Shown in pieces: positions 1-64,000 of a stretch of 64,000 nucleotides of DNA. The position numbers and the translations under genes were made by a program. The stretch spans positions 14,116,387-14,180,386 of the forward strand of contig CP154954.1 in the NCBI GenBank assembly GCA_039621445.1, given 5' to 3'. The stretch comes from Euglena gracilis (Eukaryota). Below the pieces are notes generated by a model. That model saw only the letters and a program-made list of their open reading frames with translations. It was not told the DNA's origin and made no database searches. Numbering within the stretch: the first letter of the stretch is position 1; every line of letters begins with the position of its first letter.

Positions 1-1904
1 TCCCAGAAACCGGGCATCCGGTCCAGGACAACTTCATTCGAATGAGGGTATCCCTCAAACGCATGAAGTTCGGCACTGTAGAAAAAACGTTTGCAGTGAT
101 CGTTCATACGATTCTGCACCACTTCGAGCACCGCATCCGGTGGTCGGTGGATCACGTTGCCTGCCCTTGTGAACCTTTGGAGATCTTCGTCGATTTTCGG
201 CCAGATCTCCTCCAGGTACTTGAACACGGAGGCTACGTCATAATCCTTCGTTTTCGAAGGTTCGGCGGCTTTTCCGCCCTTGCCTGCTGTCGGTCCGGCA
301 GGTTTTCCGCCTTTGCCTGGAGTTGGCCAAGCGGCTTTTCCGCCTTTGCCAGGTGGGGCTTTCCCACCTTTCTCCTGGCCTTTGCCTTTCCCCTTCCCCT
401 TCCCTTTACCTTTACCCTTACCCTTTGTGTTCGACAGCCATTCGAATGTTGCCCAGTAATCCCAGTATTCTGGGTCTTCTGGTGTAAACACAGGGTAAGT
501 CACGGATTCCGTGCTTGGCGTTCGAGCAAATTCCTGCTCAGCGTCACCACGATGCGAGTAAACCGGTGCGACTGGGAATGGTCGGGTTTCCCGACGGGCC
601 CGTTCTGCCGTCACGTCTGGCGCTGGCGGAGCTTCCTCCTCAGCGTTGACGTGCATCGCCGCGGGCGGATTTTCCGACCTCGGCGAGCGGCGCTGTGGCT
701 GCGGCGTCAGATTTTCCGGGCCGCGGTCACGCTTGCCGGCGGCAGAGCTTGTGGGTCGTGCTGATGGCGCTTCCGCCACAGCAACATCCTGCTGTCGCGC
801 TGGTTGACTTGATCGTGATGGAGCTGGGACTCCGGTGAGAGCCGACACAGCAGCATCATACTGCTGGCGCTCTTCTCGTGTCATTTCCGCCCGGGCAGGG
901 TATTCTTGGCCGGCGGAAACAGGCGGACGACGTGCTATTTGTCGTTGGATTGTCACAGCATATTCATACTGTTGACTCTCCTCCTCAGTCTCGAACGGCC
1001 GGCCAGTCCACGGGTTAACGGGTTCATCCCGTTCCGGGGGAACTGGTGCCGCACGAGGCGCTACCGCGGCTTCCCGCGGACGAGCGCTTCGGGCAGAGTC
1101 AGACGTCGGGGGAGGGTTTCCCTCCGCAGGGCGTCGTGGGATAGGGTCAGGTATGGTTGGGTGGGGTTGAGGTGGATACACGTACTGATCCCGTGACATT
1201 GGCGCCTCCTGGGGGTAATCCCCAGAGACGGTGTACTGAGACACAGGCTCCTGCGCAGGATAATCCCTCCGGGGCATGCGCTCAGGGGATCGAAAAATAC
1301 TTTCTTTCACACGTGGGTGTTCACTCCGGACAGGTGCTTCCACTGTCTCTTCCTCGGGTAATCCGGGGGAGTGAGCACGAAAATGTGCGGTGTAAGTACC
1401 AACTGGTGGTACCTGCCGTGCTACCTGTGGCGGGACTTCCACGCCCAGGTCACGCATGGTAATGTCCGCCGCGAATCCCGACGCGTCCGGGTGGGTGTAA
1501 TACACCAAACCGGTCATCGTCGCCTGGGCGCACATACACCACAGGGCTGGAGGGGTATTCGCGATGGTCAAAATTTTACGGCAGTGGTCATCCCACAATG
1601 CCTGGGTGAGTTGGTCGGGTGCCGGGTTTGCGCTCATACGCATAACCCGGTTCATCGTCTCCGCTGTGCGGTGGATCATCACACCCGCGTACGGTGGGAG
1701 GCGACGGGAGCCTGATGGCTGAGATGGCCGCGCTTCCGCGGGCATCTGGGTCATCCTGCTACTGCTGCTGGCTTCAGGGTTTCCCTGAGCCGCAGTCCGT
1801 GCAGGTGGCTGCGTACCGTATCGGTACGCATACTGGTCAGGTTGAGGGTGAGTGGTGGGGTGGTAAGGCGGTCCTCCGCCTGGCTCCCTTCCACCGGGCA
1901 GCAT
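1..1904 (-). CDS. Extra ORF downstream of pol in element 1 (at least 634 codons, open to the window edge); Pro/Arg-rich with KG and GKGGK repeats; function unknown
   Basis: Manual translation from ATG 1904 has no stop before position 1: MLPGGREPGG...EYWDYWATFEWLSNTKGKGKGKG...DYDVASVFKYLEEIWPKIDED. It is absent from the ORF track because there is no in-window stop. Confidence 0.75.
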   Translation of the reverse strand, partial: MLPGGREPGGGPPYHPTTHPQPDQYAYRYGTQPPARTAAQGNPEASSSSRMTQMPAEARPSQPSGSRRLPPYAGVMIHRTAETMNRVMRMSANPAPDQLTQALWDDHCRKILTIANTPPALWCMCAQATMTGLVYYTHPDASGFAADITMRDLGVEVPPQVARQVPPVGTYTAHFRAHSPGLPEEETVEAPVRSEHPRVKESIFRSPERMPRRDYPAQEPVSQYTVSGDYPQEAPMSRDQYVYPPQPHPTIPDPIPRRPAEGNPPPTSDSARSARPREAAVAPRAAPVPPERDEPVNPWTGRPFETEEESQQYEYAVTIQRQIARRPPVSAGQEYPARAEMTREERQQYDAAVSALTGVPAPSRSSQPARQQDVAVAEAPSARPTSSAAGKRDRGPENLTPQPQRRSPRSENPPAAMHVNAEEEAPPAPDVTAERARRETRPFPVAPVYSHRGDAEQEFARTPSTESVTYPVFTPEDPEYWDYWATFEWLSNTKGKGKGKGKGKGKGKGQEKGGKAPPGKGGKAAWPTPGKGGKPAGPTAGKGGKAAEPSKTKDYDVASVFKYLEEIWPKIDEDLQRFTRAGNVIHRPPDAVLEVVQNRMNDHCKRFFYSAELHAFEGYPHSNEVVLDRMPGFW

Positions 1905-2048
1905 GATACCGCCCGGGGTCGGTACGGTGGGATAGGTAGGTTGTTGGTAACCGCTTGAGTATTATTTGCTAGAAAGTCTGCGGAAAGAAAGAATGATAAG
2001 AATCAATGATAAAAAGAAGGGAAAACAACATGGGTTTCCCATGCGTTC

Positions 2049-5000
2049 TCAAAAATTTGTCATGGAAACATCAATGTTATGCTTCTTGTTCCACAGCTTC
2101 CAATCTTGCTGGACATACCCAACAAAACTGGTTGCTGGCTCACAAGTGTCCTCCTCGGGCCCATACCCTTTCCAGCGGACCTTCCAAATGTGCATACCTT
2201 TGTCGATTTTGTGATCGATAATTTTATCGACTACAAAGTCGTCCGTCTCAGGTAATCTGGAACGGGGTTTGAAGTGCTGACACGGAATGGGTTTCCCATC
2301 CGGTGGCGATAGGTATGGTTTGAAGTCGTCCATATGAACGTCCTCAACACCATTCGGTAATGCAACCTTGTAACGCCCGCTGGTACCTAGTCTTTCTAGG
2401 ATTTCACAGAGGCCGAGCCAGAGGGGGTCCAGCTTGGAAGACTGCAAGCGAGTACGGCTATTCCGCACCCACACGCGGTCACCGGGACTATACACAGGTG
2501 ACCTGAAATTCTGCAAAAACGATTTCCGTTTATTTGCATGAATATCAGTCACGCGCTGCTGGACTTCAGAACGTAGATTTTCTACTTCCGCAAACCAGGT
2601 ATCGCAACTGACACTCGTTCGGGCGGGTCTTTCCGAAGGGACATCCCCTATGGCCGGAGGGTCCCGTCCGAAAACTAATTTATAGGGGGAGTGTGGTAAA
2701 ACCAACCCTGGTAGCGTATTGATATAAAACAAAGACCATGGTAGAACTGATATCCAGTTGCTGCGCGAGTCAGCCAGTGAAAGGCGAAGCATATTCACGA
2801 CGGATTTCACGGCTGCCTCGGCTCTACCATTGCCTTGTGGTCGGTATATAATGCAAAAATGTTGCTCAATTCCGAGTAAACCGCACAAAGTGGTGAAAAA
2901 CCTTGAAGACATCAAATGGTCTTGATCACTCACGATTTCATTCGGTAAACCCATTAAGCAAATACATTTCTCCAAAAATATAGTTGCCAAACTTTGGGCA
3001 GTCAACCCTGACTTCTGGCATGGAATGGCTACAATGTACCCACTCAGCCTGCAGACGACAACAAAAATGTAATCGTAAATTTTGTCGTCCGTTCCTTTGC
3101 ACGGTTCTAATTCCAGAAAATACATGCAGAGGGATGTAAAAATGTCAGGGGGTACGGGGAAAAAGTCCATCGTACCAGGGGGGGTACCTCTGCGGGGTTT
3201 TACCGCTTGACAAATTTGACACCGTTGCGCTATTCGCAAACAGCGTGAGTAAAGCTCTTTCTCGCTCAGGGTTGTGCAATACCTGCGGCCCACCAAGGAA
3301 AGAAGTTTGGCGGCCCCAGGGTGACCATGGTTGTGATAGCACAAAATCACATCATCAACCAGGTCCTGGGGGATACAATATTTGTAACCCGACTCATTGC
3401 GAAAAACCAACCGTAAAGGTGAAAGAGTGTAATTGTCCAGCACTTCGCCATTACGAAGTCTGGTGACAATGGTGTCATACACCGGATCACGACTATAATC
3501 CCATTCGCGAAAGAACAGTGGGGAAGGGGACTCCGTGCGCGTAATACGCCGGGGTCCGGACGTGCTTCCACGTCGGCGCCTTCCACGCACTGGTGCGACC
3601 AGGAATAGTTGTGAAACGGGAAAAGAATCCAAAAGATTATCCGCAGCGTCGTTTCGACGTGCGTACTCGTCAGCTTCCTGACTTCCATGAAAAGTCGCGT
3701 CTCCATCATCCGGGTTCCCAGGGTAATACCAAGGGGCCCGACTGAGCGGATCCGCTACTTTTTGTGTGTGACCAGGGGTATAAATAACCACAAGGTTGAA
3801 TTGACTCAGGAACTCATGCCATCTGCATCGCCTTCCGACTGATGACATGGCCTTGTTCAAATCCTCGGTGTACCAGCGTTGGAGACTCTCATGGTCGGTC
3901 TTGACGAGGATCTGGACGAGGCTGCTGGCTACCCAGCTTCGAAATTTCTGGAGTATAAGCACGATTGCGTAGGTTTCCTTCTCGCGTATACTCCACTTGA
4001 CTTGACCTTTTCCGTCGTCGCCCTATAACTTTCTGCTGAAGAAAGCCACAGGTCAGAGCTCATTCGCCGCATTATGCTGGCTAAGAACTCCGCCAACAGC
4101 GTAATCGCTGCTGTCGACTTCCAGTACATATGGTTTGTATGGGTCCGCGATTTCGAGGACAACATTCTCCAAAAGCGAAACCTTGATTTTCTCAAGGGCC
4201 TGGCGCATTTGGTCATCCCAAATGACTTTGGTGTTGTCAACAGCCCGATTTTTGAGCTGTTTGATGAGGGGCACCGCGATTTTCGCGAAGTCCTTCATTC
4301 AAATCGCGTAATATTGGGCTAATCCCAAAAATCCTTTGAGGTGTGTAATCGTTTTGATTACCTCAGGGGTCCATTTCTTAATGGCTTCGAGTTTACTCGG
4401 AGCGGCTTTCCGCTGTCCATTGCTGAGGATGTGACCGCAAAATTTTATAAGTATCCGAAACAAATGCATTTTCGCGCCTTTCGCGAAAAGCACATGTTTT
4501 TGAAAAGCGGTTAATACCGCGCAAACATGGTGGAAGTGTGTGACGAGGATATCCTCGCTCGATTTTGCGGATGGTGGTGGTGTTCCCACCAGCACATCAT
4601 CAATGTACACAATGGCAAACGGTAAATCGCGTAGAACCCATTGTATCATGCGCTGAAACATGGCTGGGCCATTCTTAACACCCATGGGGAGTACCGTCCA
4701 TTGGTACACACCTTTGGATGTCACGAATGCCGTGTATGGTTGGGAGTCAGGGTGCAAGTGCATTTGGTGAAAACCGTCCTCCAGATCGAAAATTGACCAC
4801 AACCGGTTTTCCGATTGTTTGGTGATCAAAACCTCGATCAGGGGGAGCGGGAAGGGATCATCCCTTGTTTGGGAGTTCAGGTACCGGTAATCCAGCACCA
4901 GTCTCCGTTTCTTCTGACCTGAAGGGTCTGGGGGTTTAGGAACAACAAATGCCTGGGATGTCCACTCGCTTTTCGTGGGTACAATCCACTTGCGCTGAAT

Positions 5001-5322
5001 AAGCTTCTCAATCATTTCATTGAGAGCTTGTTCGCGTTCTCTTGAACAACGAAAAAATTTCCGGTGCATTGGTTTAGCTCCTTCCTTAAGCTCGATCTTG
5101 CCAACACCGAACGGACCGCGTACCGCGGGGTCGATGTCGCACGCGTATACTGGATTTTCCAGCACACCGTGAAATTCGCGGGTAATCCGCGAACAGAATT
5201 CGGCTGATTTAGGATGCTGACCTGCACTCTCGATGACTGCGGAAACCGCCAGGGTATCCCTGGGGCTACCGAGCTTCCTCGGCACCGCGAATTCGGACAT
5301 TCCGAATGCATCGGAGAAACAT
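2049..5322 (-). pseudogene. pol: Gypsy pol: RT, RNase H, integrase and chromodomain; protease absent; nonsense codons
   Basis: Motifs RLVLDYRYLN, FDLEDGFHQ, LPMG, YIDD, VDSSDYAVGG, TDH, HxxGH...CxxC, IVSDQ, GNGRAE and chromo VDKIIDH...KVRWKGY. In-frame stops at 4299, 4053 and 4023. The integrase MDF motif reads MYF. Confidence 0.93.
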
Positions 5323-8300
5323 GAAGAGGATGATCCACTTCGCGAACGAGATCGTGAAAAGTCGCGATTGAAATCCCGTTTTCGGGTAGGGGGTCCAGGT
5401 GACCGACCGCGAGAAGGACGGGTTTCCCGACCATCACGCGATGGTAACTTGGGCCTACTACCGCTAAAGCGGTGCTCCGAAGACCGTGAAACTCCCGACT
5501 GACGTGAAAACGCCGAGGAACCCGATCCCCGTGAGGAGGTCGAGCCCCTTGGGCTTCCAATACGCTTTCGCGCATCGGGATTCGGGCATTCCCGAGACAT
5601 GTGACCAGATTTGTTGCACAAAAAGCACAGTTTATCCATGCCTTGGTCCGAAGAACGCTGATTCCGCGTTTTCGGTCCCGTGGTGGGTGATCTTGGTGAC
5701 ATGGGTGATTTTTGCAACACATTAACCGCACCCGCAGGGATTCCCGCGGTGGGATGCGTTTTGAAAGCGGACTGTATTTGTCCCAAAACTTGTGTGAGTT
5801 TGAGTTGCTTTGACACATAATTCCAACGTTGGGCAAGTGTCATCTCATGCCCTGCCAATTCCTCGCGATGGATATCCTTCACGAGGGATGGTGTGAAATG
5901 CAACAAAACCGCATCGAATTGTTCGCGCATTTGCTTCTCGCTAAGTTCATCAACTTCGGAAGCAAGTGCTAACCATTTGGCATACCAAAGGTCAATGGAT
6001 TTCCATTTGCGATCCGATGGCGCGCATTGTCGCCATTTCTTCTCCAGGTAATCCTGGTGACCAGACTTGAGTTGGTTGAAGCGTATTGCTCAACCAGGTC
6101 ATCAAATGATACGCCATTACGTATCACCAAATTGCGTGCGCGTTCTCGCTCCTCCCTCGGTAGGCAATCGATGAATTCCATCTTGACTACCTCGGGATTC
6201 GGGTCTTGGGTGGGTCCCTTTAGTGCCCAATAGTACTCCCAGTCCCGAAAAAATTGACTCCATGTGGTTGGATCCCCGTCCCATTGGGGCTTCACCTTAT
6301 TCGCGATTGCGATGGTGCCCTTGAAGTCTCTCTGAGTAACCCGATGACCCTCGGTGGTATTCCAGGGGTTTGGGTCCGGGTAATTCTTAACACCAAACGC
6401 GTTTCGCGGATTTTCCGCTCCATGTGAACCTCGCGCAGGATTTCCCGCACCAAGTGTAGGTGTGGCAGGATTTTCCTGCGGGAATTGCGAAAAATGTGGT
6501 GAATTTCTCCCGGTGGGGCGGGTTTCCCGCCGAAAACTCGATGGGTGATCTGGTAATCCAGAACCCGATGGTGGTTGGTATGATCGCGAATGCGACACAT
6601 GACCAATACCAGGAGTGGGGTGTTGGCTCATTCCTTGTACCAGGTTGGAATGTTGAATTTCTTGGTGGAGACTCGAATTTTCGAGCGGGGGATCAATTTC
6701 CTCATCAGAAATATGTCGTGAAAAGTGGGTTTGTGGTGTGGGCCAATGCAAAGGTGGTACAATTCGCGTTTTCGCGGGTGGTTGTACCAAATTCGCGGTG
6801 GATGTAGGGATTCCTACTCCAGAAATGGTAATTTGAGAACACGATTCCGGGACATTTGGAATACCAACCGCAGCGCTTACCGCGGTGGGTGGTGGCATAA
6901 CCGGTACCGGAGTGGACATTTTATCCAAACTCGCGGACAAGTCATGCACCGTTTCTTCCAAATGTTCCACCAACTGGAGTTGGCCGCAAATACGGTCAAC
7001 CTCAGTCTCCAAATGCCTAATGCGTTTGCGGTAACGGGAAAAATCGTCCAAGTGTGGTAACTTTTCAGAAACCAAGTGTAGGTCTTGGACAAGGTGTCCT
7101 TGGGACTCCTCCACATTCCGGAGTTGACCCGCAAGCGCTTTTACTGCATTTGAGACAATTTGCAATTGGTGGGGTGAATTGGTGGGGGTTTCCGCGGTGG
7201 TGTGCGAATTTTCCGCGGTTGGCTTTTCCAACAACGCAGAAATTCGTCCATCCAACCGTGAAACTTCATCTTGCATGGATCAGGCATTCCGATTCACAGA
7301 TTCCTCAAGTTGAATCAAACTCGTGCAAAATGCTTGCAAGGTTTCCTTGTTGTCACCAAGCATTTTGTTATAAAATGAGCGAAATTCCGGTGACTCGGAT
7401 ATCCGAGCGCGCGAAACATTGGGAAGTGCGCGAATTTCCGCTACTGTGGTGGACAACAAGGTGCAACGGGTTTGTAATTCCCCAATAGCGGCTTGAATAC
7501 CACTAATGTCAGGAATTCGCTTTGAAAGTGCGGAAACATGCTCCTGCAAACCGACAACGGTGGCATTAATACCGCCAATGTCCGTTTGCATTTGTTGTTG
7601 CGCGAAATCCAACCGTTGTGCGCAATCCGCGATTTTCGCGTGCAGGGTGGTTAATCCATCCTGATTTGCGGCACAATGGCAGGATTTTTGCTCCAAGTGT
7701 AGGATGCGTTCCTCCAAAACCTGGATTTGCGTACGGGGAACAAAATTTTCTTGCACTTTCGTTTGAAATTGCTTCAAATGCTCGATTTCCGAGCAAAGAT
7801 GCAAAATCCGTTGTTGGGTTTCTTGGAAAGAAGTAGTGAGTGTGGCAAAATGCTCAACCGCAACAAAGGTACCGATTTCCGGCATTTTGGGGGTAGCATT
7901 TTGCACGTGTAAATGGTGCTGCAATTGCAGTAGCATGGTTGAACATGATTCCACTTTGGCAAAAAGATGGCTCATACCATCTTGCACATGCAGAAACTTG
8001 GAATCAATCCGCGTTTCCGCTTCATGCAGTGTTTCACTGATTTGTTAGAAGTTTTGTGGAAGTTGGATGCGCAAAATACTGTCAACACTTTCTCGAAAAT
8101 GCTGAAGGTCTTTCCCCGCATTTTCAAAATTGTGTTGGCAATATTTGCCGATTTCCTGCAAATAATTCCAGCAATATTCCAGTTTGGTGTTGACAACCCT
8201 TTGATTGTCCTCATCAAACTGCAAAACTGTGTTGAGCATGGTTGCACATTCCGCAACACATTGGTGGACATGCAAAATTTGCTTGCTCAGCGGGTGATCC

Positions 8301-11300
8301 GCTGGGAGTTGACCGAGAATTCGGTAAACATCACCGGGGGTGAGGTTATCCCTCAGATCTTCCTCATAGTCCTCCACAATGGAAACGGCACCAGAGATTT
8401 CCGGTACCACCAGACGCATATCTGGGTTCCATGGCAAAGCAGGGAAAACCGCAGTTTCCGCGGGTAATCCCGGCAATGCGTGAAATGGTGTGGGGGGTGG
8501 AAATTGAGGGGTGAACGGGTTTCCCGTCGTGGTGAACGGGTTTCCCGTCGACCATGACCGGTGTACCGGGGTTTCCCCTGTGACTCGCGCGAAGAGGATG
8601 ATCCACTTCGCGAACGAGATCGTGAAGAGTCGCGATTGAAATCTTGTTTTTAGGTAGGGGGTCCAGGTGACCGACCGCGAGAAGGACGGGTTTCCCGACC
8701 ATCACGCGATGGTGACTTGGGCCTACTACCGCTAAAGCGGTGCTCCGAAGACCGTGAAACTCCCGACTGACGTGAAAACGCCGAGGAACCCGATCCCCGT
8801 GAGGAGATCGAGCCCCTTGGGCTTCCAATACGCTTTCGCGCATCGGGATTCGGGCATTCCCGAGACATGTGACCAGATTTGTTGCACAAAAAGCACAGTT
8901 TATCCATGCCTTGGTCCGAAGAACGCTGATTCCGCGTTTTCGGTCCCGTGGTGGGTGATCTTGGTGACATGGGTGATTTTTGCAACGCATTAACCGCACC
9001 CGCAGGGATTCCCGCGGTGGGATGCGTTTGGAAAGCGGACTGTATTTGTCCCAAAACTTGTGTGAGTTTGAGTTGCTTTGACACATAATTCCAACGTTGG
9101 GCAAGTGTCATCTCATGCCCTGCCAATTCCTCGCGATGGATATCCTTCACGAGGGATGGTGTGAAATGCAACAAAACCGCATCGAATTGTTCGCGCATTT
9201 GCTTCTCGCTAAGTTCATCAACTTCGGAAGCAAGTGCTAACCATTTGGCATACCAAAGGTCAATGGATTTCCATTTGCGATCCGATGGCGCGCATTGTCG
9301 CCATTTCTTCTCCAGGTAATCCTGGTGACCAGACTTGAGTCGGTTGAAGCGTATTGCTCAACCAGGTCATCAAATGATACGCCATTACGTATCACCAAAT
9401 TGCGTGCGCGTTCTCGCTCCTCCCTCGGTAGGCAATCGATGAATTCCATCTTGACTACCTCGGGATTCGGGTCTTGGGTGGGTCCCTTTAGTGCCCAATA
9501 GTACACCCAGTCCCGAAAAAAATGTCTCCATGTGGTTGGATCCCCGTCCCATTGGGGCTTCACCTTATTCGCGATTGCGATGGTGCCCTTGAAGTCTCTC
9601 TGAGTAACCCGATGACCCTCGGTGGTATTCCAGGGGTTTGGGTCCGGGTAATTCTTAACACCAAACGCGTTTCGCGGATTTTCCGCTCCATGTGAACCCC
9701 GCGCAGGATTTCCCGCACCAAGTGTAGGTGTGGCAGGATTTTCCTGCGGGAATTGCGAAAAATGTGGTGAATTTCTCCCGGTGGGGCGGGTTTCCCGCCG
9801 AAAACCCGATGGGTGATCTGGTAATCCAGAACCCGATGGTGGTTGGTATGATCGCGAATGCGACACATGACCAATACCAGGAGTGGGGTGTTGGCTCATT
9901 CCTTGTACCAGGTTGGAATGTTGAATTTCTTGGTGGAGACTCGAATTTTCGAGCGGGGGATCAATTTCCTCATCGGAAATATGTCGTGAAAAGTGGGTTT
10001 GTGGTGTGGGTCAATGCAAAGGTGGTACAAGTCGCGTTTTCGCGGGTGGTTGTACCAAATTCGCGGTGGATGTAGGGATTCCTACTCCAGAAATGGTAAT
10101 TTGAGAACACGATTCCGGGACATTTGGAATACCAACCGCAGCGCTTACCGCGGTGGGTGGTGGCATAACCGGTACCGGAGTGGACATTTTATCCAAACTC
10201 GCGGACAAGTCATGCACCGTTTCTTCCAAATGTTCCACCAACTGGAGTTGGCCGCAAATACGGTCAACCTCAGTCTCCAAATGCCTAATGCGTTTGCGGT
10301 AACGGGAAAAATCGTCCAAGTGTGGTAACTTTTCAGAAACCAAGTGTAGGTCTTGGACAAGGTGTCCTTGGGACTCCTCCACATTCCGGAGTTGACCCGC
10401 AAGCGCTTTTACTGCATTTGAGACAATTTGCAATTGGTGGGGTGAATTGGTGGGGGTTTCCGCGGTGGTGTGCGAATTTTCCGCGGTTGGCTTTTCCAAC
10501 AACGCAGAAATTCGTCCATCCAACCGTGAAACTTCATCTTGCATGGATCAGGCATTCCGATTCACAGATTCCTCAAGTTGAATCAAACTCGTGCAAAATG
10601 CTTGCAAGGTTTCCTTGTTGTCACCAAGCATTTTGTTATAAAATGAGCGAAATTCCGGTGACTCGGATATCCGAGCGCGCGAAACATTGGGAAGTGCGCG
10701 AATTTCCGCTACTGTGGTGGACAACAAGGTGCAACGGGTTTGTAATTCCCCAATAGCGGCTTGAATACCACTAATGTCAGGAATTCGCTTTGAAAGTGCG
10801 GAAACATGCTCCTGCAAACCGACAACGGTGGCATTAATACCGCCAATGTCCGTTTGCATTTGTTGTTGCGCGAAATCCAACCGTTGTGCGCAATTCACGT
10901 TTTTCGCGTGCAGGGTGGTTAATCCATCCTGATTTGCGGCACAATGGCAGGCTTTTTGCTCCAAGTGTAGGATGCGTTCCTCCAAAACCTGGATTTGCGT
11001 ACAGGGAACAAAATGTTCTTGCACTTTCGCTTGAAATTGCTTCAAATGCTCGATTTCCGAGCAAAGATGCAAAATCCGTTGTTGGGCTTCTTGGAAAGAA
11101 GTAGTGAGTGTGGCAAAATGCTCAACCGCAACAAAGGTACCGATTTCCGGCATTTTGGGGGTAGCATTTTGCACGTGTAATTGGTGCTGCAATTGCAGTA
11201 GCATGGTTGAACATGATTCCACTTTGGCAAAAAGATGGCTCATACCATCTTGCACATGCAGAAACTTGGAATTATTCCGCGTTTCCGCTTCATGCAGTGT

Positions 11301-14300
11301 TTCACTGATTTGTTGGAAGTTTTGTGGAAGTTGGATGCGCAAAATACTGTCAACACTTTCTCGAAAATGCTGAAGGTCTTTCCCCGCATTTTCAAAATTG
11401 TGTTGGCAATATTTGCCGATTTCCTGCAAATAATTCCAGCAATATTCCAGTTTGGTGTTGACAACCCTTTGATTGTCCTCATCAAACTGCAAAACCTTGT
11501 TGAGCATGGTTGCACATTCCGCAACACATTGGTGGACATGCAAAATTTGCTTGCTCAGCGGGTGATCCGCTGGGAGTTGACCGAGAATTCGGTAAACATC
11601 ACCGGGGGTGAGGTTATCCCTCAGATCTTCCTCATAGTCCTCCACAATGGAAACGGCACCAGAGATTTCCGGTACCACCAGACGCATATCTGGGTTCCAT
11701 GGCAAAGCAGGGAAAACCGCAGTTTCCGCGGGTAATCCCGGCAATGCGTGAAATGGTGTGGGGGGTGGAAATTGAGGGGTGAACGGGTTTCCCGTCGTGG
11801 TGAACGGGTTTCCCGTCGACCATGACCGGTGTACCGGGGTTTCCCCGGTGACTCGCGCGAAGAGGATGATCCACTTCGCGAACGAGATCGTGAAGAGTCA
11901 CGATTGAAATCTTGTTTTCGGGTAGGGGGTCCAGGTGACCGACCGCGAGAAGGACGGGTTTCCCGACCATCACGCGATGGTGACTTGGGCCTACTACCGC
12001 TAAGGCGGTGCTCCGAAGACCGTGAAACTCCCGACTGACGTGAAAACGCCGAGGAACCCGATCCCCGTGAGGAGATCGAGCCCCTTGGGCTTCCAATACG
12101 CTTTCGCGCATCGGGATTCGGGCATTCCCGAGACATGTGACCAGATTTGTTGCACAAAAAGCACAGTTTATCCATGCCTTGGTCCGAAGAACGCTGATTC
12201 CGCGTTTTCGGTCCCGTGGTGGGTGATCTTGGTGACATGGGTGATTTTTGCAACGCATTAACCGCACCCGCAGGGATTCCCGCGGTGGGATGCGTTTGGA
12301 AAGCGGACTGTATTTGTCCCAAAACTTGTGTGAGTTTGAGTTGCTTTGACACATAATTCCAACGTTGGGCAAGTGTCATCTCATGCCCTGCCAATTCCTC
12401 GCGATGGATATCCTTCACGAGGGATGGTGTGAAATGCAACAAAACCGCATCGAATTGTTCGCGCATTTGCTTCTCGCTAAGTTCATCAACTTCGGAAGCA
12501 AGTGCTAACCATTTGGCATACCAAAGGTCAATGGATTTCCATTTGCGATCCGATGGCGCGCATTGTCGCCATTTCTTCTCCAGGTAATCCTGGTGACCAG
12601 ACTTGAGTTGGTTGAAGCGTATTGCTCAACCAGGTCATCAAATGATACGCCATTACGTATCACCAAATTGCGTGCGCGTTCTCGCTCCTCCCTCGGTAGG
12701 CAATCGATGAATTCCATCTTGACTACCTCGGGATTCGGGTCTTGGGTGGGTCCCTTTAGTGCCCAATAGTACTCCCAGTCCCGAAAAAATTGACTCCATG
12801 TGGTTGGATCCCCGTCCCATTGGGGCTTCACCTTATTCGCGATTGCGATGGTGCCCTTGAAGTCTCTCTGAGTAACCCGATGACCCTCGGTGGTATTCCA
12901 GGGGTTTGGGTCCGGGTAATTCTTAACACCAAACGCGTTTCGCGGATTTTCCGCTCCATGTGAACCCCGCGCAGGATTTCCCGCACCAAGTGTAGGTGTG
13001 GCAGGATTTTCCTGCGGGAATTGCGAAAAATGTGGTGAATTTCTCCCGGTGGGGCGGGTTTCCCGCCGAAAACCCGATGGGTGATCTGGTAATCCAGAAC
13101 CCGATGGTGGTTGGTATGATCGCGAATGCGACACATGACCAATACCAGGAGTGGGGTGTTGGCTCATTCCTTGTACCAGGTTGGAATGTTGAATTTCTTG
13201 GTGGAGACTCGAATTTTCGAGCGGGGGATCAATTTCCTCATCAGAAATATGTCGTGAAAAGTGGGTTTGTGGTGTGGGCCAATGCAAAGGTGGTACAATT
13301 CGCGTTTTCGCGGGTGGTTGTACCAAATTCGCGGTGGATGTAGGGATTCCTACTCCAGAAATGGTAATTTGAGAACACGATTCCGGGACATTTGGAATAC
13401 CAACCGCAGCGCTTACCGCGGTGGGTGGTGGCATAACCGGTACCGGAGTGGACATTTTATCCAAACTCGCGGACAAGTCATGCACCGTTTCTTCCAAATG
13501 TTCCACCAACTGGAGTTGGCCGCAAATACGGTCAACCTCAGTCTCCAAATGCCTAATGCGTTTGCGGTAACGGGAAAAATCGTCCAAGTGTGGTAACTTT
13601 TCAGAAACCAAGTGTAGGTCTTGGACAAGGTGTCCTTGGGACTCCTCCACATTCCGGAGTTGACCCGCAAGCGCTTTTACTGCATTTGAGACAATTTGCA
13701 ATTGGTGGGGTGAATTGGTGGGGGTTTCCGCGGTGGTGTGCGAATTTTCCGCGGTTGGCTTTTCCAACAACGCAGAAATTCGTCCATCCAACCGTGAAAC
13801 TTCATCTTGCATGGATCAGGCATTCCGATTCACAGATTCCTCAAGTTGAATCAAACTCGTGCAAAATGCTTGCAAGGTTTCCTTGTTGTCACCAAGCATT
13901 TTGTTATAAAATGAGCGAAATTCCGGTGACTCGGATATCCGAGCGCGCGAAACATTGGGAAGTGCGCGAATTTCCGCTACTGTGGTGGACAACAAGGTGC
14001 AACGGGTTTGTAATTCCCCAATAGCGGCTTGAATACCACTAATGTCAGGAATTCGCTTTGAAAGTGCGGAAACATGCTCCTGCAAACCGACAACGGTGGC
14101 ATTAATACCGCCAATGTCCGTTTGCATTTGTTGTTGCGCGAAATCCAACCGTTGTGCGCAATCCGCGTTTTTCGCGTGCAGGGTGGTTAATCCATCCTGA
14201 TTTGCGGCACAATGGCAGGATTTTTGCTCCAATTGTAGGATGCGTTCCTCCAAAACCTGGATTTGCGTACGGGGAACAAAATGTTCTTGCACTTTCGCTT

Positions 14301-17300
14301 GAAATTGCTTCAAATGCTCGATTTCCGAGCAAAGATGCAAAATCCGTTGTTGGGCTTCTTGGAAAGAAGTAGTGAGTGTGGCAAAATGCTCAACCGCAAC
14401 AAAGTTACCGATTTCCGGCATTTTGGGGGTGGCATTTTGCACGTGTAATTGGTGCTGCAATTGCAGTAGCATGGTTGAACATGATTCCACTTTGGCAAAA
14501 AGATGGCTCATACCATCTTGCACATGCAGAAACTTGGAATCATTCCGCGTTTCCGCTTCATGCAGTGTTTCACTGATTTGTTGGAAGTTTTGTGGAAGTT
14601 GGATGCGCAAAATACTGTCAACACTTTCTCGAAAATGCTGAAGGTCTTTCCCTGCATTTTCAAAATTGTGTTGGCAATATTTGCCGATTTCCTGCAAATA
14701 ATTCCAGCAATATTCCAGTTTGGTGTTGACAACCCTTTGATTGTCCTCATCAAACTGCAAAACCTTGTTGAGCATGGTTGCACATTCCGCAACACATTGG
14801 TGGACATGCAAAATTTGCTTGCTCAGCGGGTGATCCGCTGGGAGTTGACCGAGAATTTGGTAAACATCACCGGGGGTGAGGTTATCCCTCAGATCTTCCT
14901 CATAGTCCTCCACAATGGAAACGGCACCAGAGATTTCCGGTACCACCAGACGCATATCTGGGTTCCATGGCAAAGCAGGGAAAACCGCAGTTTCCGCGGG
15001 TAATCCCGGCAATGCGTGAAATGGTGTGGGGGGTGGAAATTGAGGGGTGAACGGGTTTCCCGTCGTGGTGAACGGGTTTCCCGTCGACCATGACCGGTGC
15101 TCCGAAGACCGTGAAACTCCCGATTGACGTGAAAACGCCGAGGAACCCGATCCCCGTGAGGAGGTCGAGCCCCTTGGGCTTCCAATACGCTTTCGCGCAT
15201 CGGGATTCGGGCATTCCCGAGACATGTGACCAGATTTGTTGCACAAAAAGCACAGTTTATCCATGCCTTGGTCCGAAGAACGCTGATTCCGCGTTTTCGG
15301 TCCCGTGGTGGGTGATCTTGGTGACATGGGTGATTTTTGCAACGCATTAACCGCACCCGCAGGGATTCCCGCGGTGGGATGCGTTTGGAAAGCAGACTGT
15401 ATTTGTCCCAAAACTTGTGTGAGTTTGAGTTGCTTTGACACATAATTCCAACGTTGGGCAAGAGTCATCTCATGCCCTGCCAATTCCTCGCGATGGATAT
15501 CCCTCACGAGGGATGGTGTGAAATGCAACAAAACCGCATCGAATTATTCGCGCATTTGCTTCTCGCTAAGTTCATCAACTTCGGAAGCAAGTGCTAACCA
15601 TTTGGCATACCAAAGGTCAATGGATTTCCATTTGCGATCCGATGGCGCGCATTGTCGCCATTTCTTCTCCAGGTAATCCTGGTGACCAGACTTGAGTTGG
15701 TTGAAGCGTATTGCTCAACCAGGTCATCAAATGATACGCCATTACGTATCACCAAATTGCGTGCGCGTTCTCGCTCCTCCCTCGGTAGGCAATCGATGAA
15801 TTCCATCTTGACTACCTCGGGATTCGGGTCTTGGGTGGGTCCCTTTAGTGCCCAATAGTACACCCAGTCCCGAAAAAAATGTCTCCATGTGGTTGGATCC
15901 CCGTCCCATTGGGGCTTCACCTTATTCGCGATTGCGATGGTGCCCTTGAAGTCTCTCTGAGTAACCCGATGACCCTCGGTGGTATTCCAGGGGTTTGGGT
16001 CCGGGTAATTCTTAACACCAAACGCGTTTCGCGGATTTTCCGCTCCATGTGAACCCCGCGCAGGATTTCCCGCACCAAGTGTAGGTGTGGCAGGATTTTC
16101 CTGCGGGAATTGCGAAAAATGTGGTGAATTTCTCCCGGTGGGGCGGGTTTCCCGCCGAAAACCCGATGGGTGATCTGGTAATCCAGAACCCGATGGTGGT
16201 TGGTATGATCGCGAATGCGACACATGACCAATACCAGGAGTGGGGTGTTGGCTCATTCCTTGTACCAGGTTGGAATGTTGAATTTCTTGGTGGAGACTCG
16301 AATTTTCGAGCGGGGGATCAATTTCCTCATCGGAAATATGTCGTGAAAAGTGGGTTTGTGGTGTGGGCCAATGCAAAGGTGGTACAATTCGCGTTTTCGC
16401 GGGTGGTTGTACCAAATTCGCGGTGGATGTAGGGATTCCTACTCCAGAAATGGTAATTTGAGAACACGATTCCGGGACATTTGGAATACCAACCGCAGCG
16501 CTTACCGCGGTGGGTGGTGGCATAACCGGTACCGGAGTGGACGTTTTATCCAAACTCGCGGACAAGTCATGCACCGTTTCTTCCAAATGTTCCACCAACT
16601 GGAGTTGGCCGCAAATACGGTCAACCTCAGTCTCCAAATGCCTAATGCGTTTGCGGTAACCGGAAAAATCGTCCAAGTGTGGTAACTTTTCAGAAACCAA
16701 GTGTAGGTCTTGGACAAGGTGTCCTTGGGACTCCTCCACATTCCGGAGTTGACCCGCAAGCGCTTTTACTGCATTTGAGACAATTTGCAATTGGTGGGGT
16801 GAATTGGTGGGGGTTTCCGCGGTGGTGTGCGAATTTTCCGCGGTTGGCTTTTCCAACAACGCAGAAATTCGTCCATCCAACCATGAAACTTCATCTTGCA
16901 TGGATCGGGCATTCCGATTCACAGATTCCTCAAGTTGAATCAAACTCGTGCAAAATGCTTGCAAGGTTTTCTTGTTGTCACCAAGAATTTTGTTATAAAA
17001 TGAGCGAAATTCCGGTGACTCGGATATCCGAGCGCGCGAAACATTGGGAAGTGCGCGAATTTCCGCTACTGTGGTGGACAACAAGGTGCAACGGGTTTGT
17101 AATTCCCCAATAGCGGCTTGAATACCACTAATGTCAGAAATTCGCTTGGAAAGTGCGGAAACATGCTCCTGCAAACCGACAACGGTGGCATTAATACCGC
17201 CAATGTCCGTTTGCATTTGTTGTTGCGCGAAATCCAACCGTTGTGCGCAATCCGCGTTTTTCGCGTGCAGGGTGGTTAATCCATCCTGATTTGCGGCACA

Positions 17301-18135
17301 ATGGCAGGATTTTTGCTCCAAGTGTAGGATGCGTTCCTCCAAAACCTGGATTTGCGTACGGGGAACAAAATTTTCTTGCACTTTCGCTTGAAATTGCTTC
17401 AAATGCTCGATTTCCGAGCAAAGATGCAAAATCCGTTGTTGGGCTTCTTGGAAAGAAGTAGTGAGTGTGGCAAAATGCTCAACCGCAACAAAGTTACCGA
17501 TTTCCGGCATTTTGGGGGTGGCATTTTGCACGTGTAATTGGTGCTGCAATTGCAGTAGCATGGTTGAACATGATTCCACTTTGGCAAAAAGATGGCTCAT
17601 ACCATCTTGCACATGCAGAAACTTGGAATCATTCCGCGTTTCCGCTTCATGCAGTGTTTCACTGATTTGTTGGAAGTTTTGTGGAAGTTGGATGCGCAAA
17701 ATACTGTCAACACTTTCTCGAAAATGCTGAAGGTCTTTCCCTGCATTTTCAAAATTGTGTTGGCAATATTTGCCGATTTCCTGCAAATAATTCCAGCAAT
17801 ATTCCAGTTTGGTGTTGACAACCCTTTGATTGTCCTCATCAAACTGCAAAACCTTGTTGAGCATGGTTGCACATTCCGCAACACATTGGTGGACATGCAA
17901 AATTTGCTTGCTCAGCGGGTGATCCGCTGGGAGTTGACCGAGAATTTGGTAAACATCACCGGGGGTGAGGTTATCCCTCAGATCTTCCTCATAGTCCTCC
18001 ACAATGGAAACGGCACCAGAGATTTCCGGTACCACCAGACGCATATCTGGGTTCCATGGCAAAGCAGGGAAAACCGCAGTTTCCGCGGGTAATCCCGGCA
18101 ATGCGTGAAATGGTGTGGGGGGTGAAAATTGAGGG
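5323..18135 (-). repeat. Four near-identical tandem copies of a gag segment (periods 3268, 3268 and 3089 bp)
   Basis: Anchor gaagaggatgatccactt occurs at 5323, 8591 and 11859. ORFs repeat at +3268 (5930/9198/12466). The third junction near 15095 lacks 179 bp. Confidence 0.97.
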
Positions 18136-18236
18136 GGGGGTTGGAAAAAACACGGTGTTTCCACCGAGTTGCACTCCAAAAGGCCCACCGGTGCTTCCAC
18201 CGGGGATCTTTTGGGTGTGAACAGAGCAAAGGGCAA
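15594..18236 (-). CDS. gag: gag N-terminal part (coiled-coil plus capsid-like KPQWDGDPTTW..FFRDW); most intact copy
   Basis: 880-aa ORF just downstream of the LTR/PBS. A frameshift separates it from the CCHC-bearing C-terminal part (CFLCNKSGHMSREC). Confidence 0.8.
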   Translation of the reverse strand: MPFALFTPKRSPVEAPVGLLECNSVETPCFFQPPPQFSPPTPFHALPGLPAETAVFPALPWNPDMRLVVPEISGAVSIVEDYEEDLRDNLTPGDVYQILGQLPADHPLSKQILHVHQCVAECATMLNKVLQFDEDNQRVVNTKLEYCWNYLQEIGKYCQHNFENAGKDLQHFRESVDSILRIQLPQNFQQISETLHEAETRNDSKFLHVQDGMSHLFAKVESCSTMLLQLQHQLHVQNATPKMPEIGNFVAVEHFATLTTSFQEAQQRILHLCSEIEHLKQFQAKVQENFVPRTQIQVLEERILHLEQKSCHCAANQDGLTTLHAKNADCAQRLDFAQQQMQTDIGGINATVVGLQEHVSALSKRISDISGIQAAIGELQTRCTLLSTTVAEIRALPNVSRARISESPEFRSFYNKILGDNKKTLQAFCTSLIQLEESVNRNARSMQDEVSWLDGRISALLEKPTAENSHTTAETPTNSPHQLQIVSNAVKALAGQLRNVEESQGHLVQDLHLVSEKLPHLDDFSGYRKRIRHLETEVDRICGQLQLVEHLEETVHDLSASLDKTSTPVPVMPPPTAVSAAVGIPNVPESCSQITISGVGIPTSTANLVQPPAKTRIVPPLHWPTPQTHFSRHISDEEIDPPLENSSLHQEIQHSNLVQGMSQHPTPGIGHVSHSRSYQPPSGSGLPDHPSGFRRETRPTGRNSPHFSQFPQENPATPTLGAGNPARGSHGAENPRNAFGVKNYPDPNPWNTTEGHRVTQRDFKGTIAIANKVKPQWDGDPTTWRHFFRDWVYYWALKGPTQDPNPEVVKMEFIDCLPREERERARNLVIRNGVSFDDLVEQYASTNSSLVTRITWRRNGDNARHRIANGNPLTFGMPNG

Positions 18237-18839
18237 ATACCCCCACTTTGTTCATGGGTTACATGAGTTGCCAAATGTAACGGTGCAAGGGGTTCATCCC
18301 CTCGCTGCATCAATGATGGGTGAACCGGGATGGAGGAAGCCATTTTGCCACCTACATCCCGCACAATCAGTGACAATGATGATGAGGAGGGCTCATTGCC
18401 CCCGTGCAACAATAAAGGCGTTTCGTCCTGAGACAATGACAATTGACGCAATGTGTCTTCTTGTTGCTTGGGGAGTCGGGAATTGGAACTTGTTTCATTC
18501 GAACCGTTCCAATCCCCGCAATCTTCATCAAGATTGGTCAATGAACTCATCAACAAGTCATAATCAAATTTGCTGTTGGGGGTTGTGCTCTGCATCTTTT
18601 GAGATGGGTAAAAAGGCAAAAACCCAAAAATTCACACAAATAAGCAGTGAAACAGGGACCAGAAAGGTTGTATCGGCGAATACCGAACAGAGCCTTCTGA
18701 GACCTGTATCCTTGCTTAAAGGTTGTCTAGAGGCCAGGAACAGTACTTTCACCGTGTTTCACGGCTCAGTACGATCCTCACCACCAGTCAACCACAGAGT
18801 TTCTCTGTGTGGAACGTCTGTGTAGGATCGTTGCCTAAA

Positions 18840-18849
18840 TCTGCTACCA
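18840..18849 (-). promoter_or_regulatory. Primer-binding site TGGTAGCAGA (tRNA-iMet type)
   Basis: Lies 2 nt after the LTR-terminal CA and is complementary to the initiator Met tRNA 3' end. Confidence 0.8.
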
Positions 18850-18851
18850 AG

Positions 18852-19258
18852 TGTACGTCCAAGGACTTCCCTTTGACCCCTTTCGCCCCGGAAAAGCCTG
18901 TTTCGCTTTTTCCTGGTGCGCACCTACTTAGGTGACTAAAAATCCTTGGAGTAACAAAACCCTTTTTCCCAATTCCCCTATGCTAAGGCAGAGCACAAGA
19001 CAAGTCGCTGTGTAAGGATTTTCCTTCACAGTCGTGTTGAGTCCTTTCACAGGTTTATCCTCTTACTTCAAAACAGTCAGAATGTGAAGAATAGAATACC
19101 ACCTGTGAGGAAAAGAGATCACGCAGGCACGTGTGATACGTGTCGCTAAATCCCATAGGATCTGCCACGATCGTCAGGCTGTGTTCATCACAGCCGTCAG
19201 ATTGTGACGGATCCAGACTCCGTAGGTTTCCTACAGAGCTGGGATCGTGCCTGGTACA
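18852..19258 (-). repeat. 5' LTR of element 1 (~407 bp)
   Basis: TGTAC...GTACA inverted termini, followed by a PBS. The outer flank resumes the DIRS YR motif HSTRGAG. Confidence 0.75.
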
Positions 19259-19261
19259 CAA

Positions 19262-19889
19262 AAACCCACAGCACCAGAGGGGCTGGGGTTTTTAGGTGGA
19301 AAAATGCTGGTTTGAAAGTGCAGGAAGTCCAGCAATTGGGCCAGTTGAAAAATTTTGGGGCCTTCCAAGCTCATTATATGAGACTCGGTGTCATTTCCAA
19401 AATTCAAAAACTTATAGCCCAAAGGGGGGTGCATAATACCTCACCATCTCGCAGTGCGGAGCCCGAATGGTCTCGGACTCCCACGACAGAGGAAGGGGGA
19501 GGAAGGGACCAAGAGGGCGAAGCACAAGAAGATGGTGAGCCCAACCCCCCCACCCAAAAAATCGGCGGAAAAAGAAAAACATCCCAACCAGAAAGAGGAC
19601 CCCCGACCAAGCAGCCCCAACCGCCACCCAGAAACACACCAGGAAGAGACAGCCTTCATCAAACGACCATGTGAGAAGGGGGGGCGGGGCCACGACGGTT
19701 CAGCTTCGCCAAGGTGTCGGAGGAGGCCTCATCATCGCCAACTCCGGCGCAGAGGCGCAGTAAGAAGCACCCCCCGCACACGCACAAACACACCAGAACA
19801 GAACAGCCGGCAAGGAAAGCAGGACCTCACCATCTACTTGTGCTTCGCCCTCTTGGTCCCTTCCTCCCCCTTCCTCTGTCGTGGGAGTC
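19262..19889 (+). mobile_element. DIRS1-like element right end: YR C-terminus, ICR, right ITR/extension
   Basis: HSTRGAG...LGQxK...HY YR motifs. A 64-bp inverted repeat at 19476-19539 / 19826-19889 has 1 mismatch. Confidence 0.8.
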
Positions 19890-19899
19890 TGATTCTACC

Positions 19900-20910
19900 G
19901 CGGTGTCCCATCCTCCCTGGTCGGCTGTCCTCAACGGAGTAAGAGACACCGCCGGTTCCGCACGTTGCCATTGTGAGGCCAGATTGAGCACTGAAAAAAG
20001 GTGGTCAGGGCACCTTCCAAATAACCTTGAGCACCAAGTCTTTGATAGTGGGCGATAAAAGCCTCCACCCCCTTCCACTGACCAATTTTACAAACTTCTT
20101 GGGCGGAAAGGCCCAATTGTTTGAGTGCATTGCTCAAAGTCCAAATTCAATTTTGATAATTGACTTTTGAATTGATATTCGTCTGGTTCGTGTCCTTCTG
20201 GATATTGAATTGATATGGACTTCTTTTCTTGGTTATTCTTCGTTCGTGAACTCTTTTCCTTACTTCTGGCTGTCGAAGGGCAAGTTAAGAAACAGCCAAA
20301 CTCTGGCGAAAAAGGCACCAAGCACAGCCTCCTAACCCAGCGCACCAGAACAATGACAACAAACCGCCGGCGAGCAAGGCAGGGCCTGCCAATGGCAGAG
20401 TGCGGAGCCCGAGGTGTCCTTTAGGGGACAAGGAGGAAGTGACCAGGAGGGAGAAGCACAACGGCAGATTGACATCCCGGCGGTGTTGCGACGATTCTTC
20501 TTGTGCGCTAGGTTATGAGGTTCCGTTTGGTGTCTTTTTTTTTTTGCCGAAGCTTGCTGATTCCTAGATTGCCCTGCGAAGCCAAAAATAAAAGTGCCTC
20601 AACAGAATCAGCCAATTCCAATTATTCAGAAGGAGACGCTCCTGCAGAAACTGTTTTCAATGAAACATGCAACTTCCAGGACAAACAGCGCTGAATACCT
20701 TCAAGACGGAACAGCAGCAGCAGGAGCTGGACAACCTGACGGAGAAGGACGACTGTGGCGAACGGTGGCTGCCCCTTCGGAAAAAGAAAGCTCCCCAAAA
20801 AAATTCCAAAACCCAGACACGTACTCCCTCGAGGCAAGCCGACAAGGCAGGAAGGGAGACGGCGAGCAAGGCATGGCTTCACAATGGTAAAGTGCGGAGC
20901 CCGTGGAGTC
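19900..20910. mobile_element. Mosaic of DIRS fragments (minus-strand YR end, left ITRs, start of gag)
   Basis: LGLSAQEVCKIGQWKGVEAFIAHYQRLG at 19931-20137(-). Terminal motif gcaaggcatggc(c/t)tcacaatgg. The segment is homologous to 43540-43730 and 51740-51990. Confidence 0.7.
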
Positions 20911-20928
20911 CCCCCAAAGCGATGTCCA

Positions 20929-23900
20929 CGGTAGTATCAGAGCAAATTCATAGTTAAGGAAAGCCACAAAGCGAACCAACCAATTTAAAACCTTTCCACA
21001 CACACAGGGTTCTTTTGTATAAACCTTCAACAATTGACAAACAAATGTCAAATTCATTGTGTATTTGTGGCCAGAATTGAATAAAAATTCAAAATTTGGT
21101 ATTTTGCTGAAAGGTAAAAAAGCTTCCGACTTCGAAAAAAGACATGGCAAAGCAAAAGCAAACGAAAATGGGGGTCGTCGGGGACCAGAAAGAAGGCGCA
21201 TCCGGGTAAAGCGGCCGTGCCACACGTGGAGGTCCTACCTGGGTCTCCGCATGGCCCCCCCAAGCAAGAAGAAGACGAAGCTAAAGATACAAGAACAGGT
21301 ACAGTGACGTGCGGTATGGAAGCTGTGGACACAAAACACACAGCCACTTTGTGTTTTCGCCACCCGCAGCATCATTCAGAAAGATGCCGAAGAAAATGAG
21401 GCATTTGAAAGACAGGGTTTAGGAGGAGGATATTCCCTAACACCAACCCCAGGCACTCTGTCCTTCAAGGATCTCATATTTTGAAGTTCATTCTATGAGA
21501 ACATTACACCCCTAGGTCCCCTATGGCTTTGGCCCTTCGAAAAGGATTTTTTTCTGGGATGTGCGTGCACTATCTCATTCTCTGTTCACCTCTCTGGAGG
21601 AACTTGTGTTGGAAAAGGATTTTTTTTCTGGGATGTGCGTGCACTATCTCCCTCTCTGTTCACCTCTCTGGAGGATCTTGTTGTTGGGAGTCATACCATA
21701 CGGCTTAATGCCCCTGTTTTGCCTTTCTGGTGTTTTACATGTTGATGTGGTTGGTTAACATACCATAGGGGGGACTCTGTGGGTCCCCTTGGTTGAATAA
21801 TCGGGAATTCATAAATAAATGTTGGGGGGGTTCCTGCCCCTCCATCCAAAATGACCAATGTGGGTCCCTTTTCCTCCAGGGGCTGGGTCGTTGAAGTTGC
21901 CACTGGCGGTCCCCTTTTCCTCCTTTTTTTCGGTAGAGGGCCACTGTGGGTCCTTCGGGGAATTTTTCCAGCAGCTATGACCCCTAGCTTCTTGGTGAGT
22001 GGGTCCACCCTGCTGGCCTCCAAGGCGTCCATGTATAAATTTGTATCCATAATGCAACTGCTGGTCTTCCAGGCCTTGAGTTCTTCTTGGCCTCCAACCT
22101 CACTCGAAATCTGGGGGAGGGCTGTTGTGGCCCCCTCTTTTTCTCCTTGAGAGGGATTGTTGTGTCATATGAACTGGGGGGGGTTTGACAGCCCTTTTCT
22201 GCCGCTTCCTGGGGGGATTTGCCTGTAAAATCGGCCCCATGCCCCTGTAGTGGTGTCCTCCTTGGCCTTGATTACATCTCCCCATCCTTTTGCTGATTTT
22301 TGTGCAGGCGACTCGGTGCCTTTGGGGGAGATTCCCCTGACGTGTGGGCTTTGTATTTCCAATTGTGAAGCATTTTGGGCACCCATGTCCAATCCTTTGC
22401 CCACCAAGGGCTGGGGCTGACTTCTGTCTTCTGGGCCGTCTGGCCACAGTGGTCCAAGGACCGACTGGGTAGTTTTTTAGAGTTGAATTTTGCATCCGTG
22501 CTTTGTACAAAATATGACGAAGACCCTACCAAGTGTAAATGAAATTTGGATTATGCCGATTCTCGCACAAAAAAAACACTTTCCAACACTCCCTTTTTAC
22601 AACACCTAGAATTTTAATTCTGTTTTCCCGAAACAGCCTCTTGAAGGACGTGAAATTTTGGAAGGGGTGATTTTTTTGCCCGTTGATTTCTGTCAATGTG
22701 GTCATTTTGAATACAAAAAGTCAACTTGTTCTTGGGAATGGTGGAGTTTGTTTCTGGGTATTTGGTGCAATTACACCAAATCTGGTTCCAAAAGCCGTTT
22801 TCACCGTTTTGTGGAAACAATTTTGGTGTGATGTCACGTACAAAATCACCGAGTCCCAGATTAGCTCATTTTTTCAGGTGCACTGGAAAGTGGAAAGGGA
22901 AATTATAAGGAGGATGGTTTTGTGTTGGTCACCCAGGGTACCCCCTCATCAACGACCCATGGCGAAAGTGTGTGTGTGTGTGTGTGTTTGACCACAAGGT
23001 TTTGGAAACGGTCATCAACATCCAGTGTTTTTTGTTGAAAGAGGAAATGGCGGGGACGTGCTTTTTGCACGCCCTCACTTTTTCCAAGGAAGAAAAAGTT
23101 AATTTTTTCAATTTTCTTACGCCCGTTATGGGAAAGAGAAGAAAAAATGGGTTGAACGGTCGACGAATGAACATTTTGTGTGTGCCGATTTTTTCCAAGG
23201 CACAAAATACAACGTTTACATTGGGCAATTGTGAGAGGTGGAATCTATTCAGTTTCACAGGTTGTGTTTTGTTGGAGAAAATAATACAGTTGGAGCGAAC
23301 AAAATGGCGGTGAGCTCTACTCATTTGGAGGCGATTAATTGGGGGGGTTAACGAAAAGGCGATGTGTTGTACCAGAATAATTTTCAGATACGCCAAGGTG
23401 TTATTCGCAGAGAGGAGGTGCAACCCAACCCACACGTAAAGGACGGCATGCAGGATTTTCAGAGTATTTTGGGAACGAAACTTGCCCCTGAGGCTCCTGG
23501 AGTTACCCCACAAGGAATTTTTGGTTCCGTGGAACAATTTTATGAATAGAAAGGAATCTAGAATTTCACAATTTTGGGTTCGCTTTCTGAAAATCAAAAG
23601 GTTGACATATTTTATAAGTGCATAGTTTCTTCAAAACATTTGCAAATTTGAGGCCGAGATTTGAGAGACCGTCAGGATGGCACGGGTTGATGTCACATTC
23701 CCACGAAAACGGCCGTACGTCACGGTTGTGGTAAAACAAATGAATTGTCATTTATAGGAAATTATCCCGTGGTTTGCAATATTGTTTTCGTTGTTTCTTA
23801 TTTATGATGCTCGGTCGCGACAAGCAACACACCATGAAATTCCACAAACACCCCCAACGAAAAAATGGTGGACCGTTTGAAAATAGACGGTAATTTGCTT

Positions 23901-25006
23901 TTCAAAAAGGTAATAAGCGAAAAACCCTAAAATCAAAAAAGGGCCGAACCAAAAAAAAGCGAATTAGCTCCTTAAGAGGAAGGGATTGCTTGAGAGAAAG
24001 GCTGTTCCAAAATTCATACCCCCTGAAGTCCTTAAAATCAGGTTTTTTGAAGAACGGTTGATCAGTAAAAAGCATTCGCCAGGGTTGGAAACGCGAAAAC
24101 ATGCCAAGGCTCCACTGCGGATCAGCGCGCAACTTTCGAAATTGCAACCAGACCTGCCTTGTGTGCCTGAAAAGACTCATGTCCCCAGATCATAATACTG
24201 GACGAAAAGCAAATATACCTTACGAGATGTGAACACACGCAACACAGTTACACGGTGGACTTGTTGGTGTAGGCATTTTGACGTTCTGCACCGTGGCGTT
24301 GTTCGACACCGTTACGTTGTGATGTGCCACACAAGCCGTACGTTGTGCCGTTCCACCGTTGCAATTTCCCCCAAGGAGTGCGGAATGGCGCTTGGGATCC
24401 CCCCTCTCCAATTGGGCTGCACCCCCCCATTCTCACCAAACGCACACACACCACGAGGGGAAATGTTCATTTTCTTTTCGTACGGACCCCTTTAATTTTA
24501 CTTTCGTTTTTTTAATTTTATTGGAGATTTTTTTAATTGGGGGAGTGTTACGGGGTCCTAAATTCTAATTTGTCCGATTTCTGTTTTGGGGATTGAAAAA
24601 GCACTGAAATTGCCGTTTTGGATTTTCAGTCGAATTAAAAGTTCGGGAAAGGCTCTTTGGGTAGGCCCTTAAAGCATAAACACATATTTTGTCTTTTAAC
24701 TGATGAAATTTAGGACTATTCGGCCGAATTTTTCCGGTCGGTAGGATCAGAGCAAGTTCCTGGTTAAAAAAATCCCCAAAGCGGACCAACCAATCTCAAA
24801 CCTTTCCTTACAGACATGGTTCTCGTGTACAAAGTGATTGTGCATTTGTGCATGGAATTCAATATAAAGGCAAAATTTCGGATTTCACTGAAAGTTCAAA
24901 AAAACTTCCGACTTTGAAAAAGGGCAAGACAAAGCAAAAGCAAAGCGACAGGGGGGTCGGAGGGTACGGGCCAGGAGGCGGAGCCGGGGAAAGCTGACGC
25001 GTCACA
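20929..25006 (+). mobile_element. Degenerate LTR element(s): truncated 5' LTR 20929-21224, tRNA-Gln-type PBS, PPT and 3' LTR 24546-25006
   Basis: 20929-21224 is homologous to, but diverged from, 24739-25006. TGGAGGTCCTACC at 21227 follows CA plus 2 nt. ttgggggag precedes TGTTACGGG at 24546. A DIRS fragment interrupts the internal region. Confidence 0.55.
21510..22475 (-). pseudogene. DIRS gag/ORF1 fragment
   Basis: Homologous to 48170-49080(+), including PLWYVNQPHQH and WGISPK segments. Contains a ~72-bp internal duplication at 21540-21672. Confidence 0.65.
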
Positions 25007-25601
25007 CCCCCCCTCAAGATTTCAAACGAGATTGGCGACCAAGAACATATTCAAGTCATTGGGGACTTAATTATCAAGGCCATTGGGGCCAGAAATGTCA
25101 ACAAGAAGATTAACAATTACAACAAAACCACAGAGGGGGTCCTTTACAGGCCGCCCTGTAACTGCTTCGTATTTAAATGAGTAACCCCGTGCCCAGCCCC
25201 AGGAGGAAGAAGGACCCACAAGGGCCAGCCAGGAGGAACAGAATAAGTTATACTCCCCACAGGCATTTATTACTATTCAATCAACAAGGGTGGTACCCAC
25301 GAAAGGCCCCTCTACGGTATGGCTATCAACCCCATCAACATCAATAATGCAAGATAGGCAAAACTGGGGCAGTAGTCGATATGGTATGTGCTCCAACAAC
25401 AAGATCCTACAGAGAGGGATTGAGCAGAGAGGGAGATGGCTCAAGACCTAGGAGCTCTAGGAGCTGTAAAAAGTGCAACTACTCCACCCAGCCGCCTGAA
25501 AATCATCTAGGTGGAAAAATACATTCAACGGAGGAAAAAATGGGGAAACAAACGCACCAAAACAATCACCAAAACCCCGCCGGCGAGCGAGGCATGGCCT
25601 C

Positions 25602-26255
25602 TGTCGACTGTCGGGGGCGTCCGACAGTCAAAAATGGTAAGGCGGAAGCTTTTGAAAACACGGAATTTTCATTCCGCGCAGAACGCGCATTCAATAGGAA
25701 AAGCCTAATTTGAGGTTCTAATTTAACATAATTTGCTTCCGCAGACCTTTGTGGGTTTTTTTGACATTGGCATCAATCAACAATTGATTTGGAGAATTGA
25801 ATTCAAGACAAGTTGCATTGTTTGGAAGAATTGTCAATTTCAGGTCCTTCTTCCCACTTTCACGGTGTGTGCGTGTTTCTGTTGCCTTTTACCACCATCC
25901 ATTGCACCAAAACACCCACCCTGACCATTTCCAGTGTTTTTGCATTCTTAAGAAAGGGTGGGTGAAATGGCCTCATGGAGAAAGGCATTTGGGACAACAA
26001 TTTCACTTAAACGGAATTTTGACTTTGTGCAAGTTTTCAGGTAAAAAGCAAATTCGATCCTACGCACACCCCTCTGGTCGGGGGGTACACCAGTGGGCGA
26101 AACGGGGGGTGGCCTGAGCCCTCCACCACCCGGAAAAACACTGGCCCCGGGCCAGGGAACGGCAGCCCCAAGGGTGGGTGTCGGGGACGAGGCAGCCGGC
26201 CGGGGGGCTGGGGTCTCGGCTCCGACACTCGCAGGGGGGGCGCCGGGTGTGAACA
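25602..26255 (+). repeat. 5' LTR of element 2
   Basis: Direct repeat of 37512-38165 with about 5 differences by eye; TGTCG...GAACA ends. Confidence 0.95.
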
Positions 26256-26268
26256 TGGTACGCAGAGG
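26256..26268 (+). promoter_or_regulatory. PBS TGGTACGCAGAGG (tRNA-iMet-like with one extra base)
   Basis: Immediately follows the LTR-terminal CA. Confidence 0.7.
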
Positions 26269-26335
26269 TTGCTTCACTGACTCTGTCAGTGAAGAATTTT
26301 AGGATTCGGTTGATGGCAAACCAGAACCCCTGAAC

Positions 26336-29300
26336 ATGGTTGGCAGAAGTGGATTCACTGACTTCGTCAGTGAAAAGTTTTCGAATTCCCTGAACATGAC
26401 AAGCAGAGAATTTTTTGCCAGCCCTGTCGACAAAACTTTTTTCAGCCCAGAAAACAGGGACGAATTTGCTGGCACAGCCAGCAGAAATCTTGCTGAAAAG
26501 TTTGACACGGTCACAGAGTTTTCAGAGTCCAAAAAGTTTGCTGAGTCTGTGAATGTGGAATCACAGAATTTTTCAGGTCAGCCACCAGAATTTTCGGAGA
26601 GCAGCCCCCGAAATCAAAATGTCAGAACTGCAGAATCTGTGGAATCTGAGGGGTTGTTTCAATCAGTTGGTCGAAGTCAGCTGGGCGAATGGAATCATTC
26701 AGGTTTTTCTGCAGGGTCTGCCAATCAATCTTCAATCTCAAATCAATCAATTCCCAGCTCCCTGCCATTTACAATCACAGGTTTTACACAATCACAGGTT
26801 GCCTCAGGTGATAATTCAGAGTTTTCGTCTGAAAAATCAGGGGATAGCCCTGTAAACTGTTTCCCCATAAGGATGATAACTGCACAGGGGGAAATTTCAC
26901 AGCCAGAAGGGGAAAATCAGCTGGTTCAGTGGGCAGAATCCCCCCCGTCGTATCAAAGTGACTGTGAAACGGAGGGGGAGGGTGCGCAAAACCCAGATCG
27001 GTTGAGAGAAATGGAGGATTTTTTGATTGCTGCAGGTTGGGTACCACCCAGAAATCAGGGTTTGGAGCAAAATCTGCCAAATTTTTCTGCGAATTACAGT
27101 TTTCTGATGCAAACCCCCCAGCTGGACAGCCAGTTTGGAAATAAGTGCCCAGAATTTGGGACACATCTCCCACAAATTGAAGGGGGTGAACCTGTACTTT
27201 TACTGGAGGACAGATTTTCAGTTAACCGTGGATTAACAGCCAGCGAGGGGATGTTAATTTCGACACAGCCAGCCCCTGAAAATTTAACATCAGCAGTTTT
27301 AATGACTGAATCTTCCAATCTGGCCGTAGGGGGGCCAGCCGGGCTGTTAAATCAAGTAGGGTCTAACATGGAAATCAGGGGGGATGAGGAAATGGAACCA
27401 GAATTGTCTGTTTTTCAGCCCCCTGTTTTTGGACCACAGCCCCCCGAATCAAATTGTCAAATGATGGGGGGTGATGATTTTGACTCATGGGACCAATGGG
27501 CATATGGGGTGGATTGTTATTTACAAGAATTGAGCCGAAGCATAACTAACTGGGAGAGCATAATTCCCCCCCAGGTTGTGATTGAGAATCGGCTGGAAAT
27601 TTTTGAGAAGAATTTGGCTGAAAAAAATGCTCGAGCACAGACAGAACTTTTGCATTTCATCCATGAAAATTTGGAGAAACAAACTGCTGAAATGTGCAGC
27701 CAGTTTGAGCACGAAAAGCAAAAAAGTCAGGAGCAAATTCAGCAATCAGTCAGCCAATTTATTTTACGATGCCAGGAAGGGGGGAGTGCTGTGGAAAACA
27801 TTGCAAACTGCCACAAACAACTTTTGGGGATTGAAGTTCAAAGGCAGATCGACGGGAAATTTCATGATTTTGAGAAGAAATTACGGGATTTTCTGGGTGG
27901 TGAGCTGGCACAACTTGAGAGCTGTGGAAAAGATGTCCAGAACAAATTGTTTGCACCAGGTGGGTTGGTCGAACAAGTTGGCATTTGTTTGCATTCTGTT
28001 GAGGAAATTAAGTCAGATTTTCAGAAGGAAATTTTGGCAGTTCGGCTAGGAAATCGTGAGCTATGCTCTGGGGTGGACAGAAAATTTGCCGAAATCGCTG
28101 CTGGGCTGAAAATGGTGGGGGAGGAATCAAAATCAAGTTTTGGGACATTGGCCCAGGAAATTCAGCAGCGATTTGAAGCAACAAGAAACGAGAGCAAAGC
28201 TCTGGGGGGCAGGGTCGCAGCAATTGAGAAATTTCTGGGCAGCCAGGAGGTGCCTTGGGATAAGATGGTTTTGAAATGCTGGGAAATCAGAAGCAACAAT
28301 TCAACTGGAAGTTCGTAGGGAAATGGCAAGCCCAGGTCAAGAAAATGATGGAAATTATGATGGTGCAAATGATGGATGAAAAGCCATGAGGCAAACCCAA
28401 AAGGAAAACATTTTGAAAAATTGCAAACTGACATGAAAATCGAGTGAAAACAGCAATTTTTAACAGCTTTGACGAACATGCAGACAGATTTTCAGCGTGA
28501 AAAGAATCAACAGGAGGGTTTGCAAAAACTGTGTCAAACTTTGCAGACTCGTTTGGATTTCATGGAGGGGAGGGTTCAGAGGAATTTCAGCGAAAAAACA
28601 CAGCAAATTGACCCAAGGCACCTGAAGTGGCCCACCCAAGACAGTAAATCAGCCGAATTCTGGGATTTTTGGCATTAAGGGGGTGTCACAGGCTTCCAAT
28701 CATCTGGGATTTTCGGGATTAAGGGGGTAACCCCATGATGCCATGTGAAATCTGGGATGTTGATCTGGGCGGGTGCACACCATAAAGTAGTTCACAGGGG
28801 GGTGCATTTGCAATAAATCGGTCAGTGGCATTTGTGTCCATTGGGGGGGCACCCCAGCGACCCCCATAATCATAGTGTTGGTAACCAGCAGCGGTGCAGC
28901 ATTGTTGAGAAATTTGACTGCACCCAAAATTTTCAGGGAAAGTCTCAAGATTGGCAGCAATTTTCTGAGGATTGGCAAGCATTTTACGGAAACTGAATTC
29001 CTGCAGGGGGGGAAGTGAGTGAAGATGTTTGAAAGTTGCTCTGTTGGAGGATTGTCTTGACGAAACGAGCAAAAAAATCCTAGCTCCATCTCAAGGAAGG
29101 GGGGATCAATTTTAATGCCGGGTGGGGTCACCTGAAATGACACATTTCGCAGAATCAGGAATCTGGGGCAAGGCAAAATTGGCAGCAGGTGAGCCTTTTT
29201 AATATGGGCAAAGTAGCCCTTGAGCACTGGCTGAATTCAGGCAAATTTCAATGGCCAAGTGCAATGTTAAGGATCCCGGGGAGGGGGAAGCAAAACGACT

Positions 29301-30220
29301 TTTGTTGCAGAAACTTCCCTCATTCATCCTAAAATGGGTTTCGATGAGGAGGAAAGGAGGCTGAATAATCAGCCAACTTTACGGCCTAAAGGTGCCAGGG
29401 AATAGGAATTTCAGAAATGGTTTCGGAAAAGCTTGGGGAGAATACTTGGGAAAGACCCACAAAAGTGTCGGAAATTCACGAGGGGGAATTTTGAAATCAT
29501 TTTCCCTGACATCTCTGCCTATGAAAAAGTCAAGAGTTTTTCATGGCAAAGAGTTTGACGATTCAAACGTTTTGTTTCAGGTTCAGGAAATTGAACCAAT
29601 TTTGAACACCGAGGATATTTTCAATCTCTTGACACAAAAGGTGACACTCAGAAACAAGCATGACGCCTTACAAAGTTCTGTTTCATCCCCAGGCTATCAA
29701 GGGTTTCAGGCGTTCAAGATCGGTGGGTGCTGAAAATCGAGGGGGGAGGCAATCGGGGAGTCGGAAGAGTTCACCTGGGTCAACCCCGGGTAGGGCAACG
29801 ACACCTCCCCCAGCCAGAAGCAAATCACAAATCAGCGAAACAGCAAAACCTGATCAATTGTTGCGGTTTCATCTTCAAATGTGCAGCCATCAAGCATTCT
29901 TCAAGGCTTTCAACGGTGGAGAACCCACCCAATGTGCAAAGACCGGTGGTGGGGGGGGGGGGCACAATGGATCCCACCCCCCCTCACAACCAACAAGGCC
30001 GTATGTTGCTAGACAAGCCCCGTGGAACAGAAACAATTTTCAGCCGTATGGCAAGGGCAGCCCATGGAAAGGGGGGAATAATTCCCAGGGACATGGGGCA
30101 AATAACTCCCAATGGTATGGGGGTAACCAACAGGGGTACAAGGGGAAGGGTGGTAAGGGAAGGGGGAGAGGCAAAGGATTTGACCAGAATTTCGGTGCCA
30201 AAGGGGGGGAAGGGCAATAA
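26336..30220 (+). pseudogene. gag: gag of element 2 (long coiled-coil N-part, capsid-like APKFSG..W motif, Gly/Lys-rich end); frameshifted
   Basis: 660-aa ORF at 26336-28318 plus broken frames to 30220, located between the PBS and pol. Confidence 0.65.
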
Positions 30221-30689
30221 CAATAACAATAACCGAACGCAAGCGGTGGCCCCCCCTATTCGTCATTAGGGACGCCGGAGTCATGTTTTTGAGGGGTTTA
30301 CATCCTCGGGCATCCCCAACCCCGAAGCCATTTTGCGCAACCCAACCACATCTTCACATGGAGAATATTACCGTGGTGGAGAATGTGTGTCTTTGTCTTC
30401 CAATCCCTTCACCTCAGGTTCGAAATCAGGCAATGAAGAGTGTGCAATATCGAAGATGAGCAATGGTGCCAATTCAATGATTTCAATGAGTTCATCCTCG
30501 ACAGCCAACTCGAGAAGACAAGTGGCCTTGAGCCTTGAGGCCTTGAGTGGCCAATGGCAGCCCGTGTCGAGGAAGGGCAAACCATGGACCAGGTGTGCAA
30601 GCCAGGAGAGTGCACGGCCCAGGTTCAACAATTATTATGGTTGTTTGAGCCAAAGACCATCCATCAAAGGTGTGGGAAGTTGGAAAGTT

Positions 30690-31295
30690 CCCAAGGCGTT
30701 GGATTTGTTTTCGGGAAAAGGGTCTGTTGGGAGGTGTTTGGAGGAAAACGGGTACCAGGTGGTATCCTTGGATGTGAACCCAAAATTTCACCCAACCCAC
30801 GTTACGGATATTCTGGAGTGGAATTATCGAAAATACCCCCGTGGATATTTTCAAGTCATAACGGCAAGTGTGCCTTGCACGGAGTATAGCCGTGCTAAGA
30901 CGGTGGGAGAAAGAAATTTGGAATGGGCAGACCAACTTGTGACAAAAACTTTGGAAATTGTGGAGTATTTTCAGCCCAAATTGTGGTGGATTGAAAATCC
31001 CCGAACGGGACTTTTGCCAAAAAGGCATTGTGTGCAAAATTTGAATTTCATTGATGTGGATTATTGTCAATTTTCCGACTGGGGATATCAGAAACCCACT
31101 CGTATTTGGGGGAGTCAAAATTTGTTGAGTTTGAAGGACAAACTTTGTGATGGGAAAACCTGCCCCCATTTGATGGTGAGTGAGGGGGGTGGGTGGGTTG
31201 GTTCACAAAGAACAATTGGGAGGAAACGGAATGAGGGTGAGCACTCAACAAAAATGGAGAGTACCTGAGAAGTTGGTCGAGTACCTTCTTTCGGC
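30690..31295 (+). CDS. C5-cytosine DNA methyltransferase domain at the N-terminus of pol (frameshift near 31190)
   Basis: Motif I ALDLFSGKGS, motif IV ASVPCTEYS (catalytic PC), motif VI WIENP and motif VIII YCQF..WGYQKPTRIW. Motif X-like WRVPEKLVEYLL lies in the next frame. Confidence 0.88.
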
Positions 31296-31329
31296 CCTTG
31301 ATTTTAAGGAGGAGAAATTTTCCTTCAAA

Positions 31330-31725
31330 CGTGAGGACTATGCCGTTCGAAATTCATTTGTGCAAATGATTGAGGAGAGTTTTCAAAGGAGGGCCGAGGT
31401 GGATTGTTTTGCTTCTACCCAAAATTCTCAGTGCACGTCATATTTGACCGAGAAGGAAAATGCTTTGGCGGTACCATGGGGAGGGGGAGGCACGGTTTGG
31501 TTGAACCCTCCCTGGTCATTGTGGCCAAAGGTGGCAAAGAAATTGCAAAAGGACCCTTGTGATGCCATTTGCATTTTACCCGATTGGAACAGAGGTTGGG
31601 TGAGAGAACTTGTTCGGAAGGCAACAAAAAAGTTGTATTTTCCACCCGGAACCAAGCTTTTTGAGGTCGATGGGAAACCAATGGGGGGTGTGAAGTGGGG
31701 AGTTTGGGCCTTGTTGATAGAGGGT
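31330..31725 (+). CDS. Phage/DIRS-type Dam-like N6-adenine DNA methyltransferase domain
   Basis: EDY...VDCFASTQN...NALAVPW...WLNPPW...ICILPDW, in frame with the downstream protease. Confidence 0.85.
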
Positions 31726-31839
31726 AATAAGCCCCCCGCCAACACTAGCAACCCCAAGAAACCAAAGGTGGTACATTTGAAATCACGGATGGTTAAAAAG
31801 AGATACCCACCCACAGGGATTGAGAAATTTTCGAAGGAC

Positions 31840-34800
31840 CGACAACTTTTGATTCGGACAAGGGTTGTTTTAGGGAACGGGGAGGAACAAAATTTGGATA
31901 TTTTGGTGGACACCGGTGCGGAGGCTAACCTCATAAAGCAAGGGTTAGTGAGTGAGCACCTAATGTATTCGGCCGAACACCCCTTAAGGTTTGAAACCGC
32001 TAACGGTCAAGCGTTGAGTGGTGGGGGGAGGTGCACTAAGGTGGTGATGAAGTTGCAAGGGGAGGTGAACGATAATACCCCACCCACAGATTTTGAGTAC
32101 GATGTGGAATTTTATGAAGCCAATATCAAAGTGGACGCAATTTTGTCATACCCATGGCTTGTGCAAACAAAAATTGGAATTTTTCCACATCATCGTGCTT
32201 TGGTAGTGGAGGAACCCGAGTTGACATTTTTGTTCGGTGTGAGAGATCATAGGAGAAAACGACAAGGAAAAGTCCCTAACACACTACCCCAAAGGGGGGT
32301 GTGACAAATTTGGAAAAGTTTGGTTTCCAACTTCCTATGGAGGGTTTTGATCAAAGGGGACAAGCCTTGGACGAACACTCGCTCAAGATTTTGGGAAAGA
32401 ATTTGGAGATTGCAAATGAAAACCCCCTACCAATTCGCAAAATGATTATTGCAAGGGAGGGGGAGGGGAATAATGAAACGGAATCCAAAGAGGGAGAGAG
32501 AATAAGGGAGCTAAGAGAGGAGATTTTTGGAAGGTATGGTGGAACCGTATTTCGGTCTAAGGTACAACCCGACCCACCCGTAAGAGGACCATATGGTTAT
32601 GCATTCATACCTTTGCAAGAAGGAGCGCGGCCCACCCGACAAAAACCATTTTTCATGCACGGGGAACGAAAAGAAGCTTTGGAAAAAATCACTCAAGATT
32701 GGATCGATATGAAATTCATCGAGCCAGCCACAACAAAAAATTCAGAATGGCTCTCACAAACATTCCCCGTGCCCAAAAAGTCAGCCGATTTTCCTTGGAG
32801 GGGGGTTGTTGACATGAGGGGACCCAACAGCCAATCCCGTAGATGCAACTACCCTCTTCCGAAAATCGAAGACATCCTGGTGAAGCATGGCGCAAACCAA
32901 ATGTTCTCCATTTTGGATTTAAAACAAGCCTTTCACCAACAGCCGCTTCACCCGGATAGTAGGCCTATAACTTGCTCCTTCACACCAAAGGGTCTTTACC
33001 AATGGAGGGTAAATGTAATGGGGTTAACCAATGCCTCACAACAATTTCAACAAATGATGGATGACCGTTTAGCACCCGTAAGGGATATAGCTACCCCATA
33101 CATTGATGACATTTTGGTAGGGACTACCGTCGGGGAGGGGGAGGATCTCCTCGAGGCACACAAAAGGGATTTGTGTAGGGTGTTGGATTTACTCGCCGAG
33201 GAAATTTTTGTAGTGGACCCAAAAAAAGCGGAATTATTCATCAAAGAAGTGGAATTTTGTGGCCAGATTTTGGGGCATGGCATGCGTCGGCCGGCCCCCG
33301 GCAAATTACGTGCCATTGAGAAATGGGAGGTTCCTACAACCATAACGGCCTTAAGGGCTTTCCTCGGTTTCACAAATTATTACAACACCTACATACACAT
33401 GTATGCCCAAGTTGCGGCACCTTTGCAAGATAAGTTGAAGGTATCTAGGGAGGAAGGCAAGAAAGGGAGCAAAAAATGGGTTGAATTCGGGGAGGTTGAA
33501 CACAAAGCATTTGAGGAGTTAAAGAAACGGTTGTGTTCCGGTTTAATTCTTCAAAGGGTAGACCCCGATAAACCCTTTGCTTTGAGAGTTGATGCGAGTG
33601 GGTATGCCGTAGGAGCAACTTTGGAACAACTCAAAGAAGGAAACGGTACGCCCACACCCCAAGATATTTTGGACAAAAAAACGGTGCCTGTTGCTTTTAT
33701 GTCCCGAAAACTCACCGAGGGGCAAAGAAAATGGACCCCCCGGGAATTGGAGACATATGCCATAATTTTGGCACTCCAAAAGTGGGAAAGTTGGATTGGT
33801 CTCCAACCCATTTTGGTGTTGACCGATCACCAAAGTTTGGAGGCATGGGCAAAAGAAGTGCTCGACACCCCAAGTGGACCGGTGGGGAGGAGGGCACGAT
33901 GGCACCAAATTTTCTCAAAATACGATTTGACAGTGGGGTATATTCCGGGGAAGGAAAACACCATTGCCGACATTTTAAGTCGGTGGGCATACCCCGCTTC
34001 GCAAGCTCTAAGGGACATTAGTAAACATGGTTCGGCCGAAGATAAGAGGGAAATGGAGGAGCTCATAAGAGAGGAGAGGGAAGATGAGAAAAATTGCTTG
34101 TTGGTCAAAGTCAAAAATCAGCCTGACGCTCGTAATTTGTGGATAAGGGGGGTGGTAACCCGCAGCGGAAAAGAGGTGGCACCCAACGTTGTGGATGATG
34201 CATCAGGGAGGGGTACCGAGAGTGTAGAAGGTCCGGGAGGAATAAACACCACCGAAGACGCTCACTCACAAGGGCCTAGGGAATTTGGTTCGAAAAAGGG
34301 TAAGAGGAGAGTTACCTTTTGGGATGGAGTGGACCCTGCGGGAAATTTGGTGACCAACCCAAAACTTCCGACTAATGAGTTACCGAGGGGGGGAACTGGA
34401 GGGGGTGGGGCCCCACCAACTCCAAGTGCAACCCCTAAGCTAACAAAATCAGTTTGGGAGAGAGATTGGGTGGTTGCATATACCGAATGCCCCACTTGGA
34501 GGGAAATTTGGCAAGCAACTCAAGAAAATGGTGAGTGGCCAAAGGGGGTGAAAGTCCACAAAAACCAAATGTTTCGGGAAGAGAAGTTGTGTGTTCCACT
34601 GGGTTTTCAAGAAATGATCATCCTTGAAAACCACAAATTCCTTGGACATGTAGGTCCGGAAAAGGTGTGGAGACACGTCAATTTGAGGTATGCATGGGCT
34701 GATGAAAAGAAGGCAAAAGTTTTCACCGACAGTTGTAGCAAAAATTGCACAACGTGTCAAGCAAGCTCGCGGGGGGAGACATTGAAAGGACCCATTGATT

Positions 34801-35930
34801 CAACACCCATACCACCCGCACCCATGGTAAGTGTGGCAATTGACCTTTTCAAAATGCCAAAGGTGTTGTACGAGGGGGGGGGAGTACAACACAATGGCTG
34901 TTTGTGTGGACCGACATTCCGGTTGGATTGTAGCCATACCATGTTTTGATAAGGGATTAACGGGTGCAAAGTTGGCCAAGGAAATGCTTAAGTCCCAATG
35001 GAAACCCTTTGGAGTACCTTCAATAATTTCAAGTGACCAAGGGAGCCATTTTGTCAGCACATGGTGGCAAACCATGTGTTCACTCATGGGGATTAGACAA
35101 GCATTTTCCCAAGCTTACCACCACCAAGCGAATGGGAGGGTGGAAAGAGCCGGTCAACAAATTATGGAAGTCCTCCGAAAATTGTTTGTGGAGGAAAAAA
35201 AGAATTGGGTGGAAGCTCTTCCCCAAGTTTTGGATCGTATTCATGACACCAAGGGGGAGAGTGGTTTTAGTCCTTACGAAATTTTGTTCGGAAGGGATAG
35301 ACCCATTGGGGGGATACCCTATGAACCAACAAAGGTGTGTGAGGACGCTCAAAGTTTTTTCGCCGAATGAGGGAGATGGATGAGAAAGTTGCAAAGGTGC
35401 TCAACCACACACATTGGGTTCAAGCGAGTTGGGTCAACCAAGGGAGGAGGGAGTTGGTGCCCTTAAAATTAGGAACCCAAGTGTGGTATAGGAGACCCGA
35501 AGGATCCGGGGAAAAATTGGATTCCAGATGGATTGGACCTGGGATTATCAAAGCCCGGGAGGGGGAGAGGAGTTACCTTATTGAAATTAAGCCCGGGATG
35601 GAAATTAAGACTCACCGTAGTTTCCTTAAGGAGTACAAAGGGCCTGAAGTTTTTGGTGAGGGGGTTCCTTTGTTCTTTTTCAAAAGAACCGAAAAAGAGG
35701 AAGAAGCAATGCCTGATGAGTGGGAGGTAGAAAAAATTCTAAATCATCGCAAGAGGGGGGGAACCTGGGAGTTCCTCACAAAATGGGTTGGATATAATGA
35801 TGGGGAGGAAACTTGGGAGCCGGTGGGGAATTTTATACACCGGTTTAGTGAGGAGTTGGTAAGGTATTGCTCGAGGAAAAATCTAGGGGTCGATTTGATG
35901 TCGGAATTGAAAAAATCTTTGAAACCCTAG
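31840..35930 (+). pseudogene. pol: pol: aspartic protease, RT, RNase H, integrase and chromodomain (frameshifts/stops near 32300, 34875 and 35368)
   Basis: Motifs ILVDTGAEANL, LDLKQAFHQ, YIDD, VDASGYAVGA, TDH, H...H/CxxC, SSDQGSHF, ANGRVER and chromo WEVEKILNHR...KWVGY...TWEP. Confidence 0.93.
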
Positions 35931-36300
35931 TGAGCCGAAAGTTGAAGGCTCGGTTCATTTTTTTTTTTGGATGGGGGAGCCCAAATGTTTGAGGCTCTTG
36001 ATTTGAATCGGGCCAAGTGCTGTTTCGGCGAGTTATTTGTGTGCTACATATGCATTGCTTGTGCATCACATGTTTTGTTTTTGAATACACGATTCTCATA
36101 TGTTTTGATTTCTCGAGCATATGATGAATTCTCTGTCTTTCTCTCTCTCTCTTTCCCTGCGTATTTTGTGCTTGCTCTTCTCTTTCGCTTTGCTCTCACA
36201 GGTTTTGAGGACTTGGAGGCTCCAAGCACATTCAAGGGAGCCCCAAGGGAAAAGTGCGAGCACACCACCGCAAGGAGACGACGCAAGCAAGGAGGCGAGG

Positions 36301-36360
36301 CAAGGAGCGAGGAGACGAAGCAAGGAGCGAGGAGACGAGGCAAGGAGCGAGGAGACGAGG
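36301..36360 (+). repeat. Three copies of a 20-bp purine-rich tandem repeat (caaggagcgaggagacgagg)
   Basis: Seen directly in the 3' UTR of element 2. Confidence 0.9.
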
Positions 36361-37511
36361 AGATTTTACCCAACCAACCAAATACACCACTACCAACTTG
36401 TCCATAGCCTAGCCCCGTTGGGGATTTCCTCTTTATAAACGGCCCAATCACACGCTATCCGAGCCCCGAGCCCCACTGCCTATATTCCTCACCCCAACCT
36501 CACCTCACCTTCCCATACCGTGAATGGAAAGAAGGACCGAAGGATTTGTATTTTTTTTTCTTCAATGTTGAGCCATAGCCCCTGTAGGAGAGCGGCCCAA
36601 AGTGTATGGAGTTTTGATGATTTATTTGGATACCGAGTCATTGGTGAATTTTGCGAGGGGGAAGAAGCCTCACCTTCTCCGTGGGAGCGGGGGGGGGGGG
36701 GCTGAATTTTCTCCGATTTTTAGGTGAGCTCCCTCCAAACGTGTTTTGATCGAAGGGGGGGGGGGCGCCCATTCCCATTCCCATGTCCAAAGGATGGTGT
36801 AATGGAGACCGCCTGATTTTTCAGTTCATGTATGATACACCACGCGACGACCCTGTGAATTGTTATTTTTTTTGAATTTCACCGGATTTCATTCATGAAG
36901 GGTTGGTTGCATTTCAGATGTCCGCAAGGAGTGGGTCATGCAAGAGAACGCCTGACAATCCAAGAACCCGATTTTTTTGGTATGCCATGAGAAAGGGAGA
37001 CACAAGCGCCCGGGGGGGGGGTGCTGTCCGAACGCTCCCCAAAGCGGTCAAACCGAACGTTCGGTGGGGGGGGATTTTCCCTCCAAAATTATCTCTCCGG
37101 GGTGCAAAAAGTCAGAACTCTCCCCACGATGGGTTTTCGATGGGGGGGGGGGGGCGCTAGCCAAATTTTTGTTTAATTTTGAATGGATTTCACAGAGTTC
37201 GTGGCAATTTTCTCTCTTGGCACTTTTTTTTATGCCCCCAACCTGTGGAGGGGGGGGCGCATGGATTTTTTGGATTTGGGGGGGGACATTTTCGCACATT
37301 TCTGTGGAGCCGCCAAGTGGTGCCGTGTACCTTGTTTTTGTGGCAAGGTACACAAGCGAGGGGCATAGGCGTTTCATCATTCCCTATCTCAAAACATTAG
37401 TGAAGGATTCTCATTTTCTTTCGGGTTTCGTTCTGATTTTTGGATTTCTTCGCTTTTTTTTGTTCAATTTTTTTTTTTTTGAGGGTCCGACTAATGTCGC
37501 AAGGGAGGGGG

Positions 37512-38165
37512 TGTCGACTGTCGGGGGCGTCCGACAGTCAAAAATGGTAAGGCGGAAGCTTTTGAAAACACGGAATTTTCATTCCGCGCAGAACGCGCAT
37601 TCAATAGGAAAAGCCTAATTTGAGGTTCTAATTTAACATAATTTGCTTCCGCAGACCTTTGTGGGTTTTTTTGACATTGGCATCAATCAACAATTGATTT
37701 GGAGAATTGAATTCAAGACAAGTTGCATTGTTTGGAAGAATTGTCAATTTCAGGTCCTTCTTCCCACTTTCACGGTGTGTGCGCGTTTCTGTTGCCTTTT
37801 ACCACCATCCATTGCACCAAAACACCCACCCTGACCATTTCCAGTGTTTTTGCATTCTTAAGAAAGGGTGGGTGAAATGGCCTCATGGGGAAAGGAATTT
37901 GGGACAACAATTTCACTTAAACGGAATTTTGACTTTGTGCAAGTTTTCAGGGAAAAAGCAAATTCGATCCTACGCACACCCCTCTGGTCGGGGGGTACAC
38001 CAGTGGGCGATACGGGGGGTGGCCTGAGCCCTCCACCACCCGGAAAAACACTGGCCCCGGGCCAGGGAACGGCAGCCCCAAGGGTGGGTGTCGGGGACGA
38101 GGCAGCCGGCCGGGGGGCTGGGGTCTCGGCTCCGACACTCGCAGGGGGGGCGCCGGGTGTGAACA
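37512..38165 (+). repeat. 3' LTR of element 2, preceded by PPT aagggaggggg (37501-37511)
   Basis: Direct repeat of the 5' LTR. Confidence 0.95.
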
Positions 38166-38275
38166 CCTCACAAGGTGTTTGTGCTTCGCCCTTGTTGTCC
38201 CTTCCTCCCTTGTCGGTTTTCGTAGAGGTCGCAGCATGTGTGCAGAGGGTGTGCACACCAAAATTGCAGGGGGGG

Positions 38276-39700
38276 TGTCGGCTGCCGCTGGCGTCGGCAG
38301 CCAAAAATTTCCCAAAAATTCCCAAAAAAAAACCCCGGTAGGAATAACCAAAGCAAGTCAACTGCCACCCGAGTTGAATTGGAACCCCAGCAAATTTCAA
38401 GAAGAATTTGACAATTCTATTTGAGAAGCAGAAAAGAAAAAAAGTCAATTGGAGACTTGAAGAGCAAAAAGATCAATTCAAATATCAAAAGGAAGCCAAG
38501 GCATTCACTTCCACATTCTTTTTCCCACTCAACACCTGAACTCAAAGGTACCTGCCCACCCTCTCAAGTCCCAGGTTTGTTGTGCTCTGCTGTTTTATCC
38601 TAAGTGGGTGGGTTGGTTTGTCATTGTTGAATTTCATCCTGAAAGTTCAAAGTTGAAAACACGAGGAAAAACCCACAATGGAAAGAAACAAAGATCCTAC
38701 GCGGGGCATCTGGGGACCCCGGGTCGGGGGGGGCACACCTCACCCCCATTACCGCCGGTTGGCATGTTTGAAAACGGGGCTCAATTTCACAAAGGCCCTG
38801 GCCTGAGCCCACCAGGGCCGGAAAAGGGAGGTTGCGGCCCCAGCGAAAGCGGCGGCCCCCCCGGGCGAGCAGGGTCCCGGACCCCCAACAAGGTACGCAG
38901 AGTTGGCTTCACTGACTCCATCAGTGAAGAGCTTTTGGATTCGGTCGACGACAAATCTCAACCTCTATGTCTTGAATTCCAATGAAATATTGCTAATGTA
39001 AAGGACGTCTTACACAAAGAAGTTGTGGATGCTTTTGAGGGTTTGTTTTTGCAGGTGAATGTTCTGTGGACTTTGGTTCTGGCTTCTCCTGATGCACTAA
39101 GTCACAATCTGGCAGCTTTGAAATGCAGAGTGGAGAACATTGAAAAAATGTGCCAGGGTTTGTCAAGTGAGCCCAGCCACTCAGAGGGACAGGACACAGA
39201 AATGGAATTGACACGAAACTCAAAGTGGGTGATAACCAAGATTCAGTCCCTGAACCTTGAGGGCGAGGCTCTGACGAAACACCTGAAAGAGGTGACAGAT
39301 TCATTGGAAAAGGCAGAAGTGGAAATCGGAAGGTTGACCGAGCAAATAAAAACGTTGGAACTGCAAATCGCTGAAAAGTTGCAGCCCAGTGAACTGAAAT
39401 TACCAAGTCCAGAGGAATTTTGTGCCTGTGAACCTGAATTCTGGACGTGTCACAAATTTGCAGCCGTCATCAGTGTCTTCTGAGAAACCTTCCTCGGATT
39501 TTGCCGGACAGCCAAGAAAATTCAGACAGACAAAAAAATTATGGAGGCCTGCCAAAAACAGTTGGAATGACTTTCAATTTTTGAGACCAAGTTGGTTTCA
39601 AGATTGGTGAGGTTGGGACTGGCATTTAAATACATGGAACAGCTGGGGGTGGTTTCCACCATATCAGTGGTGGTGGTGATGTTTCTGTCAGCACTGGTCT
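38276..39700 (+). mobile_element. Truncated relative of element 2: LTR 38276-38890, PBS-like aggtacgcagag, start of coiled-coil gag
   Basis: Shares LTR-end and post-PBS sequence with 26060-26320. A coiled-coil ORF lies at 39025-39483. Confidence 0.65.
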
Positions 39701-39954
39701 GACCACTCACTGGCACAGCATAGCACCATACAGTGTCGAGTATGTGTCTGTGGGTTGTTTTGTGGTTGGTTTTTGATATGTTTTTTCACGGTGCTTTGGC
39801 GTCGGAGGCAGATGCGTAACCAGCCAGAAGTTTAAATCTGGATTTTCAGTTCACAGAGTTTGACTTATACAAAAACAGCCAAGTGAAACATCTTTCAATC
39901 TGGTTTCTGGGTTGCAGGTTTTTTCCCCAGTTGCTTTCAACTTAAATGGAGACG

Positions 39955-42900
39955 CCCAGCCACGATGCTTGGGATTTTTCTCCTAGTGTTCAGGCAGCCA
40001 GATTCCAAAGCCTCTTGTCAGGGGCCAACGTGGTGTGGAATCTCAAACCACCAAACCCAGGAATTTAAGGCATAGCAATGAAGGCATTACGTGCCTGGGC
40101 CTTGGAAAACTGAAACAACTGTACTAAAGTGTCAGCCACTTGATCAGTTGTGGCTTCAGGGGGGGTATCCCCACTTTGTCCAACATTACCCATAATAATG
40201 AAAAAGAACTCTGATAACGCTTTAAACTGGGGTTTCTCTCCAGGAAATCGTCAATGTATTTACTCTGTATTTGTTTCCCCTCCAATATTTTCCTGAGCAA
40301 ATCATACAAAGGAGGGGCCACCTGGGGGGTGGCATTTTATCCCCCCTGCAATTGGTGAACATGCCCTTGTAGGAGGTAATTTTCAGGCAAGGGGTTCCTG
40401 GCACTTTCATCTTTGTTAATTGAGGCCACCATGTGGCTGAATCCCAAAAGGGGGTGACCATAAAAACTGTTGTCTGTGGAAACATTGTCAATCGTGGGAG
40501 AAGTTTCTGAAAGATTGACCATGGGGGGTTTGCATAAAGATCACCCATGTTGTCCAGGGGACGTTGGAGGGCATCCACTGCTCTTGCCTCCCAGTGGGGC
40601 AGTCTGGCCACAAAATTGGACAATTTTTTGTTGCCTGGGGAGGCAAAAAAATATATTTCTATGTAACTTTCTATATCTTTTTATGAAATCTTTGAACCGC
40701 TGTCTTAACCATTGAAAAGGCTGGGGGTCCAGTGAGTAAACCTCCCTGTCTGACTCTAACCTGCTTATGGGGTCTGCCAAGCATTCTTGTGAAGGAACCC
40801 AGTTTACTTGTACATTCAAACTTTGTGCACCATTTCACAAATGGCCTTAGAAGGCTGTTGAAAGGGTCCTTTCTACCCCCCCTTTGTCAGGTAATAATAG
40901 ATTACCCGATTGTCCACTGAAACACTGTTTCCCCAGGTCTGATGAGAATTTTCACTGTGCTGATGGCTGCGCGTAATTATTTTATGTTGATATGCAAAAT
41001 GGAACTTTCTCTCCAACACTCCTGGACAATTTCTCCTGTGTGAATGTCCAGCCCCCCCCCAGGCATGGGTGCTCCCTTGTTGCATTTTGGGGGAAAGGTC
41101 TGCCCCCCCAGGTGTCCAGCAGATTTTGTTTTCCCTCAATTGGGCTTTTATGTCCTTTGAAATGGCATGCTTTGAAACCGATGGGGCTGCGGACTTGTTG
41201 ACCAAACTTTTTGTTAAGGAGCCTGTGAAAGCCCTTAAGAAGGACAGGGCCATGAGGTTGCACCTGACTTGGTCCAAAATCGCAGCTAACTGACTTTTCG
41301 ACATGACCTATTTTTTCACTATTTTTCCTAGCTCCTTTTTTTTAGTTTTCACCTTTTGGGGTTAATTTACAATTTTTCCTCTTGGAAATTTAACTGGAAG
41401 TCTAAATGGTTTACAACTTGTGTGGGTTCTAGGATTGATTTTCTGACATTTATTTTGAACCCTGGTTCGATTAGGTCTCTGACAACCTTGTTCAGGTGTT
41501 TTTGCAAAGTATTTTTTACTGGGAGAACCAAAAAAATGTCGTCCAGGTAAATAAAAACCTGGATTCACTTTTTCCTCCAACGTTTTTCGAATGTCTTCAT
41601 GACTAACAGAAAAATTCGTGGCATCACATCTACGCCAAAACAGCCTGCTTGGAACTCCCAAGTTTGTCCTCCCACCCGATGCCTTAGAAAAGGTTTTAAG
41701 GTTGGGTTCACAGGAATATGAAAACATTCGTCTTTCATGTCGATTTTGGCTGCCCATTGGCCCTTCTCCAAAACTGGGAAAATGTTTTGAATGTGATCTA
41801 ATTTGAAGGCTTTCACGAGAAATTGTTGGTTTATTTCCCTGCAGTCGCTTATGAATCTCCACTTCGTTTGCCCCTCCACTGGTTTTGAGATCGAGAACCA
41901 GGGAATTATATGCTGGGTTCCTAAATCCTGAACCCTCTTTATGGACCCTTATTTTTCGTAATCCAACAGGATTTTTTCTGCCTGGTTCAGGTCCAGGATG
42001 GCTCTGTTTTTTTTGGATTCGTGGACAATTTTCTGGGGTTGACCCAAGGAGGTTGAATACCATCTTTTATAAGTTGGCAGGTTGCTGGGGGCCTTTTTCT
42101 GCAAACATGTTAGACTTTTTTGCAGTCTCTGGTGTTGGGGGGTGTCTCCCCATTTTTGCCCCATGTAAATTATTTCCCCAATCAGTTCATTTTCTGGGGG
42201 TTGGGTGGGGGGTATTGGAAACTGCACCCCTGGTGCCCCTAGGGATTGAGCGTTCTGCAAGGGCTGCTGGGGTGGTGTGCATGCTCTGCTTACACGCTCT
42301 CTGATTCTCCACTTTGTCATTGGTGTTGTCAATTGACATTCCATAGGGGCCCCTTTTTGGGTCTCTCCCTGGCTTTGATTTGCCCCTGCCATGGGCATTG
42401 AAGAAGACTCTGGAGGGGGGGCTGCCCCGCTGTCCTCCACTGCCCCTTTTGGGGCATCCTCCTGGGGCTAGTACACTGAAACCAGTTGCCGTGGGACAAA
42501 CTTTTAATTTCTCGGGTTTCTCCCCTTCTGACAATTGATGGCCCCAATGGCCTTAAAATTGTTGATCTTGGGCCTGATGATGGCCCCAGTGGCCTTGATG
42601 AGAATAATTCTGGACCCAGTAGCCTTGGTAGCAATTATGGCCCCACTGGCCCTCTTGATTTTGAGCCCACTGGCCCTCTTGAAAATTTGACACTCTCCAT
42701 TGACTTGTCTTTGATCTGGGACGCCATGTCCATTGAAAATCTTTGAGGGCTTCTGTGGGCCACTCCTTTACCCCTGAAAGGTTTTGGGGCTGGAAATATT
42801 GAGGGTTTCTTTGGGCCCCACCCTTGACCCATGGGGGGTGATGTGAATGAGAAAGATTGGGGGTGTTGTGATTGACCTTTTCTGCCTCTCCCATGGGCTG

Positions 42901-43750
42901 TGAGGCCTTGGTACAGATGACCCCTTGGCCTTTTTTCTGGCGACTTTTTTAAATGTGGACGCCTTCGTGGCCGGCTGTGCCGTCATGGCCTGTGATGCCC
43001 TCATGGCCTGTGCAGTTTTGGCTGTCATAGCCCCGCTTGAAAGCATTGTGTGATTTGGATTGTTAGCTCCAATGACCCTGGCGCCAAAGGTCGTGTCTCC
43101 GCAGCCTTTGAGGTGCTGAGTGCACTGGATATCACCAGTTGTGCGCTGGCATGCCAAGACTGGGAGTTATCTTACCCTGCGTAATTAGGAACTCCCACCT
43201 GTATATTTTTTTTATACAGTGGCAATCAGCGTACTCCTTTGTCATGTTTGACTGTCCAAGTGATTTTGGATTGCTCTGCCCTCTGGTGTAACTTTGGAAT
43301 TTGAAGTGAGCTCCGCTGCAAGATGGTGAAAACGTCAAGGGCCAGAAGGGCTGAAGTGGAAGAAAAAGACTGGAGGCCCCCCAGGGGGAAATCGCCACAC
43401 ACCCGTTTCACAGACGCATTGGCCTGCTGGCTGCTTCTTCTGCTCCCTCCGGGGTCTTCTGACCACAGTCTGCCAAGTTCCGTGGTTGTAACTTGTGGGG
43501 GGGGTTGGATTATTGACATTTCTGATGGTTAAGGGGCAGCCACGGTTCGCAACGGTCAGTCCGCGCCATCAGGTTGTCCACCTGCTTCGGCTGCTTCCTC
43601 TTGAAGTTCTCCAGCGCTGTGCTTCTTTCAAATTGCATCTTTCATTGAACTTCTTCCAAAAAAACTCAACAATTTCTTCCTTTTTGTTCTGCACGAGCGT
43701 GTCTTTCCGGATAATTGAATTTAATTGAATTCACTTCTTCTTCTTCCAAG
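39955..43750 (-). mobile_element. Degenerate DIRS1-like retrotransposon (gag, RT, RNase H, Dam MTase, start of YR)
   Basis: KIDMKD..FHIP, FQAGCFG, YLDD (~41540), HAWGG and LYANPPWS; many frameshifts. Confidence 0.85.
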
Positions 43751-43779
43751 TGATCAGTCGTACTCACTCGAGGTAGACC

Positions 43780-46700
43780 AACAAGGGAGGAAGGGACACC
43801 GAGGGAGAAGCACAAATACCTTGTGAGGCCATGCCTTGCTCGCCGGCGGTGTTGTTTGGATTTTTTGCTGCGTTGAGTTAGGAGTCCCTACTTAGTGCCG
43901 CCTCGCCGGAGTTGGCTGACGATGCTGCTCCGACTTGGCGATGTGACTTCTTGCCACTGGGTGGGGGTCCCCCCCCCCCTTCCGCCCCCCTGGCCCCCAT
44001 TTTCTGACTGAGGGATTTTGAAGATAATTTTTCTTTTACGGGTGGTGGGGTCGGGCTCACAAGGTCTTATTGCCTCGCCCTCAGTGACCCTTACTCCCTG
44101 GTCGGTTTGCCTCGAGGGAGTACGAGACACCTCGGGCTCCGCACTTTGCCTTTGTGAGGCCTGATTGTGCACTGAAATTAGGGGGGCGTCAGCCACTTGG
44201 TCTGTGGTGGCTTCAGGGGGGGGCACCCCCATTTGCTCCAAAATTACCCACAGAAGTGCAAAAGCACTCTGATAGCGTTTTAAATTGGGGATTCTCCCCA
44301 GGAAATCGTCAATGTAATTACTCTGTATTTGTTTCCCCTCCAATATTTGCCTGAGCAAATTATACAAAGGAGGGGCCACCTGGGGGGTGGCATTTGTTCC
44401 TCCCTGCAATTTGGTGAACATACCGCTGTAGGGGGTGATTTTCAGGCAGGTGGTCCCCGGAGCTTTCATTTTTATTAATTGGGTCCACCATGTGGCTGAA
44501 TCCCAGTAGGGGGTGACCATCTAATCTTTGGTCTGGGGAAACACTTTCAACCGGGGAGAAAATTTTGAATTATTGACCAGGGATGTTTGCATAAAGATCC
44601 CCCATGTTGTCTAGTGGACATTGTAATGCATTTACTGCTGTGACATCCCAGTGGGGCCACCTGGCCACGAAATTGGGCAAGTTTTTGTTTCCTGGGGAGG
44701 CAAAAAAATCTGTTTCCAAATTGATGGATTTTTGGAGTTGCTGTCTGAGCCACTGAAAAAGTTGGGGGTGTAAGGAGTAATCCCCTTTCTCCGTTTCCCA
44801 TCTGCTTATGGGGTCTGCCAGCCATTCTTTTGAAGTCACCCAGTTCACTTGGAGGTTTACCTGGTGCTCTACGCACCATTTGAAAAATGGTCTTAGCACT
44901 GTATTGTAAGGGTCCTTTCTGCCCCCCCCCCCCCTTTGGTCAGGTAATTAGTAAATTACCTGGTTGTCTACGGACAAAGAAACTGTTTCCCCAGGTTTGC
45001 TCAAACTTTTCACAGTGCTGATAGCTGCACTGAGCTCCTTTGCTTTTATGTTTAAAATGGAGTATTTTCCAAAATTCCTGCACTAGTTCTCCTGTGTGGA
45101 TGTCCAGCCGCCCTCCCCCAGGCATGGGTGCTGCTGTCTGAGTGTAACTCCCTGGTTGTGTTTTGGGGGAAGGGTCTGCCTCCACAGGTGTCCAACACAA
45201 TTTTTATTTCCCTTAATTGGGCCTTGACTTCCTGGGAAATGGGGTGTTTTGAGTCCCAGGCGGCTGTTGACTTTCCCACCAAAAAAATTGCCAGGGTGTC
45301 CGTAAAAGCCCTTAAAAAGGGCATGGCCATTATATTGCGTCTTATTTGACCCAAAATGGCAGCCAACTGCCTTTTGGACATGTAATCTTTTTTCAAAATT
45401 TTTCCCAGTTCATTTTTTGATGGCTTTGACTTTCTTGGGGGGGGGCACCTGTAATTTCCTTCCTGGAAGTTTAGTTGAAAACCCAGATCGGTTACCACTT
45501 GTGTGTGCTGCAGGGTGGACTTTTTCACATTAATTTTGAACCCTGAATTCAGCAAATCTTTGACGACTCTTTTCAGGTGACTTTGTAAAATATTTTGGTG
45601 GGGGCCACCAGTAAAATGTCGTCCAGGTAAATAAACACCTGGATGCCTCTTTTTCTCCACAGTTTTTCGAATGTTTTCATTACTGACAGGAATATTTGGG
45701 GCATTACATTTCGCCCAAAGCAGCCTGTTTGAAATTCACAGGTCTGCCCCCCCACCTGATGCCTTAAAAATGGCCTTAGGCCTGGACTTAATGGAACATG
45801 AAAATAGTCATCTTTCAGGTCTATTTTTGCTGCCCAGTGGCCTTTTTCCAAAACTGGAAAAATGTGCTGGATATGATCCAGTTTGAAAGGTTTTACTCGA
45901 AACTGCTGATTTATTTCTCTGCGGTCGCTGATCATTCTCAATTTTGTTGTTCCCCCTTCTGGTTTCAGAAATTAGAAACCGTGGGATTATATGCTGGGTG
46001 TCTGAATGCGAAACTCGTTTTATCGACCCAGTTTTTTCGTAATCCAATAGGATTTTTTCTGCCTGGTTCAGGTCCAAGTTGGCTCTTGGTTTTGAGTAGG
46101 TAGAAAACTTGGGGGGATATACCCAATGGGGTTGAATTCATTTTTTATCAATTGACATGATCTTTTTAGACCTTTCTTAAGTTTCTGGTACAGGGAGGTA
46201 TCTCCCCATTTTTCCTCCGTGGAATTTATTTCCTGAATTATATTATTCTTTTGGGGCTGGGTGGGGGGTGTTGGACATTTCACAGCCCCTAGAGCCCTAA
46301 GGGCTTGAGCCCTTGGAAAAAGCAAATGTTCCTGGGGGGATGTGCATGCACTCTCCTCTCTTCTCACTCTCTCTCTGGAAGGTCTTGTTGTTGGAATACA
46401 TACCATAGGGCTTACTGCCCCTGTTTGGCCGATCTGGTGTGCTTGATGTTGATGGGGTTGGCCTACCATAGGGGGTCTCCGAGGGTCCCCCCCTTTTTGA
46501 TTGAATAAGTGCTGGCGAGGAGTCTCACCCTTCCTGTTGCCAGCTGGCCCCTGGGGGCCCATCTTCCTCCTGGGGCCGGGCAGGAGGCCCCCCATTTAAA
46601 TACAAAGCCCTTGCAGGGCTGTCCATTAGCTTCTGGGGGGCCTGTGAAGGACACCCCCTATGGCTTTTTTGTAGTTTATGATCTTCTTGTTGAACTTTCT

Positions 46701-47270
46701 GGCCCCAGTGGCCGTGATGTTAAAGGCTTCAATGGCCTGATTGGGTTCTGGGTCGCCATGCCCATTTGAAATCTTGAGGGGTTCTTTTGGCCCCATTCTT
46801 GACCCCTGGGTGGTGGTGTGATTGAGAAAGGATGGAGGTGGTGTGTCTGACCTATTCTGTCCCTGCCATGTCCTGTGGGGTCTGCTGGTGGCCTCCTTGG
46901 CCTTTTTTCCAGCGACTTTTGAAGCTAGTGATGCCTTCATGGCTGGTTGTGCCGTCATGGCCTTCATTGACTGTGCGGTTTTGGTTTCCATAGGCCCGCT
47001 TAAATGCATGGTGTGTTTTGAATCGTTGGCCCCATGGCCCTGGTACCAATGGCCGTAGTGGCCTGCTGGCTGTTGTCTCTGCCCATTGCGGGGTCTTCTG
47101 ACCACTGTCTGCCAGCGTCCGTGCCCATAACTTTGGGGGGTTTGGGTTGTGGAAGTTTCTTTTGGCGAATTTGTTTATGGGGAAGAGGCAGCCACAGTCG
47201 CCCGCGCCGTCAGGTGTTGTCCAGCTGCTGCTGCTTCTGCTGCTCCCTCTTGAAGTTCTCCAGCGCTGTT
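43780..47270 (-). mobile_element. Degenerate DIRS1-like copy with most of YR deleted; ICR and right end retained
   Basis: KIDLKDDYFHVP...IYLDDILL at 45573-45941, HSDSSTHAWG and DFFASPGN. ICR at ~44050-44165 and right end at ~43790-43850. Confidence 0.85.
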
Positions 47271-47274
47271 CTCG

Positions 47275-47960
47275 AACTCCCTCGAGGCATACCGAGTAGG
47301 GAGGAAGGGACACAGCGGGGGAAGCACAAAGACATTGTGAGGCCATGCCTTGCTCGCCGGCCGTTTGTTGTGAGTGCGCTGGGTTAGGGGGTCCCGCTTA
47401 GTGCCGCCTCGCCGGAGTTGGCTGCATTGTCTCCGACGTGGCGACCGTGGCGCTGTTTCTTCCCCCCCCCCCCAGCTCCCCCCCCCTGGCCCCCATCTTC
47501 TGATCGACGGTGTTTGAAGACAAATTTTGTTATATGGGTGGGGGGGGTCCCTTCCTCCCTTCTCGGTCTGCCTCGAGGGAGTACGAGACACCTCGGCCTC
47601 CGCACTTTGCCATTGTGAGGCCAGATTGTGCACTGAAAAAAGGGGGGCCAGGGCCCTATCCAAAGCACCTTGGGAACCAAGTCTTTGATAATGGGCTGTG
47701 AAAGCCTCCACCCCCTTCCACTGACCAATTTCACAAACTTCTTGGGAAGAAAGGCCCAATTTTTTGAGTAAACCAACTCCTGCCCCTCTGGTGGAGTGGG
47801 GTCCCCAAACCTGGGGGGGTACCCCCTGCTGGGCCAAAAAGTGTTCGGTTATCGAAGCAATGGTATCTGCCTTAATGGCTTTATAGGGGGGGTTTAACGT
47901 AATTAAAAGGGGGGCCCCAGGTTTCACAAGGAAACGTGTTGCTGCCACATAAGACCTCAT
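47275..47960 (-). mobile_element. DIRS right end with tyrosine recombinase C-terminus
   Basis: WGPHSTRGAG...IGQWKGVEAFTAHYQRLG (H-x-x-R, G-x-W, Y), followed by ICR/ITR motifs. Confidence 0.85.
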
Positions 47961-47964
47961 TCTA

Positions 47965-50900
47965 ATGAAAGGGAATTATTTGGGGGCACTGGCGAATAGA
48001 GACAACTCTCTCCCACTTATGGAGTTTTTGCCATTTACGTTTAATTTTGATGTAGGGTGCCCCCCCCAACACACTGATGGTTCTTTGGACCTGTGCCAAA
48101 TCAGATGATCTGTATAAACAGAGGATGTGTGAACAGAAAATGAGTTGTGTACGCAATGTACACATATCAGAGGGCAGGGGGGACCAGCCCTTGGTGGGCA
48201 CAGGAGGGGCCAGGGGGGCCCAAAATGCTCCACAATTGAACAACCACAGCCCACACATGTGGGGCATCTCCCCCAAAGGCGCCCAGTCGCCTAAACACAA
48301 ATTGGCCAAAGGATGGGAAGATGGAATCAAGGCCAAGGAGGTCAACGCTACAAGGGCCATGGGGTCCAGTTTTACAAGCAAATCCCCTCAGGAAGGGGCA
48401 GAAAAGGTCTGTCAAAACCCCCCAATTCATCTATCACAACAGCCCCTCTCAAGGGGAAAAGGGGGGGCCACAGCAGCCCCCCCAGATTTCAAGTGGGGTT
48501 GGAGGCCAAATCAAGGCCTGGAAGACCTACAGAGGGACTATGGAAAATTTTTTACACATGGAGACCTTGGAGACCAGCAGGGTGGACCCACAGTGGCCAC
48601 CAAGAAGCTAAGGGACATCATCCCCAACCAGCAGGGTGGACCCACATTGACCACCAAGAAGCTAAGAAAGCTGCTGGAGAAATCCCCCGAGGGACCCACA
48701 GAGGCCCTCTGCCAAAAAGGGGGGAAAGGGGACCCACTGTGGCCCCTTCAATGACCCAGCCTCAGGAGGAAACTGGACCCACAGTGGCCCTTTTGGAGGG
48801 AGGGGCAGAAACCCCTCCAACATTTATTTCTCAATTCCCGATCAGTCAATCAAGGGGGGGGGGACCCACAGAGGCCCCCCTATGGTATGTCAACCAACCA
48901 CATCAACATGGAGAAGACCAGATAGGCCAAACAGGGGCATTAAGCCCTATGGTATTTCTTCCAACAACAAGATCATCCAGAGAGGTGAGCAGAGAGGGAG
49001 AGAGTGCATGCACGTCCCCCCAGAAAAAATTCCTTTTTCCAAGGGCCCAAGCCCTAGGGGACCTAGGGGTGCAGTGTCCAACAGCCCCACCAGAATCATC
49101 TTATCCATAAAATAAATTAAATGGAGGAAATATGGGGAGACACCCCCCTCCATCAAAGGTTGCAAAAAAGCCTAAAAATGTACAACACCCCCAGCCCAGC
49201 CCCCCCCCCCCAAATCATCTCATCCAAGAAAGAACTTCCAGAGAGGAAAAATGGGGAGACACCCCCCTCCATCAAAGGCTGCAAAACAGCCTGAAATGGT
49301 GCACAAAACATCCCCCCCCCAACAACATGTCAACTCATCAGGGATGGCATTCAACCCCCCTGGGTCAGCCCACCAAAATTGTCCACACACCCAAAAATCA
49401 GAGCAAATTTGAACCTACCCCAAGCATAAAAAATTCCGCCAGATTACTACGAGAAATCCGGATCTGTAAAGAGTGTGAGGGATTCAACCACCCAGCACCT
49501 GATCCCTTGTTTCTGATTTCCAAACCAGAGGGGTGGGGGCAGACAAAATGGAGATTAATAAGCGATTGCAGGAAATAAATCAAAGGTTCCAAGTGAAACC
49601 TTTCAAGCTGGATCACATCCAGCACATTTTTCCAGTTTTGGAAAAAGGTCACTGGGCAGCAAAAATAGACCTGAAGGATGCCTATTTTCATATTCCAGTA
49701 AGTCCAGGCCTAAGGCCATTTTTAAGGCATCAGGTGGGGGGGGGGCAGACCTGGGATTTCCAGGCAGGCTGTTTTGGCCTGAATGTAATGCCCCAAATAT
49801 TACTGTCAGTAATGAAAACATTCGAAAAGCTGTGGAGGAAAAAGGGCATCCAGGTATTTATGTGCCTGGACGACATTTTACTGGTGGCCCCAAGACAAAT
49901 CATCTTACAAAATCACCTCAACACAGTGGTCAGGGGTTTAATTAAATCAGGACTCAAAATCAATCTAAAAACGTCCACCCTGCAGCCCACCCAAATCGTA
50001 AATCATCTTGGATTTCAACTAAACTTCCAAGAGGGAAAGTTACAGGTGCCCCCCAGAAAATAAAAACAGTAAAGAAGGAGCTGGGAAAAATATTAAAAAA
50101 AAGATTACATGTCCAAAAGGCAACTGGCTGCCATTTTGAGCCAAATCAGATGCAATCTAATGGCCATGCCCTTTCTAAGGGCCTTTACGGACGCCCTTGC
50201 AATTTTTTTGGTGGAAAATTCCACAGCCCCCTGGGACTCAAAACACCCCATTTATCAAAGAATAAGGACCGATTAAGAGAAATAAAAATTCTGCTGGACA
50301 CCTGGGGGGGCAGACCCTTCCCCCAAAGTGCAACCAGGGAGTTGCACTCAGACAGCAGTACCCATGCCTGGGGGGGCCTGGACATTCGAACAGGCAAAAT
50401 TGTGCAAGAATTTTGGGGGGAAAACTCCATTTTGCACAAAAATGTCAAAAAATTAAATGCAGCAATAAGCACAGTTCAAAGCCTCAGCCAGCCAGGGGAA
50501 ACTGTGTCCCTATCCGTGGACAATCAAGCAATTTAGTATTACTTAACAAATGGGGACGGCAGAAAGGACCCTTTCAATTCCATGCTAAGACCCTTCTTCA
50601 AATGTTGCATGGAACACAACATAAACCTGCAAGTAAAGTGGGTCTCCTCAAAAGAATGCCTGGCAGACCCCATAAACAGGTGGGAAATGGACAGGAGGGA
50701 TTACTCACTGGACCCCCAACTTTTTCAATGGCTGAGGCAGCAGTTCAAAAATTACATCAGACTAAATACAGACCTTTTTGCCTCACCAGGCAACAAAAAA
50801 ATGCCACAATTTGTGGCCAGGTGGCCCCACTGGGGAGCCACAGCAGTAGATGCATTACAATGTCCACTGGACAACATGGGGGATCTTTATGCAACCCCCC

Positions 50901-51480
50901 CCCCCCCTCGTCTGTAATCCAAAATTTTCTCCCCAGATTAAAAATGTTTCCACAGGCCAAAGTTTTGATGGTCACCCCCTACTGGGATTCGGCCACATGG
51001 TGGCCCCAGTTAATAAAAATGAAAGTTCCAGGGACCCCCCGCCTGAAAATCACCCCCTACATGAGTATGTTCACCAATTGCAGGGGGGAAAAAATGCTAC
51101 CCCCCAGGTGGCCCCTGCTTTGCATGATTTGCTCAGGCAAATTCTGGAGGGCAAACAAATACAAAATACAACCATTAACGATTTCCTGGGAAGAAACCCC
51201 AGCTTAAAGCGTTATCAAAGCGCTTTTACGCTTTTATTGGTAATTTTGGACAAAATGGGGGTACCCCCCCGTGAAGCCACCACTGACCAAGCGGTTGACG
51301 CTTTAATTCAACTGTTCGAATTTTCAAGTGCCCAAGCACGAAATGCATACAGTGCTATGCTTTTGATCCCTGGCTTTGGTGGCCTAAGGTTCCATGCCAT
51401 GTTGGCACCATTTAAAAGGTTTTGGAACCAAAACCTGGAGAAATATGGTGCATTCTGGGATCCCCGCCCAATCCTCCTGG
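47965..51480 (+). mobile_element. Degenerate DIRS1-like copy: gag, RT (49533-50063), RNase H, Dam MTase (50582-51100), YR N-terminus
   Basis: KIDLKDAYFHIP, CLDDILL, HSDSSTHAWGG, DLFASPGN and VTPYWDSATWWP. Confidence 0.85.
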
Positions 51481-52320
51481 GGGGCAAACTTTTGTCTTCT
51501 GGGCCTTCTGGCCACAGTGGTCCAAGGACCGTGGCCGTCACTGGGGGGGGGTTTGGGCTGGCAAATTTCAGGGGTGGGGGTCTGGGGGGAAAAAACGGCC
51601 ACGGTTTGCCGCGTGTTGGCCACATCTCCAAGTTCTCCAGCTTCTGCGGCCACGGCTCCAGGGCGTCCGTGGCCATGCAATTCCAATGTCTTCTCCACTG
51701 CATTGCTCATTGAAGGCAAAATTGAAAATTGATAATTGAATTCTCAATTGATATTCATCTGGTTCGTGTTCTTCTGGATATTGATTTGAGATTGACTTTT
51801 TTTTCTCGGTTCTTCTTCGTTCGTGAACTGTTTTCCGGTCTTCTGGGTGTCGAAGGGAAAGTTAGGAGTCAGCCAAACTCCGGCGAAAAAAGGCACTAAG
51901 CGGGACCCCCTAACCCAGCGCACCAAAACAATCACAACAAACGGCCGGCGAGCAAGGCATGGCCTCACAATGGCAAAGTGCGGAGCCCGTTGTGTCGTCT
52001 TGGACAGTGCATCTTTCATCGGAATTTTCAGAAACTTCAAAATTTCAGCTTTGGGCTTCTGCACGAGCGTCTTTTTTCTGTATATTTTGTGTTGATTGAT
52101 TGGCTCCTTCCTCTTCCAATTGACAAGCACTAAGGAAAACAAAATTAGGAGTCGGCCAACTCCGGCGAAGAAAGGCACTAAGCAAGCCTTCTAACCAAAT
52201 GCAGCAAACAATCCAAACAACACCGCCGGCGAGCAAGTCATGGCCTCACGAGGGCAATGTGCGGAGCCCGAGGTGTCGCCTCACTTCGCCCTCGGTGTCC
52301 CTTCCTCCCTTTGTGGGTGC
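51480..52320 (-). mobile_element. DIRS left ends (left ITR plus gag start), two fragments
   Basis: gcaaggcatggcctcacaatggcaaagtgcgg at 51952 and a variant at 52233; homologous to 20140-20420. Confidence 0.7.
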
Positions 52321-52939
52321 CGACAGCCCATTTCCGCCGCCAAAACGCAGTAAGGGGGGGGATGCGAAGAAAACCAAGGAACAACAGGCGGGAAGAAAAG
52401 CCCTATCAGGCCAAAGCGTGGAGCAAGGGTGCGGAGCAAGGGTGCGGAGCTCGGGGTGTCCCCCCGAGACAGAAAAGTCAACTGATGTCTTCTTTGCGGT
52501 TTTATGTCATTCGGCACCTGGCCAACCTTGGGTGTGGGTTGGGTGTGGGGACTTCAAGGCCATTTTTAGAATAATGAAACGAGAAATGAAATGTGCAAAA
52601 ACGGACGTTCCAACATAGTCAAATGGTTTTTCAGCGGTTGTTCCCCAACCTGCAACTCCAAAAGCAAAGTTCCCCAAAATTTTGTTGTTTTGGGAGCTCA
52701 GATGGGCTTGAGGCGAACCGCCAGGATGTTCAAACGTTGCGGAGATTGTGTAATTCGTCAAATGAAGTGGTCTGGATCACTTGGGCGGGCACATCTCCTG
52801 TGCATAGCCCTCCAGCTGCTTCACCTGCACCAGGTTGTTGTTGTACGCGTTGTCCTTCTGGCACCAGCCTTGCAAGGATCGATGCCGCTGCCAGGTGTGG
52901 TCTCATGGCTGGAGAGGCTGTGTACGAGGCTTTCTGGAG

Positions 52940-53640
52940 ATACAGGGGGGGGGGAAATTATGCGGTCTGGCAGGCGGGGAAAAAATGCGGAAATTATGCG
53001 GAAAAATGCGGAAAAATGCGGAAATTATGCGGAAATTATGCGGAAAAAAAATGCGGAAAATATGCGGAAAAATGCGGAAAATGCGGAAAATATGCCGAAA
53101 TTCTGTGGAGTCCCAGGTCACATGGAGAGGACAGACATATTTCTTCTAACTCACAATATGCAGGGTCCCGATGCTATTTGATTTCCATCGCCGAGTGGCG
53201 ACCGGGGTGGAAATCAGAAACAAAACACGTTCACGAAAAAAAGATGGCCCATGCGTCTTCCACCATTCAATTAACTCCTCTGGGCCGTCAATATCCCTTT
53301 TTGTGCATTGCAAATATTGTATGAAATCTTCATCACATCCGTCCAAACGCAACGCTGAGTAATCTGTGGGAGCTGATGACATAAAGGCAAATTATTTGGG
53401 AAATTATGCAAAAAAATGCGGTAATTATGCGGAAAAATGCGGAAAACGCAGGATAATGCGGAAATTATGCGGAAAAATGTGGGAAAATGCGGAAAAATGC
53501 GGAAAAAATGCGGTCAAATGCGAAAATGCGGAAAAACGCGGAAAATTTACAAAAAAAATGCGGAAAATATGCGGAAAAATGCGGAAAAATGCGGAATAAT
53601 GCGGAAATGCGGAAAAACTTAGGAGGCATAAATTGCCCAT
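52940..53640 (+). repeat. Two arrays of ~9-11-bp (A)AATGCGGAAA units, possibly a MITE or a subterminal array
   Basis: Arrays at ~52975-53100 and ~53400-53620. The block starts TA-CAGGG...aaattatgc and ends gcataaattgccc, a weak TIR. Confidence 0.8.
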
Positions 53641-55288
53641 GATAAAATTGACTGAAGTGTCACCCGGAATGCCAGAAAAATGCTGCGAAAAACAGCCAAA
53701 ATTTTCGAGTTACACATCAGATGAGAAAATTTTCGGCCATTTTGACTGCATAACAGATGAAGCGGAAAACCGCTTCCATGATTTCCGAAATTTTTTTTTT
53801 TTTAGCAGATTCACATGTAAATGCAATACAGCAAAAGGTTGCTGAAAAACTGCTAAATCGACAAACAAACAATGATGTCATCTGACCGTCCGACACACAG
53901 ATACAGAAGGAGAATATACACATAGCAAATACCTGCGTGCAAGGAAGACATCCGCATAACTAAGAAAATAAAGTAAAATGACTAATGAAGCGGAATACCG
54001 CTTCATCGACACACGCATCGCATGCGTGATACTACATGAAGTCCAACTGGATCAGATCTAACAGAAATACAGTTACATTTATGCTGTGCCGGATAAAAAG
54101 GAGGAGAGACCACGTAGCACCTTTGTGATTCACTCTGCCTGACACCGACGTTGGCCACCGTCGGTGTCGGTTGTTCCTGTGGGCTGCCTGGGCCGCAAGC
54201 GGCGGAAGCAGGCACCCGGCAGCCCCGTGGCTCCCCGCCTTGCACTACCGGAGACAGAATGGTTTTAGGCTTAGACTGATCGTGGAACCCATATATGACG
54301 TTTGTGGTGCACTTGGAGGTTTGGCGGTTGTGTAATGCGCGGAACAAATTCGTAGGTCAATGAACAGCAGATACAGAAGGTAAAGGAAGCGGCTTTCCGC
54401 TTCCTTTACACGTTTTTGTCACAATTCACAAAAAGGGGAGAGGCTGGACCGGGTCCAATTCACTTCCCCGTACCCCCGAACGGTGCCCAGCCGTCAGGGG
54501 TTCGGTTACGGCTTTTGCTGGACCAGGCAGGCGATCGTACAATCCAGGCTCCCCAGTTATCTCAGTACCTAAACGTTGCGTACTGTACGATGTACCTTGC
54601 GAAATGCACTTTATGGTTCTGTCAAACGTTAAACGGTTAACAACATCGCGCATCGCATTGCAATGCTTACGAAGCCACGCAGAATGCAACGTCAGATTCC
54701 ATAGGAAGCGGTTTTCCGCTTCTTTTAACAAAATATACAATATGTTCAATGTCTCGCGAGGTACATAACTGTTTACCGGTTGCATGTACCATCAACAGGA
54801 CAACAGTGTTACTGTTATCATCCAAATTGAAGAACACGATTACAGTGGTGGACCGAAGCCAAGAATGGTACGCAACTGGACGTGCTCATATCGCATTGTT
54901 CGCTACGTCACTTGCGCTGAGTTGATCGAGTCCATGAGAAGTCCTCTGCAGACATGACCTTGGCGGAGTTTTTATTAAGAACAACATAGAAAACGGTGTT
55001 ATAACTCCGACAGAATGAAAAGGAAGCGGAAAACCGCTTCACCTACGACTGAGATCGCGACCACATGCAAATTCATACCGAGTGGTGTGACCACAAACTA
55101 CTACATTGTTCAAACCACACGCATTCAGGTCGTTTAACTGAACGTGCTCTACGGGCTGCCGCTGGCAATGGCCAGCAAAGGCCGTATGTGGTGGGGACTG
55201 CCCACCCCCTCCACGTACTGTCTGTGGTTCCCTACCAGTGACAACCTCCTTTTTGCCTTTACTGGAGGCAGCGGGAATCCGCTTCATA

Positions 55289-55778
55289 CCCGCCCCCCCC
55301 CGGGCAATTGTCGCGTGACAAATCGGGCAGCACGGAGGGGGGTGACAATTTCCCGGGGTGACAATTTGGCCGGCACAGAGGGGGGTGACAATTGCCCGGG
55401 GGCGTCAATTGTCCGGGGGCGTCAATTGCCCACCCATGTAGGCCACATTAAATCCAAATGACCAAAAACACCATCTGAAACACCAGTGAACACGCAAAAA
55501 TGAAGCTATGTTTGTGATATTGTGCACAACATTTGGTATGTGACATTTCTCAGCACGTTCTAGCGAAATAGAGGATCAATCAAGTCGTGTCGGCGAAAAG
55601 AAAGTTCACAAACATCTTCTGTGGTGGGGGGTGACAAATTGGGCAGCACGGACGGGGGTGACAATTTCCCGGGGTGACAAATTGGCCGGCACAGCCAGGG
55701 GTGACAATTGCCCGGGGGCGTCAATTGCCCGGGGGCGTCAATTGCCCGGGGGCGTCAATTGCCCGGGGGGGGGGCGGG
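55289..55778. mobile_element. 490-bp MITE with TA target duplication (Tc1/mariner-type)
   Basis: TIRs CCCG-C9/10-GGGCAATTG, TA on both sides (55287-88 and 55779-80), and internal repeats gggggcgtcaattgccc and ggggtgacaatt. Confidence 0.85.
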
Positions 55779-56554
55779 TACGAAGCCACATGTGTGGGTA
55801 GCGACTGTGATCACCCAGGCAGTCAGGTTCATTAGTACAGAGCTTTAACGCAATTTGTTAGACGACGTTTGTTTTCTGGTGTCACCGTTCTAAATCACAT
55901 TGGTGTGGAAGGCTAAAGATAGTTGGGATCTCGGTGTATTTACCGAGATCAAGATACTACATACGCCTAAGCTGTTCGATCAGTTGGTTAGTCCGCAGGG
56001 TAGGGTAGTGACTGTGATCACGGCAGGCAGTCAAGCAAATGCGGGTAGTGACTGTGATCACTCAGGCAGTTGTACCAAAAAAAAAACAGGCATTAATTTT
56101 AAAATGACACAGAGAAGGAAGCGTTTTTCCGCTTCATGAAAAAATAGCAGAAAAAATACGTAAATCCAGCCCTACGTTTCTGAATCGCGAGGTTTCTAAC
56201 CGACGTAACGTGGCAGTTGTACCACAAACCACATCGATTCATCACAAGTTCCCAGGAACTCGTGTTTTGGGAAGGATTTTACCTGACATCGCGCTCTGGA
56301 TGCGCCCAATTTGAGAGACCAACGTCCTGTTGCACCCCCCCCGTTTCAAAATCACAATACCCTTGCCAAACAGCACCAAAAAACAGCAATAACCTCCATA
56401 CGAAGCGTAAAACCGCTTCATATGTCTCATTGAAGGCAATACAACAAAGAGTTTCTGGTTTAATGTGTTATAAAAAGCAGATCCATAAGAGGAAGCGGTT
56501 ATCCGCTTCCTTTCTTTCAGTATATCCGTGTCTTTCCGTTGGATCAGAGAACAC

Positions 56555-59196
56555 ATGCCTGCTGTTGCATCGCCCGTCGAATTGGTCCTGAACATTCGGG
56601 GCCTGCGCGCGTATCTGCAACATGGTAGGCCTCGTACGGGATGGGACCTCTTTCACGATGCCTTCGTGGGTCGTCAACTAGGTGCCCAGGCGATTGTGGC
56701 ACTGTGCTGTATGGTGCGGCTGAATCGCCGTTCACGTCGCACAGTGGAAGCGGTGAGTGAGGCCTACATGCGGTCTTCATCTCACCGTCCACGTTGGCTT
56801 GGACAGCTCGCCACCGGGTCGTATGCTGTGTGGCGTACGCTGCATCGACAAGCGCAACCCCTCGCAGACCCCAATACAGTGGTCGAGAACACTCCCAGCA
56901 TGCGGGCACTGCAGCAGCTTCCGAGAGCAATGCTGGGGAACGGACCCGGCCACCCCGAACCTGAGCCAGAACCTCACTGCTTTTGGAACAGTGCAGATTG
57001 CAAGCCGTACTCAGAATCGTCTTGAAATCATTCCCAGAGTTCAATGACGGCCTACCGGTCACTGGTTGCTAAAAGAGAAATGAATGTATTTTGATGAAGT
57101 AAATGACAATGACAGCGGAAAACCGCTTGCTGTTGAAACAACTTGATTTTTAGATCAGTAAATCTGATTCAAATGCAAGAGCTAAATCATTCCGAATGAT
57201 AACAACGTGCGTAGTTTGCACTGATGTCGCTTCCTGCAGCTGGAGAACCTGATGCACCGCCAGGGAACGAGGACACGCTCCGTGAGTTTCCCGGTGTCTC
57301 CAGGACATCCAGAACTGTGTGAGTTGATTGGCAACCTGGAGGTGGTGGCGACCTCCTGTTGTACGGCGTCGCCGCTGCTGCACCAAGCCGTGGGTCGCAT
57401 ACGCCGGATGCAGCTCACCGAGACGAGCATCAGGGTGCCGCTGGATGTGGTGCGGACCGACATGCGGTCCCTGCAGTGGCGGCCGCTGTCGCTGACCGAG
57501 CAGGTGGTGTCGGCCAACCTGGACCTGCTGCTGGTGTTGCAGACGGCCAGATCCCTGCAGCACCTCACGCGCCGCCAGAAGCCGCTACTAGTGGACGAGA
57601 ACATCCACTACCGGTGCCTGCAGCTGTTGTACTCAGCGTCAGCATCGCGGTACTACGTGTCCCGCTACCTGGCCGAGGTTCCCCTGCTGTACGGCATCTG
57701 GCACGCGTACAAGCACACGGTGACCGTCGTCTACCGGGCGTTCTTCCCGGTGCTGGCCCACCTGGAGGTCTCCCCTGGTGACCACCACCTGACGTGCAGC
57801 CTTCGGAGTCATCGAAAAGTGCTGTACATGGAGAAGCTGTTTGCCAGCCTTTTGTTGTCCCGCGAGTCCGTCACATCGCATTCTGAGTCGCGTATAGCAC
57901 CAGAGAAGCGGTTTTACGCTTCATTGGCTCCTGGCATGCAATTTAAGGAAGTGTATGCCTTGCTATTTGTGACTCAGTAGTCAACTGGCGACCAGAATGG
58001 AGGACTGGACCCGCTCTGCGACAACAAGAGCTGAGCAACAGCAGCAACTCCGATCGTACCCGTACCAGCTGATGCAGGGGCTGTGGAACATCCTGGCGTT
58101 CTATGCCCCGGCCTTGCTGCACCTGGGCCACGAGGTCCGTCGGTGTACCTGGAGAGGCAGACCTGAGGACGAGGTGAAGGGTACCACCGCTCGCCTGGTG
58201 CTGCAGAAGTGTCTGCTGCTGCTGATGCACCTGGAGAGTTTGATCAATCCCGGAAGACCGCCATCGGAGTACCAGCGGACCATCTCCCTGGCCCTGCTGG
58301 GGTGGCAGGACTGGATGTCCCGGCTGCCTGGCTGCGTGTTCGTGGAGGAGGCTGGCGAGGCCATGCTGTCGCGGCTGTCCTCTGCCTGCAAGCGGAACCC
58401 CCACGTGACCAGCTTCGAGGGTACGCTGCACCTGTTCCTGAACCTCGGCGCTCCCTCCGGTGAAGCACACCACAGCCGTGGTAGCCTCCGGAAGCAGCTG
58501 GTGCAGGAGATGTGTCGTCGTGTGCGAGGCCTGGTGGGAAGCCCTGGCGACCGTCCATTTCCAAAGAGGGTGGACAGCACCACCGTGCGGTGGCTGGTGG
58601 AACCGGAGACGTACCCGAGCTGGATGGCACCGGAACCTCTGCCAGCGCGGATGACCACTGAGCAGTTGCTACCTGTCCTGCGACACTCCCTGCAGACGCT
58701 GGTCCGAGGGCAACGCCTGGCAGCTGACGTGGAGGAGTGGCTCAGGAGAAACGTGGGTTCCGTCGATCCGGATCTGCTGCAAGAAAGAGAAGAGGCCATG
58801 GCCCCGTTCTTGGCACGCAGAAGAACCAGAGCTGACCCAGCAGGAGTTCCTCCTCAGCAATCAGATGAAGCGGAAAACCGCCTAGTGGACACGGATGAAG
58901 CGGAAAACGGCTTCGACGACAACAGAGCTGAGATGGAGGTGGTAGAGGCCTCAGCTGTGGTGGGTGACACGGAGGAGGGTAGCAGCTTGTACGAGCCACC
59001 AGAGTCCCTGTACGAGCCACCCGGTGACTTGTCGGACGGCTACGTGTCCGCGGGGGCCTCCGACGGGTTGGACTGGCTGGGATCACTGCAAGGCAGTGAT
59101 ATTTCCGACGCTTCGTCGGATGTCTCCGTGGCAGTGGTGTGTACCTGGCTATATATTGCCTCATCACGAAAGTATCACGGTTTTCTACTGTATTAG
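56555..59196 (+). CDS. Spliced gene for a putative DDE/RNase-H-fold transposase-like protein (DUF6589/Transib-RAG1-like group)
   Basis: GC-rich exons at ~56555-56990, 57240-57865 and 57978-59196. The GT-AG intron 57866-57977 keeps phase. Motifs LLVDENIHYR, LYGIWHAYKH, EVRRCTW, SEYQR and FVEEAGE. The first catalytic D was not identified. Confidence 0.55.
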
Positions 59197-59515
59197 GGAC
59201 ACGTTGGGTTCACCTGTGGAAGAAATACTCCCAAATACAAAGGCAAATACCACAACAACTGCACATAGCAATTACTCGGCAGGAAAAAGGATGTGTTTTT
59301 TCAGAGATGGTGCTGTTTGGTTTGGGTGGAGAGGTAAAAGTAGGGAGTGCTTTTGTAAACCCAAGGCAAAGGCAAATTAAATGGATGCTTTCACCCTGTT
59401 TTTCATCTTCGTTTTTGGAAATAAATGATCCCATTCCATTCATTTCTCCCTCATTTCCAACAGATTTGACAAACGGCTGCATAATTTTCCACTGTTTCCC
59501 CACAGACCAGTACGC

Positions 59516-62500
59516 ATGGCTCCGAAGAGGCTGGCGAAGGCGGACACAACGGGACAGTCGATCCCGAAGCTGCTGGAAGATGAGGAGATGTGGCTGCAGA
59601 GGGAACAGGGTGATTTATGATTCCTGTTGCTGAATGAACAGGAATGAACTTCGCTATGTCTGACATGATCACCCTCAATGGAAATACTTATGTTGACGTT
59701 CTCCACTGAATGTATGTGTGACGTGCATTGACAAACAAAAAATATCTTCGGTCCACCAATGAAGCGGAAACACGCTTCATTGCAGTGAATTGCAATTTTC
59801 TCCTAAAAAGACGTATAACTTAACTAACCCTGCAGTCGGGCAGCTGGTCCTGGACGTTGACCTGAGCCGGGGGCAGGTCCGGCAGCCCCGTCAGGAGCAC
59901 GTGAACAACCTCATCAAGGAGCTGCAGAACAATCCGCCGCAGGAGCTGGTGCTGACGGTGTGGCCGGAGAGAGGTGTCCGCCAGCCCCCTCCATTGTGTT
60001 TGTCGTTCCTGCGGATCATACCCCCACACTTCGTGTTAGGTGTTTGCCGGAAGTGGGTTGGCAATTTGGACATAGTTGTTGTGCTTCTCTCTTTCATCGT
60101 ATGGATATGATTACTTTCATGCATTGTTGGGGCAATGGATGGTTTCTGAATGTGTTCCCCTCTTCGCAGCTACGGGGAAGTGGGTCATCCTGAGTGGTCA
60201 ACATCGTTTCCTGGCTGCCTCGGCCATCGCCGACGCCGCCATCGCCGATGTCCGGCGGCCGTCAGCGTTCACCGAGAAGTTCCGGTGCAAGGTGGTGAAG
60301 GAGAACACCAGCATCATCGAGCGCCAGCAGCTGTCCGGCAGGCTGCAGGCCATGGACGGCAATGTCATGGACATGACCCTGGCCGACCGCCTGCAGTGGC
60401 TGATGAAGGAGGACACCCACAACCGGGAGATTGCCGAGGCAGAAGGAGAGGCGTACAACCCGACCAAGACCGAGCTGCTGAAGAACGTGTACAGCAAGAC
60501 GGGATGCCGGGAGACGGTGGATGGTGCCCTGGTGTGCTCTAACATGTTTGATAGTGAAGCAAAACTCATGGATGATATGTCACATGCAGTGTACGTTTGT
60601 TTGTTTTAATTCTGAGAAAGCACCAAAGCAAGCGTTTTCCCGCTTCATTATCCTTCTTTTTTGTATGGTTTATCACAGCTGACGTGGGTGAAGGCCATGA
60701 TCCCGGTGACGGAGTGGGTGCTGCAGAGTGGGACCGAGGCCGTCGAGGTGGTGAAGAAGATGGAGGCCCGTGGTGGGGACCGTGTGTCCCCACACACGTT
60801 CAAGTGCCTGGAGGCCATCTACCACCCGGACGACTACGCGGAGCTGGCCCAGGTGATGCTGGACGAGAAGGCCAAGCCCACCTCCCAACGTTTGGTCCAG
60901 GCTTCTATCTTGTGATTCCACATTCCATATTACACATTAATGGAAGAAGTGACCAATCTCTGCACTGTTGAAATATTTGGAAAATACTCCTTTTCTGTTT
61001 GAGAAAGCGTGTTTCCGCTTCATTTGGACAATCTTTTTATTTTTTATGGTGATTTGTTCCTTTTATGTATGTACATTGAAGTCTGCTGCCAGGCAGGAGA
61101 CCGCTAGGCTGGTGCGCCGCAGGACCTGGACGTGGCTGCTGCTGCACCCGGAGCTGGATGCTCACGTTCTTCACCCTTCAAGGAGTATGTACTGTTTGGC
61201 ATATGCGTTTGCTTAACGTGACTGTGTTCACATGCATGATTGATTGGTCTACACCTTCATGAAAATCAATTTCAATGACTCGTAATTTTTTAAATCTGAA
61301 ATATGAAGCGGAAAAACACTTCACTCCCTCACTGTTGTGTCTCCCACTGCAGAGGACCTGGCCCAGGTGGCCGCGCTGGAGACCGCCCTGCAGCCGGAGC
61401 ACATCAAGGTGCCGATGACCGGGGTGAAGTGGAGGTGGTCGCCTGAGGCCCCCTGTGCGGGGCCAAACTTCTTGTTCGTATTAAACAAAATGGTGATGCT
61501 AATTTGTTGGTATGTATTGTATCCCTCCCTGTGTATGATGGCTGAATGTGGAATGCACACACCACTCCCACCCTCTGTCACTGAGTGACAGTTGAGCCCC
61601 GGCATTGGCCGCCCATCGAGGTGGTACGCCGGGCGCCGCTGTGGTCCGACCCCCTGTACGACGGCCTCCGGCAGCGGCTGCTGGGCCAGGTGATGGAGCC
61701 CGCCGTCAAGGTCGGGGGCATCTTCGGCACCCTGGACCTGCACGGTATGACCTTGGCGAGGCTGGAGGAGGAGGTGTCCAGCACCCAGGAGATCTCCACG
61801 CCCGGCCGGGCCACGGCCAAGCGGGCTGCCCAACCCGAGGCGCAGAAGACCGGCCTCATCCACGTGGTGCCCATGCAGTCCACGGACAACGCCTGGCCGA
61901 ACGACCTCCGCCTGCTGGAGCTGGGGGCAGTGGTGGTAGAGGTGGAGACCCAGCAGTTCGCCCTGGATGGCAGCCAACACGCGGAGGTGGGCAGGACCAT
62001 GATGCTGCGGGGTACGCCGATGATCGCCGTGGGTGCGGACATCGACCTGCGGGACCTCCATGGGCGACTGTCGATGATGATGGGCAGCGAGCGGAAGATC
62101 TTCCGCAAGGACATCCTGCTGTGCATCCCGCCGCCAACGCCGGACCCGGACTGGCAGTGGGCTCGACGAACTTTGGCGGTGTTCACGACGGAGATCAAGC
62201 ATATGAAGGTAATTTTTGTGTTTCTGTTGTATTGAAGCGGAAAAGCGCTTCGCAGTTTCAAAGGTCTTTTATACATCTGTTTCTTGGTTCATGCATATGA
62301 CAAATGCGAATGAGATTCACGGTCCGTATCGTTTGTGTTCCCCTCACGTAGGACCCCGTCCAGATCTCCCTGCAGGGGATGCACCAGGGCCCGGGTCGCA
62401 CTTTCTTTGTCGTTTTACTGGTGCTGTTGCATACAATTATTTAATCCAATGAATTTGAATATGTCCTGATTCGGTAGACCAAATTACGCTTAGTGTGTGT

Positions 62501-63695
62501 TGCTTTACAATGCTCATTGTGACTGTGAGTTGCTAATTCATGTTCTCGAGTGTGTCCCGGTGCACCCGACGTTGCCCACCTCGTTCCCGTGGAGGTCGTC
62601 TGGTGGTTCCTGCGGCGGCTGGACGTGGCCACCGCGGACTGGGTGATGGTGATCAGCTCCCGGGCGGTGCTGACCGCCCAGCTGGCGGTGCGGGCGGGCA
62701 GCGCCATCAACTTGCTGTGGGGCGTGCCGACCCTGCAGGCGGGAGACGCGGAGGCGCAGCAGCGCCTCCAGTGCCTGGACGACGTCGGCCGGGAAGTGAG
62801 GGTGGCCGACGGACTGCCCCCTGTGGTCTGGGATCAGGGTCGTCAATGCTGTCATATGATGTCTTCTAACCAGAAATGGTTTCTGTCGTTTCAGTACTCC
62901 TTCATTCAGGATATCTTTCCATTACATCTTGTCCATATTTTTTTAAAACTATCAGAAAGGAAGCGTAAAACCGCTTCAAATCAATACTTCATTTTTTTAC
63001 TAGTGTTTTCTTGTCTCCAGTTCAAACTATCTCTGTGTACATATTGATTGCCCTGCTGACAAGGACGTCCACAGCAGGATCATCCGCCACCTGGCTCTGA
63101 ACGTCTCCGGCTTCATCCCTGAGGCGACGGAGACGGCCGCCCCAGCGCCCACGCAGGGGGAGCCCCCGGCCAAGCAGGGCGGCCAGGACCCGAAGGAGGC
63201 CAAGTCCAAGGAGACCAAGGAGTCCCAGGACAAGCCGAAGGAGAAGGAGACCAAGGACAAGCCGGACAAGAAGACCAAGGACACGCCTAAGAAGGGCGCC
63301 CGGGGGAAGCAGTCCGCCTCCTCGCAGCAGCCGGCCCGGCACTCCTACGAGTCGTCCCCGGAACCGCCTGAGCGCCCGACACACAGGGAGCGGCCTAATG
63401 GTGGATTGTCTGTGATGTCTGTTTCCTTATGTCATGTTTCCATTTTGGCAGTAATCTGACAATTCTGTTTGATGAAGCGTTTTTCCGCTTCCTTGTGGCT
63501 GAATCATAGTAATTTTTCTGAGACTGGAAATGCGTTCCTGTTCGACTGCTAATTGGTTCCACTTCGATGCAACACAATGGCATCTAATCAAAACCGATAT
63601 CTGTGTTCCACGCCTCCCATTTGCGCCGCTCCCTGTTGCCGAGGAAGCGGTCCGCCCTGGAGAACATCGAGGAGATGCTGGTGGACGACGAGTGA
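59516..63695 (+). CDS. Multi-exon gene with an N-terminal ParB/Srx-like domain, an unknown middle region and a Lys/Glu-rich tail
   Basis: Exons 59516-59609, 59836-59973, 60170-60531, 60679-~60894, 61082-61184, 61353-~61430, ~61595-62208, 62352-62394, 62551-~62838, ~63060-63400 and ~63640-63695. Most GT-AG junctions keep phase. The spliced N-terminus reads GQVRQPRQEHVNNLIKEL...LTVW...KWVILSGQHRFLAA. Confidence 0.75.
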
Positions 63696-64000
63696 GCGGG
63701 CGGCTGCGGCAGCCGCCGTGGCAGCGGGCGGTTGGTGCCGCCAGCGAGGGAGGGACAAGCGAGACCCATACCCGGAACCCGACCAGACCCATACCCACAC
63801 CCAGACCATGTCCCCAACCATGCGCACACCTTCGCACTTCGCTGCACCACACCCACCCATTTCGCCGTGTCTTTCATTTGTGTTTGTCTTTGGCATGGCT
63901 GCGGAACTGGGGGCTGTGGGGTTTGTTCCACTTGTGACCTTTGTTTTGAGAATCAAAATTACACACCCACAACTTCCTCGGCTCATGGTGCTTTCCTTTC

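Follow-up and report, generated by a model that had tools for sequence, protein, structure and literature searches.

What reads, or what spreads, a short palindrome that recurs about twenty times within 10 kb of a Euglena gracilis nuclear contig? The palindrome, GAAGCGG-N4-CCGCTTC, lies near the right-hand end of a 64-kb window, by which I mean the whole stretch of DNA analysed here. A preliminary description had taken it for a dimer-binding DNA site placed in introns. According to passages of PMC11252322, repeats make up ~59% of Euglena genomes and unclassified repeats a third of the genome. Searches of the literature on Euglena palindromes, introns, repeats and transposons, and on DUF6589, returned no description of the motif or of the element that bears it.

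Number and geometry of the copies

The window contains six perfect matches to GAAGCGG-N4-CCGCTTC, against none in 100 shuffles. When up to two mismatches were allowed, 19 copies were found, all between 53759 and 63491 (Table 1), whereas shuffled sequence gave 0.22 on average and never more than 2; a variant at 57112 brings the total to 20. The same scan gave no copy before 53759, in keeping with the earlier remark that none was seen in the first 53.7 kb. Its full extent is 22 nt, with the palindromic consensus A-K-GAAGCG-K-WWWW-M-CGCTTC-M-T and information that is high in each half out to ±2 nt and background-like beyond. Arm spacing was assayed by searching for GAAGCG and CGCTTC with at most one mismatch each. 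A spacing of 6 gave 20 matches (18 of the 20 motif copies, plus 51217 and 62751), while every other spacing from 0 to 20 gave 0–4, which bears out the fixed 7+4+7 geometry first proposed. The match at 51217 is a degenerate look-alike of the motif and that at 62751 a GC-rich exon palindrome unrelated to it. Lone half-sites are scarce, only 2 of the 27 GAAGCGG/CCGCTTC words at or beyond 53700 falling outside full copies.

The spacer is mostly AAAA or TTTT, and on the + strand the centre is A-rich in 12 copies and T-rich in 8. Once oriented, the central hexamers (n = 20) are GAAAAC in six copies, GAAAAA and TAAAAC in three each, GAAACA in two, and six singletons. The spacers had been described as variable, AT-rich and present in both orientations; the last two properties hold, but the centre is less free than this implied, being dominated by GAAAAC and a few other hexamers.

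Table 1. Positions, within the 64-kb window, of the motif copies and of neighbouring features
Feature	Position	Strand	Remarks
Satellite (AAAAATGCGG)n, two blocks	52981-53101 and 53399-53618	+	directly left of motif-bearing stretch
Motif copy, perfect, spacer AAAA	53759..53776	.	upstream spacer
Motif copy, perfect, spacer AATA	53987..54004	.	upstream spacer
Motif copy, perfect, spacer CTTT	54386..54403	.	upstream spacer
Motif copy, perfect, spacer TTTT	54705..54722	.	
Motif copy, perfect, spacer AAAA	55023..55040	.	
Motif copy, 1 mismatch	55268..55285	.	adjoins foldback element 55281-55786
Foldback or MITE-like element	55281..55786	.	24-nt terminal inverted repeats, internal GGGCAATTGCCC sub-repeats
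Motif copy, variant GAAGCGT TTTT CCGCTTC	56118..56135	.	
Motif copy, variant GAAGCGT AAAA CCGCTTC	56402..56419	.	
Motif copy, perfect, spacer TTAT	56492..56509	.	46 nt before gene 1 ATG
Gene 1	56555..59145	+	exons about 56555-56999, 57240-57886, 57996-59145
Variant copy ACAGCGG AAAA CCGCTTG	57112..57129	.	(former) gene 1 intron 57000-57239
Motif copy	57905..57922	.	gene 1 intron 57887-57995
Two degenerate copies, 58867-58884 and 58897-58914	58867..58914	+	30 nt apart, last coding exon of gene 1
Gene 2	59516..63695	+	about 11 exons, GT-AG introns
Motif copy	59761..59778	.	gene 2 intron 59610-59835
Motif copy	60629..60646	.	gene 2 intron 60532-60678
Motif copy	61004..61021	.	gene 2 intron 60895-61081
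Motif copy	61305..61322	.	gene 2 intron 61185-61352
Motif copy	62234..62251	.	gene 2 intron 62209-62351, 25 nt past donor
Motif copy	62960..62977	.	gene 2 intron about 62839-63063
Motif copy	63474..63491	.	last gene 2 intron, about 63391-63643

Variation in the arms

The two arms vary independently of each other. Half of the 20 copies (10) have a mispaired inner position, and none has T-A there; immediately outside the arms, Watson-Crick pairing occurs in 6 copies, where column make-up predicts ~6.9. The covariation score was 0.104, compared with 0.091 in shuffles, and was reached by 133 of 500 of them; both-side changes affect 3 pairs, compared with 4.1 in shuffles. The six core pairs, invariant or nearly so, are uninformative on compensation. 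Compensatory changes of the kind that mark a conserved RNA stem-loop were thus not found among the 20 copies, and the preliminary description, which had called the arm mismatches non-compensatory and had named covariation as the sign of RNA stem conservation, is upheld on this point. Substitutions gather at two symmetric positions. Read on each arm's own strand, six of six changes at the left inner base and three of four at the right are G-to-T; changes at the inner base being of this type, the motif centre stays A/T-rich.

These data bear first on the possibility that the motif acts as a hairpin in the primary transcript (stem of 6–9 bp, loop of 4–6 nt), serving as a protein mark, in splicing or retention, or in the decay of unspliced RNA. 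This would suppose that the cluster is transcribed into a single long precursor, as gene clusters of Euglenozoa commonly are, with hairpins in its spacer and most of its introns. A palindromic stem folds either way, which would make the mixed orientation of the copies harmless. The nearly invariant 6-bp core also suits a stem, but the two pairs that do vary are mostly broken and uncompensated, and stability ranges from −2.3 to −14.2 kcal/mol across copies (DNA parameters). The stem is, to my knowledge, too short for the known double-strand RNA enzymes, and no Rfam family matched 52500–64000 at E up to 1.

Placement of the copies

With intron and exon assigned from an approximate gene model, 18 of the 20 copies are non-coding (P = 7.5e-4). 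Nine of the 12 introns have exactly one copy and none has more (P = 0.012), as an RNA hairpin might require; against that reading, the intronic copies keep no set distance from either splice site, lying 18–151 nt from the donor and 30–152 nt from the acceptor. Introns that bear the motif are otherwise unlike one another. Density is about equal in the two kinds of non-coding DNA, with nine copies in the 2.8-kb upstream spacer and nine in 2.2 kb of introns. The nine upstream copies are evenly spaced, at gaps of 228–399 nt plus one of 90 (coefficient of variation 0.32, P = 0.0017). Their origin from a tandem array was rejected, the segments between copies being unrelated. Even spacing need not reflect function; close copies might, for instance, collapse by deletion between repeats. 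The list of intronic copies drawn up earlier (57905, 59761, 60629, 61004, 61305, 62234 and 62960) was correct, with 57112 missing from it, and 'almost never in exons' stands, with two exonic copies of 20 (58867 and 58897). To call the motif placed in introns is, on the other hand, misleading, given the similar density in the upstream spacer, the two copies in a translated exon and the transposon-like, multi-copy character of the stretch. Intron location looks like a by-product of exclusion from coding sequence, incidental and not an intron signal.

Passages of PMC12501133, PMC11170887 and PMC7789003 describe introner elements and the non-conventional introns of Euglena, in both of which inverted repeats at the intron ends define the splice sites (in Euglena, N3-CDG ... 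CH'G-N5-6|R). The present motif resembles these introns, as described there, and introners in being a hairpin-capable, intron-linked repeat of a euglenid with a suspected transposon link; it differs in lying internally, at variable distance from GT-AG ends, and in occurring in equal numbers outside introns. An introner element was rejected, since the motif ends are not at splice sites and the rest of each intron is unrelated. A non-conventional code (CAG...CTG) was likewise set aside as a general rule, only the 57112 variant fitting it, by eye. Half-sites at splice junctions (56747, 63644) were considered and discarded, since 56753 is ruled out as a donor by the homologues.

Flanks, copying and mobility

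Most copies are unlike beyond ±2 nt, and a subset has 6–20 nt of one flank alike. Copies 61004 and 63474 have the flank TTCTGTTTGA in common (10 of 11 flank bases alike), 54386 and 56492 have ~20 nt of flank in common, and there is a four-member flank subfamily. Flank sharing in this subset clearly means that some copies arose by copying. The preliminary description had allowed that flanking homology might reveal remnants of a tiny MITE, which in the classical sense is a cut-and-paste element that a transposase mobilises, with inverted repeats at its ends and a duplicated target site. In favour of this, the motif consists of two inverted arms and is found inside a unit that has a transposase gene, and a real MITE-like element lies alongside, at 55281-55786. 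That expectation was for the most part disappointed. A target-site duplication was not found at offsets 0–5 for lengths of 2, 3, 4, 5 and 8, the 0–4 matches in 20 being the same as at random positions; the copies have no whole-element sequence with defined ends in common, most of them having nothing beyond ±2 nt; and, among three omission rows from four runs, whose contigs drop rare variants, there was no omission of 18–22 nt at a motif. A tiny classical MITE is largely refuted by these results and I regard it as highly improbable.

Copying may have taken a different form. On this alternative the motif is a selfish or neutral palindromic repeat, a hairpin unit of ~22–35 nt copied into new non-coding sites at the DNA level (through template switching, an unknown nickase or patching akin to gene conversion), of no use to element or host and surviving where it does no harm. 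The common flanks fit it, as do identical variant 18-mers at different places (56402 and 62960 are identical to each other and to the reverse complement of 57905; 56118 is identical to 63474). The DNA hairpin is stable, at −8.1 kcal/mol for a perfect copy (z −4.9), and at 54386, where the palindrome extends to 30 nt (54380–54409), it reaches −14.2 kcal/mol. The motif is, moreover, what a short palindromic repeat should be, a hairpin-forming unit in many non-coding copies with its loop in both orientations. Less easily accommodated are the spacing, which is more even than random insertion would give, and the clustering of substitutions of one type at two symmetric positions, where neutral decay would spread them. 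The first 53.7 kb of the window is retroelement DNA, part of it frame-broken and therefore not very young, and its complete lack of copies also speaks against a freely spreading repeat.

Short hairpin-forming repeats are familiar from bacteria as REP sequences. Those of Volvox carteri organelles have TAAA or TTTA loops and lie in intergenic and intronic DNA, according to passages of Smith and Lee 2009 (PMC2670323). As far as those passages describe the Volvox repeats, the Euglena copies resemble them and REP in being short non-coding hairpins at high local density with a 4-nt A/T loop in both orientations, and the confinement to spacer and introns favours the selfish-repeat alternative. They differ in being nuclear, in forming one sharp 22-mer and not a family of 11–77 nt, and in lying evenly spaced and non-nested in a transposon-like unit; neither nested copies nor insertion polymorphism was seen in the window or in the run contigs, which drop rare variants. 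The want of target-site duplications and of Volvox-like nesting counts against the selfish repeat. I regard it as a possibility to be taken seriously, though not as a probable one.

The motif in diverged genomic copies

Reads and contigs that fit the stretch are mostly 95–99% alike to it and not identical (558 of 976 for run X15, 81 of 89 for X24). Contigs from diverged copies have the motif in the corresponding position ahead of the exon starts 60679 and 61353, and also keep it ahead of 54430 and 54753; the intervening 19–28 nt differ or have strongly diverged, and neighbouring stretches of 19–39 nt differ. Only contigs matching the motif at ≥95% can appear as such joints, a bias that means the share of diverged copies keeping the motif cannot be stated. 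Retention at the same intron positions while flanks change is, within this bias, a further point against a functionless repeat. One diverged contig has the motif centre in the opposite orientation to that of the copy in the window, an outcome that hairpin- or cruciform-mediated inversion would give and that is in line with a selfish repeat. In two diverged copies the distance from motif to 3' splice site is 31 versus 32 nt and 28 versus 30 nt, which would suit an RNA hairpin. In run X15, one contig passes from 60531 to 60684 with five differing letters between, as expected if intron 60532-60678 is spliced out in a relative. RNA is sparse, only 45 and 89 reads of two read sets fitting the stretch, mostly from relatives, and those over the upstream spacer, few and also from relatives, do little for an RNA hairpin, which I judge unlikely overall.

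Many further contexts in the contigs also hold the motif (twice, ~45 nt apart, in one contig), as expected of a dispersed selfish repeat. The other contexts that could be placed are relatives of the same stretch. The many contexts would also suit yet another possibility, that the motif is a host-wide DNA site for a chromatin, replication or base-modification factor, present in the non-coding DNA of genes at large and lacking from the first 53.7 kb on account of recent retrotransposon insertion. All copy-free DNA in the window is retroelement, and a contrast within the window therefore does not tell the motif-bearing unit apart from older DNA in general. A host-wide site would nevertheless be expected beyond relatives of this stretch, and the motif strings were not found in a full-text literature search. 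The main texts, in part, of two Euglena intron papers (PMC11170887, PMC12501133) make no mention of the motif, their supplements aside. I consider a host-wide site improbable. Outside Euglena, an exact 20-mer gave five single matches in metagenome contigs and an 18-mer five single matches in viral contigs; no second true copy was found near any of them, and they are therefore chance matches or terminator-like hairpins.

The unit that bears the motif

Gene 1 is, by sequence comparison and structural modelling, a defective copy of a family of DDE-transposase-like proteins of 750–810 aa (19 clusters at 90% identity). It is without ~65 residues of its relatives, among them the W-x-D-N-W/F-C-W block, in which the first catalytic Asp would lie. 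The predicted fold of the family matches solved transposases over the catalytic core (RNase H fold with a helical insertion, of the P element / hAT / Transib class), with Hermes as best Foldseek match (E 6.6e-3). Its conserved blocks are W-x-D-N-W (eight of eight full-length members), L-L-V-D-E-N and the nearly invariant F-V-E-E-x-x-E; the blocks bearing D, D and E would take the catalytic positions, as judged from strand order in the model. Nine members gave no Pfam family at E up to 1. Language-model features, of low recognition value here, point to fungal DUF6589 (score 0.94, 196 of 256 shared). No relatives were found in prokaryote genome contigs or viral contigs. The two exonic motif copies, which translate as DEAENRL and DEAENGF, sit in the variable acidic tail of gene 1 and have no counterpart in members at 40–45% identity, an absence that favours a spreading selfish repeat; the E. 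gracilis transcript protein P0043 has DEAENRL...DEADTRF at that site.

Gene 2 has no Pfam family. Its exon 3 is ParB_N-like by language-model features (0.90–0.93; the family is on 15–19% of cluster members), and a G-Q-H-R-F-L-A-A stretch was read by eye as ParB-like. No ParB match was found in Pfam, PHROGs, NCBIfam or PDB sequence, the domain being split by an intron and the exons searched unjoined. The 205-aa exon 61594-62208 ends in what may be, on weak evidence, an Alba/IF3-C-like fold.

The foldback element is very high-copy in the runs and bears a repeated palindrome of its own; in run X16, one contig passes from 55288 straight to 55782 with one T in between, like an empty site. The satellite unit (AAAAATGCGG)n and the motif have the 8-mer GCGGAAAA in common. 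Multi-copy signals and gene content suggest that the stretch is one transposon-like element whose ends were not found: no long-range terminal inverted repeat was detected within 52500–64000, and the unit may run past the window end. A giant endogenous virus origin was rejected, nothing in the stretch fitting what passages of PMC12455990 describe.

A putative site for a dimeric protein

The explanation I hold, tentatively, is that a dimeric protein, probably one encoded by the element, recognises the motif as double-stranded DNA. On this view, a multi-copy, transposon-like unit of the Euglena nuclear genome, with introns and with a DDE transposase gene (gene 1, defective here) and gene 2, would carry the 22-bp palindrome as its repeated site, tolerated wherever the DNA is non-coding, that is, in the 2.8 kb upstream of gene 1 and in most introns. 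One subunit would contact each 9-bp half, with the dimer spanning the A/T-tract centre. The transposase N-terminal domain and the gene 2 product are the most likely candidates for the binder, whose role would, by analogy, be that of the proteins that bind repeats lying internally or sub-terminally in other DNA transposons. Independent arms, fixed spacing, an A/T centre, lack of covariation, even spacing of the copies and retention in diverged copies fit a dimer on duplex DNA better than an RNA stem, and to that extent the preference for protein recognition expressed at the outset stands on the sequence statistics. The binder is putative, however, and a copied, slowly decaying palindromic repeat could produce the same features. 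What the analysis shows is the motif, its geometry, its placement and spacing statistics, the lack of covariation, the transposase fold of the gene 1 family and the multi-copy nature of the stretch; constraint on the motif, its recognition by a protein dimer and the choice of candidate proteins go beyond this and are inferred.

Ac/Ds AAACGG hexamers and the Hermes sub-terminal repeats are transposase-binding repeats, and in En/Spm the TNPA motifs, of 12 bp, bind best when paired in inverted orientation. Such repeats cluster within a few hundred bp of element ends. The Euglena motif is like them in being short, in many copies and both orientations, inside a stretch that encodes a DDE transposase and an accessory gene and that I take for a single element, and its inverted pairing would by the same analogy suggest dimer binding. 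It differs in that its 20 copies extend over at least 10 kb of DNA, at intervals of ~230–400 bp in non-coding sequence and into the introns of gene 2, and this spread may argue against a transposase-binding repeat of the usual sort.

A more specific version of the dimer hypothesis is suggested by parS and the KorB operators, dispersed palindromes that serve ParB-family proteins as centromere or operator sites and that have no 4-nt spacer. The ~20 evenly spaced palindromes would be docking sites for an element-encoded dimer, a parS/ParB-like or operator array that coats, compacts, pairs or silences the element; selection would keep the sites across diverged lineages while cruciforms flip their centres, and the ParB_N-like, Alba-like-fold product of gene 2 would be the candidate reader. 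Many copies of one palindrome with arms of 7–9 bp near a possible ParB_N-like gene make up the likeness; the 4-nt spacer is a difference, and the likeness of gene 2 comes from language-model features and the G-Q-H-R-F-L-A-A reading. I think this version doubtful.

Euglena DNA transposons are barely described. If the site for an element-encoded dimer is real, euglenids would have a new transposase family with a P-element/hAT-like fold, and an unusual layout of cis sites, distributed at even intervals across spacer and introns instead of being concentrated at the ends, together with a ready-made 22-bp probe for fishing out the binder. If the selfish repeat is the correct explanation, the motif would be the shortest dispersed palindromic repeat known to me in a eukaryotic nucleus, with visible loop flipping, and would bear on the spread of hairpin-forming DNA and on the suspicion that euglenid introns derive from transposons. 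On either reading, the motif is a practical annotation marker for this repeat family.

A palindrome of fixed geometry at one end of the window

The motif GAAGCGG-N4-CCGCTTC forms a real cluster, far from chance expectation. Perfect copies number six in the window, against none in 100 shuffles; allowing up to two mismatches raises the count to 19, all within 53759-63491 and none in the first 53.7 kb, whereas shuffles give 0.22 expected copies and a maximum of 2. A twentieth copy (57112, ACAGCGG AAAA CCGCTTG) has a perfect inner core. The geometry was assessed with arms cut to GAAGCG and CGCTTC, at most one mismatch per arm and spacings of 0 to 20. A spacing of 6 gave 20 matches and any other spacing 0 to 4, which bears out the fixed 7+4+7 layout noted in the preliminary description. 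Of the 20 matches, 18 are motif copies; the others are a degenerate look-alike (51217) and a GC-rich exon palindrome (62751) that is unrelated to the motif. Half-sites rarely stand alone, only 2 of the 27 GAAGCGG or CCGCTTC words in the motif-bearing stretch (about 53.7-64 kb) lying outside full copies.

By information content the unit spans 22 nt, with an A at the second base ahead of the arm (17 of 20 copies) and a G (10) or a T (8) at the base immediately preceding it, both mirrored after the arm; no conservation was detected beyond this unit in the 20 copies. On the forward strand the centre is A-rich in 12 copies and T-rich in 8, and the oriented central hexamers are recurrent (GAAAAC six times, GAAAAA and TAAAAC three times each, GAAACA twice). 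The spacer is therefore A/T-rich in both orientations, as first described, but it does not vary freely. Elsewhere in the window only two motif-like words occur, and both are probably chance matches.

Coordinates of motif-related features in the window
Feature	Position	Details
Motif-like word outside the cluster	4401-4414	AGCGGCTTTCCGCT, inner core perfect, outer arm bases absent; within a retrotransposon ORF
Motif-like word outside the cluster	51217-51234	AAAGCGCTTTTACGCTTT, two mismatches; retroelement region
Retained motif	before 54430	contig record
Retained motif	before 54753	contig record
Retained motif	before exon start 60679	the 26 intervening letters agree at about 42% with the 26 of the window
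Retained motif	before exon start 61353	23 versus 25 intervening letters, recognisably related but diverged
Flank-sharing pair	54360-54407 with 56470-56513	self-comparison
Flank-sharing pair	60993-61024 with 63463-63494	self-comparison
Exon motif copies	58861-58920	gene 1 coding tail, 30-nt tandem duplication, one degenerate copy per unit

A full-text search for the motif strings returned no paper, and the available portions of two articles on Euglena introns (PMC11170887, PMC12501133) do not mention the motif; the non-conventional introns they describe differ from it in having terminal CAG...CTG pairing. According to the accessible part of PMC11252322, repeats make up 58.8% of the Euglena genome, unclassified repeats alone accounting for 32.7% of it.

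A transposon-like unit around the motif

The last 10 kb carries two forward-strand genes whose exons are GC-rich and whose GT-AG introns are richer in AT: gene 1 (56555-59145) and gene 2 (59516-63695, about 11 exons). The large exon of gene 1 has an 89% identical protein match that falls in the same 90% cluster as an EukProt Euglena gracilis entry. Members of the gene 1 family are 750-810 residues long, come only from metagenomes (freshwater or other contigs), Logan and Euglena transcript data, and matched no Pfam family. Structure prediction on a full-length member, with an alignment of 22 rows (pLDDT 69.4, pTM 0.63), gave the Hermes transposase as best Foldseek match (E 6.6e-3); the family has conserved blocks bearing D, D and E that would fit a catalytic triad by strand order, and its language-model features point to fungal DUF6589. 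On these predictions, gene 1 and proteins P0044-P0049 would belong to an undescribed DDE-transposase-like family with a P-element/Hermes-like fold. In the window gene, about 65 residues of the relatives, the first Asp block included, have no counterpart and the frame changes there, so that this copy is evidently defective. Relatives of gene 1 are transcribed (RNA reads, Euglena transcript data), and seven RNA reads from them join the missing first Asp block to the sequence from 56932 onward. Gene 2 likewise has relatives, 36 representatives reaching E of 1e-3 or lower; the nearest clusters to its third exon are phage ParB_N/DUF6551 by language-model features only, a likeness that was unsupported in four profile or sequence searches.

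All 14 DNA runs compared contain only 35-41% of the words of the stretch, and most of the matched reads and contigs are 95-99% alike to it without being identical; the stretch is, on this comparison, multi-copy. I place the motif, accordingly, within a transposon-like unit. A role as a host-wide site, acting beyond this unit, is improbable, although the window itself does not tell it apart from a site of the unit's own: its motif-free part offers no ordinary gene for comparison, because it is retroelement DNA.

This retroelement DNA, the first 53.7 kb, contains Ty3/gypsy-type ORFs with RT, RNase H, integrase and chromodomain, and also an integrase core at 34.8 kb and an RT at 49.5 kb. Positions 1-35900 hold at least two copies of Ty3/gypsy-type chromodomain-bearing LTR retrotransposons in opposite orientations, with open frames of up to 889 aa; two large ORFs there (15594-18251, 26303-28318) gave weak coiled-coil-like matches and no family. 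Between 40200 and 52000 lie two frame-broken copies of one RT-bearing retroelement, inverted (minus strand at 40-47 kb, plus strand at 48-52 kb). They have peptides in common, among them the RT block and a conserved region downstream, and the element may be DIRS-like. Directly left of the first motif copy, two blocks of a satellite (AAAAATGCGG)n with a 10-11-nt unit (52981-53101 and 53399-53618) flank a 300-nt unique piece. The satellite unit and the motif have the 8-mer GCGGAAAA in common (inner arm plus spacer; chance estimate of the order of 1 in 100), and the satellite is possibly derived from the motif or recognised by the same factor.

Placement and origin of the copies

The motif had been described as placed in introns and almost never in exons. 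The second part stands: 2 of the 20 copies are coding, in a stretch of which 46% is coding (P=7.5e-4). Intron copies exist, but introns are not preferred: nine copies in the 2.8 kb of upstream spacer and nine in 2.2 kb of introns amount to a similar density. The pattern is one of exclusion from exons, not of attraction to introns. The nine intron copies occupy nine different introns of the 12 (P=0.012). Intron positions follow from frame-keeping splice sites and from relatives' proteins colinear across the introns (gene model boundaries 57000, 62559 and 63391 are approximate), and for the intron 60532-60678 one contig joins the flanking exons. The nine upstream copies are evenly spaced, with gaps, computed after removing a 493-nt inserted element, of 228, 399, 319, 318, 245, 357, 284 and 90 nt (coefficient of variation 0.32, P=0.0017). 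They are not a decayed tandem array, because the segments between them, compared with each other, showed no similarity.

Descent from a tiny MITE had been named as one alternative to a protein site. No target-site duplication was found at six boundary offsets for lengths of 2-8, and self-comparison revealed flank similarity in two pairs only; an inverted-repeat search added a loose group of four (59761, 61004, 62234, 63474) with about 12 nt in common on one side. A classical MITE is thus rejected, flank homology being confined to a subset. An introner is likewise rejected, since distances from the motif to both splice sites are variable and the introns otherwise unrelated. Some copies, however, clearly stem from the copying of a unit of about 30-35 nt. 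The exon copies also point to copying: they encode DEAENRL and DEAENGF within a variable acidic tail (DEAENRF for the consensus motif in that frame), peptides found also in a Euglena gracilis transcript protein, with nothing similar at that place in family members of 40-45% identity.

Three nucleotides after copy 55268 lies an element of foldback or MITE-like type, about 505 bp long (55281-55786). Its terminal inverted repeats measure 24 nt and are 92% complementary, and its interior contains sub-repeats of 17 and 43 nt, every one of which bears the palindrome GGGCAATTGCCC or a variant close to it. In the sequencing runs X15 and X16 the word depth over this element exceeds that of the surroundings by a factor of 10-100, and in one X16 contig only a single T separates 55288 from 55782, which is how an empty site would look.

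Mismatches in the arms are not compensated

An RNA hairpin would be expected to show covariation. The 20-copy alignment revealed none in the 11-pair stem (score 0.104 versus 0.091 shuffled, reached by 133 of 500 shuffles), although the six core pairs are uninformative, being invariant or nearly so. Of the two pairs that vary, the inner one fails to pair in 10 of the 20 copies and never becomes T-A, and the one immediately outside the arms forms a Watson-Crick pair in 6 of 20, close to the prediction from column make-up. The original statement that mismatches are not compensatory was correct. Nine of the ten inner-position changes are of the same G-to-T type, read on the arm's own strand, and lengthen the A/T centre. 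The palindrome does fold in either orientation (single-stranded DNA folding gives -8.1 kcal/mol for a perfect copy and -2.3 to -14.2 for variants) and most introns contain one copy; with uncompensated changes and variable positions, a role as an RNA hairpin is nevertheless improbable. The earlier preference for a dimeric protein on double-stranded DNA holds to that extent, half-sites varying independently. Uncompensated mismatches would fit half-site recognition on duplex DNA, but descent of the copies from a small number of variant sources would account for them equally well.

Apparent retention in diverged copies, and a putative dimer site

Some contig records match the window at a motif, then differ over 19-39 letters, then match again; four of them have the motif at the same spot as the window copy. 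In the record before 61353 the motif centre is the reverse complement of the window's, and the odd base has moved to the opposite arm, which inversion of the loop would produce. No record with the motif simply missing was found within the four runs. These records suggest that the motif outlasts its surroundings, in a comparison biased toward motif-matching records, where only those matching the motif at 95% can appear.

The reading that I tentatively favour, at somewhat less than even confidence, is that a dimer recognises the motif as double-stranded DNA, each arm being the half-site of one subunit, and that this dimer would most likely be the transposon-like element's own protein. It is favoured because sharp symmetric half-sites vary independently at a fixed spacing, because the A/T centre is kept in either orientation, and because of the even distribution, the retention in diverged copies and the transposon context. 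DNA transposons as a rule carry arrays of short binding repeats, and the neighbouring foldback element also has its own repeated palindrome. Against a dimer site stand the spread of the copies over 10 kb rather than near termini, the clear copying of some of them, the bias of the comparison with diverged copies, and the failure of an inverted-repeat search of 52500-64000 to find the ends of the unit.

The main rival, rather doubtful but less so than the hairpin, is a selfish short palindromic repeat, by analogy with those of Volvox organelles, whose loops occur in both orientations like those of the motif (accessible text of PMC2670323). Even spacing could then arise by loss of close pairs. 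The motif is best filed as internal repeat sites of a DNA transposon, alternatively as a short palindromic dispersed repeat. What is unusual about it is the even spacing, the one-per-intron pattern, the apparent retention in diverged copies, and the putative, undescribed transposase family that surrounds it.
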